A stretch of 64,000 nucleotides of DNA from the IMG/VR virus record IMGVR_UViG_3300032326_002475, positions 6,912 to 70,911 of that record; one strand, written 5' to 3'. This document shows positions 1 through 64,000 of this stretch, in pieces (position 1 is the stretch's first letter; each line of letters opens with the position of its first letter). The DNA comes from a virus. Below the pieces are notes generated by a model. That model was not told where the DNA came from. It made no database searches and saw nothing but the letters and a program-made list of their open reading frames with translations. The translations under genes and the position numbers were made by a program.

Positions 1-308
1 ATTAAATATCCAGGTTCAAAAAATTCTCTAGTTTCTAAATATTTTTTTTCTCTATAAAAACAATACAAATTTTCTAGCTCTTCATCATCAAATCTAATAT
101 CACTAAATAAAAAACCACACATTTGACACTGAACAGCTTTGCATGGAAAATAAATTTTTGAATTTTCAAAGCCATACAGGTTCCATTCATGATTCAAATC
201 ATAAACATCATAATCAAAGATCATTTTTGCCATAAAAGGCATCAATATTCCAGGACTTTTTGAAATATTTGTGCTATTGCAACAATAGCAAATATTAGAT
301 GTTTTCAT
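1..308 (-). CDS. Partial CDS running off the left edge; probable class I SAM methyltransferase with an N-terminal Zn-binding region
   Basis: Manual translation from ATG at 308 gives MKTSNICYCCNS...CKAVQCQMCGFLFSDIRFDDEELENLY, open to position 1. The CxxC...CxxCG pattern is typical of such methyltransferases. Its ATG overlaps the TGA of the upstream gene (ATGA). Confidence 0.55.
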   Translation of the reverse strand, partial: MKTSNICYCCNSTNISKSPGILMPFMAKMIFDYDVYDLNHEWNLYGFENSKIYFPCKAVQCQMCGFLFSDIRFDDEELENLYCFYREKKYLETREFFEPGYL

Positions 309-1624
309 GATAATTTTTCCTTAAAGAATAGTTCAACAATATCTCCAATGTAAGAAATTTGTTCTTCTGTAATAACAGGTGATGTTCCTAAAAAGAAAGT
401 GCTGGTTGTAACATAATTTGCAACAGGAAAATCAGATAGCTTAAGATCACCAATTAAATGAGCATAAGCTGGTTGCATTAAGATATTTCCAGCAAAATAC
501 GGCCTAGTTTGAATCTTCTTTGATTCTAAAAATTGACATAAATCACTTCTCTTAAAGGGAGCGTTTTTTTTAACTGTTACAGGAAATGCAAACCAATTTA
601 CATCTGCCTTGGCCTGTGGTCTAGGTAAATGGAAATATTCTTCATATTTTCCAAAGACATTGAATAAAAGCTGGTAGTTTCTTTTTCGTAAACTTGATAT
701 TTCATCAAATTTATCAATTTGAGCCAAAAGCATAGAAGCTTGCACTTCAATTGGTTTGAGATTATAGCCAACTTCTTCATATACATATTTATGATCAAAC
801 ACTTCACCTGGCATATTTGGGAGCCATTCTGAAAATCTAGCATTACAAGCTCCACATTCTGTAATGTTTTGCTTTCCAATACAAAAACATCCCCTGCCCC
901 AGTCTCTAATTGATCTAATAATTTTCTCAACTTGATCACTGTTACAAGTTACCAATCCACCCTCTCCACAAGTTATATGGTGAGCAGGATAAAAAGAACA
1001 AGAAGACATCAAGCCAAAGCTACCTAAAGGATTACCATCATAAGTAGAACCTAATGCATCACAGCAATCTTCCAGTAAAATCAAATCATTTTCACGCACT
1101 AAACTCATAAGCTCATCCATATTAGGTGGATTGCCTAAAACATGAGCAAATGTAATAATTTCAATGTCTGGATTTTCATCTAAAGCCTTTTTAACACACT
1201 CAATATCAAGGTTCAATCCGTCTAAGCTAATGTCAACAAATACAGGCTTAAATCCGCATTGAAATATGGGATTGACAGTTGTGGGAAATCCTGCAATAGG
1301 TGTAAGTACTTTTGTTCCTTCGGGGAAGTTAGTTAATCTTTTTGATTTAAGTGCAGACATCATTAATAAATTGCTGCTACTTCCTGAGTTTGTTAGAAGA
1401 GCAAACTTTTTATTGAACATTTTGGCTAGTTTTTTCTCAGCTTTGTATGCATCAGCCCCTAATACGAGCCAACCATCAAGTAAAGTGGATACAGCTTTTG
1501 TTATTTCATTCTGATTAAAGTATGGTCCAGCGTAATGAACATGGTCTTTACCAGCCCGCCATTCTTTTTTTGGTTCATTGATAACAAAGTTTTCAACTAG
1601 TTGCAAAAGTTCTTCTTTAGTCAT
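305..1624 (-). CDS. rfbH: DegT/DnrJ/EryC1/StrS family PLP/PMP enzyme, RfbH/DdhC-like (CDP-4-keto-6-deoxyglucose 3-dehydrase type)
   Basis: Motifs TNSGSSSNLL, EDCCDALGS, SFYPAHHITCGEGG (His in place of the usual Lys), RDWGRGCFC and DHKYVYEEVGYNLKP. Confidence 0.85.
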   Translation of the reverse strand: MTKEELLQLVENFVINEPKKEWRAGKDHVHYAGPYFNQNEITKAVSTLLDGWLVLGADAYKAEKKLAKMFNKKFALLTNSGSSSNLLMMSALKSKRLTNFPEGTKVLTPIAGFPTTVNPIFQCGFKPVFVDISLDGLNLDIECVKKALDENPDIEIITFAHVLGNPPNMDELMSLVRENDLILLEDCCDALGSTYDGNPLGSFGLMSSCSFYPAHHITCGEGGLVTCNSDQVEKIIRSIRDWGRGCFCIGKQNITECGACNARFSEWLPNMPGEVFDHKYVYEEVGYNLKPIEVQASMLLAQIDKFDEISSLRKRNYQLLFNVFGKYEEYFHLPRPQAKADVNWFAFPVTVKKNAPFKRSDLCQFLESKKIQTRPYFAGNILMQPAYAHLIGDLKLSDFPVANYVTTSTFFLGTSPVITEEQISYIGDIVELFFKEKLS

Positions 1625-1645
1625 AAGTATATTATACCTTTACTT

Positions 1646-2374
1646 CTATTCAATCTCATAAACCCATTTAGTGTAATCATCTAAATTGGAATAATCTATG
1701 GTATCGTGATGCAGATTGATTAATTTACCATCATTACCAACATTGAACACAAGTCCAAACACACTTTCAACATACCATTCAAAGCAAGGGACATCATATT
1801 TCCAGTATTGTAAAAGTTTTATATAATAATTTTTTGGATTTGACAGTATGGCTTCTTTAGTTACAGATATATGTCCATTTCTATAAAATCTAGTTGGTAG
1901 TTTCCAATCAATTATTTTTTTTGGATCTATAAAATCATCTAAAAATTCTTGCCAAGTGTGTGTAAATTTTATAAAATACTCATGATGTCTTTGATTCCAA
2001 TTAACAGGCTGTTGATACATATTGTCTAAAATTTGATATCTGGTTGGAACAGATGCAAATTCTCCTTTAGGTATGTATTTGTAATAATCAATTAGCTTTT
2101 TCAAACCTTCTGGAGTATCTTTGATGCCTTTGCTTACTTCAAAGTCGCCATCCCATGGATTTGCTTCTACTAAAAAAGTTACGTCTGCAATATTCTCATA
2201 ATTCTTTACGAGATGATAAAATAAAGATCCACCGCCCATGCCTACATTGGGTAAATTAATTACTGGATGTTTTGATTTAATTCGGTTACCTTTATTATAA
2301 ATTATAACATTATCAAGATTTTCAACCCATGAAACATCTTCCATATATCTAAATATTACAACCTGAAAGTCCAT
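1646..2374 (-). CDS. DUF3431-like protein (putative glycosyltransferase-related)
   Basis: N-terminal VVIFRYMEDVSW...IIYNKG...LPNVG pattern; sits in a sugar-metabolism neighbourhood. Confidence 0.55.
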   Translation of the reverse strand: MDFQVVIFRYMEDVSWVENLDNVIIYNKGNRIKSKHPVINLPNVGMGGGSLFYHLVKNYENIADVTFLVEANPWDGDFEVSKGIKDTPEGLKKLIDYYKYIPKGEFASVPTRYQILDNMYQQPVNWNQRHHEYFIKFTHTWQEFLDDFIDPKKIIDWKLPTRFYRNGHISVTKEAILSNPKNYYIKLLQYWKYDVPCFEWYVESVFGLVFNVGNDGKLINLHHDTIDYSNLDDYTKWVYEIE

Positions 2375-2417
2375 ATTTTTTCCTTCTAAAAAATCAATTT
2401 ATCTGAGTTATATTCTT

Positions 2418-2460
2418 AAACACAAAAAAGACCCTTAACAAGAACGGTCTTTTTTGTGTT
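2418..2460. terminator. Intrinsic terminator-like hairpin
   Basis: Inverted repeat aacacaaaaaagacc ... ggtcttttttgtgtt between two genes. Confidence 0.65.
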
Positions 2461-2472
2461 AAATTTCTCTTG

Positions 2473-3168
2473 TCACGTTATTCTTAAGTCATCATATTCA
2501 AAAATAAGCGGATATTGAGCTTCTTGATGGCAACCTACAACTTCTCCCAAATCATAAAATCTATACTGGAAATCATCTTCCCACATAAATCCAATTTCAG
2601 TAAAATGTCCATCAGGCTTATTTATCTTCCAGCTATTAATATATTCCCAATAATTAGCCTTTTCAAATCCTCTAAAAACATTGTCTTTAATTGAGTAAAT
2701 CCACTTATGATGGAAAAAGCCTCTGTATCCTTGAACCCCATACCAATTTTCAAATCTCAAATATTCAGCATATTTTGATGGGACGGAAATAAATCCTCTC
2801 TTAGAAATTTTCATCAACATATCGCAAACTAGTTTAGGATTTGTAATATCTTCAAGCGTATGAGTGCAAATAGAATAATCAAATTTGCCATGCTCTTCAA
2901 CATAGTCTAATACTGGTTTCCAATTATGTTCTTGGGTAATATCAAAATCAAAAAAATGTCTGTCGGGATGAGAAGTTAAAAATTCTTCTTTAGAACCTTC
3001 ATTAACAAAAATATCTACAACATGAGTCGTATGTTTACACCAAGAGTTAATACCACCACCAACATCAATAACCTTTAATGAATCATCTTGAGCCTTAAGC
3101 TTTTCAATTGCCTCATCAACAAAGTGTCTATGTTCAGTGAATTTTCTTATAACTTTACTTGTAATCAT
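2473..3168 (-). CDS. Class I SAM-dependent methyltransferase
   Basis: VIDVGGG motif I and FDYSICTHTLED. The start is probably the ATG at 3168, 6 nt downstream of a TATAAT. Confidence 0.7.
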   Translation of the reverse strand: MITSKVIRKFTEHRHFVDEAIEKLKAQDDSLKVIDVGGGINSWCKHTTHVVDIFVNEGSKEEFLTSHPDRHFFDFDITQEHNWKPVLDYVEEHGKFDYSICTHTLEDITNPKLVCDMLMKISKRGFISVPSKYAEYLRFENWYGVQGYRGFFHHKWIYSIKDNVFRGFEKANYWEYINSWKINKPDGHFTEIGFMWEDDFQYRFYDLGEVVGCHQEAQYPLIFEYDDLRIT

Positions 3169-3194
3169 GAATATATTATACATTCAAGGTTAAA

Positions 3195-3226
3195 TAAAAA
3201 AAGAGGAGTATTTCTACTCCTCTTTC
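3195..3226 (-). terminator. Intrinsic terminator after the major capsid gene
   Basis: Stem agaggagta/tactcctct followed by a U-tract on the minus strand. Confidence 0.8.
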
Positions 3227-3244
3227 TGTTTGACTTGCTAAAAA

Positions 3245-4099
3245 TTACGCAACGGTAATTCTGGAAACAGCATAGTCGTTGATAAGAGCAAAACCGAGCT
3301 CTTCGTAAACAACCCATCCGAGTCTAAGTCTCTTTGGATCGTCTGCAGGAAGAACGGTGATGTCTTGTCTGATTGGCATTGCACCACAGAATTGTGCAGG
3401 AGCAAGAACGTACACAGAGTTCTTAGGAACCATTGTGGAAACGTGGATGTCTGCAGAATAGATGTGGCCATAAAGACCAGTCATAAGGATATCTCTTTGA
3501 GTTGCCTCATCAAAGAATTCCTTACCCCAGTTTCTGATATCTTTGTATCTTTGTGGGTGAAGGACAACCTTAGCACCGATGAGCTCATGCTCTTCGATAA
3601 GCGTAAGTGCAAGGTTGATGTTCTCTGGTTGAAGAGTACCGGAAACAGAGATAGCTTGGTCGGTAGGTACACCAGCATTGATGACCTTGAAGACTTCGGT
3701 ATCTTCTTGTCTTTGGAGGGAGTCCTTAGCACGGACTTGAGCTCTATCGACGATGTAGAATCTTCTTTGTCTGATCTCATTCAATCTGATTTGTGGATGA
3801 GCAGCCAACTCGATGGTTGGAACAAGAAGCTCTTCTGCTTCAACTTCAGCTGCAGGAACGGAGCCTCTCTTAGGAATGACGTATGACTTTACAGCAACGT
3901 CTCTCTCATATCTTGCAAGAGCGCCTTGTGGGAGCTCATCAACCATGAGAAGCTTTCTACCGATAGCTTGGTACATAAGGGAGGTCTTGATTGGCTCAAC
4001 CATTGCTTGAGCTAATGCTGTTCTACCCTCTGGAGTCTCAAGAGCCATCGCGATGATGGATTCTCTTTGCTCATTTGTGTTTCTTTTAATCATTGACAT
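3245..4099 (-). CDS. Major capsid protein, HK97 fold (short, encapsulin-like, 284 aa)
   Basis: Last gene of the head operon, with a strong SD (AAGGAG) and a terminator. Layout fits HK97: N-arm GRTALAQAMVEPIK, E-loop region, spine helix IVDRAQVRAKDSLQRQED, GHIYSADIHVS and C-terminal GWVVYEELGFALIN. Confidence 0.85.
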   Translation of the reverse strand: MSMIKRNTNEQRESIIAMALETPEGRTALAQAMVEPIKTSLMYQAIGRKLLMVDELPQGALARYERDVAVKSYVIPKRGSVPAAEVEAEELLVPTIELAAHPQIRLNEIRQRRFYIVDRAQVRAKDSLQRQEDTEVFKVINAGVPTDQAISVSGTLQPENINLALTLIEEHELIGAKVVLHPQRYKDIRNWGKEFFDEATQRDILMTGLYGHIYSADIHVSTMVPKNSVYVLAPAQFCGAMPIRQDITVLPADDPKRLRLGWVVYEELGFALINDYAVSRITVA

Positions 4100-4134
4100 T
4101 AGATTTTTTTCTCCTTAAAAAATTACCTTACAGA

Positions 4135-4788
4135 TTAAGCTCCGGTAAGTTGGGTGAAGTAGAGAAGACCAGAAGCGCTATCGAGGGAATCAACTCTTCC
4201 AACGATAGGACCGTCAGTTCCTCTGTCATCAAGCTTGACTAACTTACCAGCTTGTGCTGATGATCCTGCAACAGTAAGGAGGTCGCCTGGAAGTAAGGTG
4301 TATGCAGCAGCGCCGTCAAAGTTGACGTTAGTAGATGCAATAGCGGCATATCTGTCTGTTACAAATTGTCCACCTGGGGTGTTGAAAACGCCAACGCCTC
4401 TTCTTGGACCTTCGTATCCTGAGGAACCAGCTGTTGGGTTGGTAACGCCGTTTACGTTCTCTGCAAGGAAGTCACCAATTGCTCTTTTTGAAACAACGTA
4501 GAAACCGTTGTTGTTAGCTTGAAGAACGCCTGATGAATCGGTGTATGAAGATCCGACTGGATCTGCAAGAATCATCGTGTTACCAGTTCTAGCGGTGTCG
4601 TCTGCTGAAAAACCTACAAATCTACCCATTTGTTCAACGAGTGTGCTAAAACCAATAGCGGATCTGAAGGCAGCGGAAACAAAACCAGTACTAGGTGCAA
4701 TGAAAAGAGCGTCACCAGCAAGGAAAGATGCTGAGGCAGCTGTTGGATAGTTAGCAACTATAGCTGAATTTAATGCTTTAATAGCCAT
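4135..4788 (-). CDS. Putative capsid decoration/cement protein
   Basis: Gly/Ala-rich and beta-rich (AGDAL..., PGDLLTV...GKLVK); immediately upstream of the capsid gene with a strong SD. Confidence 0.55.
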   Translation of the reverse strand: MAIKALNSAIVANYPTAASASFLAGDALFIAPSTGFVSAAFRSAIGFSTLVEQMGRFVGFSADDTARTGNTMILADPVGSSYTDSSGVLQANNNGFYVVSKRAIGDFLAENVNGVTNPTAGSSGYEGPRRGVGVFNTPGGQFVTDRYAAIASTNVNFDGAAAYTLLPGDLLTVAGSSAQAGKLVKLDDRGTDGPIVGRVDSLDSASGLLYFTQLTGA

Positions 4789-4823
4789 TTTTAGTATTCT
4801 CCTAATTTATTGTTTTGAGGAAA

Positions 4824-6494
4824 CTAATCCTCAATTTTTGGCATTGTGAAAGCGCCTTTAAGGGCACTTTGTATGTCAAGAGCTGCACCGTTTGCGGTGT
4901 GTCCACCGCTAAATGCAGGAGTCGTCGAGATTCCAGTATTGGAAGCTGTTCTAGTGCTTCTCTCTGCAGCAGCAGCTGCAATTCTTTCACTAGAAGATTG
5001 TGCTGACTTGAGCAACAACTTTGTTTGTCTGATCATAGAATCAGCCTTGAGACCGTCATTGAGCATTTGCTCTGCATAAGAATCAACTTCTTCAGTTGTA
5101 ATAATTCCAGCTAATGCCAACTTAGTTGAGCAGCTATAAGCTGTCTTAAGTCTAGCTGTATCTAAAGAAGCAATTGAGCTATTGAATGTGTTTGCTGCAT
5201 CGTTAGCTTTGCCCTTAGCGTTATTCAAATCTGCTTTAGCAGAATTGATACCAGAACTTAAATCAGCAGCATCATTGACTAACTCAGTTGTGCTTTCTGC
5301 ACTTCTTTCACCATCTGCATGACCTTCGTCAGATGCATTTGTTGGGCATTCTTTGTTAGCACATCTAGTTGCTGCATTGTTCATTTCATCATCAGTCATT
5401 GACATTCTTGTACCGCAAGCAGTACATTCAACTTCTGACTTAGCTGCAACGGTAGTCTTGTGAGGCATACCTGGCATTTGAGTAGGAACTTTGAAAAGAT
5501 TCTTGTCTTCAAGACCTTGTGAAGGGTTAGTCAAGCTCTCCCAATCAACTGTAACTTCCAATTCAGAGGTTCCTTCAAGCTTCATAGGCTTGGTAACATC
5601 TGGGAATTGAAGTGAACCAGGATTGTTTGTTGGAATTCTTGACTCATTCCAAGTTGGGTTTTGCTCTTTAAGTGAATTACCGCCATCATTTTCCAATGAC
5701 ATTGTTGGGTAATCTACAGAACCTGGCATATTTGCCATGCTTTCGTTATGTTGGAATCCAGCTGACGTTTGCACAGTCTCTTCATCAGACGCAAGCTTCA
5801 TGAGCATTTCTTCTCTCTCAGCTTTTCTGACAAGTGCTTCTCTAAGTGCTTTGCGCTCAGCTAATGTAGTTCTATTCATATCATTAACCTTTTTGCTTAT
5901 TTTAGTATTTTCTAAATTTTCATCATCTGATTCATCTTCTGAATCGTCATCATCATCAAAATGAGTAATGTCTTCATCATCATCGTCATCAGAATCATCA
6001 TCTCCGCTTAGAAGATTATCGAGCGCCTCTTGCACAGCTTTCTGTGCTGCATCAACCATTTGGGCGGGAACTTCAATTTCAAATACGGCGACATCATCAC
6101 TATTTTCATCTACATTCACATCATCGTCCATGTCGTCCATGTCATCCATGTCATCCATGTCTTCATCATCATCTTCATCATCTTCTGCTCCCATATTAAG
6201 AGCTAAATCGTCATCATCTTCTTCTGATAAATCATTTGTGAAGTCAACAGTCTCTTTACCATCTTCAAGGTCTAAGTTAGAAACTTCTAAACCGGCTTGT
6301 CTAACAACATTTGGAAGATATTTTGATCTAATTGCGTTTGCTACGATAATCGCTTCATCTTTATTCAAAGATGCAGTTTTTTGCATATCTGACGCACATG
6401 CGATCAAATCCTCCTTATCAGTTGCTTTGATTTCTGCTAATTTCATTGCTTCTAATTGGCTTTTAAAGTTGGCATTCTTTGAGTTTTTATTCAT
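4824..6494 (-). CDS. Acidic head protein, putative scaffold/core, with a CxxC..C-x4-C Zn ribbon
   Basis: Asp/Glu-rich low-complexity tracts, CTACG...CANKEC, and a position between the protease and capsid genes. Confidence 0.5.
   Translation of the reverse strand: MNKNSKNANFKSQLEAMKLAEIKATDKEDLIACASDMQKTASLNKDEAIIVANAIRSKYLPNVVRQAGLEVSNLDLEDGKETVDFTNDLSEEDDDDLALNMGAEDDEDDDEDMDDMDDMDDMDDDVNVDENSDDVAVFEIEVPAQMVDAAQKAVQEALDNLLSGDDDSDDDDDEDITHFDDDDDSEDESDDENLENTKISKKVNDMNRTTLAERKALREALVRKAEREEMLMKLASDEETVQTSAGFQHNESMANMPGSVDYPTMSLENDGGNSLKEQNPTWNESRIPTNNPGSLQFPDVTKPMKLEGTSELEVTVDWESLTNPSQGLEDKNLFKVPTQMPGMPHKTTVAAKSEVECTACGTRMSMTDDEMNNAATRCANKECPTNASDEGHADGERSAESTTELVNDAADLSSGINSAKADLNNAKGKANDAANTFNSSIASLDTARLKTAYSCSTKLALAGIITTEEVDSYAEQMLNDGLKADSMIRQTKLLLKSAQSSSERIAAAAAERSTRTASNTGISTTPAFSGGHTANGAALDIQSALKGAFTMPKIED
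6121..6161. repeat. 9-bp tandem repeat encoding (DDM)n
   Basis: About 4 copies of gtc(g/a)tccat inside the acidic head gene. Confidence 0.8.
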
Positions 6495-6572
6495 TTCTTG
6501 CTGCTTCCCTTAATAAAACTTTTTCTTTTATCAAAGCTTAGTTTTAAAACATAGTTATAAACTGTTTTATAC

Positions 6573-6600
6573 ATTCTATGTTATTATGTTTTATACCTTT
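6573..6600 (-). promoter_or_regulatory. Putative late promoter (SigH-like)
   Basis: Minus strand reads AAAGGTATA-N12-ATAGAAT. Confidence 0.7.
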
Positions 6601-6606
6601 TTTAAC

Positions 6607-6640
6607 AAAACAGGAGAGATGTTACTCTCTCCTGTTTTTT
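6607..6640. terminator. Intrinsic terminator
   Basis: aaaacaggagag ... ctctcctgtttt inverted repeat. Confidence 0.8.
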
Positions 6641-6645
6641 ATACG

Positions 6646-9600
6646 TTAATCTATCCAAGTAATAGAAACATCTAACTTAGTTGGATCTGTCTTTGAAGCA
6701 GCAACTCTTGTTTTTGAATAATTTCCACACTTATAGCAGAATGTATTGTCTTTTACTTTATGTGCATGTCTGTTGCCACATGATGGGCAAACCATACCAA
6801 TTGGAAGCATTCTTTCAGCTGTCTTGTCAAATGTAGGAAGCGCAGTCTTTAAGTAAACATCTGAGTCAACAGTAGCAGAAAGTCTGATCATAGATTTGTA
6901 AGAACTTGCTGCCACAGGAGCAGGAGGAGCTGTTGCAGCACCAAGGCCTGTATCGCCACCAAGTGGAGCTTCTTCTTCAACCATATCGTCATTCTTCTTG
7001 CCCATTCCACCAGTTCCATCAGAAATTAGCTTGAGCATCATTTCAATTTCAAATGCGGAACCACAACTATTACAAGAAGCCTTTGATTCAGCTACATCTA
7101 CATCATTACTTCCGCAAACTGGGCAAACACTACCCCAAGGCTTCTTTTCACCTGGTTCAGACATTGCATCTAATTCTGGTGACTGGTTCATTTCACCGCC
7201 TGTAAAGCCTGAAACTCCAAGATCCCCACCACCTAAATTAGCGCCAGCAGAAAGATCCCCAACTGGTCCAGCAGCAGGAGCGGCAGGAGCAGCACCAGGT
7301 GCCCCAGCAGGAGCGCCCATACCAGGAGCCATAGCATATTTTGAAAGCACTTCATCTCTTCTGGTTTTTCTAGCAAACTTTGCTGAATCACTCATAATGA
7401 CAGGAATTTCTTCATTTTCAGGCTGCATATCTACAGGCTCAGCTGCAGAATCAACATTGAATGTTTTAGTAACATTTGTAGAAACAGAAGCTGTAATATT
7501 GCCGTCAGCATCTACAACAAGATCAGTAAAACTAAATGTAGATGGATCAACAGTGAAGGCATGTTGTTGCAAAACTTCAATAGCTTTTTGCTTAAATGTC
7601 TCTTCAAATGAATCATCGCTTGGATTTACTCCGCCCAAATCTTCTTTGGTGCAAACAAATCTTAAGCATTCCATCTTGCTTTGAGTGACACTCATTGCTG
7701 CAGTTCTTTCATTCTTTAATTTGACTGCAATTGCTTTTTCAATAAGCTTTTCTGCAACTTCACCTTGAGCACACAATCTTTTTGCAGCAGTAGCAATTCT
7801 AGTTGAGCTAATTTCAAAATGTAATGAATAATCTGCGAGCCATCCAATTACATTTGATGTGATATCTTTTGAAGAAGCAGTCTTAATTCCCCAGAACTCT
7901 CTTCTTGCTCTTGCTCTTAGTCTTGCTTCTGTTGATGTAACTGTTTTAGCTCTGTTAATTGCAGCAACAAGATCTCTTTGCGGCATATCTTCTACAGTGC
8001 CAGCAACTTCATCAGGAGTAACCTTCATGTCGTCAGCGGATTGTCCCATTGCTGATATCGCTGCTTGAAGTGTAAGCTTGTCTACAAGTTCACTGTCTGC
8101 AGAAACTTTATCAGATAATGCTGCTCTAAGTTCTTCTGCTCTTGAAGGAGTTGCGGAAACATCCATGCCTTCTGCGGATGCTGATTCATTCTTAAGCATA
8201 ACTTCAGCAAGAGACATAACAGCTTCTTTAGTAACAGTCCCTTCTTCAACTGCAACAGCAATTGCTTCAGCTAAATCAATAGGCTTGATATCAGATTGAA
8301 CTGCAGCTCCAAGTTCCTTGAGGATTGATGATACAGCATCTGGATTTTCTGATTTTTGATTGAAGAAGTCTGCTTTTTCAGCTCTATCAGCGTCCATATC
8401 AACAGTTGAGGAAGCAGCACCAATCATTTCTGGTAAATTTTGCTCTTCAGAAAGCATTTGTGCAACTTTCATTATGTAGCTTGGAGTTTCTTTTGCTGAT
8501 ACAACGGATCTAGCTAATGCTTTGATTGTGCTAGACATGACTTCGTGTGCACTAGCCTTACCACCAACTCTGCACTCTTCTAATTGTTTCTCTAATACTT
8601 CTGTTGGAACACCCTTGCAGACTTCATCAACGAGTTGTGAAAGAGATTTTGTAATTTCTTCGTGCTTTGATTTATGACCATATAAGCCAGCATCGGCTAA
8701 AAGTTCTTCTCTGACTTTTTCATCAGTTCCCAAATGCTTTGTGGCAACTTCTTCGCCTCTAGTCTTGTCTGAAACACCCTTATGATGTGCTTTTAATGCA
8801 TCATAGGTAGACTTTCCATCGTAGCCTTCGCCAGTTCTTACTTCATCAAGTTGTTCTTGTCTTGATCCGTCTCTATCTTTGACATCAAGAAGAGCTGTTT
8901 TGACAAATGTGCCATAATCTTTGAGAAGATCTGCAGCAACTCTAGTGCCATGGCCATTCTCTAATGATGATAATTGACTCTCATTAAGAATTGGTTCCCA
9001 AGAAGTTCTTTTACCGTTTGTGTAACCTGTAATAGTTCCATCAGTAGAAAGAACAACTCTATTTCCTGCGTTATCTTCGACTTTAAAGTCGATAGTTACT
9101 GCAGCAGCAAGCTTTTTTCTTTGCTCTGATGCAATTTTAGCAAAATGATCCATTTGATTTGTGCTCCTCGCCTCTAAAGGCTTGTTAGTTTTTATATTTT
9201 TATTTCTTTCATTAGCCACTCTCATGACATTTTGAATTGAGTTATTTATGTCTGCTGTACCACTCAAGTTTTCCTTGAGTGACAATAAACTTTGCGCTAA
9301 ATTTAGAAAATGATTTTTACTTTTATTTGAGCTTGCAAAAACTTCTCTTTTGCCGTCTCTAGAAGCCCAAACTAAGTTAATGTTTGAAGAGGCAAGTGCA
9401 ACCCCTCCGCCAACTGGATTTTCAGGACTAGAAAAATTTGTAAAGTCCATTATTTTTCCAATATTGTTATTTGAAGGACTGTAATCAGCCAACCCAACTT
9501 GCGCTTGTTGTGGTTGGAGATTTTGAGGTTGAGCTTGTTGTTGTTGTGGTTGGTTTATAGGTTGTGGAGCTTGCCCTGACCCCACATCGATTCCGTCATC

Positions 9601-10782
9601 AATCATGTCTTGCATTGTGCTTTGAAGATCAGCCATAGATTTAGTAATTTTTCCAACATGACCTAAATCTACATTGTCCTTACGAGCAAACATGTTCATG
9701 ACAGCTACTTCTAGGAAGTTTAATGATAAGTTGATAAGATCTAATACATTTAATCCAGATCTTGGATCAATACCTAAAGCTTGAAGTACTGCAGCAACGG
9801 TAGAGTTTTGATTAGCACCTTGACCAGCTAAAAGTGGTCCGCCTACTAATGTGCCTGCAACTTGTGCTAATCTTGTAGCTGTACTTGCAGTTGAATTAGC
9901 TACTCTTAAGCAATCTTCATATTGCTTTCTTTCATTTGGTTGAGCTGGGCAGCCTTGATGAGCTAAAACAATTCCAGCAATTACTTCTGAGGCTCTTTTC
10001 TCTAAATCTGTTGCAAGACTTAAAACATCATCAACATCATAAATTTCTTGAATTTCACAAGATTCAAAAGCTCCATCTCCTACACAACTAAGCTCAATGA
10101 ATTTAACACCATAGTTTTTTTCATAAGCTCTTTTGCCAGTTTCAGGATAAATTTTGCCTTTGTATTTTCTTAAATGTTCACAATAGTCTTTTTCAGTATA
10201 TGCTTTATTGTTACATATAGAACAAACACCCCATTCAACACTTGCACCCATAGAAACATCATGAATTACGCCTGTTCTGATGTTTCTGGCAATGTCGGGA
10301 TATGCTTCCTCATCAACAAAGAAAGTACAATATACACAATTTTCTTCATCATTCCATTCTGAATAAACAACCATTCCTTTGGCTTGTTCAATGTCATCAT
10401 TTTTATGATTTGTATATATAGGCACTCCCTCAAAAGTTTTATAAACTGGGATTTTTTCGCCTTTGATTTCTACTTCTTTGAGTAATTCTTCTTTAGAGAA
10501 TAAGTCACCATTTGCATTTACAACATCTGCATCAATGGCTCTTGCTCTTACCCATAAAAGCTTAGCACCTTTACGTGCTTGCATTTCCTTGACAATGTCA
10601 AAATCTTTATATTTTTCAAGAACATCTTTTGGATCAGCATAAAGAGATTGCAAACCAATTTTTGCTGCTTCTCTCATATTTACAGAAGCAGTTTTGATGA
10701 TATAATCTCTTGCTATATTTCGGTCCTTTTCATTAAGGTAACTATTTATTGTAATAGCCCCTCCTTTTGCAACCTTGTACAT
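6646..10782 (-). CDS. Giant prohead maturation protease polyprotein (N-terminal HK97/assemblin-type serine protease, long helical region, C-terminal Zn ribbons)
   Basis: NANGDLF, YTNHKND (candidate catalytic His), DVSMG (candidate catalytic Ser), CSIC..YCEHL, IELSCVGDGA; C-terminal CPVCG/CNSCG/CPSCG/CYKCG; located between portal and capsid genes. Confidence 0.75.
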   Translation of the reverse strand: MYKVAKGGAITINSYLNEKDRNIARDYIIKTASVNMREAAKIGLQSLYADPKDVLEKYKDFDIVKEMQARKGAKLLWVRARAIDADVVNANGDLFSKEELLKEVEIKGEKIPVYKTFEGVPIYTNHKNDDIEQAKGMVVYSEWNDEENCVYCTFFVDEEAYPDIARNIRTGVIHDVSMGASVEWGVCSICNNKAYTEKDYCEHLRKYKGKIYPETGKRAYEKNYGVKFIELSCVGDGAFESCEIQEIYDVDDVLSLATDLEKRASEVIAGIVLAHQGCPAQPNERKQYEDCLRVANSTASTATRLAQVAGTLVGGPLLAGQGANQNSTVAAVLQALGIDPRSGLNVLDLINLSLNFLEVAVMNMFARKDNVDLGHVGKITKSMADLQSTMQDMIDDGIDVGSGQAPQPINQPQQQQAQPQNLQPQQAQVGLADYSPSNNNIGKIMDFTNFSSPENPVGGGVALASSNINLVWASRDGKREVFASSNKSKNHFLNLAQSLLSLKENLSGTADINNSIQNVMRVANERNKNIKTNKPLEARSTNQMDHFAKIASEQRKKLAAAVTIDFKVEDNAGNRVVLSTDGTITGYTNGKRTSWEPILNESQLSSLENGHGTRVAADLLKDYGTFVKTALLDVKDRDGSRQEQLDEVRTGEGYDGKSTYDALKAHHKGVSDKTRGEEVATKHLGTDEKVREELLADAGLYGHKSKHEEITKSLSQLVDEVCKGVPTEVLEKQLEECRVGGKASAHEVMSSTIKALARSVVSAKETPSYIMKVAQMLSEEQNLPEMIGAASSTVDMDADRAEKADFFNQKSENPDAVSSILKELGAAVQSDIKPIDLAEAIAVAVEEGTVTKEAVMSLAEVMLKNESASAEGMDVSATPSRAEELRAALSDKVSADSELVDKLTLQAAISAMGQSADDMKVTPDEVAGTVEDMPQRDLVAAINRAKTVTSTEARLRARARREFWGIKTASSKDITSNVIGWLADYSLHFEISSTRIATAAKRLCAQGEVAEKLIEKAIAVKLKNERTAAMSVTQSKMECLRFVCTKEDLGGVNPSDDSFEETFKQKAIEVLQQHAFTVDPSTFSFTDLVVDADGNITASVSTNVTKTFNVDSAAEPVDMQPENEEIPVIMSDSAKFARKTRRDEVLSKYAMAPGMGAPAGAPGAAPAAPAAGPVGDLSAGANLGGGDLGVSGFTGGEMNQSPELDAMSEPGEKKPWGSVCPVCGSNDVDVAESKASCNSCGSAFEIEMMLKLISDGTGGMGKKNDDMVEEEAPLGGDTGLGAATAPPAPVAASSYKSMIRLSATVDSDVYLKTALPTFDKTAERMLPIGMVCPSCGNRHAHKVKDNTFCYKCGNYSKTRVAASKTDPTKLDVSITWID

Positions 10783-10821
10783 GTATTTAATCCTTAAAAA
10801 ATAAAGTTATCAATAGGATTT

Positions 10822-10849
10822 GTTCTATCTCAAACATATAAAAACCTGT
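10822..10849 (-). promoter_or_regulatory. Putative late promoter (SigH-like)
   Basis: Minus strand reads ACAGGTTTT-N12-ATAGAAC. Confidence 0.7.
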
Positions 10850-10856
10850 AAAATTT

Positions 10857-10880
10857 AAACCCGTCGGTTTCGACGGGTTT
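10857..10880. terminator. Terminator-like hairpin after the portal gene
   Basis: aaacccgtcg gttt cgacgggttt. Confidence 0.75.
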
Positions 10881-10912
10881 ATTGTACGAGCAAATAATTT
10901 CTACAATATATA

Positions 10913-13273
10913 CTACAAATATTCTTCTTCAGAATTTTGAGATCCTGTTCTTCTCTTAATTACTTGCAATAAGACATTTATACAGTCTTGAGGATGATCA
11001 TTTAATTCTTTATCGGTAAATCTGACAATAATCCACCCTTTACTTGCTAATTCAGAATCTCTTCTCTTATCTTTAGCAATTTTATCTGGATTGTTATGCC
11101 AAATTTCTCCATCTGCCTCAACGCCAACCTTTAAGTTTGGAATAGCAGCATCTAATTGATAATCAAATGTTGGACCAGCTGAATACTGTGCATATAATGA
11201 ATAGGGCATATTTAAGCTCATAAGCATACCATAAAGCTTTTTCTCTAATGATGTAAACATTTGAGGTTGTGCTCTATCAAGTTTCTTTGCTAAAACTTGT
11301 CTAACACCAGTATCTTCAGACTGTGCAAGAACAGAAAGTTCATAATTTGCTTCATAGTTCAAAGCTACTGAATTCATGCCACCAGCAATTGGATCTACCA
11401 GGTTCCCATATAACCCATCATATTTCTCAGGTAAAGGACCTAAAGAGCCTCTACCAGTAACAGGTGAAATGGACATCAAGAAGCCTTCATGTGCTGCTGA
11501 CTTAATATTTGAGCTTGCATATCGATTGTTAGATCTTGATAATTTTGCTAATACTCTTTCATTATAGACATCATTAATAATGGTTGAAGCAATCTTGTAG
11601 AATCTATCTTTCTCAGCAGCAGTAGGCATTGGTGGAGGAGCAGCTGGCGCTGGAGGAGCTCCACCTGGTGCAGGAGCACCTCCAAGTGGAGCTTGAGGCA
11701 TAGGAGGTTCTACCGGCATCTGACCAGCTCCAGCTCCAAAGCCCTGTCCAGTAACTGGCCCACTTTGTAAGTTTAATGAAAAGGCTGGTGTTCCAAAGCT
11801 TTGATCACTGATAAAGTTTGCACCTTGCTCAAACCTCAGTCTTTCAATTTCTTGATCTGAGTCCAAACCAAAAGCCTCAATTAGTGAGACATTTGAAATA
11901 ACACCATTTTGATTTGCAGTAACAAGCATTTGGAGCTTGCCAGTATCATCCCTTAGTTGAAGATCATCAAACTTAATTTTAGGATAGACAAGCTCATCTT
12001 GCCCTCTTTCACCTTCAATTACAAATCCATTCCACTCAGCTACAGGCTTGAATACACATTGCTCAACCCAGTGTGCAACCTCTCTTCTAAAGGTTTCAAG
12101 CCTTTGAGCCATAGCAAGCAAACCAACTTGAGCATTTCCATAAGTTGGTCCTTCACCATTAAGTAAAGCTTTGTTGAGCATAACGCCATCTAAAATTTCT
12201 TGCTCAATTAGTTCAAATTCTCCGGTTAGTGGATGAATCTTACCAGTAGCGCCATACCATTCCATATCAAAGTTATGGTGGGTAACAAGGGTCAAGTTTG
12301 GATCATTAGCAATTGATGCTAACTCGTCTTGAACATTGTCAATATCTTCTTGTGATGCTGGTCTTGTATCACTTCCAATTTTTACAACCTTAATTGGAAT
12401 AATCAATCTTTCAGCAATCATGTACTGAGCTTGGCGTAATTTATCTTTATAGGTCAAGATTGGAAATAATGGCCTAATCATAGAAACGCCATAGTCTTCC
12501 CAAGGATTTGATCCATGCTTGAAATGATGAATTGAAATAGGACTTAACTTAATTGGGTCCCCTTTCATAATCATTTTTTTGACATCATCAGGAATAGAAT
12601 CATAAATTTCTTTTGGATGTCTTTCATTTATGATTCTGACTTCTTCTGCTGATGGTTTATATGCATAAGATCCAGGTTGGTCAATCATTCCTGGGGTTTT
12701 GATTACACTGTCAGGATTTAGGATTGAAATAGATTTCCAAGTTGCACCATCATGCTTACAAGGCTCGTTTTTATTATTGTCCCAGTTTGAGCCATTACAG
12801 TGCTCGCATTCAATGGACAAAAGTACAAATGAATCACCCAATAAGTGATAAGCTTGTGAAATTTCTGGAAGCCATTTTTGGAAGTTTAACTTTTCAACTA
12901 ATTTTTCAAAATAGTCTTTTACGTAGGAAGATGAGCATTCAAGCTTCCATCCAGAAAAGGGATAGTTTTTATAAAAGTTGATGGCAGCAGCAACTTTTGG
13001 CTCATTGTTTTTCCACCAAGATGCCCAAAGATAAACTTCTCTTCTGGCGTTTGGGATTTGGAAAGATGAAGGCGTTAAGAATGGAGAATAAAAGTTTGGA
13101 GCAGTGGTGATAGTATTTGTACTAGCTGATCTAGATACAGATGGGCCAAGTCCTAATCCAATTCTACTACTTGCATATCTTTGTTCAGATGGTGTGCTTG
13201 CAGATGATTTCTCACCAGCAACTTGAGTCGCTGAAGTTCTAATAGCAGCTGCCAAAGATGTTCTGTTTGCCAT
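10913..13273 (-). CDS. Portal protein with a C-terminal DUF559/Vsr-like endonuclease domain
   Basis: Portal-like core: EPKVAAAINFY, LGDSF, ISILNPD, HFKHGSNPWEDYGVSMI, ALLNGEGPTYGNA, IKFDDLQL. The C-terminus QLDAAIPNLKVGVEADGEIWH...DKRRDSELASKGWIIVRF matches the DUF559 pattern. Confidence 0.8.
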   Translation of the reverse strand: MANRTSLAAAIRTSATQVAGEKSSASTPSEQRYASSRIGLGLGPSVSRSASTNTITTAPNFYSPFLTPSSFQIPNARREVYLWASWWKNNEPKVAAAINFYKNYPFSGWKLECSSSYVKDYFEKLVEKLNFQKWLPEISQAYHLLGDSFVLLSIECEHCNGSNWDNNKNEPCKHDGATWKSISILNPDSVIKTPGMIDQPGSYAYKPSAEEVRIINERHPKEIYDSIPDDVKKMIMKGDPIKLSPISIHHFKHGSNPWEDYGVSMIRPLFPILTYKDKLRQAQYMIAERLIIPIKVVKIGSDTRPASQEDIDNVQDELASIANDPNLTLVTHHNFDMEWYGATGKIHPLTGEFELIEQEILDGVMLNKALLNGEGPTYGNAQVGLLAMAQRLETFRREVAHWVEQCVFKPVAEWNGFVIEGERGQDELVYPKIKFDDLQLRDDTGKLQMLVTANQNGVISNVSLIEAFGLDSDQEIERLRFEQGANFISDQSFGTPAFSLNLQSGPVTGQGFGAGAGQMPVEPPMPQAPLGGAPAPGGAPPAPAAPPPMPTAAEKDRFYKIASTIINDVYNERVLAKLSRSNNRYASSNIKSAAHEGFLMSISPVTGRGSLGPLPEKYDGLYGNLVDPIAGGMNSVALNYEANYELSVLAQSEDTGVRQVLAKKLDRAQPQMFTSLEKKLYGMLMSLNMPYSLYAQYSAGPTFDYQLDAAIPNLKVGVEADGEIWHNNPDKIAKDKRRDSELASKGWIIVRFTDKELNDHPQDCINVLLQVIKRRTGSQNSEEEYL

Positions 13274-13281
13274 AACTTAAA

Positions 13282-13659
13282 TTATACCCAAGTTTGAGAT
13301 GAAGGAGCGCTCTTTTCTGTGAATAAGCCTTTGTTTCTAAGCGCTAAGTATCGTCCTTCACCTTTGAACATGTGAATATCTGAATCAGTTTGATTTAGTG
13401 TGTTTCTAATTGGTGTCTCATTATCAGGAAAATTCATTCTAAGTTGTTCTTCTGTAGTTAAATTTTCTGGGGATAATTGATCTGATTTAGGTTGAATTTC
13501 AGAAATTTCATCATCAATATTAGTGTTGATAATTGATATATTTCCAGGATTCAAAATACTCATGTTTTCTGGAGCTATAACAGAAACAGTTGAGCCGTCA
13601 TTGCTTTGCTTTTCCTGTTTAGCAACACCAAAGGCAGCTTTGACGACTCTATACCACAT
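13282..13659 (-). CDS. Hypothetical head-module protein with an MWY leader
   Basis: ORF in the head operon beginning MWYRVVKAA. Confidence 0.6.
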   Translation of the reverse strand: MWYRVVKAAFGVAKQEKQSNDGSTVSVIAPENMSILNPGNISIINTNIDDEISEIQPKSDQLSPENLTTEEQLRMNFPDNETPIRNTLNQTDSDIHMFKGEGRYLALRNKGLFTEKSAPSSQTWV

Positions 13660-13660
13660 A

Positions 13661-15211
13661 TTATTCTCTTGAATCTTCTAGTAAACTATCTAACCCTAAT
13701 TCAGATGCAAAATGTTTTAAATCCTCATCTGAAAATTGATGTCCCCAAGAATCATCATCTAATTCAGAAAGAAGTTCTTCAATTGTTTTGTCAACATCTT
13801 TCTCAGGATTTTTTCTACTCTCTTCTAAATGAGAATCAAATGAAAGATCTTCCTTAGCCTTCTTTGCTGTTTTGTTTAGATGTTGAGAAGCAGACATATC
13901 ATCTCCGTCTCCTGCTTCATCATTAATCTCAGCGCTAATTTGCTTGGGATCTGATTCATTATCTGATAATTGATGAGCATAAGATTCTTCCATTTCTCCT
14001 CTATGCCCCATCATGCCAGCATCTGAAAGTTGATCTTCTCTAACACTTTCTGTATCTGATTCAATATTGTTGATTTTTCTTAAGAGCTCTTCTAATGAAA
14101 AACTGGTATTACCGTTTGTTCTAGGTAATTGTTGATCAATAACTTTTGAATGATCAGTTTGTGAAGTTCTAGTTTTCTTAGGCTTCTTGTCTTCAGTATG
14201 GCCATATTGACTCTGTTTCATAGATGACAATTGTGATTGAATACTGTCTTCATAGTTTGCTTTATCTCTTAAAGCATTAGCACCTTGAGTACTCTTTTCA
14301 AACATCATTTCATATGTATTGTCAGCATCAGTTACGTCTTTACTTCTTTGCCCTTCACTCAAATTAATATTTTGATCATTGTCAGGACTTCTATGAACAT
14401 CTAATCTTGCAAATGTTTCATCATGAGAAATAAAAGCAACTTTGAGCCAATCTTGATAAGCACAAGTTACTGATCCATCTTCTGCAACTCTGGAATCAAT
14501 GCAGTTAAATCTACACTTTGAAACTTCCATAGCTACAGGCTTGCCATAAGTATATTTACCTTTAGGGCACATAAGATAAGGTTCATTATCTTGTGTTGAT
14601 AATGTTGTGTAAGCTAATCTTCGAGTCTCTTTAGGAGTAAGAGTTTCGTAACATGCTTTAACATAATCTTTTGCATATAAAAGCTCTTTCTTATCTCCAG
14701 AAAGAACTTTTGATCTTAAGTTAGTTAAAGCTACTCTTTCATTTCTATCTACAAGAGATGCTAATTTATCAAGAGACTCAATAGATTTAATTTGCCAATA
14801 ACCAGCAGATTTATCATCTTGTTTTGATGCAATTCTTTCAAGTTTGGCTGCATCATTATTTTTATCTAAAAAGTTTTGAAGAGCCATATAAGAATATCTG
14901 TAATTATTTCTAAGCTCAGATGCTAAAATTGTTTTATATTTTTGTAATCTAGACGCTAATGTTGGGAATGCCATATTTCCAGGAAGTGCTATAATTTTAG
15001 TTACTTCTTGAGGTCCACCATCATTTCTGAATTCTTCAGTGACACCATCATGACATAAATCTTCATCATCAATGAGTGAAAAGATATTATCAGGAGAAAA
15101 TTTTCCTGAGTTTTCTTTTAATCCATCAATCATTTTCTGAAGCATCATAACAATACTTACGCCGTTTAAGGAAGGTGAGTTCTTTTCACTCTTTTTTGAT
15201 TTTTCTGCCAT
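13661..15211 (-). CDS. Hypothetical head-associated protein with a Cys-rich domain and [ST]xExxL repeats
   Basis: Long ORF; ATG at 15211 is preceded by GGAAGGA; CPKGK..CRFNC..CAYQDW. Confidence 0.6.
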   Translation of the reverse strand: MAEKSKKSEKNSPSLNGVSIVMMLQKMIDGLKENSGKFSPDNIFSLIDDEDLCHDGVTEEFRNDGGPQEVTKIIALPGNMAFPTLASRLQKYKTILASELRNNYRYSYMALQNFLDKNNDAAKLERIASKQDDKSAGYWQIKSIESLDKLASLVDRNERVALTNLRSKVLSGDKKELLYAKDYVKACYETLTPKETRRLAYTTLSTQDNEPYLMCPKGKYTYGKPVAMEVSKCRFNCIDSRVAEDGSVTCAYQDWLKVAFISHDETFARLDVHRSPDNDQNINLSEGQRSKDVTDADNTYEMMFEKSTQGANALRDKANYEDSIQSQLSSMKQSQYGHTEDKKPKKTRTSQTDHSKVIDQQLPRTNGNTSFSLEELLRKINNIESDTESVREDQLSDAGMMGHRGEMEESYAHQLSDNESDPKQISAEINDEAGDGDDMSASQHLNKTAKKAKEDLSFDSHLEESRKNPEKDVDKTIEELLSELDDDSWGHQFSDEDLKHFASELGLDSLLEDSRE

Positions 15212-15226
15212 TTTAGTTCCTTCCAC

Positions 15227-16192
15227 CTAGTCGCCAAGACCTAAATTTTTCAAATCATCTTTGTCAAAATTTCTAGCAATTAGTGCTTGTTTAATGAACT
15301 TAATTTCTTGTTTGATGCCTTTTTTATCATCTGCATCTTTGCCATGACCTTGAGGAGTATTTTTATCATAATCTTGCAAGTCTAATAAAAAACAAGCTCT
15401 CATAATTAATTCAGGAGTTGATCTTTTTGCGTAGTCTGGCTTTTTATCATAATCAAGGGAAGCAGTTGAAGTTCTTTTATCTATTTCTTCTAGTTCTTTG
15501 ACAGCATCTGAAAGTTCATCTTTACCTTCAGCTACTTCTTTTGCATCATTAACTAGAGAATCTGTAGAGACACTTTCTCTTACATTTTTTTCAGAACTTT
15601 TATCTTCTTTAGATTTCTTTTTCTTGTTATAGTCTCTAACAATATCTACTGCTCTTTCAATTGTTTCTTTATTCCAAAATTTTAATTTAGCTAAGTATCT
15701 AACAATATCGTTTTTTTCAATTCCATGGTCAAGAAGCTTACCAACTTTACCCATTAAAACTCTAAAAGGATTACCTCTGGTTTTTTTCTTCTTTTTAGTT
15801 ACAGCTGCTTCTCTGAAATTGTACACTTTGCTTTTTTCCTTTGATAAATATTCTTTTTCAATTTTATTAGCAATATCTATATATGTTGGATCATACTGTC
15901 CTGTGTCTGGATCTTTAGTCTTTTTTCTAGGATCGTTTGCCATCATAAGTGCGCTAGATAGTTTATTAAGTCTTGATCTTAGTCTTTTGTCATTTACTTT
16001 GTCTGCAACATCAGATATTCTGTCGCAAACAGCTTGTTTATCAGAATCATGACAAGACTTAACTTCTTCAATAAGTTCTCTTAAGTCTTTTTTAGTAATT
16101 CCCTCACTTTGCTCACCACCCAAAGCAATATTGTTTATGCCATTTGCTGGATTTGATGCCATAGGGGCGTTAAAGTTGGAAATTCTATACAT
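15227..16192 (-). CDS. Hypothetical head-module protein
   Basis: 321-aa ORF tightly packed in the operon; basic KKKKKTRGNPFRVLMG segment. Confidence 0.6.
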   Translation of the reverse strand: MYRISNFNAPMASNPANGINNIALGGEQSEGITKKDLRELIEEVKSCHDSDKQAVCDRISDVADKVNDKRLRSRLNKLSSALMMANDPRKKTKDPDTGQYDPTYIDIANKIEKEYLSKEKSKVYNFREAAVTKKKKKTRGNPFRVLMGKVGKLLDHGIEKNDIVRYLAKLKFWNKETIERAVDIVRDYNKKKKSKEDKSSEKNVRESVSTDSLVNDAKEVAEGKDELSDAVKELEEIDKRTSTASLDYDKKPDYAKRSTPELIMRACFLLDLQDYDKNTPQGHGKDADDKKGIKQEIKFIKQALIARNFDKDDLKNLGLGD

Positions 16193-16196
16193 TAGC

Positions 16197-17012
16197 TTAA
16201 TCTTCTATATCTAAATCTAAAGAAATACTATTATAAATTTCTGAAATATTTTTAGCTCTATTATTAGCTTTTTCACCAAGTTGGTTTTGAATATTTTTCT
16301 TAATAGCAAGTCTTTGCTCTCTTGATTGATCTTGTAAAGCAATTCTTTTGCTTTCTCTCTCATCAAGAGCAGAAGGATCAACCATGCCAAATTGAGATGT
16401 GTACTCAACATCAGAAGAAGTTCTTAAGATAGAATGAGCTCTTGATGAAACAACATTTTTCTCTCTAATGGAATTTAATTTTCTTTCTTCCCAACTTGCA
16501 TGTCTTGAGCTTTGCGCTTCTCTTTTAGCAGTAAGTTCAGCTTTTGATTGCTCAGAAGTTGAATTTTGGCTATTCATAAATTCTTCTGTAATATTAATCA
16601 TATCTGGATTAAAAATATTAGCAGATCCTCTTAAGAGACAATCCATGTATTCATCAGCAGAATATGCCTTAAGATTACTTGTAGTAGTTCTAGCATTTAA
16701 CCCAGAATCTGTTCCGTAATCAGCTCTCTTAATAGCGCCTAATTCTTGTGATAAAATTCTATCTTCAATCGTATCTGTTCTTAAGTCTTGATATGTTGAA
16801 GCACCAGAAATCTTTTCCCAAGATTTATTCAATGATGTAGCTTCTTTTGTAAAACCAATTTGTTGCTTGGAAATCTTCATTCTATTATCAGAACTATTTG
16901 ATTTTAACTCAGCATAAGGATCTTCGTCAATTTCAACTTGTGATCCTACAAATTTTTTCTCAATAAAGCTAGGAATATTGTCAATTTCTCTTACTTTTCT
17001 AAATAAACTCAT
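16197..17012 (-). CDS. Hypothetical head-module protein
   Basis: 271-aa ORF with an AGGA SD. Confidence 0.6.
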   Translation of the reverse strand: MSLFRKVREIDNIPSFIEKKFVGSQVEIDEDPYAELKSNSSDNRMKISKQQIGFTKEATSLNKSWEKISGASTYQDLRTDTIEDRILSQELGAIKRADYGTDSGLNARTTTSNLKAYSADEYMDCLLRGSANIFNPDMINITEEFMNSQNSTSEQSKAELTAKREAQSSRHASWEERKLNSIREKNVVSSRAHSILRTSSDVEYTSQFGMVDPSALDERESKRIALQDQSREQRLAIKKNIQNQLGEKANNRAKNISEIYNSISLDLDIED

Positions 17013-17086
17013 ATTTTTATCCTAGTATGAATTTCAAGAATAGCCCCAGGCATAAAGCCTGGGACCTTTTTTCTTGAGGATTTAAT

Positions 17087-18043
17087 TTACTTGTCGTATT
17101 CTTGGGTAAAGAGTTCGTCTACCCAATCTTCAGCGTAGCCAAGATCATTTTTCCAATAATCTTTAAGTCTTTTATAGTCATCGCTGGATAATGTAGCAAG
17201 CTTAGTCATTGAAGAAACTGCAGCAATCTTTACATTATTGTCTAATGAAGATGCCATAACTTTCTTGATGTCTGCTAAGTTATCAACCTTAGCTGATAAA
17301 CCTAACATAGCTTCAATATATTCAACTGGAAAACCATTTTCAATAGCTTTTGCTGCAAAAGCTTTTTTTGCTGAATTATTCATAGAAGAAACCTTTACAA
17401 ACTCATCGGATTGCTTAGCTTCGGTTTTTGGTTCAGCTACTGGCAAATTATCAATGATATTTTGTCTGTAAGCTTTTCTTTGAGCTAACTTGATGTTCTT
17501 TTCAGATTGAGCTTGTACTTGTCTTTCGATCTTCTCAGCCAATCTTACTCTTCTCTCATGTCTGACTGCAAGAATGACGTTAGCAAGTTCTTGATCACCA
17601 TTTGCTAAAGCTGTTTCAATAGCTTCTGCACTGATTTGTGATGGATGATTGAAAGCATAAGACTTTTTGTCCTCTTTTGACTTAGGGCCTTTTCTCTTCA
17701 TAGGACCCTTAGCATCATCTTTGTCATCATCTTCATCGTCTTCGTGATCATGCTCGTCTGATTCTTCTTCTTCAGTTTCATCATCTTCGTGCATTTTCTT
17801 CTTTTTCTTGACATTATCAAGAAATTGTGGTGGAACATCACTAAGATCGTCAGTATCTTCTTCTGATGGTTTCTTTTTGTCGCTTAGACCTTTGAGCATT
17901 TCTTTGGTTTCATCATCCATTTTCTTAGGCTCTTTGGCTTTGGCAAGTCTTTCATTAAAGTTGTCCCAATCAATTCCTTGAAAAACAAGGTCAGAATCAA
18001 GAGCTTCGTCTTGGATTCTGTTTGGGAAAATTCTATCTGCCAT
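17087..18043 (-). CDS. Hypothetical charged head-module protein
   Basis: 318-aa ORF with a strong SD (GAGGAG) and an upstream late-type promoter. Confidence 0.6.
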   Translation of the reverse strand: MADRIFPNRIQDEALDSDLVFQGIDWDNFNERLAKAKEPKKMDDETKEMLKGLSDKKKPSEEDTDDLSDVPPQFLDNVKKKKKMHEDDETEEEESDEHDHEDDEDDDKDDAKGPMKRKGPKSKEDKKSYAFNHPSQISAEAIETALANGDQELANVILAVRHERRVRLAEKIERQVQAQSEKNIKLAQRKAYRQNIIDNLPVAEPKTEAKQSDEFVKVSSMNNSAKKAFAAKAIENGFPVEYIEAMLGLSAKVDNLADIKKVMASSLDNNVKIAAVSSMTKLATLSSDDYKRLKDYWKNDLGYAEDWVDELFTQEYDK

Positions 18044-18081
18044 AATTATTTTTTCTCCTCAAGAAAGAATACATTAAGTGA

Positions 18082-18109
18082 TTTCTAAATATTTTACTCG
18101 ATTACCTTT
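18082..18109 (-). promoter_or_regulatory. Putative late promoter (SigH-like)
   Basis: Minus strand reads AAAGGTAAT-N12-TTAGAAA. Confidence 0.7.
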
Positions 18110-18120
18110 AATGTATTTAT

Positions 18121-18510
18121 TTATATAGTTTTATCTAAAATTAAATTTTGATCCTTCAAAGTAAAGCTATTACCAATTTTTATACCCAAATCATCAAATA
18201 ATCCTTTATTTGCTTCTACAACAAACTTGACATTGTTTGATTTAGGACAACATGATTGTTCGCTTTGCGCTTTCATATCCTTAATATCTAATACTTTATA
18301 ATCTTTGTCTAAAAAAGCTAATGATAAATCAAAATCAACGTTTTTATTCCAAAAACAATAATTATCAGGTGAATCAAAAATAAAAAAAGCTACTTCATAT
18401 TTGTCTAAAGGCCTTGCATTCATCAATCCTTTAGATCTAGTTGAATCGTTTTCTGCTATAAATCTAATTTGTAATTTTCCATCAAAACTTTGATGTTCAT
18501 TACTAGTCAG
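18121..18510 (-). CDS. DUF192 family protein with an anomalous start
   Basis: IRFIAENDSTRSKGLM...FFIFD...FWNKNVDFDLSLAFLD...VVEANKG matches DUF192. The frame is open back to the TGA at 18511-18513 with no ATG before the conserved N-terminal part. Confidence 0.7.
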   Translation of the reverse strand: MTSNEHQSFDGKLQIRFIAENDSTRSKGLMNARPLDKYEVAFFIFDSPDNYCFWNKNVDFDLSLAFLDKDYKVLDIKDMKAQSEQSCCPKSNNVKFVVEANKGLFDDLGIKIGNSFTLKDQNLILDKTI

Positions 18511-18999
18511 TCATTTAGCAACTTTGACAAATTTATTACTAGAAGCTTTTACGCTTCTGGCTTCATCTAAGTCAAATCTATCTTTTGTTCTGCCTTTTCT
18601 GAACTCATTGACAGTTTCTTGGCTTAAGTAATGATCTCTGAGGGCCAACTTAGCCTTTTCTGTTAATTCAACAGATCTGCCATAGCCCTTGATTAATCCT
18701 GCAGTCTTAAGTGCAAATAAATCATTGTCATTAATTCCGCCAGGAACATTACAATATTTAGTTTCAGAATTAACTGCCATTTGGCTTGCAGCTGTTACAA
18801 CTTCATCAGTATTTGAATCAATTTCTTTAAGCATATCAATGTACTTGTTGCTTAATTTCATTGCTTCTTTTTTTGGTTGTGAATTTACACCGAGTAATTG
18901 AATCTGAATATCAGATAATCCTAAACCTTCCATTGAAGGTCCATCAAATAATTCTGCGTGTAAATCTAAGGTATGTACAGGTTTGATTGGAAGTGGCAT
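18511..18999 (-). CDS. Hypothetical protein, possibly with a winged-helix-like segment
   Basis: 162-aa ORF; LKTAGLIKG..VELTEKAK. Confidence 0.55.
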   Translation of the reverse strand: MPLPIKPVHTLDLHAELFDGPSMEGLGLSDIQIQLLGVNSQPKKEAMKLSNKYIDMLKEIDSNTDEVVTAASQMAVNSETKYCNVPGGINDNDLFALKTAGLIKGYGRSVELTEKAKLALRDHYLSQETVNEFRKGRTKDRFDLDEARSVKASSNKFVKVAK

Positions 19000-19004
19000 A
19001 ATTT

Positions 19005-19463
19005 TTATCTCCTTGGTAATCTATTTAGATGGGCGTTTCCATCGTCAACATTTTGTTCGTTTGTTTCTTCGTATGTGTAATCATTTAGTGATGCATTTCC
19101 ATAAGCTAATCCTTGAGATGGACTACTAGAATTTGATGTTGGATCAACTGCTGCTGGACCTGGTGTGGCATCATCTACGTTATTGATTGAAAAAATACTT
19201 ACTTTCTTTTCTTCGTCAGTATTTCCTTGAAGTGCAAAATAATCTTTATTTAGTTTATTGGGCTTTTCAACTTGATTGAATTTGTCATCTCTTTTGATTT
19301 CTTCTTCAATTTCGTCAAAATCTACTTTTCTTTCTTCAGTGTAATCGCTTGTACTTGGATAATAGTAAGATAATTTGATAAATAAATTATCAGATTCTTT
19401 GTATTCTCCTAATTCATCAAGTTTTTTGCAAATTCTAATTAATGATTGAATATTTGTTTTCAT
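19005..19463 (-). CDS. Hypothetical protein with an N-terminal LDxxGxYxxxD tag
   Basis: N-terminus is similar to that of 28672..29274. Confidence 0.55.
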   Translation of the reverse strand: MKTNIQSLIRICKKLDELGEYKESDNLFIKLSYYYPSTSDYTEERKVDFDEIEEEIKRDDKFNQVEKPNKLNKDYFALQGNTDEEKKVSIFSINNVDDATPGPAAVDPTSNSSSPSQGLAYGNASLNDYTYEETNEQNVDDGNAHLNRLPRR

Positions 19464-20464
19464 TAGAAACTATTTCCATGAATTCCAATACCAAAAGTAT
19501 TGTATTCTTTTTCTAAATTAGATTTTTGCTCTTTAAATGATGCATTGTTATGATCTTGCAAAGTATAAGGAATCTGATTTCTATTTAAGTTTGCTTCTAG
19601 TGATATATTTTCATCAATCAATAATGGTGTTTTGGATATCTCAGAGCTTGGATACACATTTGCATTGGTATCAGGATTTATTCCATCGTTAATTGTAGGT
19701 TCATTGTAACCTGAAGAGCCTCTATGGTCCTGGTTAGCTTGATTTGCTGTATCTAGGTATTTATTTAATCCTGGAAATCCATCGTCACCTGATAGTAAAG
19801 GATAATTACCTTCTTGATATTGTTTAAATCTTTTATCATCTATTGGATTTCTATTTTCTAAATCTTCAGGATGCTCTTTTGTAATTTTTCCACGAGATCC
19901 TATTGTGTCAGAAATCCTTAAGTTATTTGTATTTGAATAATGAATTCTTTCAGGAGCTTTAGGTACGGGAAGTTCATTCTCAAAGTCAAATATTTGATTA
20001 GGTTTATATTTATGTTTTTTTGACGCTTCTAAACTTTGCTCAATAGTTCTATAATGCACAGGATTTTTTTTAGTATTCTTGTTTATGAAATCTACACTAT
20101 TTTCTTCAATACTTTTAGCTTCTTCTTGTAATGATAGTGTGTAATCGTGTAATTGTTTTCTGTGCTTTGCCTTGAGTCTAGCAATTGGATCGTCTAATAG
20201 ATAAGGTAAATTTTCTTGCTCAACATCATTCTTGTGAAATTTAAGTAAGTGAGCTTCAATAGATAATTCTGACTGATCCTCGTCTTGACGTACTTTCTCA
20301 AGAATTTTATTAAAAGGATCCTCATTCTCATAAATATTAACACCACTACCGCCTCTGCTTTTGCCACTTAAGCCAAAAGGAGCATTCCCAGGAGAAAAAG
20401 GTGACGGTTGATATCCTCCGCCTACTCCTCCAAATCCAGAAGCTGTTTTAATATTCTTAGACAT
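19463..20464 (-). CDS. Hypothetical head-module protein
   Basis: 333-aa ORF starting MSKNIKTAS, directly after a late-type promoter. Confidence 0.6.
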   Translation of the reverse strand: MSKNIKTASGFGGVGGGYQPSPFSPGNAPFGLSGKSRGGSGVNIYENEDPFNKILEKVRQDEDQSELSIEAHLLKFHKNDVEQENLPYLLDDPIARLKAKHRKQLHDYTLSLQEEAKSIEENSVDFINKNTKKNPVHYRTIEQSLEASKKHKYKPNQIFDFENELPVPKAPERIHYSNTNNLRISDTIGSRGKITKEHPEDLENRNPIDDKRFKQYQEGNYPLLSGDDGFPGLNKYLDTANQANQDHRGSSGYNEPTINDGINPDTNANVYPSSEISKTPLLIDENISLEANLNRNQIPYTLQDHNNASFKEQKSNLEKEYNTFGIGIHGNSF

Positions 20465-20473
20465 AGCTATTAT

Positions 20474-20501
20474 TTTCTTATATAAAATTATCTAAACCTT
20501 C
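20474..20501 (-). promoter_or_regulatory. Putative late promoter (SigH-like), overlapping the terminase stop
   Basis: Minus strand reads GAAGGTTTA-N12-TAAGAAA. Confidence 0.6.
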
Positions 20502-22611
20502 CACTGAGATTTACTAATTTTGAGCTTGGAAGTCTAGACATAATCTTTGATGTTGTGCACTCATATGAAACTGCTGCTACTGCATCACAAATGTCATCTT
20601 TATAACCTTTGAGCGCTTCAATATAGAATCTTTTGCCTTTCCATATTTTTTGAAGATATTGAAATTGAATTTTTGCTTCTTGAACTTCATTGAGATCTAT
20701 TTTTTTGCCTGACGCATCTTCGTTAAATCCAGAAGAAAGATCGTACACATCAATTCTGTCTTCTCTAATCAATTGTGAAAGTTCAGAATAAATCTTTTCT
20801 TTATATTCTTTATTAAATTGTCTCTCTACAATAGGTACCCCACGAGCTTGCAGTTTGATAACAGATGTTTGTGAATTCCACTGGTCAATACTAACTTGCT
20901 TAAATCTAAATTTAGCATGTAAACTAATGACATACTCTTCAACTTCTCTTTCAGATACGGGTTGATTTTTAGACATAGGATTCCAGAAATGGATATGGTC
21001 AATAACAACCCTTTTTAATGGTTTAAAGTCTGGGCCAATGCTGTTATATATACTTTCTGCATGAGCTACTACTAAAGCATAATAATCAGATGTTCTTGCT
21101 GGATCTAAGTGACAATAATATTCATAAAGGCCATCAGACTTTTCTTTTCTAGGAACCATTGACATAGAACTGAACATTCTTTGAATATCATCTGGAGAAA
21201 ACATTGGATCTGAAGAAGCAGCTCCAAATTCAGCTCCATATTGCATTTGAAATTCAACTGGGTTCTTCTTTTTCTCGCCTTCAAGATATTCTTTATCAAT
21301 GTTAGGATTTGATAGCCAAGTAGGCATTCTCATGATTAATGTTGATGGATCATCTAATCTATTTTCATGCAAATCATAAAGTAATCCAAGTGGGCCTTTT
21401 GGGTTTGAAAGCATCATAATTTTGCCGTCTCTACCAAATGTAGCTAACGATGGCTTCAAATCATTATAAAGGGCATAATCAACGCCAGAATCAGGGCTAT
21501 CGCCAGCCATAGCAGCAATCTCGTCCATAATGATGCACCAACAAGTAAGACCAACAAGGCCTGATGCACTACTAGAACCACATTTAAGAACAAGAGAGCC
21601 TGAAAATGGATTCATACCTTGATTTATTCTGCGATCATTTTCTCTTCTATCATTTTCAGTATAGAATCTCATTTCAAGCTCATTATCTTTACCGATATAT
21701 GGCTGAAAGAATGGAGAAGACAAAACAGTATTCTTTATTTTTGCAAAGATAGCATTTTTAGCCTGTTCTTCATTTTTAGCTACATTGAGAAGTGTGATCT
21801 GATCAAATTCCATCAAACCATATCTTGCTTGAGGATGACCCATTGCAATTAGTCTATATAGCTCATACAGGGCAATAGCTGAAACAAGGAACGATTTTCC
21901 TGAACGTCTTCCAAGAACTAGAACAAGCTCTTGAAATTTAAATCTTTTTTCACATTTATCAAGAATTTGCTTTCTTACTTTTTGATCTAACTCTTCTGCA
22001 AAAAATAAGTCTCTCTCACATTGATAATTTTCAATAATTGGTCTTTGGGAGAGTTCGTTGATTATTCTCTCTGCATCAGGGTTAGTTGCTTCTTCTTTAG
22101 CAACTCTGTATCTTTCTTGTTTAACATCATCTGGTAATTTATTACATATAAGACATGGAGAATTTTCAACTGTAAAAAGAGGCTTTATAAATTTGCCTTC
22201 TTTTCTTTTCTTCATCACATCTATTTCATTTTTGCTTATATGTTCCCAAACACAACCTTTACAAGAAGTTCTTTCTTCTTGCGGTACATCATTAAAAAAT
22301 ATATTTGTATTGCCTTCTTGCCCCATATAGAAACATTTTAATATAAGTCTCTGCCAGGGGTGGGGTTTAAGATTACAAAAGAATGGATGCTCAATAAAAG
22401 TTACAATGTCTACAATTTGATCTGGATTAAATCTAGTTTTTTCAGGAGTAACTGGAGGAGATACTTCTGTTCTTGTTTGAGGAATGATTTCATCTTCAAA
22501 ATCAGCAGCATATTCTGAATCTTTAAAAAGCTCAGTAACATTATTAGCTTGCTGCAAAAGTTGTGTCTTATAGTCTATATGATTTTGTTTTGCAGTATTT
22601 ATTTTTCTCAT
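20488..22611 (-). CDS. terL: Terminase large subunit
   Basis: LKPHPWQ adenine-binding motif, Walker A LGRRSGKS, Walker B IIMDE, coupling motif LSNP, nuclease motifs HLDPA..D and DDICDA. Confidence 0.92.
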   Translation of the reverse strand: MRKINTAKQNHIDYKTQLLQQANNVTELFKDSEYAADFEDEIIPQTRTEVSPPVTPEKTRFNPDQIVDIVTFIEHPFFCNLKPHPWQRLILKCFYMGQEGNTNIFFNDVPQEERTSCKGCVWEHISKNEIDVMKKRKEGKFIKPLFTVENSPCLICNKLPDDVKQERYRVAKEEATNPDAERIINELSQRPIIENYQCERDLFFAEELDQKVRKQILDKCEKRFKFQELVLVLGRRSGKSFLVSAIALYELYRLIAMGHPQARYGLMEFDQITLLNVAKNEEQAKNAIFAKIKNTVLSSPFFQPYIGKDNELEMRFYTENDRRENDRRINQGMNPFSGSLVLKCGSSSASGLVGLTCWCIIMDEIAAMAGDSPDSGVDYALYNDLKPSLATFGRDGKIMMLSNPKGPLGLLYDLHENRLDDPSTLIMRMPTWLSNPNIDKEYLEGEKKKNPVEFQMQYGAEFGAASSDPMFSPDDIQRMFSSMSMVPRKEKSDGLYEYYCHLDPARTSDYYALVVAHAESIYNSIGPDFKPLKRVVIDHIHFWNPMSKNQPVSEREVEEYVISLHAKFRFKQVSIDQWNSQTSVIKLQARGVPIVERQFNKEYKEKIYSELSQLIREDRIDVYDLSSGFNEDASGKKIDLNEVQEAKIQFQYLQKIWKGKRFYIEALKGYKDDICDAVAAVSYECTTSKIMSRLPSSKLVNLSGRFR

Positions 22612-23372
22612 TATTTATAACAAGTCAAGTAGATCCAATATTTATGAATATACTCTTCATAAGAATTTTGTATTGAATAATCTACTTTCTTAAATCCTAT
22701 CTTAAAAAGATCATCAAATAGGTTATTAGGATCTGTCACCCTAACATCATATTCCCCATGAGAGCCAGAAGCATTGTAAACATTGTCATAATAACCTGCT
22801 ACAGGAAGCTGACTAGGAAATATTCCAACTTGGCTCTTCATTCTTACAAACCAGTGATTTGGAAATGCTCTTTCTTTCAAGTTCTCTCCAAAGCCCATTT
22901 GAAAAGTGAAAACACCATCTGTTTTCATTACTCTATAAATTTCTTTAAGTAACTCTAACCTAAATTTATGAATTGGAATGTGTTGAAATACTAGAGTAGA
23001 TATTACAAAGTCAAAAGATTCATCATTAAACTTTTTAAGATTTCTGCCTGAGGTTTTATGAAAGTGATATTTAGAGTCTTGAAAATTTTTGATATTTTCA
23101 TCAATATTTTTTTTACTTAAATCAACACCATGTAGTTCTTTCCAGTTTGCTAGACCATCAAGATTCTTTAGATTTCTTCCTCTAGATGTGCCAAAATCAA
23201 GGGCAGATTTATCTTCCCATTTTTCAGGTTCAGAAGAAATAGGCTTTAATAAAATATCCCAATACAAGGGATTTAAGTCGTGTCTGTCATAATCTGAAGT
23301 GCCAAATGATGTTTCTTCATATAACATTTCTAAATATTGACTCAATTCATCGTTATCAAGGCTAAAAAACAT
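22611..23372 (-). CDS. Class I SAM-dependent methyltransferase
   Basis: ALDFGTSRGR, GVDLS, FDFVISTLVFQHI, EIYRVMKTDG. Confidence 0.85.
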   Translation of the reverse strand: MFFSLDNDELSQYLEMLYEETSFGTSDYDRHDLNPLYWDILLKPISSEPEKWEDKSALDFGTSRGRNLKNLDGLANWKELHGVDLSKKNIDENIKNFQDSKYHFHKTSGRNLKKFNDESFDFVISTLVFQHIPIHKFRLELLKEIYRVMKTDGVFTFQMGFGENLKERAFPNHWFVRMKSQVGIFPSQLPVAGYYDNVYNASGSHGEYDVRVTDPNNLFDDLFKIGFKKVDYSIQNSYEEYIHKYWIYLTCYK

Positions 23373-24046
23373 TAGTTATCCTGTTGAATTTTTTGGCGTA
23401 AGAATTGGATTTCATCTCTAATTCTTTTTTTATCAGCTTCTGTTTCCATATCATTATGAAGTTTAGAAAGAATTTCAAAAATGTTGATAGCATAAATTCC
23501 AGCATTATCTCTAGTTTCCTTAAGATAAAGAATCTTTGAAATTAATTTTTCAACCATAGCAGCACGTCTTAATTTAAGATCATTGTTTTTACTACAGTCC
23601 ATTCCTCTAACATCATCTAATTCTACAAGTAAAGCAGTTAGTGCAAGTTGTTGCTCTCTGAAAATCCAAGGTGTAATTAATTCTTCTCTTTGCTCATAGT
23701 TTTTAAGACCAGACGTTGAAATTTTCTTGAAATCACAATGCTGCTCCATATGAGTGTTAACTTGCATCCAGTTCAGTTTAGCATCAAAATGTTTAGCAAA
23801 AAAAGTAATTACTGATTGAACTTTTCTGCCATTGTCTAAAAAAACATGCTCAGCTAAATCTCTAAATGGGGATGTGCAAATGGTACATCTAGGTTCAAGA
23901 AATTGAGGATATGAAATATCACTCATATTATCTTGTGGCAAAGGAATTAGGGGAAGCTCTCCTTCTTTTAAGTGAGCAAACATCCGAGAAGGCTTCTTTG
24001 GATCGTTTACTATGAGAGAATCAACTTTACTTTTGTTATCTTCCAT
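23372..24046 (-). CDS. Zn-finger/HTH protein, candidate terminase small subunit
   Basis: PRCTICTSPFR...HMEQH followed by helical segments; upstream of terL. Confidence 0.4.
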   Translation of the reverse strand: MEDNKSKVDSLIVNDPKKPSRMFAHLKEGELPLIPLPQDNMSDISYPQFLEPRCTICTSPFRDLAEHVFLDNGRKVQSVITFFAKHFDAKLNWMQVNTHMEQHCDFKKISTSGLKNYEQREELITPWIFREQQLALTALLVELDDVRGMDCSKNNDLKLRRAAMVEKLISKILYLKETRDNAGIYAINIFEILSKLHNDMETEADKKRIRDEIQFLRQKIQQDN

Positions 24047-24065
24047 TTAATGTGTTATACAAGCA

Positions 24066-24091
24066 AAACAAGCCGCAAAATGCGGCTTGTT
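24066..24091. terminator. Intrinsic terminator
   Basis: aacaagccgca aaa tgcggcttgtt. Confidence 0.75.
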
Positions 24092-24111
24092 CAATTGTCC
24101 AGTTTTATAGA

Positions 24112-24828
24112 TTAGTCTCTTAAGGCTCTCTTAAGTCTAGCATAGGGGGAGATGCTATCAGCTGCAGAAACCATGTATTCATCTGCCAAGCCAAAATAAG
24201 CATAGTTGCCTTCAATAAACTTTTGGCTTGATGAAGTTGCATTATTAAGATCAACTTCTGCAGTTCCTTTTCTCATAGAAACTACTACTTTTGAATTACT
24301 CTTAGCTTCTACTACAGCATTTTCTGTTTGGGATTTAAGTACAGAATTTAATAAAGCCTCTTCTACCCATGGCTTCAATTCTTTGTGTAAAGCAGTTCTC
24401 ATGGATTCATTATCTTTAGCCATTTGAACAAGCTTAAGCCAGCTTTCAACACCCTTGCTGTCAGTTTTTACAATTGAGTGCTCACCAAGTGTAAGCTTCT
24501 TGACAAATTCCTTTGCAGAAAATTTTTCGAGTGTCTTCTCAATGATTGGAGAACAATCTGAATATTTAGTTGGGACAACTGCAACTTCAATTGCTTGTTT
24601 TGCAATTGTGCCTTCATTGTTATCAAAAAGCTTAGATGCAACTCTATTAGCAACTTCTAAATCATAGTTATCTGCTGCTAAAAGTTCAACTACTTCTGAT
24701 TTATCAAAACCTTGATTTTTATATTTTTGAGCTTGTGAACTGGCTACTACAAAAACGCCATCACTATGTGAGCGTAATTCATTTCTCCAGTTATAAATCA
24801 TGTCATCGGATAAGTTATTTTCAGCCAC
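24112..24828 (-). CDS. Hypothetical protein
   Basis: ORF; the start is probably the GTG at 24828, after the SD-like AAGGGG. Confidence 0.55.
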   Translation of the reverse strand: MAENNLSDDMIYNWRNELRSHSDGVFVVASSQAQKYKNQGFDKSEVVELLAADNYDLEVANRVASKLFDNNEGTIAKQAIEVAVVPTKYSDCSPIIEKTLEKFSAKEFVKKLTLGEHSIVKTDSKGVESWLKLVQMAKDNESMRTALHKELKPWVEEALLNSVLKSQTENAVVEAKSNSKVVVSMRKGTAEVDLNNATSSSQKFIEGNYAYFGLADEYMVSAADSISPYARLKRALRD

Positions 24829-24951
24829 TGTGACAATCCCCTTTAAAGAAATAAAACCCCTAGACATAGTTTTAGCGTCTTAGAGGTTTTTGTGGAACAT
24901 AATAACATAATACAAAAATTTTAAAAATATATTCCAACAACTTTGATATTA

Positions 24952-25515
24952 CTAATCAAATAAGAAGTCTTCACCTAAAATTGATTTTAATTGCTCAAGT
25001 GCCTTTGACAATCTTTTAGAAAAAGCTCCTTGAGTAATTCCAAGTATTTCAGCTGCTTCTGTTTGACTATACTGTTCAAAAAAGTAAAGCTGAATTATGT
25101 CTGATTCATTCTCGTTAAGTAGTTTCATAGCGTTCTGCAATGAAATGATTGTGTCTATTTTATTGAAAGGGTCATAGGAAACTTCTTCTGAAAAGTGATT
25201 CTGTATCCTATCTTCTTCTTTTATGTATTTTTCAGTAACATGTCTAAATAAGTTTATATCAATTCTAGTAGATATAAAATAGGAAAAATATGTGAGTTCT
25301 GGATCATATTGTTTGACAATTTTTTGAAGAACAAATAGTGATTCTTCAAACATATCTTCTCTGTGAACGGATAATCTTGGCTCTTTGATGATACATCTCT
25401 TGATAGATGCGTAAAGCAAAGGTTTATAAAATCCAAAAAGTTCAAAGAGTGCATCTGTATCACCTGACTTAGTCTTTATAACTAAGTCATTTATTTGTCC
25501 ATATTTATCATCCAT
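24952..25515 (-). CDS. Sigma-70 family (ECF-size) RNA polymerase sigma factor
   Basis: KSGDTDALFEL, region 2 EDMFEES...YDPE..FSYFI, region 4 YSQTEAAEILGITQGAFSKRLSKAL. Confidence 0.85.
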   Translation of the reverse strand: MDDKYGQINDLVIKTKSGDTDALFELFGFYKPLLYASIKRCIIKEPRLSVHREDMFEESLFVLQKIVKQYDPELTYFSYFISTRIDINLFRHVTEKYIKEEDRIQNHFSEEVSYDPFNKIDTIISLQNAMKLLNENESDIIQLYFFEQYSQTEAAEILGITQGAFSKRLSKALEQLKSILGEDFLFD

Positions 25516-25522
25516 AACTTAT

Positions 25523-26518
25523 TTATACATTTGCCAATTTATTAATTGCAATCATATTAGCTACATCTGACTCGCCATATAGTCTTGCCTCTCCTATATG
25601 ATCTGTAACTAAAGATATCATTTCACTTAGTTGTTTAGTTGATAAATTGTTTTCATTTAGAGCAATCTTTATTCTTATGGGATTGTGATTTTTAGGTTGA
25701 AAATTAGTTACTTCATAATTTTCTGACAGATATTTACCACCTAAATCTCTAAGCTCTAATATTTCTTGAACTTTGTCAGGGGAATATATCCTATTTTTTT
25801 GACACTCTGAAATGACAAGTAAAAAATAAAGCTGTTGAAGTAATATCAGAAAAAATCCTTGAGTTGTAAATTCTTCAAGCACCTTTTGTAAATTAGAATT
25901 GATATATGAAACATCACGATTAAATAACTTTTTGAAATATTCAAAAATATCATGCTCAACGTTAAACTTTGAATTACTAAAATGTTCAACAGTAATATTT
26001 GAGCTTATAATGCTGACTTTGTCTATTTCCTTAAAAAGTAAATCAATATCATAATACAAAACTTCTTTCTTAGATGTTTTGTTTTTGACTTTTATAATCG
26101 GACAATTAAGTAGCACCCAATCAATGCATTTACTATCAAAATTTACTTTGAACTTTTCAGCATACTTATAAAGAAGGTTTCTAAGTACATTAAAATCTCC
26201 AAACACAGGATATAGAGCAGAATATATGTTATTGCTCTTCTTTATCTTTTGTATTAATGAAGATCTGCCATCATATCCATCATCATCAAAAAGCAATATG
26301 TGCTTATCGATTTTCTTGTCTATAAAATAAGAAATCTTCTTGATAGTTTCTGTATTTGGGTTGTCGTAAAGATATATATTATTAAGATCAAAAAATGGAG
26401 AGTAGCTTGCTAATTGTTTGTCTATATTATCTACAAAGATAAAATTAGCATCTGGAAATGACTCTTTAATTTGAGACATGTAAAGATATCTTGATCCATA
26501 ATAAATTCTAGGTAACAT
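25523..26518 (-). CDS. DNA polymerase III delta (HolA)-like clamp loader subunit
   Basis: Size, LFKEIDK and DIFEYF segments, and adjacency to the beta clamp. Confidence 0.55.
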   Translation of the reverse strand: MLPRIYYGSRYLYMSQIKESFPDANFIFVDNIDKQLASYSPFFDLNNIYLYDNPNTETIKKISYFIDKKIDKHILLFDDDGYDGRSSLIQKIKKSNNIYSALYPVFGDFNVLRNLLYKYAEKFKVNFDSKCIDWVLLNCPIIKVKNKTSKKEVLYYDIDLLFKEIDKVSIISSNITVEHFSNSKFNVEHDIFEYFKKLFNRDVSYINSNLQKVLEEFTTQGFFLILLQQLYFLLVISECQKNRIYSPDKVQEILELRDLGGKYLSENYEVTNFQPKNHNPIRIKIALNENNLSTKQLSEMISLVTDHIGEARLYGESDVANMIAINKLANV

Positions 26519-26519
26519 A

Positions 26520-27641
26520 TTACTCCATAGGAAACATAATATGATTGAAATTCATATCATGTAATACACAAATAGTGTATCCATTGTAGTCATTGAAGGC
26601 AAGAGTAATTTGCTCAAGATTTACTATTTCAAGAGCCTTGATAAAGTGATTTATTAGATATGAAACATCAATAGAATCAACAGCTTCATCTAACAAGATC
26701 TTGTCAGCAACAGCACCCTTATCGTCTCTTGAACTTGAGATTATTAATTCATTCCCATTTGTTCTTAAGTTAAACGTATGTGAGCTTGTAATGTTTGATA
26801 TAAATCTCAAGGACTTTATGACTTGATTTTTATCAATCGTAAAAGAAGTGACATGCTTAGACTCATCAAAAAACTTATTAAATGAATTGTATACGCTTTG
26901 ATAAGAATTGTTTTCTAAGCTAGTGACAAAGATATTATTTTGCCACTTAATTATCAATTTATTCTTGAAAATGCAATAAGTATAAGCTTCATCTTTATTT
27001 AAGAAGTTAAGCAGTAATTCAGCTTGGTTTTTAGCAATCAAATATGACTGTTCATTAGAGAATCTAGAGCCAAATATTGAAATCCTATGTTTGTCTGATG
27101 ATTGAGAATTAAACTCTCCGTCTTTAAGAAAAAACATAATAGATGAATAAGGATGTTCATCAAAATCTGGCGCACATGAAAAGGCAGAAAATTTAATCAG
27201 ATTAATTAAGTTTTCAACGTCTAGTTTCTTAAACTTTATATCTTCACTTAAGAAAAATATGCTATTGAGTATTTCATCAAAATTATTAGCTTGCAAAGTA
27301 CTAAGGGCAACTCTAGTCTTCTTATTTCCAAATACGAGTTGATTTTCTTCATTTGCAAAAACAAATTGAATTTCATCAGCTGGGAAATTAGAAAAAGCGT
27401 TATTAAATAAATTTGATTCAACTCCAAAATTATAGAATTCATCTTGAAAGTCACACAAATATAGCATTGATGAACTTATGGAATTTGAAGAATATACATA
27501 AATTTTATTTTGAAGGCAATAAAATACTAATGAATCACTTGCAATAGCTTTGTTTTCATTGAGAGTAATTTTATTCTTAGATATCTTGTTAAGTAATTGT
27601 ACTTTTGAAAGATGCTCAGTTTTGTTCAGCTTAAATTTCAA
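26520..27641 (-). CDS. dnaN: DNA polymerase III beta sliding clamp
   Basis: 373 aa with a three-domain size; SSDKHRIS (cf. ATDGHRL) and C-terminal IMFPM. Confidence 0.75.
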   Translation of the reverse strand: MKFKLNKTEHLSKVQLLNKISKNKITLNENKAIASDSLVFYCLQNKIYVYSSNSISSSMLYLCDFQDEFYNFGVESNLFNNAFSNFPADEIQFVFANEENQLVFGNKKTRVALSTLQANNFDEILNSIFFLSEDIKFKKLDVENLINLIKFSAFSCAPDFDEHPYSSIMFFLKDGEFNSQSSDKHRISIFGSRFSNEQSYLIAKNQAELLLNFLNKDEAYTYCIFKNKLIIKWQNNIFVTSLENNSYQSVYNSFNKFFDESKHVTSFTIDKNQVIKSLRFISNITSSHTFNLRTNGNELIISSSRDDKGAVADKILLDEAVDSIDVSYLINHFIKALEIVNLEQITLAFNDYNGYTICVLHDMNFNHIMFPME

Positions 27642-28633
27642 TGCAGTTGTCCTTGGAATTCTACTTCAACACCTGGATTGTATCGTGTAATGTGATTGAT
27701 AATCTTAAGCATAAAAGTGCCTTCATCAGAGCATACATTTAATATGTCATCCTGATAAAAATTCCATCCATCATTGACCTGATCAAGAACATCCATTTTA
27801 TTGACAATAAGCTTAGTTATGCCGTTCATTTGACAAGCTGTAGTTACTTCATCAATATTCAGCCAATCTATTTGTCTTGGTCGCCCTGTAGTGGCTCCGT
27901 ATTCTTGACCAATCTCACGCAGTTGTTCAAATCTATTGTCGTCTTTTTGGTATCCTTTAGCTCCAACATAGGTAGAATAACACTTGATAACCCCGACAAC
28001 ATCCCGTACTTGCTTATAATTGAAACCATTGTTTAGAACTGCTCCTACTCCAGTATTTGAAGAAGTTACGTAAGGATAATCACCAAAGTCAATGTCAAGC
28101 CAATATCCTTGAGCACCTTCAGCTAAAAACTTCTTTGGTGATGAGTGAATAAGACTGTGCATGTCAACAAGATAATTTTGTAGCTCATCGATATCTTCTG
28201 CACGTAAGCCTGCACGAGCCACTTTGTCTCTGTAACAAGGGCCATTTCCAGTGCGTGTTGTTCCAATCTTTGTATCTTTGGAATCTTCTACTATATGATT
28301 TTTTGTTATGATATGTGCATTTTTAGCTATTTTAAGGATTGATGTGTCAAACCCAAATCCTTCAAGATACTCAAGTTCTTCAAATAACTTTTCCGTATTG
28401 ATAACACAACCATTACCAATGACACTAGGAATGCCATGCAAAATACCACAAGGAACCATGTGTGTAACAATTTTCTCTCCATTGAGGTAAATTGTATGAC
28501 CAGCATTGCCTCCACCATTAAAGCGGACAACGTAGTCATACTCACCAGATGCAGCCATTTGATTGGCTATTTTTCCCTTACCCTCATCGCCATACTGCAT
28601 ACCGATAACTACATCAACAATTGAAGTTTCCAT
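27638..28633 (-). CDS. purA: Adenylosuccinate synthetase (short form)
   Basis: QYGDEGKGK, GGGNAGHT, IGTTRTGNGP, EGAQGYWLDIDFGDYPYVTSS, EYGATTGRPR, NKMD. Confidence 0.93.
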   Translation of the reverse strand: METSIVDVVIGMQYGDEGKGKIANQMAASGEYDYVVRFNGGGNAGHTIYLNGEKIVTHMVPCGILHGIPSVIGNGCVINTEKLFEELEYLEGFGFDTSILKIAKNAHIITKNHIVEDSKDTKIGTTRTGNGPCYRDKVARAGLRAEDIDELQNYLVDMHSLIHSSPKKFLAEGAQGYWLDIDFGDYPYVTSSNTGVGAVLNNGFNYKQVRDVVGVIKCYSTYVGAKGYQKDDNRFEQLREIGQEYGATTGRPRQIDWLNIDEVTTACQMNGITKLIVNKMDVLDQVNDGWNFYQDDILNVCSDEGTFMLKIINHITRYNPGVEVEFQGQLH

Positions 28634-28671
28634 ATGCAAATCTTACTACATTGTAAGATCTTTAGCAAGAG

Positions 28672-29274
28672 TTATGACAAGTCTCTTTCAGCATCATATA
28701 AATTTTCATTCTTGTCAACTTCATAATCACCCGACATTACATCAATAGAAGCATATGGAAATCTTTCTCTTACATATTCTTTTGCTTCTTCAGCAGTGTA
28801 ATCTTCAATCGGTAAATTTGTTGAATAAAGAACATCATATGTTATTTTTTCAAGATCTTCTTCACTACTATACAGTTCCTCTAATCCTGGAACTGAAAGT
28901 TGGTCAGTGAGCAATTTGCCTTCTTTATCTGACATTTTTGATAACCCTTGCAATGACAGTGGATCTATGAATGAAAATTTCCAAACACCATCTTTTGCAA
29001 ATATGAAAATTTGTGAATAAATTTCAAAAAATCTTCTATAGTCAGAAAAACCATAATCAGATTCAGCTACATTGTCTGAAGTCATTTGGTCAATTACGTC
29101 TAAAGGATCTTTACCAGTAGATCTTGATCTGTCTAATACGTGATCTGAAAACGTAATAGGTTTTTTTGGTAATTCAAAATCACTTTGATCGATAGCAATT
29201 TTAGTTATTTTATCTGCTAATTTATATTTTCCAACTTGATCTAAAAATGAAGCTAAGCGTAATATTTTTTTCAT
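28672..29274 (-). CDS. Hypothetical protein with an N-terminal LDxxGxYxxAD tag
   Basis: MKKILRLASFLDQVGKYKLADKITKIA. Confidence 0.55.
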   Translation of the reverse strand: MKKILRLASFLDQVGKYKLADKITKIAIDQSDFELPKKPITFSDHVLDRSRSTGKDPLDVIDQMTSDNVAESDYGFSDYRRFFEIYSQIFIFAKDGVWKFSFIDPLSLQGLSKMSDKEGKLLTDQLSVPGLEELYSSEEDLEKITYDVLYSTNLPIEDYTAEEAKEYVRERFPYASIDVMSGDYEVDKNENLYDAERDLS

Positions 29275-29277
29275 ATA

Positions 29278-29979
29278 TTACTTTTTTGGTAAATTATGTG
29301 ACGCATCCTGTTTCTCGTCAGTCCTAAATTGCGTATAAACCTCTGTTGCCTTTTTACGTATTCTTGTAAGAGCATTATCAACACATTTTGCTGGAACATT
29401 AAGCGTGTTTGATATATCTTTATATGATGATCGTAAGCAATACTCTACAAATATATCAGCTTCTAAAGGGGTAAGTTTTTCAAGTAGCAATGATGAATTC
29501 AACTCGAGTTCTTCTCTGACAATTATATCTTCAAGTAAATTTACTGGAGGAGACTCATCATAGGGGTTTTTCTTTTCAGGAATATAGTCCCCCAAAGTAT
29601 GAAAATTCCCATCATCATTAAGGATAAAAGGAGCATCTAAAGAAATTGAATCATTCAGCGCTGAATTTTTCATTCTTTTAGCAGAAGCGATTGCAGTTGC
29701 TAAGTGTCTTTTACATACTAAGTTTACACAAAAGTTTTTAAAAGTGGTATCCTTAGTACAATCGTACGAGTTTACTGCTTTGTAAACACCTAGCCTCAAT
29801 TCTTGCATAACATCTTCTCTGTCGCCACCAACAATAAAAAAGTGTGGAGCAATCTTTTTGAGGTCAGGTTCTACCATTTTTAAAAGTTTCTTAAATGAAA
29901 CTTCATCGCCTTTTTTAGCCTTATTGACTATTCTTACAATTCTTGGATCTTCAGATGCCATCAAATCTCCTGAGGGCAA
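29278..29979 (-). CDS. sigH: SigH (Spo0H)-like RNA polymerase sigma factor
   Basis: FFIVGGDREDVMQE..GVYKA, FKNF...AIASAKRMK..LNDSISLDAP and SYKDIS...KCVDNALTRIRKK parallel the Bacillus SigH signature. Confidence 0.85.
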   Translation of the reverse strand: MPSGDLMASEDPRIVRIVNKAKKGDEVSFKKLLKMVEPDLKKIAPHFFIVGGDREDVMQELRLGVYKAVNSYDCTKDTTFKNFCVNLVCKRHLATAIASAKRMKNSALNDSISLDAPFILNDDGNFHTLGDYIPEKKNPYDESPPVNLLEDIIVREELELNSSLLLEKLTPLEADIFVEYCLRSSYKDISNTLNVPAKCVDNALTRIRKKATEVYTQFRTDEKQDASHNLPKK

Positions 29980-29998
29980 ATATCTTTTTTAATCCTTT

Positions 29999-31066
29999 TT
30001 ACGCTTCTTTTAAATTAGCGTACTTTTCAATAACTTTGAGAACTCCGGTAATTGCCAAGATATCCTCAGAAACAGTTTGCCTTGTGTTATTAGAAATGTT
30101 ATACAAATCTTCAGCTAGCATTAATAAATGCAAAGTTTTTACAGATTTTGCTATATTTTCTATTTCAGGATCTCTTTCAACCTTTTTTGTTCTTAATACT
30201 ACATATTCAAATGCTTTTAAGAAAGTACGAGATGTATCAATAAGAAGTCCAGTCAGACTTCTACCTTCAGATTGAGACGCTTGAATTATCCTCATAGAAT
30301 CTGCATAATTCAAATCAATAATAGAATTAGCAAGATTGAGAGATACATGTTTTGGAGATTTACCTAAAATTTCTCTGACATTTTCTTCAGATATTTCAGC
30401 CACAGTTACTTGCTCTAGGATTGATAAAGCATTTCTAGCACTTCCATCAGATTCTTTAACAATTAGGTTTAATGCATCAATATCATATTCCAGCTTTTCT
30501 TTCTGACAAATATCTTCTAATAATTCAAGGCAGTTTGAGTCAGAAAGCTTCTTAAGATTTAGAGTTTGGCATCTGGTATGAATAGCTCTCAGAATCTTAT
30601 GTGGATCTGTAGTGCAAAAAAAGAACTTTACAAACTGAGGAGGTTCTTCAGTAAGTTTGATAAGTGAAGTCTGAGCTTGATTTGTTAGCATTTGAGCTTC
30701 ATCAAGAATAAAAATCTTGTATTTACCAGACACAGGAGAGAGTCTTGAGAATTGGATTACATTCTCTCTAATATGGTCAACACCATTATTGACAGCACAA
30801 TTAATCTCATAAATATCAGGATGAGAATCATTAATTACCATCTGCTTTGTATTATCATCTGAATCATTTGCAGATAGTAACTTCATAGCAGCAATACGAG
30901 CCAAAGTAGTCTTCCCTGTACCTGGAGGGCCTGAAAGGATGTATGCATGAGTTGTTTTATTATTCTTAATTTGTAAATCAAGAATAGACGCAGCAATACA
31001 TCCCTTTAAATCATCAAATTCTGTAGGTCGATATTTATTGTAAAAACTTTGACTAATCATCATCAT
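29999..31066 (-). CDS. dnaX: DNA polymerase III gamma/tau clamp loader subunit
   Basis: KYRPTEF, HAYILSGPPGTGKTT, IFILDEAQML, LIKLTEEPP, TRCQ, GSARNALS. Confidence 0.92.
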   Translation of the reverse strand: MMMISQSFYNKYRPTEFDDLKGCIAASILDLQIKNNKTTHAYILSGPPGTGKTTLARIAAMKLLSANDSDDNTKQMVINDSHPDIYEINCAVNNGVDHIRENVIQFSRLSPVSGKYKIFILDEAQMLTNQAQTSLIKLTEEPPQFVKFFFCTTDPHKILRAIHTRCQTLNLKKLSDSNCLELLEDICQKEKLEYDIDALNLIVKESDGSARNALSILEQVTVAEISEENVREILGKSPKHVSLNLANSIIDLNYADSMRIIQASQSEGRSLTGLLIDTSRTFLKAFEYVVLRTKKVERDPEIENIAKSVKTLHLLMLAEDLYNISNNTRQTVSEDILAITGVLKVIEKYANLKEA

Positions 31067-31529
31067 CCATTGGCACTATAAGAGGGATATCGTTATCAAG
31101 AAGTGATGGCAAATTATCTTTATCCATCCAATATGGGCCAAACCCACTTCTAACAAAATATTCTACTATAAAGCCATAATCCTGTACATCGTAATTTCTA
31201 ATCTTACCATCTAATGCTGGGCTAATCGAGTAAAGAGACTTGAATATCAACCATTCCTTTTTTGTTTTTTCTGTCTGATCCCAAATTTCAGACCAAACAG
31301 CAAAACAATAAATTTTACTATTACCAGAAGATCGTAATATATCTCTTGCCCATGACTGAGTAAGCCCCGACATGATACATGCCGGGGCGTTCTTGCTTTT
31401 ATATCCATCCATTTCAACAAAATGGACTAAGCTCAAGTCAACGTATCCAATAAACATATAGTATTTTTCAATTAACTTTTCAGCTATATTGAAACATTCT
31501 TGAGATTCTATAAAATCTGGTTCACTCAT
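31053..31529 (-). CDS. Phage putative-metallopeptidase-like protein lacking the HExxH motif
   Basis: IAEKLIEKY...W...LIFKSLYSI...GKIRNYDVQDY pattern. Confidence 0.4.
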   Translation of the reverse strand: MSEPDFIESQECFNIAEKLIEKYYMFIGYVDLSLVHFVEMDGYKSKNAPACIMSGLTQSWARDILRSSGNSKIYCFAVWSEIWDQTEKTKKEWLIFKSLYSISPALDGKIRNYDVQDYGFIVEYFVRSGFGPYWMDKDNLPSLLDNDIPLIVPMDDDD

Positions 31530-31861
31530 AATGACAACTGTGTAACTGCTACAACTTGATTGCTCTGGTCACGAATTGCTGTTGGGCCTGTATCTACGCA
31601 AAAAACATCTTCTCTATTGAATGGCACAAAATCCATTGCAAGTCTGTTTACAATATAGTAGACACCATCTTCAGGCTCAGGAAGATTTACAATTTTTTCA
31701 AAGTGAGTTTCAGCAATAGGAATTCCAGCCAAGTAAGCAACAATTCTTTGCTTTGTCTCTACACGACAAGGATTATCACATCTTGGTAAAGTTGCGTGTC
31801 CTGAAATTGTAATATCGTGCCCAATCAAGTTCACAAATTTCTTAAATTCTGGATAAATCAT
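31526..31861 (-). CDS. Conserved small phage hypothetical protein
   Basis: NLIGHDI...NLPEPEDGVYYIV...RD. Confidence 0.55.
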   Translation of the reverse strand: MIYPEFKKFVNLIGHDITISGHATLPRCDNPCRVETKQRIVAYLAGIPIAETHFEKIVNLPEPEDGVYYIVNRLAMDFVPFNREDVFCVDTGPTAIRDQSNQVVAVTQLSL

Positions 31862-32235
31862 AATTCAATACCTGCAATTCCTTCATTACGTGCTGGCTGA
31901 TAAACAAAAGCAGATTGGTCTCCATTAGCTCTTAAATCATTAATAAGAACCCTAGATCCACCGCCAATGCCCATCACTAATTGATCATAAACAATACCAG
32001 CAAAAGAAAGCTGCTTGACTGTTACATCTCGCAAGCTTTCTTTACGTCCAGTAGTAAGAATGACTTTGAACCCCTTACTATCCCATTCACGAATCTTGTC
32101 TACAGTTCCATGAATAATTTTTGGTTGATATCCAGGCTTAGCAATTTCAGTTGGATCACCTTGCTCCCAAAGTGTTCCATCTAAATCACAAAAAATAGTG
32201 TAATTCTTTGTGGCTTGATCAATGTTGTGTTCCAT
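31858..32235 (-). CDS. HAD-superfamily phosphatase-like protein
   Basis: IFCDLDGTL, ILTTGR, YDQLVMG, LIND. Confidence 0.8.
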   Translation of the reverse strand: MEHNIDQATKNYTIFCDLDGTLWEQGDPTEIAKPGYQPKIIHGTVDKIREWDSKGFKVILTTGRKESLRDVTVKQLSFAGIVYDQLVMGIGGGSRVLINDLRANGDQSAFVYQPARNEGIAGIEL

Positions 32236-32756
32236 TACTTACCTGTACTACCTAATCCACCCTTACGAGATGTTTTATCAGTTGCACCAAATTCTTTTAC
32301 TTCAACCAATTCATGATTTGCTAACTTTGCTACAACCATTTGAGCAATCCGATCACCATGCTTGATAGAAAATGGAATCTTGTTATGATTGATAAGAATG
32401 ACCTTAAGTTCAAAGTCTTCTCCATCACCACAATAGTCAGAGTCAATAGTACCAGGAGTATTAAGTACAGTAACTCCAAACTTTGCTGCCAGTCCAGATC
32501 GAGGACGAATTTGAATTTCATATCCATTAGGAATATTGACATTCAAGCCTGTAGGAACAATCATAGTTGAATGTGGTGAAATAAGAGTTTGCTCATCATA
32601 AGAATCTTTCAACCATGCACAAAGATCATATCCAGCAGCACTTTCCGTTGCTTTCTTAGGAATTACAGCATCTTCACGAAATGCTTTAATTTCAACTGTT
32701 GCCTTAACAACATTAGGCATGTTTACTGTAACTTGTCCGCTTCCCGATGTAGCCAT
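32235..32756 (-). CDS. dut: Trimeric dUTPase
   Basis: AAGYDL, RPRSGLA, GTIDSDY, GDRIAQ, RKGGLGSTG. Confidence 0.95.
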   Translation of the reverse strand: MATSGSGQVTVNMPNVVKATVEIKAFREDAVIPKKATESAAGYDLCAWLKDSYDEQTLISPHSTMIVPTGLNVNIPNGYEIQIRPRSGLAAKFGVTVLNTPGTIDSDYCGDGEDFELKVILINHNKIPFSIKHGDRIAQMVVAKLANHELVEVKEFGATDKTSRKGGLGSTGK

Positions 32757-33074
32757 TTAAATACCTTCCTCATTCTTAATCATATCTGCAGTAATTTCTT
32801 GATCATCAGGGTTAAAAATAAGAGATAATGGATACTCTCGATTCTTAAGTTCAATAGAGAAATTAATTAATTCTCTACCTTCCAAATATCTATTCATTTT
32901 TGTAATTTCCTTAATATCATCAAGCGAAAGTACAGCAGTATAAATTCTTTCAGTCTTTACATCTTTTAATTGAAGCCAAATGTATTGAACAATTGTAGGC
33001 TCATCTTCACTGCCTTCATCTTCTTTCAACACAGCATCTAAAATTTTCACTTCTCTGATAGTAGGTTTTCCCAT
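32757..33074 (-). CDS. Hypothetical protein
   Basis: 105-aa ORF with TATAAT 6 nt upstream of the ATG. Confidence 0.6.
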   Translation of the reverse strand: MGKPTIREVKILDAVLKEDEGSEDEPTIVQYIWLQLKDVKTERIYTAVLSLDDIKEITKMNRYLEGRELINFSIELKNREYPLSLIFNPDDQEITADMIKNEEGI

Positions 33075-33112
33075 AAAATGATTATATCTTGTAATAACAA
33101 AAATGTAAAATC

Positions 33113-33140
33113 AAAGGAGATGAATAGTAAAACATTAAAA
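33113..33140 (+). promoter_or_regulatory. Possible late-type promoter for the MWY island
   Basis: AAAGGAGAT-N12-ATTAAAA; good -35 match, degenerate -10. Confidence 0.4.
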
Positions 33141-33148
33141 CAATAAGT

Positions 33149-33619
33149 ATGTGGTACAAAACAGCTCTCAAGGGACATAAGACTTACTATGATTTTAATG
33201 ATCTAAGTTATGAATTAAAGCAAGTTAATGACACTGATGATAGTGAATGGAAACCTTCTGGAGCAAGAATGAGAACAATTTCATATGTTTTAAATGCATA
33301 TGACTTAGAGCACATGGATAAAGATAAGCCAGTTGGAAAAATGCTATTAGACTTGGATTTCTATACTTCTGGAAAAAAACAAATATATATCAATTTAGTG
33401 AGAACTGATGATTATCATGAAGGTATGGGAGTAGCAACCAATCTTTATAAATGGCTTAAGTATAATTACGAGAATTTTGATAAACCAGAATGGATAGTCA
33501 GTAATCCTATCAATCCAGCTGCAGAAAGAATTAGAGAAAAAATATTAGGAAAACCCCAAAGTTTATCTCCTATGCGTGAATATGATTTAGATTACACTCA
33601 AGGAAAATTGGATCTTTAA
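33149..33619 (+). CDS. GNAT-fold protein with an MWY leader
   Basis: YINLVRTDDYHEGMGVATNLY resembles GNAT motif A. Confidence 0.6.
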   Translation: MWYKTALKGHKTYYDFNDLSYELKQVNDTDDSEWKPSGARMRTISYVLNAYDLEHMDKDKPVGKMLLDLDFYTSGKKQIYINLVRTDDYHEGMGVATNLYKWLKYNYENFDKPEWIVSNPINPAAERIREKILGKPQSLSPMREYDLDYTQGKLDL

Positions 33620-34255
33620 ATGTGGTATAGATTAGCTATAAAACCAAATATACCTGATAATGTTTTTGAACAACATGTAAAAGAAAAAACTCCTAAACCT
33701 ATTCCTGTCTCAGATATATGGACAGGTTCAGGAAGTGAGCATTTGATTCTTTCTGGTGATGAAAACGTACATCAAGCAGTAAGTCACAGTAACTTTCTTG
33801 ACAGAGTTTTAGAAAGCGCAAGGGAAAGTGTAAGCCAAAATCCTGAAATTAGAGAGAAATATAATATATCTGCATTTCCAGAATATGCATTTGGGCCTGA
33901 AGATTTAGTACAAAGAAGAAGAGAGAAATTAGGGCCAAGATACAATTCAGAAGATGCCGTAACAGAGATTCTTCATAAATACTTTGACAGAGGCATTAGA
34001 ATTAGTAAAATGGGAAGCACTATGACAATAAATGCCTTTGCACCTCCTTCAGATCAGCAAAATGCCAAAATTTTTGAAATCATACATAAGTTACAGCCTC
34101 AAGATGTAGTTTTTATAATCAATTCTGATAAGGGCAAATTTGAAAAAGTTTATGATATTGATAGAGTGCATGATTATAATGAAGATTTGAAAAGCTTCAT
34201 GGTTACTGGTCCACCGAAATATGTCTCAGATATATCCCGTTGGAGAAATTTATAG
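33620..34255 (+). CDS. Hypothetical protein with an MWY leader
   Basis: Starts MWYRLAIK directly after the previous stop. Confidence 0.6.
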   Translation: MWYRLAIKPNIPDNVFEQHVKEKTPKPIPVSDIWTGSGSEHLILSGDENVHQAVSHSNFLDRVLESARESVSQNPEIREKYNISAFPEYAFGPEDLVQRRREKLGPRYNSEDAVTEILHKYFDRGIRISKMGSTMTINAFAPPSDQQNAKIFEIIHKLQPQDVVFIINSDKGKFEKVYDIDRVHDYNEDLKSFMVTGPPKYVSDISRWRNL

Positions 34256-34734
34256 TGTGGTATAAATTAGCTCAAGAAGAAAACCTTGAAATTCACCCTA
34301 AAGATGAACAAGCTAGAAAATATTATGGAATTACTTTTAATCCAAATAAAGCTGGTTATATCTTAAGGGATGGAAAACTTCTAGATTATTCTGAAGGTCA
34401 ATATGAAAGAACACTAGACCATAGAGATATTCAAAATATTATGGACGAACCTGAAGAATCTAAAGGTGATAGATATTCTGATTATGTTGAGCCTTTTCTC
34501 AATCTAACTGGTGCTATTAGAGCTTCTTATATGAATAATGAATGGAGTATTGATATACATACTTCACCCACTGAAGAACAAAAAAAAATTATAGTGAATT
34601 TTCATAAACCAGGAAGATCATTTTATTATGATGTTGATAAATTCAGAATACAAAGTTCCATAGAAAACGCATCCAAAGATGATGTTGAGAAAAAAATTGA
34701 AGAAATACAAGGTATGTTTTCCAATGTGGTATAA
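34255..34734 (+). CDS. Protein with an MWY leader and an AGYILxDGxxLDxS...DHRxI domain, as seen in phage polyvalent proteins
   Basis: GTG at 34255 overlaps the previous TAG and gives MWYKLAQ. Confidence 0.6.
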   Translation: MWYKLAQEENLEIHPKDEQARKYYGITFNPNKAGYILRDGKLLDYSEGQYERTLDHRDIQNIMDEPEESKGDRYSDYVEPFLNLTGAIRASYMNNEWSIDIHTSPTEEQKKIIVNFHKPGRSFYYDVDKFRIQSSIENASKDDVEKKIEEIQGMFSNVV

Positions 34735-35527
34735 ATTTGCACAGTCTCAAGATGACATACAAAAACTAGTTGATTTCTTTTTGGAAAAATATCCTGGTTT
34801 AGTCTTAAGAATCAATGAATATGAAAACAAAATCAAATTAGATAAAATCTCTGTACCAGTAGCATTGAGAAATCAAGGTATAGGCACAGAGATAATTAAT
34901 GTTCTTAAGGAATATAGTCAAAGAGTGGGCAAACCTATTGTTCTTAACCCTGAACCTGAAAAAGGTAAAAAGGGAGCACTACAAAGATTTTATGAAAGAA
35001 ATGAATTTGTAGATAATGCTGGAAGAAAAAAAGATTACGATTTGACAGATACATTTTCTAGAACTATGTATTATAAACCAAAAAAAACTATAGCTTCAAA
35101 CAATTTTTTTGAAGACAGTTTGAAAAGTCTTACTTCAGAATTTGTTGACGTTGCACAACAAATTTATGATGCTTGGGATGAGAATCCTGATGTGTATGGT
35201 GGTGGAGGAATTTGTCATCTTATTGCAGATTCTTTTGTTGAAATAATAAACAAAAACTATCCAAACTATACTACAACAACATTTACAAGAGATGATATAC
35301 AACACGTTGAGACCATAGTATATAACATTGATCCAGATATCTTATATGATGAAGATGATGAGAGTAATGAATTAGTTGAATTAGTCATTGTAGGTTTGAG
35401 CCCTTTTATTTATGAAAGAGGCGGAGGATTTTCATGGACAAAAATTCCAGATGTAGAATTCTCAAATAATGACATAACATTTTACAAAACTACAATAAAT
35501 AGACAAAACATAGATACAGATTACTAA
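34724..35527 (+). CDS. Two-domain protein with an MWY leader: GNAT domain plus a GGxC/H (papain/transglutaminase-like) domain
   Basis: ATG at 34724 gives MWYKFAQ. ISVPVALRNQGIGTEII...LQRFYERNEF is GNAT-like, followed by GGGGICHLIA...QHVET. Confidence 0.65.
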   Translation: MWYKFAQSQDDIQKLVDFFLEKYPGLVLRINEYENKIKLDKISVPVALRNQGIGTEIINVLKEYSQRVGKPIVLNPEPEKGKKGALQRFYERNEFVDNAGRKKDYDLTDTFSRTMYYKPKKTIASNNFFEDSLKSLTSEFVDVAQQIYDAWDENPDVYGGGGICHLIADSFVEIINKNYPNYTTTTFTRDDIQHVETIVYNIDPDILYDEDDESNELVELVIVGLSPFIYERGGGFSWTKIPDVEFSNNDITFYKTTINRQNIDTDY

Positions 35528-35558
35528 AAAAAGAGGGGATTTCTCCCCTCTTTTTTTT
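35526..35558. terminator. Bidirectional intrinsic terminator between convergent genes
   Basis: aaaaaaagagggga tttc tcccctctttttt. Confidence 0.85.
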
Positions 35559-36741
35559 AGTGTAATCCTTTTGATTGAAGAAACTTAATAAATTCTTCTT
35601 TATCATATTTGTCATTTTTGCTTAAATTATCAAAAGCATCTAAGGGTTGTAAATTTTCCAAAGAGTTAATTATTTTGATGTGTTCTATTTCACATAATCC
35701 AAAGTCTATAAATGCCTGTATTGGAAAAATATGATCAATTTGCATGTTGTTGTTTTTAATCGCATTTTGGTAATTAGGATGGTTAGTTACATGGAATCCA
35801 AGATCATAATGACTGTAGCCTAAATTTTCATATGATTTATTTTCTTTTTTTAGATTAAATTTTTGATAACATCTTCTAAGCATAGAATAAATTTTCTTTG
35901 CATATTGTTTTCTAAATTCTACTTTAGTTCTATCTTCAATCCAAAAAGGATGATTTTTACCAGTCAGTTTTTCCGTTTTTATTTTTTTTGAACATTCTTC
36001 ACAAGCATTATTAGCTCCTCTAAATTTTAAATAATTCCAAGCTCTTTCGTATTCTATGCCACATTCACATCTTAATAATAATTTGCCTTTATCAGACTTT
36101 TCAAATGTATGAAAACTGATCAAATGTAAATTGTTTTCTATAATAAATTTACTTACTTGTTCTTTATTTATTGTGTACTTTTTTCTTCCGCAATCCCAGC
36201 AATTTTTACATTTTTTGAATGTATGATATGTTGTAATAGCTTTTTTTCCACATTTGCATATAAATTCAAGTTTTTGTTCATCTCCGGTGTATTCAGAAAG
36301 TAATTTACAGCCATTATTTGTGAATAAATTTTCTACGTGTTCTTGACTATGTCTTCTACTGTTTGCACTTTTCTTTAAACCACATTCTACACATCTTTCC
36401 CCAGCTATAAATTTATGAATAATTTTGTAGTCGATTTTTCCACAATCGCAAATATATTCAAGTTTTTTTCCTGGAATATACTTCGTACTTATTAGTTTAT
36501 TGCCTCTAGATTTGAAAATATTTTTGACTTCCTCATAACTTTTAGTTCTACCATTGTTTTTATAAGCACAAAGTCTACATTTTGGATTCTTTTTAAATGT
36601 AGCTAAATTCTTAATATCTTCTTTTCCACAATAACATATAAAATTTAATGGTTGTGTATTATCAATATAAGTTTCAGCTAACAGAATACAATTATTTTCT
36701 AAAAAAAAATTTTTAATGTCTTCTAATGTAAATTTCTTCAT
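35557..36741 (-). mobile_element. Free-standing HNH homing endonuclease-like gene with repeated Zn-ribbon units
   Basis: Four ~55-aa repeats (FICYCG, YICDCG, FICKCG, LRCECG, each with a later CxxC) and a C-terminal IDHIFP...NLQPL..DNLSKND; very AT-rich; directly downstream of nrdA. Confidence 0.75.
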
Positions 36742-36745
36742 AATG

Positions 36746-36796
36746 TTAAATCCAAAAAGGGATATATAAATAATATATACCCCTTTTTGGATTTAA
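36746..36796. promoter_or_regulatory. Long hairpin between nrdA and the HNH gene
   Basis: 16-bp perfect stem ttaaatccaaaaaggg/ccctttttggatttaa plus an inner AT stem. Confidence 0.7.
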
Positions 36797-36804
36797 TTGT
36801 AAAT

Positions 36805-39249
36805 TTATGCTCCGCAGCTCTCGCAGTCTGGATCACCCAACGAACATACTTTAGCAGCAAATTCTTCAGCATCAAATTCCTTCATTTGCTCTACTTCTTT
36901 TGGCTTCTCCACTTCTTGGATTGATGCACTAGAGAGATCAATTCCAAGACCCTTTAATGCTTGGGCTTTAGGCTTGACACGGAGATAATACATTCCAGTC
37001 TTCAATCCTAATTTCCATCCAAACATATGAGCAGAAGAAAGCTTAGATGCAGTAGGTTCAGCCATAAACATATTTAACGACTGGCTTTGATCAATAAAGT
37101 AAGAACGATCACGAGCCATTTCAAGAATAGACTTACCCTTCATCTCCCAAACTGTCTTGTATATTTCCTTAATATCAGTTGGAATTTCAGGGATGTTTTG
37201 GACTGAACCATTCTCATTAAATAATTTCAGTCTAACATTGTCACTCCAGATACCAAGATTGACAAGATCTTCCACTAAATGCTTGTTGATTACAGCATAT
37301 TCACCACTCAAAGTATTACGCTTATAGAGATTGGTAGTGAAAGGCTCAAAACACTCATTATTCCCAAGAATTTGAGCTGTTGAAGCTGTAGGCATTGGAG
37401 CAACAAGAAGTGAATTTCTCAAACCAAATTGCTTGATTTCTTCTTTGAGCGCTGAAAAATCCCACATACCGGAAAGATCATTTTCAGAAAGTCCCCAGAG
37501 GTCATATTGTAATAAACCTTGAGATGCTGGAGATCCTTCAAAAGACGCATAAGAGCCATGTTGCTTAGCCAAATCCTTAGATGCAGTAAGAGCAGCAAAG
37601 TAAATTGTTTCAAATATATCTTTGTTTAACTTCTTTGCTTCTTCTGATTCAAACGGTAGACCCATCATCACAAAAGTATCAGCTAAACCCTGAACACCCA
37701 AACCAATTGGACGATGCTTGAGATTTGAATTTTTTGTTTCAGGTGTAGGATAAAAATTCACATCAATAACTTGATTCAAGTTAACTGTTGCTTGATAAAC
37801 AACGTCATACAAGAATTTGAAATCATACTTACGTAATTTCTTATCCTTCTCACGTACTTTGCCAGATGGAATAATTACATACTTTGGAAGAGCAACAGAA
37901 GCAAGATTACATACAGCAATTTCATTCTTATCTGTATATTCCAAAATTTCTGTACAGAGGTTTGAAGATTTGATTGTTCCAAGATTCTTCTGATTGCTCT
38001 TGTAATTACATGCATCCTTGTAAAGCATATAAGGAGTACCAGTTTCAACTTGTGAATCTAGAATCTTTTCCCACAATTCACGAGCCTTGATGGTCTTGAG
38101 CGCTTTACCTTCAGACTCATACTTCTCAAAAAGTTCAGTAAAAGATTTCTTGTCCGGAGAGTCATAAGCATCAATCAAGCCTGGAACTTGGTCAGGAGAG
38201 AACAATGACCAATTGCCATCAGCTTCAACACGCTTCATAAACAAGTCAGGAATCCACATAGCTAAGAACAAGTCTCTAGCACGTAATTCTTCCTTGCCTT
38301 GATTCTTACGAAGTTCAAGAAAATCAAAGATATCACCGTGCCAAGGCTCAAGGTAAACAGCAATTGAACCCTTACGCTTTCCACCACCCTGATCAACATA
38401 ACGTGCAGTCTCATTGAACACCTTGAGCATTGGGATAATTCCATTAGAATATCCGTTAGTGCCCTTGATGTAACTACCCTTAGCACGAATCTTATGAATG
38501 TTGATGCCAATTCCACCCGCAGATTGAGAAATCAATGCACAGTCAGAAAGCGTCTTATAAATGCCTGGGATACTATCGTCATCAATGTCAAGCAAGAAGC
38601 AGGATGATAACTGTGGACGATTAGTTGAAGCATTGAAAAGAGTTGGAGTAGCATGTGTAAAAAGACCTTGTGAAAGCATGTCATAAGTCTTCTGCACCAT
38701 CTCTAAATTGTCACGCCAAATACCCACAGAAACACGCATATAAAGATGTTGTGGAGTTTCTGCTGGGACATTATCAATTTTGAGTAGATATGATTTACGC
38801 AAAGTCATAAATCCAAAGTAGTCAAAGTTGAAATCTCTATCATGAACAATCATTGCATCAAGTTCTTGAGAATACTTTTGTATGACTTCAAATACTTCAT
38901 CAGAAATCATTCCAGCACTATCACCAGTCTTTGGATTGATATACTCATAAAGTTTTTTTGCTATTACAGAGAAGTCTTTTTCAACATCTTTATAAAGAGC
39001 TGTAATAGCAATGCGAGCAGCTAACTTACCAAAGTCAGGATGCACAGTGACCATAGAAGCAGCAGTCTCAGCGCTAAGCTGATCAAGCTCAGTGCTGGAA
39101 ACACCATCATAAAGTCCAGACACAACTTTAGTGCTTACTATGTCTGGATCAACACGTTCATTCAAACCATATGTAAGCTTCTTGATACGTGAAGAAATCT
39201 TTTCTAATTTTACTGGTTCTCTTGAACCATTACGCTTTAGGATATCCAT
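36805..39249 (-). CDS. nrdA: Ribonucleotide reductase class Ia alpha subunit with ATP cone
   Basis: KRNG ATP cone, ATPTLFN, QLSSCFL, SNLCTEI, VCNLAS, APMPTAST, YYLR, C-terminal CESC. Confidence 0.97.
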   Translation of the reverse strand: MDILKRNGSREPVKLEKISSRIKKLTYGLNERVDPDIVSTKVVSGLYDGVSSTELDQLSAETAASMVTVHPDFGKLAARIAITALYKDVEKDFSVIAKKLYEYINPKTGDSAGMISDEVFEVIQKYSQELDAMIVHDRDFNFDYFGFMTLRKSYLLKIDNVPAETPQHLYMRVSVGIWRDNLEMVQKTYDMLSQGLFTHATPTLFNASTNRPQLSSCFLLDIDDDSIPGIYKTLSDCALISQSAGGIGINIHKIRAKGSYIKGTNGYSNGIIPMLKVFNETARYVDQGGGKRKGSIAVYLEPWHGDIFDFLELRKNQGKEELRARDLFLAMWIPDLFMKRVEADGNWSLFSPDQVPGLIDAYDSPDKKSFTELFEKYESEGKALKTIKARELWEKILDSQVETGTPYMLYKDACNYKSNQKNLGTIKSSNLCTEILEYTDKNEIAVCNLASVALPKYVIIPSGKVREKDKKLRKYDFKFLYDVVYQATVNLNQVIDVNFYPTPETKNSNLKHRPIGLGVQGLADTFVMMGLPFESEEAKKLNKDIFETIYFAALTASKDLAKQHGSYASFEGSPASQGLLQYDLWGLSENDLSGMWDFSALKEEIKQFGLRNSLLVAPMPTASTAQILGNNECFEPFTTNLYKRNTLSGEYAVINKHLVEDLVNLGIWSDNVRLKLFNENGSVQNIPEIPTDIKEIYKTVWEMKGKSILEMARDRSYFIDQSQSLNMFMAEPTASKLSSAHMFGWKLGLKTGMYYLRVKPKAQALKGLGIDLSSASIQEVEKPKEVEQMKEFDAEEFAAKVCSLGDPDCESCGA

Positions 39250-39251
39250 AA

Positions 39252-40208
39252 CTAAAAGTCCTCATCAAATGAAATCTGTTCTTGAACTTCTCCAACGCCA
39301 CTCTTCACATAGTCTGCAACACGCTTCTCAAAGAAGTTAGTCTTGTTCTGTAGTGCAATGTTTGCCATGAAGTCAAAAGGATTTTCAGTATTATAGACCT
39401 TTCCCACTCCCAAGTCCATAAGAAGGCGATCACAGACATACTCAAGATATTGCTTCATAAGTTCTGAATTCATACCAATCAAAGAAACTGGTAATGCTTC
39501 AGTAATAAATTCTTTCTCAATTACAAGAGCAGAATCAATAATCTCAAGGATGCGTTCACGAGAAAGCTTATTTTCAACATGATTCTTATATAGATGAACT
39601 GCAAAGTCTGTGTGCAATCCTTCATCACGAGAAATCAGTTCATTAGAGAAAGATAGACCCGGCATCAAACCACGCTTCTTAAGCCAGAAAATTGAACAGA
39701 ACGAGCCAGAGAAGAAGATTCCCTCAACTGCAGCAAATGCAATAAGGCGCTCAACAAAAGATTCAGAACCAATCCACTTAAGGGCCCATTCAGCTTTCTT
39801 TTGAACTGCAGGAACGGTGTCAATTGCGTTGAAAAGATGGTTTTGTTCTTCTTTGTCTTTGATATACGTGTCAATAAGAAGGGAGTATGTCTCGGAGTGA
39901 ACGTTCTCCATCATAATCTGGAAACCGTAGAAAAATTTTGCTTCTGTATATTGAACTTCAGCTACAAAATTCTCTGCTAAATTTTCATTAACAATCCCAT
40001 CAGATGCAGCAAAGAATGCCAAAACATGCTTTACAAAATGCTGCTCACCTTCACTCAACTTTTCCCAATCTGTGTGGTCTTGTGCTAAATCAATTTCTTC
40101 TGCAGTCCAAAAAACCTGCTGGGCCTTCTTGTAGTAATCCCAGATATCGTGGTGCTCTATTGGGAACAAAACAAATCTATTTTTGTTCTCTTGTAAAATT
40201 TTTTCCAT
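39252..40208 (-). CDS. nrdB: Ribonucleotide reductase class Ia beta subunit
   Basis: [40 protein letters not shown]. Confidence 0.97.
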
Positions 40209-40281
40209 ATTTTTGACAATAAAAAATATCTGAAAGAAATCAATCAGATATTTTTATCCCTTCCTTTTGTATTATGAGGTA

Positions 40282-40728
40282 TTAAATGTTTTTTGGCAAC
40301 TCGTCCAGATCTAAAAATTGTATCTTTTTAACCAATTCATGAAGTTTTCTTTTATCCCATCTGTTAGCTAAAATGTGATCAACTATTGCCTCTCTCGCAC
40401 TTTCAAAATAATCGTAGTCTAAATCAAGTTCTTGCAAAATTTCATTAACTTTTCTTTCAAATGCTATGTCTAGAATAGATTGAAATACTTTATCTGACAA
40501 TCTAAAACCACTAACGTCTAAGTCTAGAGATGATTGAATAATTTCTGAATTATAGCCTTTAGCACGATCTATTAATTCTGTCCAAGGAGTAAATTTTGTT
40601 ATTGTTTTATTCTGGTTGGTAGTTGGAATTTCCTGAGGCACTTCCTTAATATTTTTATTATTTTTATTTAATAAATGATCAAATAGGATTTGTTTTTTTG
40701 CTTTGATCCAGCTTTCTTTGTTCATCAT
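40282..40728 (-). CDS. Hypothetical protein
   Basis: ORF in operon. Confidence 0.5.
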   Translation of the reverse strand: MMNKESWIKAKKQILFDHLLNKNNKNIKEVPQEIPTTNQNKTITKFTPWTELIDRAKGYNSEIIQSSLDLDVSGFRLSDKVFQSILDIAFERKVNEILQELDLDYDYFESAREAIVDHILANRWDKRKLHELVKKIQFLDLDELPKNI

Positions 40729-41112
40729 TTATAATGCAAATTTAATATCGATTGCAAAAATTCTTGTGGAAATGCCTTTAGTTTTTTTGCCAGCAATTTC
40801 AGCATTGTATTCAGATTGTCTTAGAACTAACACAGATCCATTTGTAAGAGATTCTATTTCTCTGGATGCTAATCTATATGCAGTCATAACAGAAGACAAG
40901 GCTGTTGGTCCTACAGATAAAACTCTAACATATTCATAATCTTTTAGAACATGCAATATGCTTCTTGAAAGTCCAACTGGGTCTGTAGGTCTTTTTGATG
41001 GGTCTGGGTTGTTAAAATCTCCACCACGAGCTCTCAATATTCTTGGATCGTTTGTATTTGACTTCTTTTCATTTGTTAACACAACGGTAACGGGTTCTTC
41101 AATATTTTCCAT
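40729..41112 (-). CDS. SpoVS-like (Alba-fold) protein
   Basis: DPVGLSRSI..VL....VRVLSVGPTALSSVMTAY..A..EI...LVL....AEIAGKKTKGI aligns by eye to SpoVS (PNSVAGAL...EIQAIGAGALNQAVKA...IDGEERTAI). Confidence 0.6.
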   Translation of the reverse strand: MENIEEPVTVVLTNEKKSNTNDPRILRARGGDFNNPDPSKRPTDPVGLSRSILHVLKDYEYVRVLSVGPTALSSVMTAYRLASREIESLTNGSVLVLRQSEYNAEIAGKKTKGISTRIFAIDIKFAL

Positions 41113-41114
41113 TA

Positions 41115-42089
41115 TCAATTTCCTTCTATTCCAGCTAAACACATCTTATTTTTAATATTTTCTACAGCAATATTGAACTCTGAGATCGAGCAGTGGTATA
41201 GCTTTGGATCATACTTAATTTTAAGATTACCATTTAAAATGTTATTAATAATTTTTGATTCAACGTCATTCATTTCAAGATTTAAAAAGTCTTGTATCTT
41301 GTTATCATTTTTCAAACTATCGTAATAACAAACATCATCTCCATCATCTTCTTCAGACATATAAACACTTAACGCCCTTGGAGAAACAGTTTGATAATCT
41401 GGATAAAGTTCATTAAACTTCTGAAATAATAAAGATGAATGCTTTGATAAGATGTGTTTTTTAATTACTTCAGTTCTTTTTTGAATGATACAATTTTGAC
41501 ATCCATCTTCACTTTTTGTAGCGCAGTTTTCATCACATTCATAATTTCTTGGCATTTTATGAGATTTACAAAATGGACATCTTTCAATTTCTTCAAGAAC
41601 ATATCCAGTGTTTTTTAGATGCGTCCATAAGATATCTGCATGACAATGAAGTATGTGAGTTGATAAAGGATTTACCCATTTCTCACATACAGGGCATTTT
41701 TGAGATGGATTTCTTTTACCAGCATTATCAGCTTTTACTAAATTTATATAGTTGTGTTGAAGAGCGCCAATAAAGTAGTTCTTAAATTCACCACTACCGC
41801 CATATCTTGATTGTTTTCTTGTAGATCTAGGCTTCCAATTGGACAAAACATTACAAAAAATCTTGATATAGTCTGAAGCAAAATCTTCATGAGAATCATA
41901 CAAATAATGATATTGATTCCACCATTCTTGCATGTGTAGATAAGGTGGATAAATTTTACAAATCTCTTTGTAGCTTTTATCTATAGCCCACTTATTGTCA
42001 GTTAATAAGGCATCTTGATATTTTAAGATAGCTTTTTCTAAATTCTCTTGAGTCTTTATTTTTAATTGTTTTACAATATCATCAGTCAC
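41115..42089 (-). CDS. Divergent sigma-factor-like protein with inserted Zn fingers
   Basis: Region-2-like EDFASDY...WKP...FKNYFIGALQHNYINLVK, then CPVC..H..H, CPFC, CQNC..H...H, then a helical C-terminus. Confidence 0.45.
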   Translation of the reverse strand: MTDDIVKQLKIKTQENLEKAILKYQDALLTDNKWAIDKSYKEICKIYPPYLHMQEWWNQYHYLYDSHEDFASDYIKIFCNVLSNWKPRSTRKQSRYGGSGEFKNYFIGALQHNYINLVKADNAGKRNPSQKCPVCEKWVNPLSTHILHCHADILWTHLKNTGYVLEEIERCPFCKSHKMPRNYECDENCATKSEDGCQNCIIQKRTEVIKKHILSKHSSLLFQKFNELYPDYQTVSPRALSVYMSEEDDGDDVCYYDSLKNDNKIQDFLNLEMNDVESKIINNILNGNLKIKYDPKLYHCSISEFNIAVENIKNKMCLAGIEGN

Positions 42090-42144
42090 TATATGTACTC
42101 CCCAACGATAATGACATTATATGTAAAAATTAAAAAATTGTAAA

Positions 42145-43938
42145 TCAGTTTATTTTTATATCTTGCACAATCATAACAAGTGAATTTGATCCAGACCAAG
42201 TATCAATGTCTAAACTGTAAACAACATCTACTTTATTGCCTTGCTTTAAGTCTTTGCAAACATCACCTAACCTCCAAGCATTAGCAGTAATCCAAGTTTT
42301 TTCACCATTGCTAAGTTTGAGTTTTGCATGTTTACCATTAGTCATTAGCTTACAATCTACAACTGTCATGTTCTTTGTCAAAAACACCGGAGTATGATTG
42401 CCAGACCCAAACGGAGAAAGCTTAAGAAGATGGTTGTATGTTTTGATATTCAAATCAACAAATGACATCAGAGAATCAATATCAATAATTTTCTCTTGTG
42501 AAGGCTCTCCAAGTTTATCTTTTGCAAACTCATTAAGAGCAACACGCATGGCTGGAATGTTATCAATAGACAATTCAAAACCAGCAGCAAAAGCATGTCC
42601 TCCACAAACAGTAGAGCCATCTGATCTCTTCTTAAATAAAGACCAAGCTCTTTCTGACTTTAATGCTTCTAATATATTGAAATCTCTAACTGATCTACAA
42701 GACCCTTTTGCATATCCATCGTTTTTATAAGAACAAACTAATGTGGGCTTATTAAAAGTTTCTGCTAATTTACCAGCGATAAGCCCAATTAAACCTGGAT
42801 GCCATTCTTCTCTTCCAACAATAAGAATATGCTCATTTTCTAAGTCAAAATTGTCAGATACGTATTGGATTGCTTCTGTAGTTGCTTTCTCTTGTTGTTC
42901 TTGACGCTTTGAGTTAGCATTGTTTAATTGATTAGCCAAAAGATTAGCTGTAATGTCATCTTCTGCTAATAAAAGACTCAAGGCAGTACCAGCATCAGCA
43001 AGCCTTCCTATAGCATTGATTCTAGGCCCAATTTGAAAGCCAATTGATGTAGTTGATACCTCTTTTACACCAGCAATTCTCAGAAGTTCCTTAATTCCAG
43101 GCTTAGTACTTCTTGAAAGTATTTGACAGCCATAATTTACTATGATTCTATTTTCATCAACCATAGGAGCAACGTCAGCAACTGTTCCTAATGCTGCAAA
43201 CTCAATAAGCTCATCTACAAATTCAAATACATTTTCTTTTCTGGAACTAGCAAGGCCTAACATCAGCTTAAAGGCAATTCCACATCCAGCTAAAAAGTCA
43301 CACGGATATCTGCCAAAATCATCCGTTTTATAAGATGCAAAATGTTCTCCGGGATAGTTTGGATCATCACGATTTGGGTTAACTACAGCAATACAATCAG
43401 GAATCTTTCCATCGTGAGAAGGATGGTGGTGGTCAGTAATGATCAAATCTAAATTACATTGCTTAGCATATGTAGCTGTTTCAAAAGCAACAATTCCACA
43501 GTCAACAGACATGAGAAGATCAGCATTGCGTGATAAAGCCTGATCAACAGATTGAACCTTGATGTCATATCCATCTTCCATTCTGTGTGGAACTTTAAAT
43601 TCAATATTTGCACCTAGTTTTTTGAGTGCAGTAACTACAATTGCAGTAGAAGTAATTCCGTCTACATCATAGTCACCCCAAACAAATATCTTTTCTTGAT
43701 TATCTATAGCATGGTTAAGTCTATCTATTGCTTTTTTAGCATCTGGCAAAAGAAAAGGATCATGAAGCTTTCCAATCTTAAGGCTAGTGAAACTCTTTGC
43801 CTTTTTAATACTATCAATGCCACGAGTAGCCATGACTCTAGCAACAGGAGTAGGTATTTCTAGCTCATAGGCCAATTCACCACAAACTGAATTATCACAA
43901 GGCCTAATATTCCAAACAGTGTTAATTTTTTGCATCAA
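42145..43938 (-). CDS. recJ: ssDNA-specific exonuclease RecJ
   Basis: GDYDVDGITS, VDCG, ITDHH, LGTVADV, PRINAIGRL, GSCRS, GGHAFAAG, PFGSGN. Confidence 0.95.
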   Translation of the reverse strand: MMQKINTVWNIRPCDNSVCGELAYELEIPTPVARVMATRGIDSIKKAKSFTSLKIGKLHDPFLLPDAKKAIDRLNHAIDNQEKIFVWGDYDVDGITSTAIVVTALKKLGANIEFKVPHRMEDGYDIKVQSVDQALSRNADLLMSVDCGIVAFETATYAKQCNLDLIITDHHHPSHDGKIPDCIAVVNPNRDDPNYPGEHFASYKTDDFGRYPCDFLAGCGIAFKLMLGLASSRKENVFEFVDELIEFAALGTVADVAPMVDENRIIVNYGCQILSRSTKPGIKELLRIAGVKEVSTTSIGFQIGPRINAIGRLADAGTALSLLLAEDDITANLLANQLNNANSKRQEQQEKATTEAIQYVSDNFDLENEHILIVGREEWHPGLIGLIAGKLAETFNKPTLVCSYKNDGYAKGSCRSVRDFNILEALKSERAWSLFKKRSDGSTVCGGHAFAAGFELSIDNIPAMRVALNEFAKDKLGEPSQEKIIDIDSLMSFVDLNIKTYNHLLKLSPFGSGNHTPVFLTKNMTVVDCKLMTNGKHAKLKLSNGEKTWITANAWRLGDVCKDLKQGNKVDVVYSLDIDTWSGSNSLVMIVQDIKIN

Positions 43939-44693
43939 GATACCTTTATCTTAAGAATTCTTCTTTTATTTTCCAACGAGTCTTTAATTGCAAGATCAAG
44001 AGCTTCCAAATCAAATGAAAGTGCAAAATCATCTGGGTCCATTTTGTCAGGTAAGTAAATAATTAGACAATTTATACCAAGTTCATGAATCTTCTTATAT
44101 ATTTTCTCACCAGCAATTCTTCCAGGCTCATCACCATCTAATATCAAAACAATATTGTCGCAGTATCTTGAACATAATGCAACTTGATAGTCAGATATAG
44201 AAGTACCACATAAAGCACTTACATTTTCAAAGCCGTTAGAATAAAAACTATACACATCAAAATAGCCTTCTACTAAAACTATATAATTTTGCTTTCTAGC
44301 TGCATCTTTAGCTTGATCTAAAAAGAATAAATTTTTGTTTCTTTGATATGGCTCATTTATCCATTTGCCTTTTTTCCATTTAGAAATTCTTTCTAAACAT
44401 TTTGCTGGCTCATTACCATACGTTTCCCAAAAAGAAGCAATTGTATTTTCAGTAAGGTCTGGAACTTGTCTTCCAGCCATAGCAATAATACTTCCATGCA
44501 CATCTCTTATAGGGACAATCAATCTACCCCTAAGTAATGGAAACTCATAGCTAGAAAAAACTGGGCAATATCCTACTAGGTTTTTTTCAAGTAGCTTGTT
44601 AGATAAATTTCTAGAAGAAAAATACTTTTGGACAGAATTATTTTCTTTAAAGTTTCTTATAAATTGATTGTAATTCTGCTCACGATTAGACAT
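43935..44693 (-). CDS. dnaG: DnaG-type primase catalytic core (TOPRIM) without a Zn-binding domain
   Basis: GRLIVPIRD..G.IIAMAGR, LVEGYFDV, ALCGT, LDGDEPG, DPDD. Confidence 0.85.
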   Translation of the reverse strand: MSNREQNYNQFIRNFKENNSVQKYFSSRNLSNKLLEKNLVGYCPVFSSYEFPLLRGRLIVPIRDVHGSIIAMAGRQVPDLTENTIASFWETYGNEPAKCLERISKWKKGKWINEPYQRNKNLFFLDQAKDAARKQNYIVLVEGYFDVYSFYSNGFENVSALCGTSISDYQVALCSRYCDNIVLILDGDEPGRIAGEKIYKKIHELGINCLIIYLPDKMDPDDFALSFDLEALDLAIKDSLENKRRILKIKVS

Positions 44694-44731
44694 AGTTCAT
44701 ATTTTATCAGTAAATTAGTAAATGGTAAATG

Positions 44732-44760
44732 AAAAAATCCCCTCTTTTGAGGGGATTTTT
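44732..44760. terminator. Intrinsic terminator
   Basis: aaaaatcccctc tttt gaggggattttt. Confidence 0.8.
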
Positions 44761-44761
44761 A

Positions 44762-45970
44762 TTAGTCTAACATCTCTTTTGCTGCTAAATCAAAAGAGAT
44801 ACCACCGTCTTCTTCATTATCATCTAAGGTCTCTAATGGACCTTTTTTAATAGCTTCAATGAGGTCGTTAAGTGGTTTACCTACAATCTTCAAGCGTCCA
44901 CATATAAATTCAAAAGCAGTAGCAGAATTGTCATTACGTGTTCTTTTGACTGGGGCTGGTTGATTGATTAAGAGATTGCAAAATTCATATGCATCTTTTG
45001 ACTCAACAACTTCACCAGTGTCAGTATTGGTGTAAATAAATTTCTTTCTAATTTCTTTGATATACTCAAATCCTTTAGCTTTTGCTTTATATAGAAATTC
45101 ATCAACTGGATTTGTTGTTTCATCATCAGTAAACATGATTTTGAATTCACCAGTGACACCAGGTTGACCATATCGAGTTTTCATAACAAGAACTTTACTC
45201 TTGCCACCGATAATCACGTCCTTGCCTTCTGCATCTTTTTTGGTTACTTGTCCAGCAGCACCATTGATCTTATTGATCCATAAACGCATATGGGTAAAGT
45301 AATTCATTGCATTACCACCTGAAGCTGTTTTAGTCATGGTTCCAGGCATAACACCAGCACCCATATACAGCTGATTGATAAGTACAACAATAGTTCCAGA
45401 TGCAGCAGTTTTAGCAGTAAGATCTTTAGTTAAGCGCTTGACAAAACGTGCATGTAAGCCGATGGTTTGAACCTGCTCAAGTGATTTTTCTAATTCATCA
45501 TTAGGAATCATTGCTGATACAGAGTCAACAACAATTATAGAAAAATTTCCACTCTCAACCATAAATTTAAGAAGTTCGCCATACTTTTCAGCAGATCCAA
45601 CATTCTCAATAAGAAGTAACTGAGCAGTGTTTACTCCACAAGACAAAGCTCGTAGAGGATAATATGAATTCTCAATGTTGAAGAATGCACATTTTTTGCC
45701 TTGCTTTTGAGCTTCAGCAATTAACTTATAGCCAAGCCAAGTCTTGCCGGATTGTGATTCTCCACAAAACTCAATTAGCGTACCTGTAGGAATTCCCATT
45801 CCTGCACCAAGTATTGAATCTACTTCAAATACTCCTGTAGGAATAAATTCTACATTATCAACATCGCCTGACTTGATGCACTTCTCATCAATACCTAAGG
45901 CCTTAAGTTTTTGCTTTAGTAAGCGTTCTTGATCTTTGTCGATTAGTTCAGAAAGTTCGTCTTTTTTCAA
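44762..45970 (-). CDS. recA: RecA/UvsX-like recombinase
   Basis: FIPTG..VDSILG.GIP.G.LIEFCGESQSGKT, IVVDSVSA, LINQ, GGNAM. Confidence 0.88.
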   Translation of the reverse strand: MKKDELSELIDKDQERLLKQKLKALGIDEKCIKSGDVDNVEFIPTGVFEVDSILGAGMGIPTGTLIEFCGESQSGKTWLGYKLIAEAQKQGKKCAFFNIENSYYPLRALSCGVNTAQLLLIENVGSAEKYGELLKFMVESGNFSIIVVDSVSAMIPNDELEKSLEQVQTIGLHARFVKRLTKDLTAKTAASGTIVVLINQLYMGAGVMPGTMTKTASGGNAMNYFTHMRLWINKINGAAGQVTKKDAEGKDVIIGGKSKVLVMKTRYGQPGVTGEFKIMFTDDETTNPVDEFLYKAKAKGFEYIKEIRKKFIYTNTDTGEVVESKDAYEFCNLLINQPAPVKRTRNDNSATAFEFICGRLKIVGKPLNDLIEAIKKGPLETLDDNEEDGGISFDLAAKEMLD

Positions 45971-45987
45971 TGTTTTAAAATCCTTAT

Positions 45988-46014
45988 TGGGGGATAGAAT
46001 AATCTATCCCCCAA
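45988..46014. terminator. Hairpin between the putative SSB gene and recA
   Basis: ttgggggataga ata atctatcccccaa; no U-tract on the minus strand. Confidence 0.55.
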
Positions 46015-46018
46015 CTTA

Positions 46019-47023
46019 TTAGCGATTACCCATCCAAGCTAATGAATTCTCATCATCATCTTCGTCTTCATCATCTTCAATGACTACTGGCTTCTTGGTA
46101 ACTGCTTTCTTAGGAGGCTTTACAACATAGCCTTCATCCTCGTCTTCATCCTCTTCTGCAGCAAATGGCTTCAGATTAGTCATGATTGGAGTAATCTCTT
46201 CTTCCTCAACAACAGGCTTGGAAGGGATGGAGACTGTGTCTGACTCGTCAGATGCAACAGGAGTAAACTTGTAAATTTGCTCAATTGCATGACCATAAGC
46301 AAAGAAATCTTCCCACTCAGGCATAAGAGGATCACTCTTACGGTCCTTCTCATAACGTGTACGCTCACGCACGAGCTTTTCAGTGGATGGATCTCCAGCC
46401 TTGCGTAATTGTTCAATCATATCGTCGTCAATATAAGTTGGCTTGGACTCAAAAAGAATCTTATAGTCAACAGAAAGAGGTGGTTGCTTACCAGTAGCCT
46501 CTGCAATGATTTTGATACATGGAGCATTACGAGTGCCAAAGTGACGGCCATCACCATCTTCATTTGTCTCGTCAGCATAGCGGAGAGCAATTTCTTCAGC
46601 AATCTTATGGAAGATAGCCTTGCCCTTCTTTAGGACCTTGACTTTCCAAGTGCCATCATCTTGCTTCTCAAGGCAGTTTTGTGCAAACTGCATTGTGCAG
46701 ATGTAGCCCATCTTCTTCCAAGGACATTGGGATTGATCTTCATGGCCAATACGTGTAAAGGACTTCTTGATATGAGCATCAGGAAATTCTTTCTTGATGG
46801 TCTTACCACGCAAAGCTGGATCGTTTGTAGGATTTGGGACGTAAACCTTGTCAGTAAATTCCCAGAACATGTAAGGGTCGCCGATAAGACGTAAACGACG
46901 AGCAACCTTAGGAGCATTCTTTACAGAAAGATCAACAATATCTTCCCGGAAGTTAAACATCGAGTTTGAAGCCCTTGGCTTCGTTGTTTCAGTCTTGAGA
47001 AGACTGGATGGTGATAATCGCAT
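46019..47023 (-). CDS. Putative single-stranded DNA-binding protein (gp32-like)
   Basis: RLRLIG, acidic C-terminal tail, adjacent to recA, with its own strong promoter. Confidence 0.5.
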   Translation of the reverse strand: MRLSPSSLLKTETTKPRASNSMFNFREDIVDLSVKNAPKVARRLRLIGDPYMFWEFTDKVYVPNPTNDPALRGKTIKKEFPDAHIKKSFTRIGHEDQSQCPWKKMGYICTMQFAQNCLEKQDDGTWKVKVLKKGKAIFHKIAEEIALRYADETNEDGDGRHFGTRNAPCIKIIAEATGKQPPLSVDYKILFESKPTYIDDDMIEQLRKAGDPSTEKLVRERTRYEKDRKSDPLMPEWEDFFAYGHAIEQIYKFTPVASDESDTVSIPSKPVVEEEEITPIMTNLKPFAAEEDEDEDEGYVVKPPKKAVTKKPVVIEDDEDEDDDENSLAWMGNR

Positions 47024-47064
47024 TTGTTTTTACCTCTTAAAGGGCACTTAGGGCCCTTGATTTA

Positions 47065-47093
47065 TTTATATCATTGTAATTTGGCATTGTCAA
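47065..47093 (-). promoter_or_regulatory. Sigma70/SigA-type promoter
   Basis: TTGACA-17 bp-TATAAA on the minus strand. Confidence 0.8.
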
Positions 47094-47100
47094 TGAAAAG

Positions 47101-47859
47101 TTATTCTATTCTAGAATTTCTTGTTCTGATCTTTGCACTAGGTTTATTATACTGAGTAAAAGATGGAGTGTCCCTTGAAAAAGACTGAGACATTCCCTCA
47201 GAATTGTAAGACTGATTAATTCTAGATAGAGCTTGATGTTCTCTTAGCATTCTATCCATTTGAGAAGCAGCAAAGTCAATATTTCTCATTACATGTTCAA
47301 GATAAGTTAAAAATCTTTTAGCGTGAGACATTGGAGCAACAAATCTATGAACAGCAAAAGCAGCAGTTGCTTCTTTATCATGCTTAGCTCCAGATGTTAA
47401 CTTAATTGCCATTTCTTTGAGATTTTTATGAGCTTGAAAAATCATTTCATGATGAGCGTACACAACAGATATAATTTCTGTAATTCTATTTCTGTATTGC
47501 ACTTGTTTTGAATATGAAACTGCAAAGTTTCCAAAATCAAATTCATTTTTTGATGGAACACTAATATCCCATAAATTAATTTCTCTTCGGAAATCGACTT
47601 CATTATAATGTGGAAGCAAAGAAATATTAAGTCTCCAGCTTTCAACTTCTTTTTGAAAGCTTTCTTCAGTTACTCCCTTAAGCCTAGACACAATTTCAGA
47701 AGCAAAGTTTGAATCTTGCCAATCAATATTTTCAGGATTAGGTCCCCAAACAATATCAGCAATTACAAGATTGTTTTCATCATATTCATCACTGTCTACA
47801 TCAACAAAATTACCATCGTCATCTTCTTCATCATCTTCATAATACATAGTACACCTCAA
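47101..47859 (-). CDS. Hypothetical protein (acidic N-terminus, helical)
   Basis: ORF between dnaE and the SSB candidate. Confidence 0.55.
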   Translation of the reverse strand: MRCTMYYEDDEEDDDGNFVDVDSDEYDENNLVIADIVWGPNPENIDWQDSNFASEIVSRLKGVTEESFQKEVESWRLNISLLPHYNEVDFRREINLWDISVPSKNEFDFGNFAVSYSKQVQYRNRITEIISVVYAHHEMIFQAHKNLKEMAIKLTSGAKHDKEATAAFAVHRFVAPMSHAKRFLTYLEHVMRNIDFAASQMDRMLREHQALSRINQSYNSEGMSQSFSRDTPSFTQYNKPSAKIRTRNSRIE

Positions 47860-50800
47860 TCAAACAAATCGTCTTGTAAAAGTTGAGATAAGCTTTTGCT
47901 CTTATCTGATTGTGTTTTATTTTCTGATACTTTATTCTTTATTATATCTTGAAATGATAAAGAATTTTTATCTTTCAGCTTCTTTAGTCGTAAAGCATTT
48001 CTTTCTTCTTTTGTTCTTTCCTCTACAAGTTGATCCCAATACTCCATAAATTCATGAACAAATTCAAAGTTTCTGCTGTCTGGCAAACAATCTAATGCCC
48101 CTTCTTTAGCAAGAGCAAAAATCATTCCCTTATTTGGTCTTGCTCTAAAACACAAATCTTTAGAATCTTCAAAAGGCTGAAACTTTACAATATCTTCTGC
48201 TCTTGAACCAACCCCCTTGACAGATGAAAGTGGAAGCATAATTTCATTTTTGTCATTAACCAGGGTTGTCGTTCCAGATTCATTTACATTAGGATCTTTT
48301 AAGACAATTCTTTCCATATCACATTCTTTTTTAAGCATAGCAACTTTATCTTCATCGTCTTTTGCCAGATGAATACATGTTGCTAGCCATTCATGAGGAT
48401 AATAGAATCTAAGCCAAGCAGTCCAGAATGAAAGGATAGCGTATGAACAAGCATGAGATCTATTAAATGCATATCCTACAAACTTTGACATTAATGATAA
48501 GACAGACTCAACTGATGATTCCTTAACACCACGTTGAAGTGACTTTTGTCTAAACAATTCTGTGACTTCAGCAAATAACTTGTCATTCTTTTTTGAAATA
48601 GCTTTTCTCAATTTGTCTACTTCATTATGATCAAATCCAGCCATGTCACGAGCAAGTTGCATTCCTTGCTCCTGATAAACCATGATGTTATATGTAACTT
48701 CAAGATGTTTTTTGGTAATAGGATCGTCATACTGTACTAGGTCAGGATTCTTCTTTCCCTCAGCATAAGTATCAATATATTCAAGAGGACCAGGACGATA
48801 TAAGGAAACAACTGCGATAAGGTCTTCCATGTTAGATGCATTCACTTTTCGTAGAGCATCTTGCATACCCCTAGATGCAAACTGAAAGACAGAGGCAGTT
48901 TTTCCTTTAGCATAGATATTTTTATAAATCTTTGGATCTGCTAAATCAATGTCTCTTCTAACATCAATTTCAATACCTTTACGATCATTAATCATCTTTA
49001 TGGTATTAGCGATTTGTGTAAACGTATTCAGGCCAAGATAATCGTATTTAACAAGCCCAACTCTCTCGACGTTGAACATATCAAATCCAGAACATAAATT
49101 ACCCTTGGAATTTTCAATTGGAGCATGTTCACTTACAGGATCACCACAAATGATAACTCCAGCAGCATGGACAGAGAAGTTAGAAATAGTGCCAACTAAT
49201 TTCTTTGCAATATCAATTTCTTCTTTCCAATAACTGTAATGATTTCTAAATTCTGGGCTATTAACCAAGGCATCATCAATTGTAATATCTGGTACTTTAG
49301 GAATTGTTGCAGATACTTGCAATGCAGCTTGATGAACATTGTCACCAAATTTTTGATTAAACTTTTCAGAAGTTTTTAGTGATCCAACAACTGCTGCTTT
49401 TGCTCCATAAGTACCCCAAGCACCGATTTGAGCTACATGATCAGCCCCAAATCTTCCAATAGCCCAATCAATTACTTCTGAACGTCGAGAAGCATCAATA
49501 TCTGTATCAACGTCAGGAAGAGTTGCGACCTTAGATACATGTAACCCACCATCAGGCACTTTTTCACAAATTCCTAATATGTGAGCAGTCCATAAGTTAC
49601 TCTCATTTTCTTTGGTTGTAATTTCGTTATTGGCCAAGTCACAAATATAAGAAGATAAACCCTGATTCTCAAGCACCCATATTTCTTTAAGGATTTCTGG
49701 TTCATATTTAGCATATTCTGGGTTTTCACTAAGCCAATTTTTGCAGACTTTTGTAATGGCTTTGGAGTACTTTGTTTGTTCCATTTTGCCATTTTCTTGC
49801 ACCCATTGTTTAGCTGGATATTCTGAGATATCAATTTTGTATTGAGTGCCTCTTCCAGGATTTAAGAATCTTTCAAACATAAGATTCCATCTGACAGGAT
49901 CTACAGAAGAAACATCTAAGCAATAATTTACAAGAGAACCAACACCAGACCCACGTATCCCATAATAGATGTTTTGAGACTTCATAAATTCAACCATCTC
50001 ATTTTGAATCAAGAAGTAGTCTGTAACTCCCATGTACCATATTTGAGAAAGTTCTGATCGTAATCTAGCAACATAGCTCTTATTGTTAGCAAAGCCTAAA
50101 TTCTGAAGACCTGAAAAAGCTCTGAATGCCAAATAAGCTTCATTAGCATTGTTGTATGGAAGGTTAGTTTTCCAAAATTGAGCAAACTTTGGATTGTCTG
50201 TAGGTATGATTGCTTTAGGAAGATTATGTTCAATGTCTAACTTGAAAAAATCTTCAACCATTTCAGATATGAGTACTGAATTTTTGACACATTCAGGAAC
50301 AGTGCCAAAAACTTTCATCATTTCATCATGTGACTTTAGATAAAATTGATGAGTACCATAAGCTTCTTTTTTGCCATTCTTTTTAGTTATGCCAGTCTTT
50401 TCATCTCGCATATCTCTCATTTGAATAAGAACATCATGAAGCTTCCAATCAAGTTTGTCCAAATAATGTACGTCATTTGAAGCTACTGTTGGAATATCAA
50501 ATTTCTTTGCTATATCTAATAAGTGACCTAGATTGTTTTTTTGTTCTTCAATTCCATGGTATTGAAGCTCCACAAAGTATCTATCCTGATAAAGCTCTTT
50601 GAATTTATTAGCAGTTGAAAAAGCTTTCTCAATATCCTCTTTCATCAATGCTTGATTAACTTCAGAAGCTAAGCATCCAGAAAGAGCAATAACACCTTCA
50701 GAATGCTTTTCAAGACATCCCCAATCAACTCTAGGAGAATAATAAAAAGCTTCTGGATCATTGCCTAAAGCAGAAAGAGCAAGCAAGTTCTTATAGCCTA

Positions 50801-51119
50801 CTTCATTTTGAGCAAGTAGGGTCAAGTGATTTAGCTTCTGTCTTTTACCATCTTCAGTTTTGCTTTTATCAAATCTGTCTGGGCAAGTATAAACTTCTAT
50901 GCCAATAATAGGTTTTATCTGATTAACATTGTCAACATGGCTTCTACAGTTAGAAACAAATTCCACTGTTCCTGACATTTTTCCATGATCAGTTATAGCA
51001 GTAGCTCTGAAACCCATTTCTCTAGCCTTCATAGCATATTTTGCCGGAGAAGGTAACGCATCTTGTATGGAAAAATGAGTATGAGCGTGAAGATGCACAA
51101 AATCCTTATTATTACACAT
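47856..51119 (-). CDS. dnaE: DNA polymerase III alpha subunit (family C)
   Basis: PHP motifs HLHAHTHFS, TDHG, SNDVHY; RGSGVGS, FERFLNP, PDVDTD, HAAGV, YRPGP, YQEQ, YAFNRSH. Confidence 0.96.
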   Translation of the reverse strand: MCNNKDFVHLHAHTHFSIQDALPSPAKYAMKAREMGFRATAITDHGKMSGTVEFVSNCRSHVDNVNQIKPIIGIEVYTCPDRFDKSKTEDGKRQKLNHLTLLAQNEVGYKNLLALSALGNDPEAFYYSPRVDWGCLEKHSEGVIALSGCLASEVNQALMKEDIEKAFSTANKFKELYQDRYFVELQYHGIEEQKNNLGHLLDIAKKFDIPTVASNDVHYLDKLDWKLHDVLIQMRDMRDEKTGITKKNGKKEAYGTHQFYLKSHDEMMKVFGTVPECVKNSVLISEMVEDFFKLDIEHNLPKAIIPTDNPKFAQFWKTNLPYNNANEAYLAFRAFSGLQNLGFANNKSYVARLRSELSQIWYMGVTDYFLIQNEMVEFMKSQNIYYGIRGSGVGSLVNYCLDVSSVDPVRWNLMFERFLNPGRGTQYKIDISEYPAKQWVQENGKMEQTKYSKAITKVCKNWLSENPEYAKYEPEILKEIWVLENQGLSSYICDLANNEITTKENESNLWTAHILGICEKVPDGGLHVSKVATLPDVDTDIDASRRSEVIDWAIGRFGADHVAQIGAWGTYGAKAAVVGSLKTSEKFNQKFGDNVHQAALQVSATIPKVPDITIDDALVNSPEFRNHYSYWKEEIDIAKKLVGTISNFSVHAAGVIICGDPVSEHAPIENSKGNLCSGFDMFNVERVGLVKYDYLGLNTFTQIANTIKMINDRKGIEIDVRRDIDLADPKIYKNIYAKGKTASVFQFASRGMQDALRKVNASNMEDLIAVVSLYRPGPLEYIDTYAEGKKNPDLVQYDDPITKKHLEVTYNIMVYQEQGMQLARDMAGFDHNEVDKLRKAISKKNDKLFAEVTELFRQKSLQRGVKESSVESVLSLMSKFVGYAFNRSHACSYAILSFWTAWLRFYYPHEWLATCIHLAKDDEDKVAMLKKECDMERIVLKDPNVNESGTTTLVNDKNEIMLPLSSVKGVGSRAEDIVKFQPFEDSKDLCFRARPNKGMIFALAKEGALDCLPDSRNFEFVHEFMEYWDQLVEERTKEERNALRLKKLKDKNSLSFQDIIKNKVSENKTQSDKSKSLSQLLQDDLFD

Positions 51120-51175
51120 ATTGACCTTTCATGTAAGCGCCATCAAAGACAGTCATTCACTTACTAACACAGTCA

Positions 51176-52000
51176 TTATTGCTCACAAACAATTACTTTA
51201 TTGCCGTTTGCAAAAATATTTTTATCTCTTCTAGAATACAGTTTTTTAGGTAAATTATCAAGTAAAGCTTTGTCGATTTTCTTGAGTTCTTTTGGTCTAT
51301 ATTCAAAGGGCAAGAAGTTCAAATCCTTTATTTTGTAGGAATTGGAAATTTGCTTAACAAGTAAATATTTGTCATCTTGTTCAATAATTCTCATTCCCCA
51401 AGGATGATCTGAATTAAGGATAATTGATACAAGCAATTCTTTAGTATTGCTTTCTTCTAATATTTCAAAATTAAATATTTTGTCAACTAAATTGCATTCT
51501 TTTATAGCATTTCTTATTGTTGACTCACTTAATCCTAGTATGTTTGATAATGCGATGATGCTTATTGGACTAGGATCTTCAAATCTAGCAGCAAAGAGAG
51601 AAATCAAAATTTGCTTGATAAACTTTGTAGATGAATCCTCAAATAGAAAAAAGGGCAAGGCTATACATTTACTTTTTGAAACTTTAGGAGAAAGTCTAGT
51701 AATAACTTTACCAAAGCCATACAAATAAACTGATTTTTTACCCTTATGAGTACATGTCTTGGACCAATATTTGTCAACGCCTTTATTGACTAATTTGTAG
51801 ACATAAGTTGAATTAAAGTTAAAGACATTTCTAGCTACATCTAAAAGTTGGCTATAACAAACAAATCCTGAACCACTCTTGTCAGCTCTTTTCATAACAA
51901 GCCAAAGTATAAAAACATCTGACTCTTTGTTAGTAAGAACTTGAGGAATTAGTTCAGGATTTATTGTGATGTAGTTATTAGTCTGAGAACACGTTGCCAA
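51176..52000 (-). CDS. Helix-turn-helix DNA-binding protein (possible replication initiator)
   Basis: PISIIALSNILGLSESTIRNAI HTH. Confidence 0.45.
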   Translation of the reverse strand: MATCSQTNNYITINPELIPQVLTNKESDVFILWLVMKRADKSGSGFVCYSQLLDVARNVFNFNSTYVYKLVNKGVDKYWSKTCTHKGKKSVYLYGFGKVITRLSPKVSKSKCIALPFFLFEDSSTKFIKQILISLFAARFEDPSPISIIALSNILGLSESTIRNAIKECNLVDKIFNFEILEESNTKELLVSIILNSDHPWGMRIIEQDDKYLLVKQISNSYKIKDLNFLPFEYRPKELKKIDKALLDNLPKKLYSRRDKNIFANGNKVIVCEQ

Positions 52001-52217
52001 TTTTTTCTATTTCTTTCTCAACCCCCTGCCTAATTAGAAACTTGATAATTTCATCTTCAGACAAGTTGTAATATTTAGAAAGAAGCGTAATTACAAAATG
52101 AAGCTTCTTGGCTAGTGTACCATTTACTATAAGATTGACGGGAATTTCATCTGGAGAATTTGAAAGTTCTTTTAGTAAATCTTCATGGTGGATTTCATTT
52201 GGATTCTGTAAGTTCAT
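51978..52217 (-). CDS. Small hypothetical protein (ribbon-helix-helix-like)
   Basis: 79 aa; IPVNLIV..LAKKL...LSEDEIIKFLIRQG. Confidence 0.4.
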   Translation of the reverse strand: MNLQNPNEIHHEDLLKELSNSPDEIPVNLIVNGTLAKKLHFVITLLSKYYNLSEDEIIKFLIRQGVEKEIEKIGNVFSD

Positions 52218-52833
52218 TTAAATGCTCCTTAAAATTTTTATTGTAATTCTTCCAAAAATTGTTTATGCTGATGTAATCTTTTTTATCCATTAAGCTATCA
52301 AAAGTTTTATATTGCTGATCAATCCAATTAGCAATTTTGGGATCTTGATTATGTTTTGATAAAAGTCTTTTACTTTTTTCTGACATTGCAAACATAAAGC
52401 TAATTTCGTTCAAGCCACCAGGAAATAGTGAAGTGTTTTCTGTTTTAAGGTACTCATGAATTTTGCTTTGAAATTCGTTAACTAAATATTTCATATCTAA
52501 ATTAACAGTTTCAACTTCAATTCCAGCATGAACAGAAAGTTTTTGGACAGCTTCAATAAAATTAAATCCTTCTACAGATTGAATTAACTTTATTATGTCT
52601 CCAGAAGCTCCACATCCAAAACAATTGTAAGAGTTTGTTTCTAAATTGACTCCAAAAGAGGGGCTAGAGTCATCATGATTAGGCATAGGGCAGTTAGTAT
52701 TAGCCCATTGCGAGTTTTTTGTGTAAATGAAGTCTGAATCATACTCAAATTCCATAAATTCATCAATTTTTATCATTTTATTAAGCTGAATGATAAATTG
52801 TCTTGTTATTTTTTCTTTCAACTTAATACCCAA
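52195..52833 (-). CDS. Stand-alone CHC2 zinc-finger protein (primase Zn-binding domain)
   Basis: CPMPNHDDSSPSF...YNCFGCGASGDIIKLIQ..EG.NFIEAV..L. Confidence 0.85.
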   Translation of the reverse strand: MGIKLKEKITRQFIIQLNKMIKIDEFMEFEYDSDFIYTKNSQWANTNCPMPNHDDSSPSFGVNLETNSYNCFGCGASGDIIKLIQSVEGFNFIEAVQKLSVHAGIEVETVNLDMKYLVNEFQSKIHEYLKTENTSLFPGGLNEISFMFAMSEKSKRLLSKHNQDPKIANWIDQQYKTFDSLMDKKDYISINNFWKNYNKNFKEHLNELTESK

Positions 52834-54407
52834 TCAGTAATTTGAATTTCATCATCATCTTCATCAGGGACAATGAACATCTCTTCTTCCTCATGAGTTT
52901 CAGCTTGCTTCTTCATAGGAATTTTTTCTAATTGAGTTTCTGTTGTGGCTGGTTTAGAGATTGTCGTAGCACCATTACTCATTTGATGCAAGCCCATAAT
53001 CTGTTCTTGCTCTTCTTTGTCCATCTCTCTGACTTTATTATATTCAGGATCCATAGCTATAGGAAATGGATTAAAGAAGGCATCACGCATTTTGACAGGA
53101 TGCAAAATACAGTATCCTTTTTCACGATTTGGCTCCATAGCAATAGCATAAGTACACAAGTGCATTAAGTTTTGTCCACCAGAGGCAGCAGCTTGATCAT
53201 AAGACATAAATTTGTTATTTTCTTTACTTTTTCTGCTATCTTTAATAGTTTCTCTGTTAATCTGTTGTGCCGTAATGATAGGAATATTGTATCTTTTAGC
53301 CATTATGAAAAGCTGTTGAATTGCTTTTGATTGCAATTCCCAGTCTTTGCTTGCTGGTCCAGGATTACGCACTGTCATGTTTCCAATATAGTCAACAACA
53401 AGTAAATCAGGCTTACCTTTAGTGGCAATCAGGTCTCTAATCTTGCTATCAATATATTCTGGTGTAGGATCTTCCATATTAACATCATATTCAAAATACG
53501 GTCCATCTTCAGCAGATTTTAATCCATCAATAATCTTCCGCTTCTCATCAGGTGAAAGTGTATTACCCTTGATTTGACTATAAGGAATTTCATATGACAA
53601 AGAAACATGCCTAAGTAAACAAAGCCAAGAGTTCATTTCAAAAGACATGTAAAGAACTTTTTTTCCACATTTTTTATTGGCATGAATAGCTGAGTTGAGT
53701 AACATAACACTTTTTCCACCAGAAGAAGGAGCTAAAAATACTACAATCTGTCCTGGAAGCCAACCAAATGTTTTGTCATCAATATTAGATATTCCGCACT
53801 CGATGCCTTTATATAACTCAGGATGATTAAGTCTTTTGTCATATTCAGTCTCAAAGAATGTTGAAGACTCAGCAACATCAAAGCTGTGTTTATCTCCACC
53901 AATCTCATTTTTTTGTTCTTGAATTTGATCTAAATTTTTCTGAATAACTTTAAGTGATTCATCTAATCCATTACTGTTTAGTTGCTCATATCCATCACTG
54001 AGCATTTTTGATAAAAGTCTTAGACAGTATTTATTCTTTATTTGGCTAGTGATTTCATAAAAATCATTCTCATTAACATCAGTATCTTCAACTTCTGACC
54101 ACAGTGTAAGAAGTTTAACTTTTGTCTTTTCTCCAACTTTATATTCTTGGAACTTTGACTCTAATACATAAGAAGTAAAAAGACTACCGCCACTTTCTAT
54201 CCAGTAATTATGAATGAGCATGAACAAAGCACGAGTATATGAAGTTTTATCATTTTGGCCTTGATATTCAAAATGATCCCCACTTATGCCTCTTGTAATT
54301 AACTTGTCCATGCACTTTGGAAATTTTATAAGCGCAGAGAGACACATTATTTCTAATTCTTGCTGATCTAATTTCATTTTACGTGAGGCAACCTTATCGT
54401 CAAACAA
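52818..54407 (-). CDS. dnaB: DnaB-like replicative helicase
   Basis: GISNID, APSSGGKS, YMSFEM, LVVDYI, TAQQINR. Confidence 0.9.
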   Translation of the reverse strand: MFDDKVASRKMKLDQQELEIMCLSALIKFPKCMDKLITRGISGDHFEYQGQNDKTSYTRALFMLIHNYWIESGGSLFTSYVLESKFQEYKVGEKTKVKLLTLWSEVEDTDVNENDFYEITSQIKNKYCLRLLSKMLSDGYEQLNSNGLDESLKVIQKNLDQIQEQKNEIGGDKHSFDVAESSTFFETEYDKRLNHPELYKGIECGISNIDDKTFGWLPGQIVVFLAPSSGGKSVMLLNSAIHANKKCGKKVLYMSFEMNSWLCLLRHVSLSYEIPYSQIKGNTLSPDEKRKIIDGLKSAEDGPYFEYDVNMEDPTPEYIDSKIRDLIATKGKPDLLVVDYIGNMTVRNPGPASKDWELQSKAIQQLFIMAKRYNIPIITAQQINRETIKDSRKSKENNKFMSYDQAAASGGQNLMHLCTYAIAMEPNREKGYCILHPVKMRDAFFNPFPIAMDPEYNKVREMDKEEQEQIMGLHQMSNGATTISKPATTETQLEKIPMKKQAETHEEEEMFIVPDEDDDEIQITDWVLS

Positions 54408-55165
54408 TTTCTGAGAAGACTATTCCAACCTGATCCTACACTAATTTGGTTTGCATTTCCAATACTTAGTAAAACAGAAGGTTTACCAGAATGAAGTCTA
54501 GCTTTAGATAACCTGTCAAGATTTTGAATAAATGATGGATGAGTATTGTTGTAACTTTCTATTCCATCAATAGCAATGAAGTCTAAGTTCTTAAGCTCTT
54601 CAGCAAGATTGTCAGCATCATCTTTTTTGTTAAAGTCAGTGATGATGTCTAAAATTTCAGACCAATCATAATATTTTGCAGTTAGGCCTTGGCGTATTGC
54701 AGACTGGACTAAAACTGCAGCTATGAATGTTTTTCCACTTCCAATGCTTCCTTCAAACATAAGAGAATGAATGTCATTTGTTGCATTTCCAGCATGTTTG
54801 ATTCTTGGTAAGTGTCCATTTACAATTTTCTTGATATGCTTGTTGTAAAAATTCAAAAAGATGAATATTTTTTCACTTATTGACTGCTGAATGCCTAAAT
54901 CATTTCCTTCTGAATCTGTTCTAGTATTCCAATCGTCAACACTTTTACCAAAAAATGGTTTAGGCACATTAGCTCTAGCAAAAAGATCAGCAAAGATCTT
55001 TTCTTTTTGGCAACTACACATAACAGCCTTACCTTGCATGTTATTTGTATAGCCGGAATAATCACAAAGAACACATCCTTTGCCACTATTTCTTCTAGCA
55101 AGTCTAGCGCCTTCTTTAAGTTGCTCGACTGAGACTATTCCTAATATTTCATTAAAATTACTCAT
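54374..55165 (-). CDS. DnaC/IstB-like helicase loader ATPase
   Basis: CVLC...CSC Zn motif, ARANVP, FEGSIGSGKT, FIAIDG. Confidence 0.75.
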   Translation of the reverse strand: MSNFNEILGIVSVEQLKEGARLARRNSGKGCVLCDYSGYTNNMQGKAVMCSCQKEKIFADLFARANVPKPFFGKSVDDWNTRTDSEGNDLGIQQSISEKIFIFLNFYNKHIKKIVNGHLPRIKHAGNATNDIHSLMFEGSIGSGKTFIAAVLVQSAIRQGLTAKYYDWSEILDIITDFNKKDDADNLAEELKNLDFIAIDGIESYNNTHPSFIQNLDRLSKARLHSGKPSVLLSIGNANQISVGSGWNSLLRNCLTIRLPHVK

Positions 55166-56760
55166 AAGTCATCACCTTCGTCAAGCAACACTATATCATC
55201 ATAATTAGAGGCATTTCTAGCCCTATCACTAGCCCAATGCCTTAAGTTTTCGATGTCTTCTTTCATCAATTTTGAAATAGGCACAGAACTCTTGATTGCT
55301 GTTTCTATGTCTTTGTTTGTAACTTCTCTCTTGTCATCAGAGAAGGCTTCATACAAGGCTGCTTCTATTGATGACTCTATTTCTGCACCAGTAAAGCTTT
55401 CAGTAATCTCTGCTAAATAATTAAGATTGAAATTCTTTGGATTTCTAGCTCTTTTTTGAAGATGTATTTCAAAAATCTTCTTTCTCTCTAAAAATCTTGG
55501 TAAGTCAACAAAGAATATTTCATCAAATCTACCTTTTCTAAGTAACTCTGGAGGCAAATTAGTAACATCATTAGCAGTAGCCACAACAAAAACTGGAGCT
55601 TGTCTATCTTGCATCCATGTAAGCCATGAACCTAAAACTCTTGATGTCGTGCCTCCATCAGTAGAAGAAGATGATCTAGAACCTGACATTCCCTTATCAA
55701 TTTCATCACACCACAAAATACATGGTGCTACTGATTCAGCTACCTTGAATACTTGTCTCATGTTTTGTTCAGAGCTACCAACTAAACCAGAGAAAACTTT
55801 GCCCATGTCAAGTTTAAGTAAGGGAAAATTCCAATAAGATGAGACAGCTTTTGCAAATAAACTTTTTCCAGCTCCTTGAATTCCAACAAGTAAAATGCCT
55901 TTTGGGTTTTGTGGTAATCCATATTCTAGAGCTTCTTTTGAGAATGCATCTTTTCTTTTATCAAGCCAATCTTTAAGGCCATTTAATCCTCCAACTTTTG
56001 ACATTGAAATAGTTTCATCTATCCAATCAAGCAGTCCGGATTTTCTTATAATGTCTCTTTTTTGTTGAGAAATTACTTCAGGCAATAATGAAGTGTGCTT
56101 TATCATGCAGTAAGTACAAACTTGCTCGCATTCTGAAATTGTCAATCCTCTAAATGAATTAACAATAATGTCTAAAATTAATGGATCATATGTGGTCTGG
56201 AATTTAGCAGACAGGTCTTTTCTTTTAGCTGCCTTTCCTAACATTTCTAAAATCTTGTATTCGATTTCTTCTTTTGTCGGCAGTGGAAAATCAATAACAG
56301 GAACAATCTTCTCTAAATCATTCGGAAGTTCTAGCTGAGAAGAAATGATAATAATTGCTTTGTTTTCAGTAGAGAATTGATAGGATAAATTTTTGGTATG
56401 TCTAAGAATTTTATTTTCAAGTTGTCCACGGTAATTTCCATGTCCAAAGTATTTATGAAAATCTTTAAGAATTAGTAAGCAAAATTTATTCTTAGGTACT
56501 ATTAAGTTTTCAAACCAAGAGAGTACTTCTTCTTGATCTAATTTTTTTTCAGAATCTTTTACTGGCATAAATTCTGGGAAAGAAGAATGCAAGCCAGAAA
56601 CTATGTCCCATTTTATAAGATCCCAAGAAGTATCAGCTTTGGAACACATTGATTCCAAAGCTGACATGACGCGATTTTCTTCTTGAGACACTAGATACAA
56701 AATTGTTCGTTTTGATCTTATCAGCAACTCAATTTCTTCTACTGTTTCTTGGCTATTCAT
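55162..56760 (-). CDS. Ycf46-like AAA+ ATPase
   Basis: SQEENR, LKDFH, VGGLNGLKDWL, GIQGAGKS, WCDEIDK, PPELLRKGRFDEIFFVDLP, LRHWA. Confidence 0.88.
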   Translation of the reverse strand: MNSQETVEEIELLIRSKRTILYLVSQEENRVMSALESMCSKADTSWDLIKWDIVSGLHSSFPEFMPVKDSEKKLDQEEVLSWFENLIVPKNKFCLLILKDFHKYFGHGNYRGQLENKILRHTKNLSYQFSTENKAIIIISSQLELPNDLEKIVPVIDFPLPTKEEIEYKILEMLGKAAKRKDLSAKFQTTYDPLILDIIVNSFRGLTISECEQVCTYCMIKHTSLLPEVISQQKRDIIRKSGLLDWIDETISMSKVGGLNGLKDWLDKRKDAFSKEALEYGLPQNPKGILLVGIQGAGKSLFAKAVSSYWNFPLLKLDMGKVFSGLVGSSEQNMRQVFKVAESVAPCILWCDEIDKGMSGSRSSSSTDGGTTSRVLGSWLTWMQDRQAPVFVVATANDVTNLPPELLRKGRFDEIFFVDLPRFLERKKIFEIHLQKRARNPKNFNLNYLAEITESFTGAEIESSIEAALYEAFSDDKREVTNKDIETAIKSSVPISKLMKEDIENLRHWASDRARNASNYDDIVLLDEGDDL

Positions 56761-57581
56761 TTTATAAACTTATCGTATTTAAATCTTGGATTGCCTGGAT
56801 AATCCTGATCCCGCCACCAAGTTTCCTCTTTATATTTTTCAATTACTTCAGAGAATAATATTCTCCAGTCAATAAGCTCAAATCCTGATATATAAGGGGA
56901 TCTTGATATTGATTTTTGCACTATGTCATATAAGAGCTTTTTCTCATCAGAAGTTCCATTTGAAAGCTTTGTAAGAAATAATCTTGTCCCATCAACTAAA
57001 TCACTTAGCGGAACATCCCTAAAGTTTTTATAGTATGTACATGCAACAGGAATTCCATATTTCCCATAAATTTCTTTAGATCTTCCGTTAACTGCTAAAG
57101 CTTCAATTTCTGAAAAAATCTCAATTTGTGTATTTACAGAGCTAGAGATAATTACGTCTTGATAATATCTATTCAAAAAATGAGGTAGTTCCATAAGTAA
57201 GAAATGTCCAGATTTTTTCTGAATAATTTCTTTGTTTAAGAAACACCAGTCAATAAACTTTTTTGTCCACTCATTTTTGTTGAGTAAATTATCATCCATA
57301 AACTCACAGATAATATTAATAATTTTATTATCTGAAGTATATGTAGTCTTATAAGCACCCTTGAAAACTGCCTTATAATTTTCAGCAAAGTAATCTACAA
57401 AGTGTCTAGCAGACCAATTAGAAACTTCTTCTGGCAATTCTTTAGTTTCTTTGATAGCTAGTGGATTTTTTCTTTGTCTCTTGTTGGCAGCAAAAGGATT
57501 GGTAAGTTCACTCTGCAAAGGAACATTTTTCATGTAGATAGACCTTACAAAATCATATGTTGGATCATTAATCTTTGTCAT
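56757..57581 (-). CDS. Hypothetical protein in the replication module
   Basis: 274-aa ORF overlapping its neighbours. Confidence 0.55.
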   Translation of the reverse strand: MTKINDPTYDFVRSIYMKNVPLQSELTNPFAANKRQRKNPLAIKETKELPEEVSNWSARHFVDYFAENYKAVFKGAYKTTYTSDNKIINIICEFMDDNLLNKNEWTKKFIDWCFLNKEIIQKKSGHFLLMELPHFLNRYYQDVIISSSVNTQIEIFSEIEALAVNGRSKEIYGKYGIPVACTYYKNFRDVPLSDLVDGTRLFLTKLSNGTSDEKKLLYDIVQKSISRSPYISGFELIDWRILFSEVIEKYKEETWWRDQDYPGNPRFKYDKFIK

Positions 57582-58278
57582 ATATAGATTTCAATTCTTC
57601 GTATGATACAGGCCTTACTCTAGCTACACCAGCATCATCGTCTCTGTCTCTGCTAACTAAAAAGTTTTTATTTGAAATTTTAGCAAATTCAACTGGCCTA
57701 TGACTAATAAACATAAATTGTGATTCGGAATCTTTTATGTAATTGCCCAAAAACGATATGAGTTGATCAAGCTTATCATCTGCTGAAAGTCCAGAAAGAG
57801 ACTCATCAAGTGCTATCATTCCTCTAAATTGCTTGTATTCAATAACAGCCAATCTGATAAGCATACTAACTGTTTCACACAATCCCCCTCCACAGCTTGT
57901 AAGGGGAAATTCACAAAATTGCCCCATATGTAAGCATCCAATAGTAGGAGTTATAGTGTAGTTGTAATTTTGCTCTCCAACATCTTTAGTGTTATAATCT
58001 TTCATTTTGAACATAAAAGCATAGTCTTCACCATAGATTTGTTTGATACCCAAAGTGACAATTGCTTCTATAGCTTCAATTGCTTTTTTACGAGTGTCTG
58101 CAGCCTTAAGTTTTAAGAAGACATGAGCATGTTTATGATTACTCTTGTCTTCTTCAAGATTTGCTATGTCTTCTGTTATCTGATCTATTTGTAAAACTAA
58201 AGTTTTATGTTGAGTTTCTTCTATGATAATCTTTTCTCTTAAGTCTTCATAGGTTGATTCAAGTTCTGCTATAGTCAT
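57568..58278 (-). CDS. SbcC/Rad50 C-terminal half (signature, Walker B, H-loop)
   Basis: Coiled coil, then SCGGG, IALDESLSGLS, FISH. Confidence 0.8.
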   Translation of the reverse strand: MTIAELESTYEDLREKIIIEETQHKTLVLQIDQITEDIANLEEDKSNHKHAHVFLKLKAADTRKKAIEAIEAIVTLGIKQIYGEDYAFMFKMKDYNTKDVGEQNYNYTITPTIGCLHMGQFCEFPLTSCGGGLCETVSMLIRLAVIEYKQFRGMIALDESLSGLSADDKLDQLISFLGNYIKDSESQFMFISHRPVEFAKISNKNFLVSRDRDDDAGVARVRPVSYEELKSIYDKD

Positions 58279-58556
58279 GCATTAGTACTCACTTTTGCCA
58301 TTTCTTTAAAAGCATTATATTTTTCAACAGCAGCATCTAAAAGATTTGTAAGATTCTCTTCATCAGTCTCTAAATTTTCAGCTAATTCTTCAATAGTACA
58401 ATCAAATTTTTCAGAGCAATTTTGTTGTATTTCTGCTATTTCTTGCTTGTAATTAGCAATCTGCTCTTCTAACACTGCAATAGCGCCTTCTGACTTATTT
58501 TTAGCATTAATAAGATTATCTATTTTCTTCTGCATCTCTGCAAAATCTACACTCAT
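58275..58556 (-). CDS. Small coiled-coil protein of the split SbcCD locus
   Basis: Heptad-rich, 93 aa. Confidence 0.6.
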   Translation of the reverse strand: MSVDFAEMQKKIDNLINAKNKSEGAIAVLEEQIANYKQEIAEIQQNCSEKFDCTIEELAENLETDEENLTNLLDAAVEKYNAFKEMAKVSTNA

Positions 58557-58559
58557 TAT

Positions 58560-59549
58560 TTATCCTTCCTTTTCATTAATTTCTGTAATGTTTTTCTTGA
58601 CAATTTCCCAGACTTTATCAGATAGATTCGCTTCTTTGCAAGCATGTTCAAGAGCTTTAATTTTGTCTTGTAGATTAGTGAATGCCCAGCTTTCAATTCT
58701 GATGCTAGCAATTTTTTCTTTTGTTTGTTGAGAATAAGACTTTGCTTGCTTAGCTACTGCGATTTCATTCATCTTAAAAACTTCTTCAGATGGTTTTGCA
58801 GATTTTAAGTAATAGTATTTTTTCTCATAAATGTCTCCATCTAAAGTGTAAGACAAGATAAGAATCTTTATTTTCTTTTTGAAGTTGGAATCATTTGCTG
58901 ATCTTCTTCCTGTTGCTCCTGGATTGATAAAGATCTTTCCATCAGCTCTTGTTTGTTCCATATCACCATGTAAGTGTCCACAAATAATCATTTTAGTATT
59001 ATCGTGTAAAGGGGTGTTTTCAAAAAGATAAACATCCTTATTAAATGGATCTGGTTTAGTAGACATTGAAGAGTGAGCAGCCCAAATCATAGCTGGATAT
59101 TTAGCAAAATAGCCTTCTTGAGCCTCTTCATCAATAGTCCTATGAAAGTGGCCAAATTGTATTCCAAATTCTGGTTCATAGTCTTTTTTGATCAATAAGT
59201 TGCTTTGAATCAATGTTCCTAATGTAGTCTTGTTCAAATTACCCGTAGCATCTATATCGTGATTTCCAACAACAATATAAATGGGAAAAGACCAAGGAGT
59301 GTCATCATTTGCACTTCCCTTAAAAAGATCTATCATTCGATTTCTTAGCTTTGGGCCAACTTCATATCGATCAAATAAATCTCCAAGAATACAAACATAA
59401 TCTAGCTTATGTTTTTCAGCATATTGAAGGCACTCAGTCATTTTTAAGACTGTAGCATCCTCATAGCTATCTTTTCTATTTTTAGGTTGTAAATCATCAA
59501 TATGTGGATCTCCGATAAACATACCATTGATTTTTTTCATCACATTCAT
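58560..59549 (-). CDS. sbcD: SbcD/Mre11 metallophosphoesterase nuclease
   Basis: GDPH, LGDLFD, VGNHD, AH, GHLH, NPG. Confidence 0.88.
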   Translation of the reverse strand: MNVMKKINGMFIGDPHIDDLQPKNRKDSYEDATVLKMTECLQYAEKHKLDYVCILGDLFDRYEVGPKLRNRMIDLFKGSANDDTPWSFPIYIVVGNHDIDATGNLNKTTLGTLIQSNLLIKKDYEPEFGIQFGHFHRTIDEEAQEGYFAKYPAMIWAAHSSMSTKPDPFNKDVYLFENTPLHDNTKMIICGHLHGDMEQTRADGKIFINPGATGRRSANDSNFKKKIKILILSYTLDGDIYEKKYYYLKSAKPSEEVFKMNEIAVAKQAKSYSQQTKEKIASIRIESWAFTNLQDKIKALEHACKEANLSDKVWEIVKKNITEINEKEG

Positions 59550-59552
59550 TTT

Positions 59553-60692
59553 TTATCTCTTCCCGCAAGTTGGACAAGCTGGATATTCGACCATAATTTC
59601 ATAATATTTATCAAGCTCAATATTTATAGCAATAATCTTATCGTTTTCATCATTTATTTTTATTTGAGTAGATTGAATTTGCTTATTGATTTTTTCCACA
59701 CTGCTTAGATAGGATTTTTTTTCTAAACAGATATTTTTTAATATTTCAATTTCTTGCAGAGATGAAATAAATTCATCGCTCAAGAAGTTTTTGTGTAATT
59801 TTAGTAATTTACGAGTCTTGTTTAGTTTATGTGCAGTGTCGTTAAAATCATTGAACATTTTATTCTTGATTTTATATCCATCAAAAATATCAGAAATTTT
59901 ATTGACGATTTTGCTTACACTTTTAATAAATTTAGAATGATTGTCTTTCTCTTTGATTTTTTGCTTCAATAGAGTGTCTTTGTGATTGAAATCATTGATT
60001 AGCTTTTTTTTCTCTTTTATTTGTTGATAAAAAGCGTTATATTGATTGATTGCATTATGAAATTCTTCTAGCGCCAATTTCTTTTCTGCTAGATTTTCAT
60101 ATTGCTTTATTTCTTCTTCTAGATCCGACAAATCAGATTGTTTTGATTTAATATCTGATGAAAGCTTATTGATATCACTATTAATTACAGTAGCTGCTTT
60201 TTCTAAGTCATTGATATCAAGAATTTTAGATATCTCTCTTGGAATTTCATGTTTACTTAAATTAACAAGAAAAGCATCACTTTTTTGCAATGATAGTGAT
60301 AATGGTCCACTAGATGTAACAGGCTGATAACCAAGAAAGTCAACTACTTCTTGGTCTAATTTGTTTTTGAATTTTTCTGAAATCTGAAGGGGTTGTCCAT
60401 ACTCTTGAAATTCAATTCTGTTAATATCAGGCCCCTTGATTTTAGTTATCTTATCTCCATTGGTAAAAACAACTGTAATCTTGTAAAACTTAGCCCCTCG
60501 TCTTACATATTCATTATCAGTTTCATTCCAAAATATTGCATGTAAGGCTCTTGTAATTGCAGACTTGCCTGAATTAGAAGAGCCTGTGATAATATTCAAT
60601 CCATCAGCAAAATCAATTAGTGTGTCTTCATGATTTAGGAAATTGATGAGCTGTAAACTTTTAATTTTTCTTTCACGAGAGTTGTTTGTCAT
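59553..60692 (-). CDS. SbcC/Rad50 N-terminal half (Walker A, coiled coil, Zn hook)
   Basis: IKSLQLINFLNH, ITGSSNSGKSAI, C-terminal CPTCG. Confidence 0.85.
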   Translation of the reverse strand: MTNNSRERKIKSLQLINFLNHEDTLIDFADGLNIITGSSNSGKSAITRALHAIFWNETDNEYVRRGAKFYKITVVFTNGDKITKIKGPDINRIEFQEYGQPLQISEKFKNKLDQEVVDFLGYQPVTSSGPLSLSLQKSDAFLVNLSKHEIPREISKILDINDLEKAATVINSDINKLSSDIKSKQSDLSDLEEEIKQYENLAEKKLALEEFHNAINQYNAFYQQIKEKKKLINDFNHKDTLLKQKIKEKDNHSKFIKSVSKIVNKISDIFDGYKIKNKMFNDFNDTAHKLNKTRKLLKLHKNFLSDEFISSLQEIEILKNICLEKKSYLSSVEKINKQIQSTQIKINDENDKIIAINIELDKYYEIMVEYPACPTCGKR

Positions 60693-61177
60693 TTCAGAAG
60701 TATTGTAGATAACAAATCTGGAAAATGCAAATCAATAAAGTCGTTTTTTGCTCTCAATAGTTCTGAATTTACATCATATCTACTAGGAATGACTAATTTA
60801 TATAGCTCCGCACTATTTAGTTTTATCGGGCTGTTAGTCATTTCACAACATTTAGACGATCTTTTGCCATCATGTATTTTGTTGCAATGTAAACAAATGA
60901 AGTTACTTGATTTAAAATATGGAATAATAATACCAGCAGAGTTATCAAGATCATAATTTTTTATTTTGAGATATGTTTTATCTGAAAAATCTTTAAATGA
61001 TGAGCACACTTTTCTAGAAGTAATATTTTTATTTTCAATAAAAAGTGTATTTGGAATTTTTATTTCATATTTGGTTGAGAAAATGAACTTTGTGTCTGAT
61101 AATTGGGCAGGGCTAGCTATGCATGATACCATTTCATTATTTAAATTTATAAGTCTGCATAGCATAGGGAGGTTCAT
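60689..61177 (-). CDS. Hypothetical Cys-containing protein
   Basis: CLHC...CC. Confidence 0.5.
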   Translation of the reverse strand: MNLPMLCRLINLNNEMVSCIASPAQLSDTKFIFSTKYEIKIPNTLFIENKNITSRKVCSSFKDFSDKTYLKIKNYDLDNSAGIIIPYFKSSNFICLHCNKIHDGKRSSKCCEMTNSPIKLNSAELYKLVIPSRYDVNSELLRAKNDFIDLHFPDLLSTILLK

Positions 61178-61183
61178 AATAAG

Positions 61184-61381
61184 TTGAAAATAAGTATCGA
61201 CCGTGAATTATTACAGAATAAATTATACGAGATAAAAAAATATGTTGTTGAAGCTGGATTATTTTCTGATGATGGAAAAAAAGCTGAAGTTTTAGTTGAT
61301 GAGTTGATATTCTTAATTATGAATGCTCCTCAAGCTGAAAATAATGCTTCTTATCCAAAACCAAAGTTGAGGAGAGGATAA
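61184..61381 (+). CDS. Small hypothetical protein
   Basis: SD-like GGAGG upstream; coupled to the next ORF. Confidence 0.4.
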   Translation: MKISIDRELLQNKLYEIKKYVVEAGLFSDDGKKAEVLVDELIFLIMNAPQAENNASYPKPKLRRG

Positions 61382-61611
61382 TGACACATAGTAGATTGGA
61401 AGAATTGATATCTAATCCTGATATCACTAATCAAGAATTAGCAGAAATTTTAGGTGCTACACTTCTTTCAGTGTCAAAGCATGCTAAAGAAATTAAAATC
61501 ACTTTAAATGCAATAGATACTAAACTAGAAGTAATACAAAAAAAGTTAGATCTTCTTGAAGAAAAATCTAACTTTGGTTTTGGAATCATTATGGATGATG
61601 AGGAAGATTAA
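61381..61611 (+). CDS. Small HTH/coiled-coil protein
   Basis: NPDITNQELAEILG; SD GGAGAGGA. Confidence 0.5.
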   Translation: MTHSRLEELISNPDITNQELAEILGATLLSVSKHAKEIKITLNAIDTKLEVIQKKLDLLEEKSNFGFGIIMDDEED

Positions 61612-62105
61612 TCTTCCTCATCAAATTCAACAGTAAATGGCTGATCAGTCTTGTAACTTGCAAAAATGTTAGATGAAATCTGATACACTTCATTGCTGCC
61701 TGTAAATGGGCAAACAATCTCGTAATCTTTGTATTCAGTTTCCACATTTGTTTCTGAATTAACTTTAACTTTCGTGACTATCTTTGCTTTGACGCGAGTA
61801 GAATTAGGTCTAGATGTTTTTTCTGGAGCATTACCTTCAGTAGTGTCAAATTCACTACTAATAATTCCCAAAGATCTTTCGCCTTCTTCAGTTAGATCAT
61901 CATCATGCATGTCATCTAAAAGATCAATATCATCAATTGGAACTTCAATTTCATAAGCCTGTCCATCTTTTTCAATTGTAACAGTGTGATATTGAAGATT
62001 GTGAGAAGAGTTACTAATCTGAAGCAACTCTTCATTCAACTGCTCAGTAAGTTTTTGAGCATCCATTTCTGAAAGTATAATACCGGCAACTTTACGGTCT
62101 GACAT
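61608..62105 (-). CDS. Hypothetical acidic protein
   Basis: 165 aa; CPFTGS near the C-terminus. Confidence 0.55.
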   Translation of the reverse strand: MSDRKVAGIILSEMDAQKLTEQLNEELLQISNSSHNLQYHTVTIEKDGQAYEIEVPIDDIDLLDDMHDDDLTEEGERSLGIISSEFDTTEGNAPEKTSRPNSTRVKAKIVTKVKVNSETNVETEYKDYEIVCPFTGSNEVYQISSNIFASYKTDQPFTVEFDEED

Positions 62106-62389
62106 TACTTCATCCCCATTACTGAACTAAGTTGTGAAAGAGCAATTAGCTGACCAATAACAGAAATAATAATTCCAGCTGTATTGCCACTATTAGTCTT
62201 TTTAACTAATTCATCATTAGTATTGATAGAATTGTTCTTGACATTTGGTATTACTAAAAGCCAAACAATTCCAAGTAAAGATGATGCAAAAAACCAATTC
62301 CAAAATCCATAACCTTTACTTTCTGCAAACTTACCCATCAAAAATCCCAGACCTGCAGTGATTAAAATAAAAATCAAAAGTGCAAACAT
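62105..62389 (-). CDS. Small membrane protein
   Basis: Three hydrophobic segments; AESKGYGFWNWF. Confidence 0.65.
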   Translation of the reverse strand: MFALLIFILITAGLGFLMGKFAESKGYGFWNWFFASSLLGIVWLLVIPNVKNNSINTNDELVKKTNSGNTAGIIISVIGQLIALSQLSSVMGMK

Positions 62390-62399
62390 AGCAATCCTT

Positions 62400-63245
62400 T
62401 CAAGCTATATTTTTACCTGGAAGATCTATCAACTTGAAATTTAGTTGAATTGGAAAATTAAGGCCTCCTGTTGGTATAAAAGTAAAAGTTTCTGGCTTAT
62501 TCTTATCTACACTAATACAGATAGCATCATATTCTTTTTTGGCAGGTAAAAGCTTTGTCATAAATATTTTACCTCTATTTTGATAAACAAGTAATCCATC
62601 TCCGCCTCTTGGTGAAAATGAAAATCTTAATAAACCGTTTTTCTTTGGTGTAATTTTTATTGTTATATTTGAGCCATATTGACCAGCTACAGTGTTTTCA
62701 ATTCCAGACCCAAGCTTATAAGATACTTGTTTGTTCAAATCAAGATCATATGTAAAGTCAAATTTGTAAGCTGATTGGTATATGTCTAAGTTATCTAATT
62801 CTTGATTTGATTTTCCAAATGTACATAAAAGAGTGTCGCCCTTTTGAAAATCGCCTTCAAAAATACCTGAAATAGTTTCATCTGGAAGTAATAAAGTAGT
62901 GGCATTCAACTTTGCATCACTAGGTTTTGAAGTAAGAAAATTATAAACCGACCTTGCTCCTGAAAATTCTGGTCTTATGTTTGTACTAAATGATTTTTTA
63001 AAGTCATCAATAATGTATTTGCTTTTGAATGAAAAATTTTGTGAAGAATTAGTGCCGTTTTTAAAATGAACAAAATATCTTGCTTTTGTATCTTTTGTAA
63101 ATTGTTTTTTGTGTACGATGCCAGGTTTGATCAAAGTTTCTGGCATGTTCAGGTAAACAAATTGGTTTTGATTTGTTGCTATTGCTGAAATGTAAAAACT
63201 TAAAACCATTTTTGCAGTAAAAAGAAATTTAGATAGTAACGCCAT
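62400..63245 (-). CDS. Hypothetical, possibly exported, beta-rich protein
   Basis: Perfect SD AGGAGG; hydrophobic N-terminus; GQYG..SPRGG. Confidence 0.55.
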   Translation of the reverse strand: MALLSKFLFTAKMVLSFYISAIATNQNQFVYLNMPETLIKPGIVHKKQFTKDTKARYFVHFKNGTNSSQNFSFKSKYIIDDFKKSFSTNIRPEFSGARSVYNFLTSKPSDAKLNATTLLLPDETISGIFEGDFQKGDTLLCTFGKSNQELDNLDIYQSAYKFDFTYDLDLNKQVSYKLGSGIENTVAGQYGSNITIKITPKKNGLLRFSFSPRGGDGLLVYQNRGKIFMTKLLPAKKEYDAICISVDKNKPETFTFIPTGGLNFPIQLNFKLIDLPGKNIA

Positions 63246-63296
63246 TGTTATCTCCTCCTAAATAACACTAACATATAAGATGTATATTCCGTTAAA

Positions 63297-63324
63297 AGAG
63301 GATTGGAAACTTTAGGATAAGAAA
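63297..63324 (+). promoter_or_regulatory. Putative late promoter (SigH-like)
   Basis: AGAGGATTG-N12-TAAGAAA. Confidence 0.6.
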
Positions 63325-63356
63325 GTTTACATATATGTTGCATCAGGTAATTAATA

Positions 63357-64000
63357 ATGTTCAATCATAAAAAACATGTTTATTCAGTAGATCTAAGACA
63401 AGAAACTCTCAAGAAAATGTTTGGGACTACAAATCCAAGAGAATTAGCTACGTATATTTCAGAAAACATCGATCAAGAGCTGGGTGATGCTTTGATGAAT
63501 GGTGAAATTAGCGTTGATGATGTTTACAAAATGCTTGGAGATGTTTCCCCATCTGTGCCTTTTAAAGCTGGATATGAGTTTCTTGATGAGTACAGAGCAA
63601 ACATTAGTGATATGTTAGGCATGATTAGTAATATTGCTACTATGGCTGATCCTAGTGGGCTTTCAAGAGATCAAATTTCTGAAATGATTGTCCAAAAATT
63701 ATTGAGCAGAGTAAATGAAGTATTTGTTCCTAAACTAATAGAGCTCAATAAAGTTAAAGCAAGAAGTTTGTCTAAAATTCAAGGCTTAGAACTTTACACT
63801 GATCCTGGGCAACAAGAATCTATCAAGAATTTTATTCAAAGAGAAATCAAATCTAAAAAAGAAGAAGTTGTCAAATCTTTTATGCTCCTATTAAGAGAAG
63901 CTATAAGTTTAGGTGTTACTGAAGATCAAGTTATGATACTTGTAAGAAATACACTACCTAATGCTAAAAAAATGCTTCCCGCAATAGAAGGCGCACTTAA
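63357..64000 (+). CDS. Partial hypothetical protein running off the right edge
   Basis: Manual translation MFNHKKHVYSVDLRQETLKK... is open to the end of the window. Confidence 0.65.
   Translation, partial: MFNHKKHVYSVDLRQETLKKMFGTTNPRELATYISENIDQELGDALMNGEISVDDVYKMLGDVSPSVPFKAGYEFLDEYRANISDMLGMISNIATMADPSGLSRDQISEMIVQKLLSRVNEVFVPKLIELNKVKARSLSKIQGLELYTDPGQQESIKNFIQREIKSKKEEVVKSFMLLLREAISLGVTEDQVMILVRNTLPNAKKMLPAIEGAL

Follow-up and report, generated by a model that had tools for sequence, protein, structure and literature searches.

Encapsulin cargo-loading peptides are short terminal peptides that address unrelated enzymes into an HK97-fold shell; they are usually C-terminal, stay uncut and differ in sequence from the leader described here. 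The prohead protease of phage T4 cuts at sites that end in an acidic residue, and the propeptides of phage SPN3US are long and protein-specific, are not known to share a seven-residue tag and are cleaved at yet another motif. In T4, the internal proteins IPI-III and Alt begin with a short N-terminal leader, the capsid-targeting sequence (CTS), and the passages of PMC3012670 that deal with these diverse, fast-changing anti-host and defence proteins present the CTS as their sole common part, tied to the prohead core and the prohead protease. For the phiKZ-like SPN3US, PMC7411985 and PMC10052503 describe an essential prohead protease that processes many head-internal proteins, cutting each at a motif that recurs among them. 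The polyvalent proteins of Iyer et al. 2017 (PMC5512222), for which MuF (PF04233) is the usual anchor in phages, join 2-15 domains per chain, and the parts of that paper on their domain types predict that these are packaged and injected; the terms 'N-terminal motif' and 'leader' are not met in those parts.

Here we analyse a 64,000-nucleotide stretch of viral DNA (the window) in which otherwise unrelated proteins begin with the seven-residue leader M-W-Y-[K/R]-hydrophobic-A-(Q), hereafter the MWY leader or tag. Like the T4 CTS, it is a short N-terminal leader common to otherwise unrelated proteins, and its genes, like those of the T4 internal proteins, lie in variable cassettes. It differs from the CTS in belonging to an unrelated lineage, that of G-like giant phages, whose portal is of Mu type and whose protease is fused to the scaffold, in being shorter and of different sequence, in having a presumed cleavage site that ends in Ala, and in carrying enzymatic modules of polyvalent type, up to 15 per genome. 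The cargo repertoire matches that of polyvalent proteins (ART-PolyVal, InPase, NUDIX, GNAT, PcfJ and the gene 3 domain described below). Unlike polyvalent proteins, however, MWY modules are mostly separate genes of 100-650 aa with their own leaders: tagged genes 1-3 of the window are single-domain-sized (156, 211 and 159 aa) and only gene 4 has two domains. We judge the chances to be about even that the MWY leader is a portable head-loading leader on swappable effector modules of polyvalent type. The capsid-targeting interpretation put forward in a sequence-only reading of this DNA is partly supported.

Tagged genes in the window

The tagged genes and associated features are as follows.

33149..33619, plus strand: tagged gene 1, 156 aa, leader MWYKTAL, start ATG 33149
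33620..34255, plus strand: tagged gene 2, 211 aa, leader MWYRLAI, start ATG 33620
34255..34734, plus strand: tagged gene 3, 159 aa, leader MWYKLAQ, start GTG 34255
34724..35527, plus strand: tagged gene 4, 267 aa, leader MWYKFAQ, start ATG 34724
33149-33169, 33620-33640, 34255-34275 and 34724-34744, plus strand: seven-codon MWY leaders of genes 1-4
35533..35558, no strand assigned: putative two-way terminator hairpin, GC-rich, 7-bp stem and 4-nt loop
13282..13659, minus strand: fifth tagged gene, 125 aa, leader MWYRVVK at 13639-13659

Genes 1-4 form one plus-strand operon (33149-35527), in which gene 2 begins immediately after the last base of the gene 1 stop codon. The four start codons had been corrected in the earlier reading, and all four corrections were borne out. 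Earlier starts are available for gene 3 (TTG 34240) and gene 4 (ATG 34679); since relatives of both genes have an in-frame stop 0-3 codons upstream of MWY, and homologues in databases have MWY as their called start, the starts at 34255 and 34724 are preferred. The fifth gene indeed opens with MWYRVVKAA, and past residue 8 the five proteins fall into five different BLASTP clusters, in agreement with the earlier reading, which noted no obvious similarity among the four island proteins past the leader apart from GNAT-like motifs in two. Immediately downstream of the island, the hairpin at 35533..35558 is flanked by an A-run and a T-run, as read directly from the sequence, and is likely a two-way terminator at the island's end; it is not among the matches of a consensus scan of the island. 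A sigma-70 scan of the island remained at shuffle level (16 matches versus 17 in shuffles). A single RNA run (9% of sampled words), compared with 17001-37000, yielded only short contigs from relatives, with next to no coverage of the island, and it is uninformative on transcription and timing.

Frequency and position of the leader

The pattern DTGTGGTAYARR occurs five times in the window, where 0.13 occurrences would be expected; none of 100 shuffles reached that count, and all five occurrences stand at ORF starts; MWY[K/R] thus opens 5 of the 63 tabulated window ORFs. The same enrichment was observed in a 358-kb relative (G009), where 15 of 396 ORFs start with MWY versus 0.2 expected, while internal W-Y stands at the expected level (59 versus 58.3) and internal WY[KR]xA was found once. 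These counts, which answer the call for a scan of the genome and its relatives, exclude chance as the source of the motif at N-termini. The search pattern introduces a bias at positions 4, 6 and 7 into the positional statistics of collected leaders; in the G009 set, which is free of that bias, Lys or Arg occupies position 4 in 13 of 15 proteins, and only 9 of these 15 have Ala at position 6. Among 45 matches in the sequence collection, 38 stand at ORF starts and three inside longer ORFs; the remaining four correspond to ORFs of less than 50 aa and are probably chance. In record G010 the nine-base pattern was present at control level only.

The tag-bearing clade consists of uncultured freshwater giant phages that are distant relatives of Bacillus phage G. 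The island had no blastn match among phage records, and no record exceeds 27% identity to the large terminase. No cultured relative with the tag was found: the nearest, phage G, has no MWY genes, its two pattern matches being 13-residue ORFs; in cultured relatives a 904-aa tagged protein had no match, and a PcfJ-like one was matched over 11-13% of its length only. Among the papers listed by a literature search for the motif string, none was relevant as judged by title or the start of the abstract.

Selection on the leader peptide

Across aligned leaders, high information content is confined to positions 1-7, beyond which it drops to background. Within these seven codons, Tyr is encoded by TAT in 53 cases and TAC in 27, the basic residue at position 4 by six codons (AAA, AAG, AGA, AGG, CGA and CGT), and Ala at position 6 by all four GCN codons. 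Because synonymous codons vary, selection acts at the protein level, and the possibility that the motif is conserved at the DNA level only is excluded by the codon variety at positions 4 and 6.

This bears directly on the alternative that ATGTGGTAY is a translation-initiation enhancer or a recombination site and that the peptide has no role. Met and Trp each have a single codon, and the first six bases are therefore uninformative on the level of conservation. The island is also a hypervariable locus between flanking genes that stay the same in relatives, which would fit a recombination site, and GTAAA lies within 35 nt of the start in 25 of 102 distinct upstream regions. Against this alternative, besides the codon usage at positions 4 and 6, tags head first genes as well as internal genes that are translationally coupled and whose upstream sequences are unrelated, and nine fixed bases are insufficient for homologous exchange. 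We therefore regard it as highly improbable. A common late promoter of the form GTAAA-N-GTAAA was likewise unsupported: of 12 such sites in G009, only two, an overlapping pair upstream of one single tagged operon, lie ahead of a gene start.

Cargo of the tagged genes

The relatives encode 98 distinct tagged proteins, which fall into 35 BLASTP-unrelated clusters. Among 30 scanned cluster representatives, nine have a Pfam match, covering ART-PolyVal, InPase, NUDIX+HAD_SAK_2, PcfJ, Peptidase_M23 and AAA_33 together with two HTH proteins and one weak GNAT; the other 21, about two thirds, belong to no known family. The leader is thus portable, and the proposal that it sits on interchangeable, effector-type cargo of high diversity holds across these clusters and Pfam families. 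The multi-HTH cargo is not obviously virion material, which counts against a head-loading role.

In the window itself, gene 4 has two domains.

34724-35083, plus strand: mini-GNAT domain of gene 4, residues 1-120
35093-35524, plus strand: GGGICH domain of gene 4, residues 124-267

The AlphaFold model of gene 4 has a pLDDT of 82.9, with only 58 over the first 10 residues. The best structural match of its N-terminal domain is AcrVA5 (6iuf), an anti-CRISPR acetyltransferase and minimal GNAT of ~95 residues (Foldseek E 6.7e-5; VIA Z 11.6, rmsd 2.9, 93 aligned residues, 26% identity), and all six chains with VIA Z>=8 are annotated as acetyltransferases or AcrVA5. In the predicted model the N-terminal domain therefore has a GNAT fold, even though it scores below the Pfam gathering threshold (Acetyltransf_7, 20.2 bits versus a cut-off of 27). 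Compared with AcrVA5, gene 4 has the MWY leader in addition and, in this phage, a Cys/His domain at the C-terminal end, and 26% identity together with the fold does not show that the substrate is the same. The mini-GNAT also matches positions 2696-2799 of a 3925-residue PHROG profile and is found in two podophages within annotated genes of 11.6 kb and 7.5 kb. Two GNAT cargoes had been claimed for the island; the mini-GNAT of gene 4 stands, and gene 1 is only weakly GNAT-like (Pfam Acetyltransf_1 E 0.15; hhalign probability of 14% to the mini-GNAT; a Gly-x-Gly segment), its profile retrieving nothing at E<=1 among solved structures.

The claim of a papain-like fold for the GGGICH domain fared less well and is suggestive only. 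Folded alone, this domain reached a pLDDT of 89.2, and Cys41 and His71 are nearly invariant among 16 sequences; the best VIA rows were arylamine N-acetyltransferase (Z 5.9) and LapG (Z 5.6), followed by TglA, SseI, vasohibin and transglutaminases, all below Z 8, and Foldseek gave no match at E<=0.001. For gene 2, Pfam and profile searches revealed no recognisable family, and the Atlas gave no usable match. The gene 3 domain retrieved 1516 representatives at E<=0.001 in a profile search and occurs within proteins of 1000-5900 aa, among them a 1379-aa protein that combines it with ART-PolyVal; among the best 150 representatives, 50 exceed 1000 aa and only five start with MWY. It is a widespread module of giant multidomain proteins. 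Against solved structures its profile gave one match (E 0.089), and the Atlas gave no usable match.

Orthologues of gene 1 in two relatives (L006 and L014) retain the tag, and a gene 2 orthologue in L006/L007 has the same leader. The two domains of gene 4 also occur as split genes, each half with its own MWY tag: the GGGICH domain is separately encoded with its own tag in 7 of the 29 retrieved homologues, and the 11 most distant of these are without a tag. Conversely, a 425-aa fusion retains a vestigial Y-R-I-A-Q at its domain junction. Such free fusion and splitting would also fit joint action of the modules, as expected if the leader docked them on a common non-virion hub such as a chaperone, a cytoplasmic scaffold for a non-covalent 'polyvalent' complex or a phage compartment, and the portability of the tag fits that reading equally well. 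We nevertheless consider it quite unlikely, given that no candidate hub was found and that the head module is the sole conserved genomic association that we found.

Association with the head module

The relevant genes of the head module are as follows.

3245..4099, minus strand: major capsid protein, 284 aa (phrog_2522, E 9.8e-68)
6646..10782, minus strand: prohead protease-scaffold polyprotein, 1378 aa, with the protease domain in the first ~250 residues
10913..13273, minus strand: Mu-type portal protein with a C-terminal DUF559/MTES_1575 nuclease-like domain and six [KR]-x-A-[QS] sites

The capsid protein is 47.9% identical to gp27 of Bacillus phage G. The protease-scaffold matches phrog_18299 (E 1.8e-20), and His126 and Ser177, which we take to be the catalytic residues of the protease domain, are invariant in six orthologues; the N-terminal domain is accordingly classed by its profile match as a predicted HK97-type prohead protease. 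The island itself lies ~20 kb from the portal, whose sole tagged neighbour is the small fifth gene, placed directly upstream and ending 8 nt before the portal gene. This arrangement is conserved: a tagged gene stands beside the portal in the window and in all six relatives checked (G009 included), and orthologues of the fifth gene in five of five relatives encode 177-180 aa, start with MWYKQVL and occupy the same position. In further contrast to polyvalent proteins, MuF was found in none of five records, among them one that is 100% complete, and the island is distant from the portal.

The second half of the leader, [KR]-x-A-[Q/S], recurs in the head proteins. In 14 head-module proteins of the window it occurs 22 times against 6.6+-2.6 expected, a count reached in none of 500 shuffles, compared with 11 versus 9.1 expected in 42 other window proteins. 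The head zone of G009 likewise has 28 occurrences against 7.3 expected (0 of 200 shuffles), and the four largest excesses in that genome are in the protease-scaffold, the portal and two head-module proteins. The protease-scaffold carries six such sites, five of which keep the motif in 6/6 orthologues at 40-69% identity, although only 24% of columns are invariant. This match is consistent with a prohead-protease site in the leader, and the enzyme that would cut at [KR]-x-A-[QS] sites is presumably the protease-scaffold. Two observations count against a cleavage site: the major capsid protein has no [KR]-x-A-[QS] site, and the residue after Ala is mostly Ser in head proteins and mostly Gln or others in the tags. 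Internal motifs might be expected to be depleted in cargo, which would be shut in with the protease; in this low-power test the depletion was not significant (5 versus 6.6 expected), and a hydrophobic variant of the motif was absent from tagged cargo (0 versus 2.2 expected; 57 of 500 shuffles as low). A complex prediction that paired gene 3 (8-row alignment) with residues 1-275 of the protease-scaffold, its protease domain (6-row alignment), scored 0.01 where the mark is 0.32, which speaks neither for nor against binding. For phage G, the parts of the multi-omics preprint 10.1101/2024.12.16.628780 that concern its proteins give no cleavage sites; they do describe ClpP and ClpX.

Those two proteins are relevant to a different role for the leader, namely as a turnover or activation signal without a packaging function, either an N-terminal degron that host or phage ClpXP/ClpAP would recognise, setting how long early effectors last, or a pro-peptide removed in the cytoplasm. 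The leader is short, strictly N-terminal and of the order hydrophobic-hydrophobic-basic-hydrophobic, like one class of N-terminal ClpX recognition signals reportedly described by Flynn et al. in 2003; G009 encodes ClpP (E 3.9e-68), and regulators are among the tagged cargo. However, phage ClpP is present in only one of the five tag-bearing records and absent from both 100% complete ones, and a turnover signal would leave the conserved portal-side tagged gene unexplained and give no account of why half of the leader equals a motif confined to head-module proteins. We consider this role unlikely.

Discussion

Taken together, a portable, strictly N-terminal leader under selection as a peptide, a tagged gene kept beside the portal and a motif common to leader and head proteins are most simply combined in the head-loading reading. 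The leader would bind a head component and address each module to the assembling prohead; the scaffold-fused prohead protease would cut it off at the [K/R]-x-A site; and the mature enzymes would stay inside the head, later passing into the host along with the DNA. More tentatively, it is conceivable that a modular loading system replaced the giant covalent polyvalent protein, such that seven codons (M-W-Y-K/R-x-A-Q) would make any gene head cargo and the scaffold-borne protease would free it inside the head. SPN3US offers a likeness in the form of head-internal proteins processed by the prohead protease at a recurring motif (PMC7411985, PMC10052503).

If head loading is the true role, sequence alone would reveal, through a seven-residue motif, which proteins uncultured giant phages inject with their DNA. 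Among these would be an AcrVA5-like acetyltransferase, ADP-ribosyltransferases, RNA-repair enzymes and a cell-wall peptidase, and the whole set could serve as a catalogue of candidate enzymes for anti-defence and host takeover. The MWY tag would then be the shortest known capsid-loading signal, and so short a tag would be a convenient handle to load foreign proteins into capsids. The 'address tag plus protease site' logic of T4 would also have arisen a second time, independently, and its link to the polyvalent repertoire would suggest how giant multidomain virion proteins and small tagged gene sets turn into one another.

A shared leader on the plus-strand island

The IMG/VR record is 70.9 kb long, of which the window covers 64 kb, and its completeness of 17% (CheckV) indicates that it represents only part of a giant phage. 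Nearly all genes of the window lie on the minus strand, the exception being a four-gene plus-strand operon (33149-35527), hereafter the island; a fifth gene shares its N-terminal signature.

33149-33619 (+), gene 1
33620-34255 (+), gene 2, starting at the base right after the gene 1 stop
34255-34734 (+), gene 3, with a GTG start, overlapping the gene 2 stop by 1 base
34724-35527 (+), gene 4, overlapping gene 3 by 11 bases
35533-35558, GC-rich hairpin with A and T runs, 3' of gene 4, read in the sequence
13282-13659 (-), fifth tagged gene, starting MWYRVVK and ending 8 nt before the portal gene

All four island proteins begin M-W-Y-K/R-x-A, the core of a seven-residue tag, M-W-Y-[K/R]-x-A-(Q). 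We observed DTGTGGTAYARR 5 times in the window against 0.13 expected, exclusively at the five tagged starts, so the leader that the sequence-only reading had described on the island genes and the portal neighbour is real.

Such a leader might be a nucleic-acid-level signal instead of a peptide tag. Across 80 distinct tagged N-termini, however, synonymous codons vary freely: Tyr is encoded by TAT in 53 and TAC in 27, position 4 by AAA, AAG, AGA, AGG, CGA or CGT, and Ala by all four of its codons. This variation argues against a nucleic-acid-level signal and bears out conservation at the protein level. Information content is at background beyond position 7, and that at positions 4, 6 and 7 is inflated by the search pattern used to collect the sequences; the unbiased set from the relative genome G009 has K/R in 13 of 15 tags, Ala in 9 and Ala or Ser in 12. 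AlphaFold modelled residues 1-10 of gene 4 with a mean pLDDT of 58, versus 88-89 in the next three ten-residue blocks, which fits a leader that is an appendage and not part of the predicted fold.

Around the island, an HNH endonuclease gene (35557-36741, minus strand) has an insertion-like position before the ribonucleotide reductase gene, unlike the related locus L009, where the reductase directly follows the island. RNA-run contigs connect 35553 to 36804, skipping 1250 bases in the HNH gene region. Upstream of tagged genes, GTAAA (often GTAAA-N-GTAAA) lies at most 35 nt before the start in 25 of 102 distinct regions, which have no obvious Shine-Dalgarno sequence (for example, window 33096-33148 and the related loci L006-L015). 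The double motif has 12 sites in G009; only 2, overlapping, precede a gene start, both before one tagged operon.

The tag is carried by unrelated proteins

Tagged modules fuse and split. Among the 29 of 59 gene 4 matches that we compared, six full-length two-domain homologues start with MWY, as do the truncated chimera P0046 and seven proteins of 148-151 aa that consist of the C-terminal domain alone, which indicates that the domain gets its own tag when it is its own gene. Four non-MWY homologues (P0009, P0010, P0047 and P0048) look either fragmentary or translated from a later start inside the gene, and the 11 most distant of the 29 have other N-termini. In the 425-aa database protein P0062, a natural two-module fusion, a tagged GNAT-like family is joined to the gene 3 domain, and the junction retains K-K-K-Y-R-I-A-Q, the tag without Met-Trp.

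The island recurs at ten related viral loci, flanked there too by the 105-aa gene and ribonucleotide reductase, but its contents differ and include proteins of 161, 234, 281, 522, 644 and 650 aa, all starting MWY[KR]xA. When the viral collection was scanned for MWYKxAQ in a single codon version, 45 stretches matched; most lie on contigs of 100-480 kb, and 38 are at ORF starts. The proposal of a tag enriched at N-termini and borne by diverse cargo held among relatives: the 98 distinct tagged proteins from all loci pooled fall into 35 clusters that BLASTP leaves unconnected without the first eight residues, and in G009 (358 kb, 89% complete, analysed whole) 15 of 396 ORFs have MWY starts, where 0.2 would be expected. 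No residue pair follows the initiator Met there more often than W-Y, with 59 internal occurrences versus 58.3 expected and a single internal WY[KR]xA. Seven of the 15 tagged genes adjoin another, and several, like the island, are encoded on the other strand from the genes on either side. One further G009 ORF (9026-9703, plus strand) starts M-S-P-W-Y-K-T-A-K, so that either the tag is shifted by two residues or the start was called wrongly.

Cargo domains

The cargo assignments made from sequence stood for the gene 4 N-terminal domain, a minimal GNAT for which AcrVA5, an anti-CRISPR acetyltransferase, is the closest structural match (Z 11.6, rmsd 2.9, 93 aligned residues, 26% identity), and were only weakly matched elsewhere. 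Gene 1 is weakly GNAT-like, and the C-terminal domain of gene 4, with a nearly invariant Cys and His, showed when modelled alone a weak likeness to papain- or transglutaminase-like cysteine enzymes (best Z 5.9). Family and structure searches gave no assignable match for gene 2. Gene 3 is a widespread uncharacterised domain (1516 representative proteins at E<=0.001); among the best 150, 50 are longer than 1000 aa and 32 longer than 2000 aa, the domain being internal in these, and in one protein of 1379 aa it occurs together with ART-PolyVal. The mini-GNAT of gene 4 matches the central part of a PHROG profile of 3925 positions and occurs within annotated genes of two podophages, 11.6 kb and 7.5 kb long.

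In a Pfam scan of 30 cluster representatives from relatives, 21 had no match and nine matched: ART-PolyVal, InPase, NUDIX+HAD_SAK_2, PcfJ, Peptidase_M23, AAA_33, two multi-HTH proteins and a weak GNAT. The 650-aa tagged protein of L009 (8047-9999, plus strand) has an H-E-I-G-H motif, which hints at a zinc metallopeptidase, and matches no Pfam family at E<=0.01. Tagged cargo draws on the domain repertoire of polyvalent proteins, whose packaging and injection are predicted in the accessible text of Iyer et al. 2017 (PMC5512222); in tag-bearing phages, by contrast, most modules have a gene to themselves. None of five records yielded MuF, which usually anchors phage polyvalent proteins to the head.

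A tag-like motif is enriched in head proteins

3245-4099 (-), major capsid protein, 284 aa
6646-10782 (-), protease-scaffold, 1378 aa, with a tag-like N-terminus lacking Trp, M-Y-K-V-A-K (10765-10782)
10913-13273 (-), portal, with a C-terminal DUF559/MTES_1575 restriction-endonuclease-like domain (residues 673-772)

The small tagged gene keeps its place next to the portal in every relative examined. Residues 4-7 of the tag form the motif [KR]-x-A-[QS]. Together, 14 head-module proteins contain it 22 times, a count that none of 500 within-protein shuffles reached (6.6+-2.6 expected), and the 42 other window proteins contain it 11 times against 9.1. The protease-scaffold and the portal hold six sites each, a 556-aa protein four and four others the rest; the major capsid protein has none. 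The head zone of G009 has 28 versus 7.3 expected (0 of 200 shuffles) and the rest of that genome a mild excess (84 versus 62.9), the top four proteins genome-wide by motif excess being protease-scaffold, portal and two head-module proteins. In an alignment of six scaffold sequences (orthologues at 69, 66, 52 and 40% identity), with 24% of columns invariant, five sites retain the motif in all six while K/R and the middle residue vary. Orthologue starts include MYRVAK, MKKVAK and MERRAK, with [KR]-x-A-K in four of six. In the head-module protein adjoining terminase, a nine-residue N-terminal stretch ends K-T-A-S (R-I-A-Q in the G009 orthologue).

A motif that recurs, is conserved and is head-restricted in scaffold and portal resembles a prohead-protease site, and from these patterns we infer that [KR]-x-A-[QS] may be the cleavage site of the prohead protease. 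In ending with Ala before Ser or Gln, it resembles the sites cut by herpesvirus proteases, which are related in structure.

A second, longer leader class, L-[KR]-[LV]-A-S-[FL]-L-D..G.Y.L.DK, includes [KR]-x-A-S and stands on otherwise different proteins.

28672-29274 (-), window
19005-19463 (-), window
68007-68630, G009
192768-193352, G009
120255-121652, G009

By eye, P0059, a distant homologue of the gene 4 C-terminal domain, has this leader in place of MWY. In G009, 10 of 381 untagged ORFs have the [KR]-x-A-S motif within their first 15 residues.

Possible function and relation to phage G

The best-supported reading, to which we give an even chance, is that the MWY tag would be a head-loading leader ending in a putative protease site, in line with the proposal of the sequence-only reading. 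It would be analogous to the T4 capsid targeting sequence, described in the accessible text of PMC3012670 as the sole element common to diverse internal defence proteins. Counting against such a leader, the residue after Ala is mostly Gln in tags versus mostly Ser in head sites, internal motifs in cargo are not significantly depleted (5 versus 6.6 expected), and the cargo includes HTH regulators. The tag might instead dock cargo to a non-virion hub, or be a degron or a processing signal that plays no part in packaging, although phage ClpP is present in only one of five records, which argues against the latter.

Along its entire length, the major capsid protein shares 47.9% identity with gp27 of Bacillus phage G (498 kb), which makes this uncultured freshwater clade a distant relative of phage G. 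The phage G genome has no MWY genes; its head-module proteins gp4, gp7, gp14 (portal) and gp19 carry K-x-A-S sites, listed here with no statistic attached. The accessible text of a phage G multi-omics preprint (10.1101/2024.12.16.628780) describes many enzymes in particle proteomes and reports no cleavage sites. A literature search for the MWY motif found no relevant publication, and the accessible text of PMC5512222 mentions neither 'leader' nor 'N-terminal motif'. Judged from sequence, what appears to be new here is a leader resembling the capsid targeting sequence of T4 that differs from it in being shorter, in belonging to an unrelated phage lineage and in being coupled to polyvalent-type cargo.
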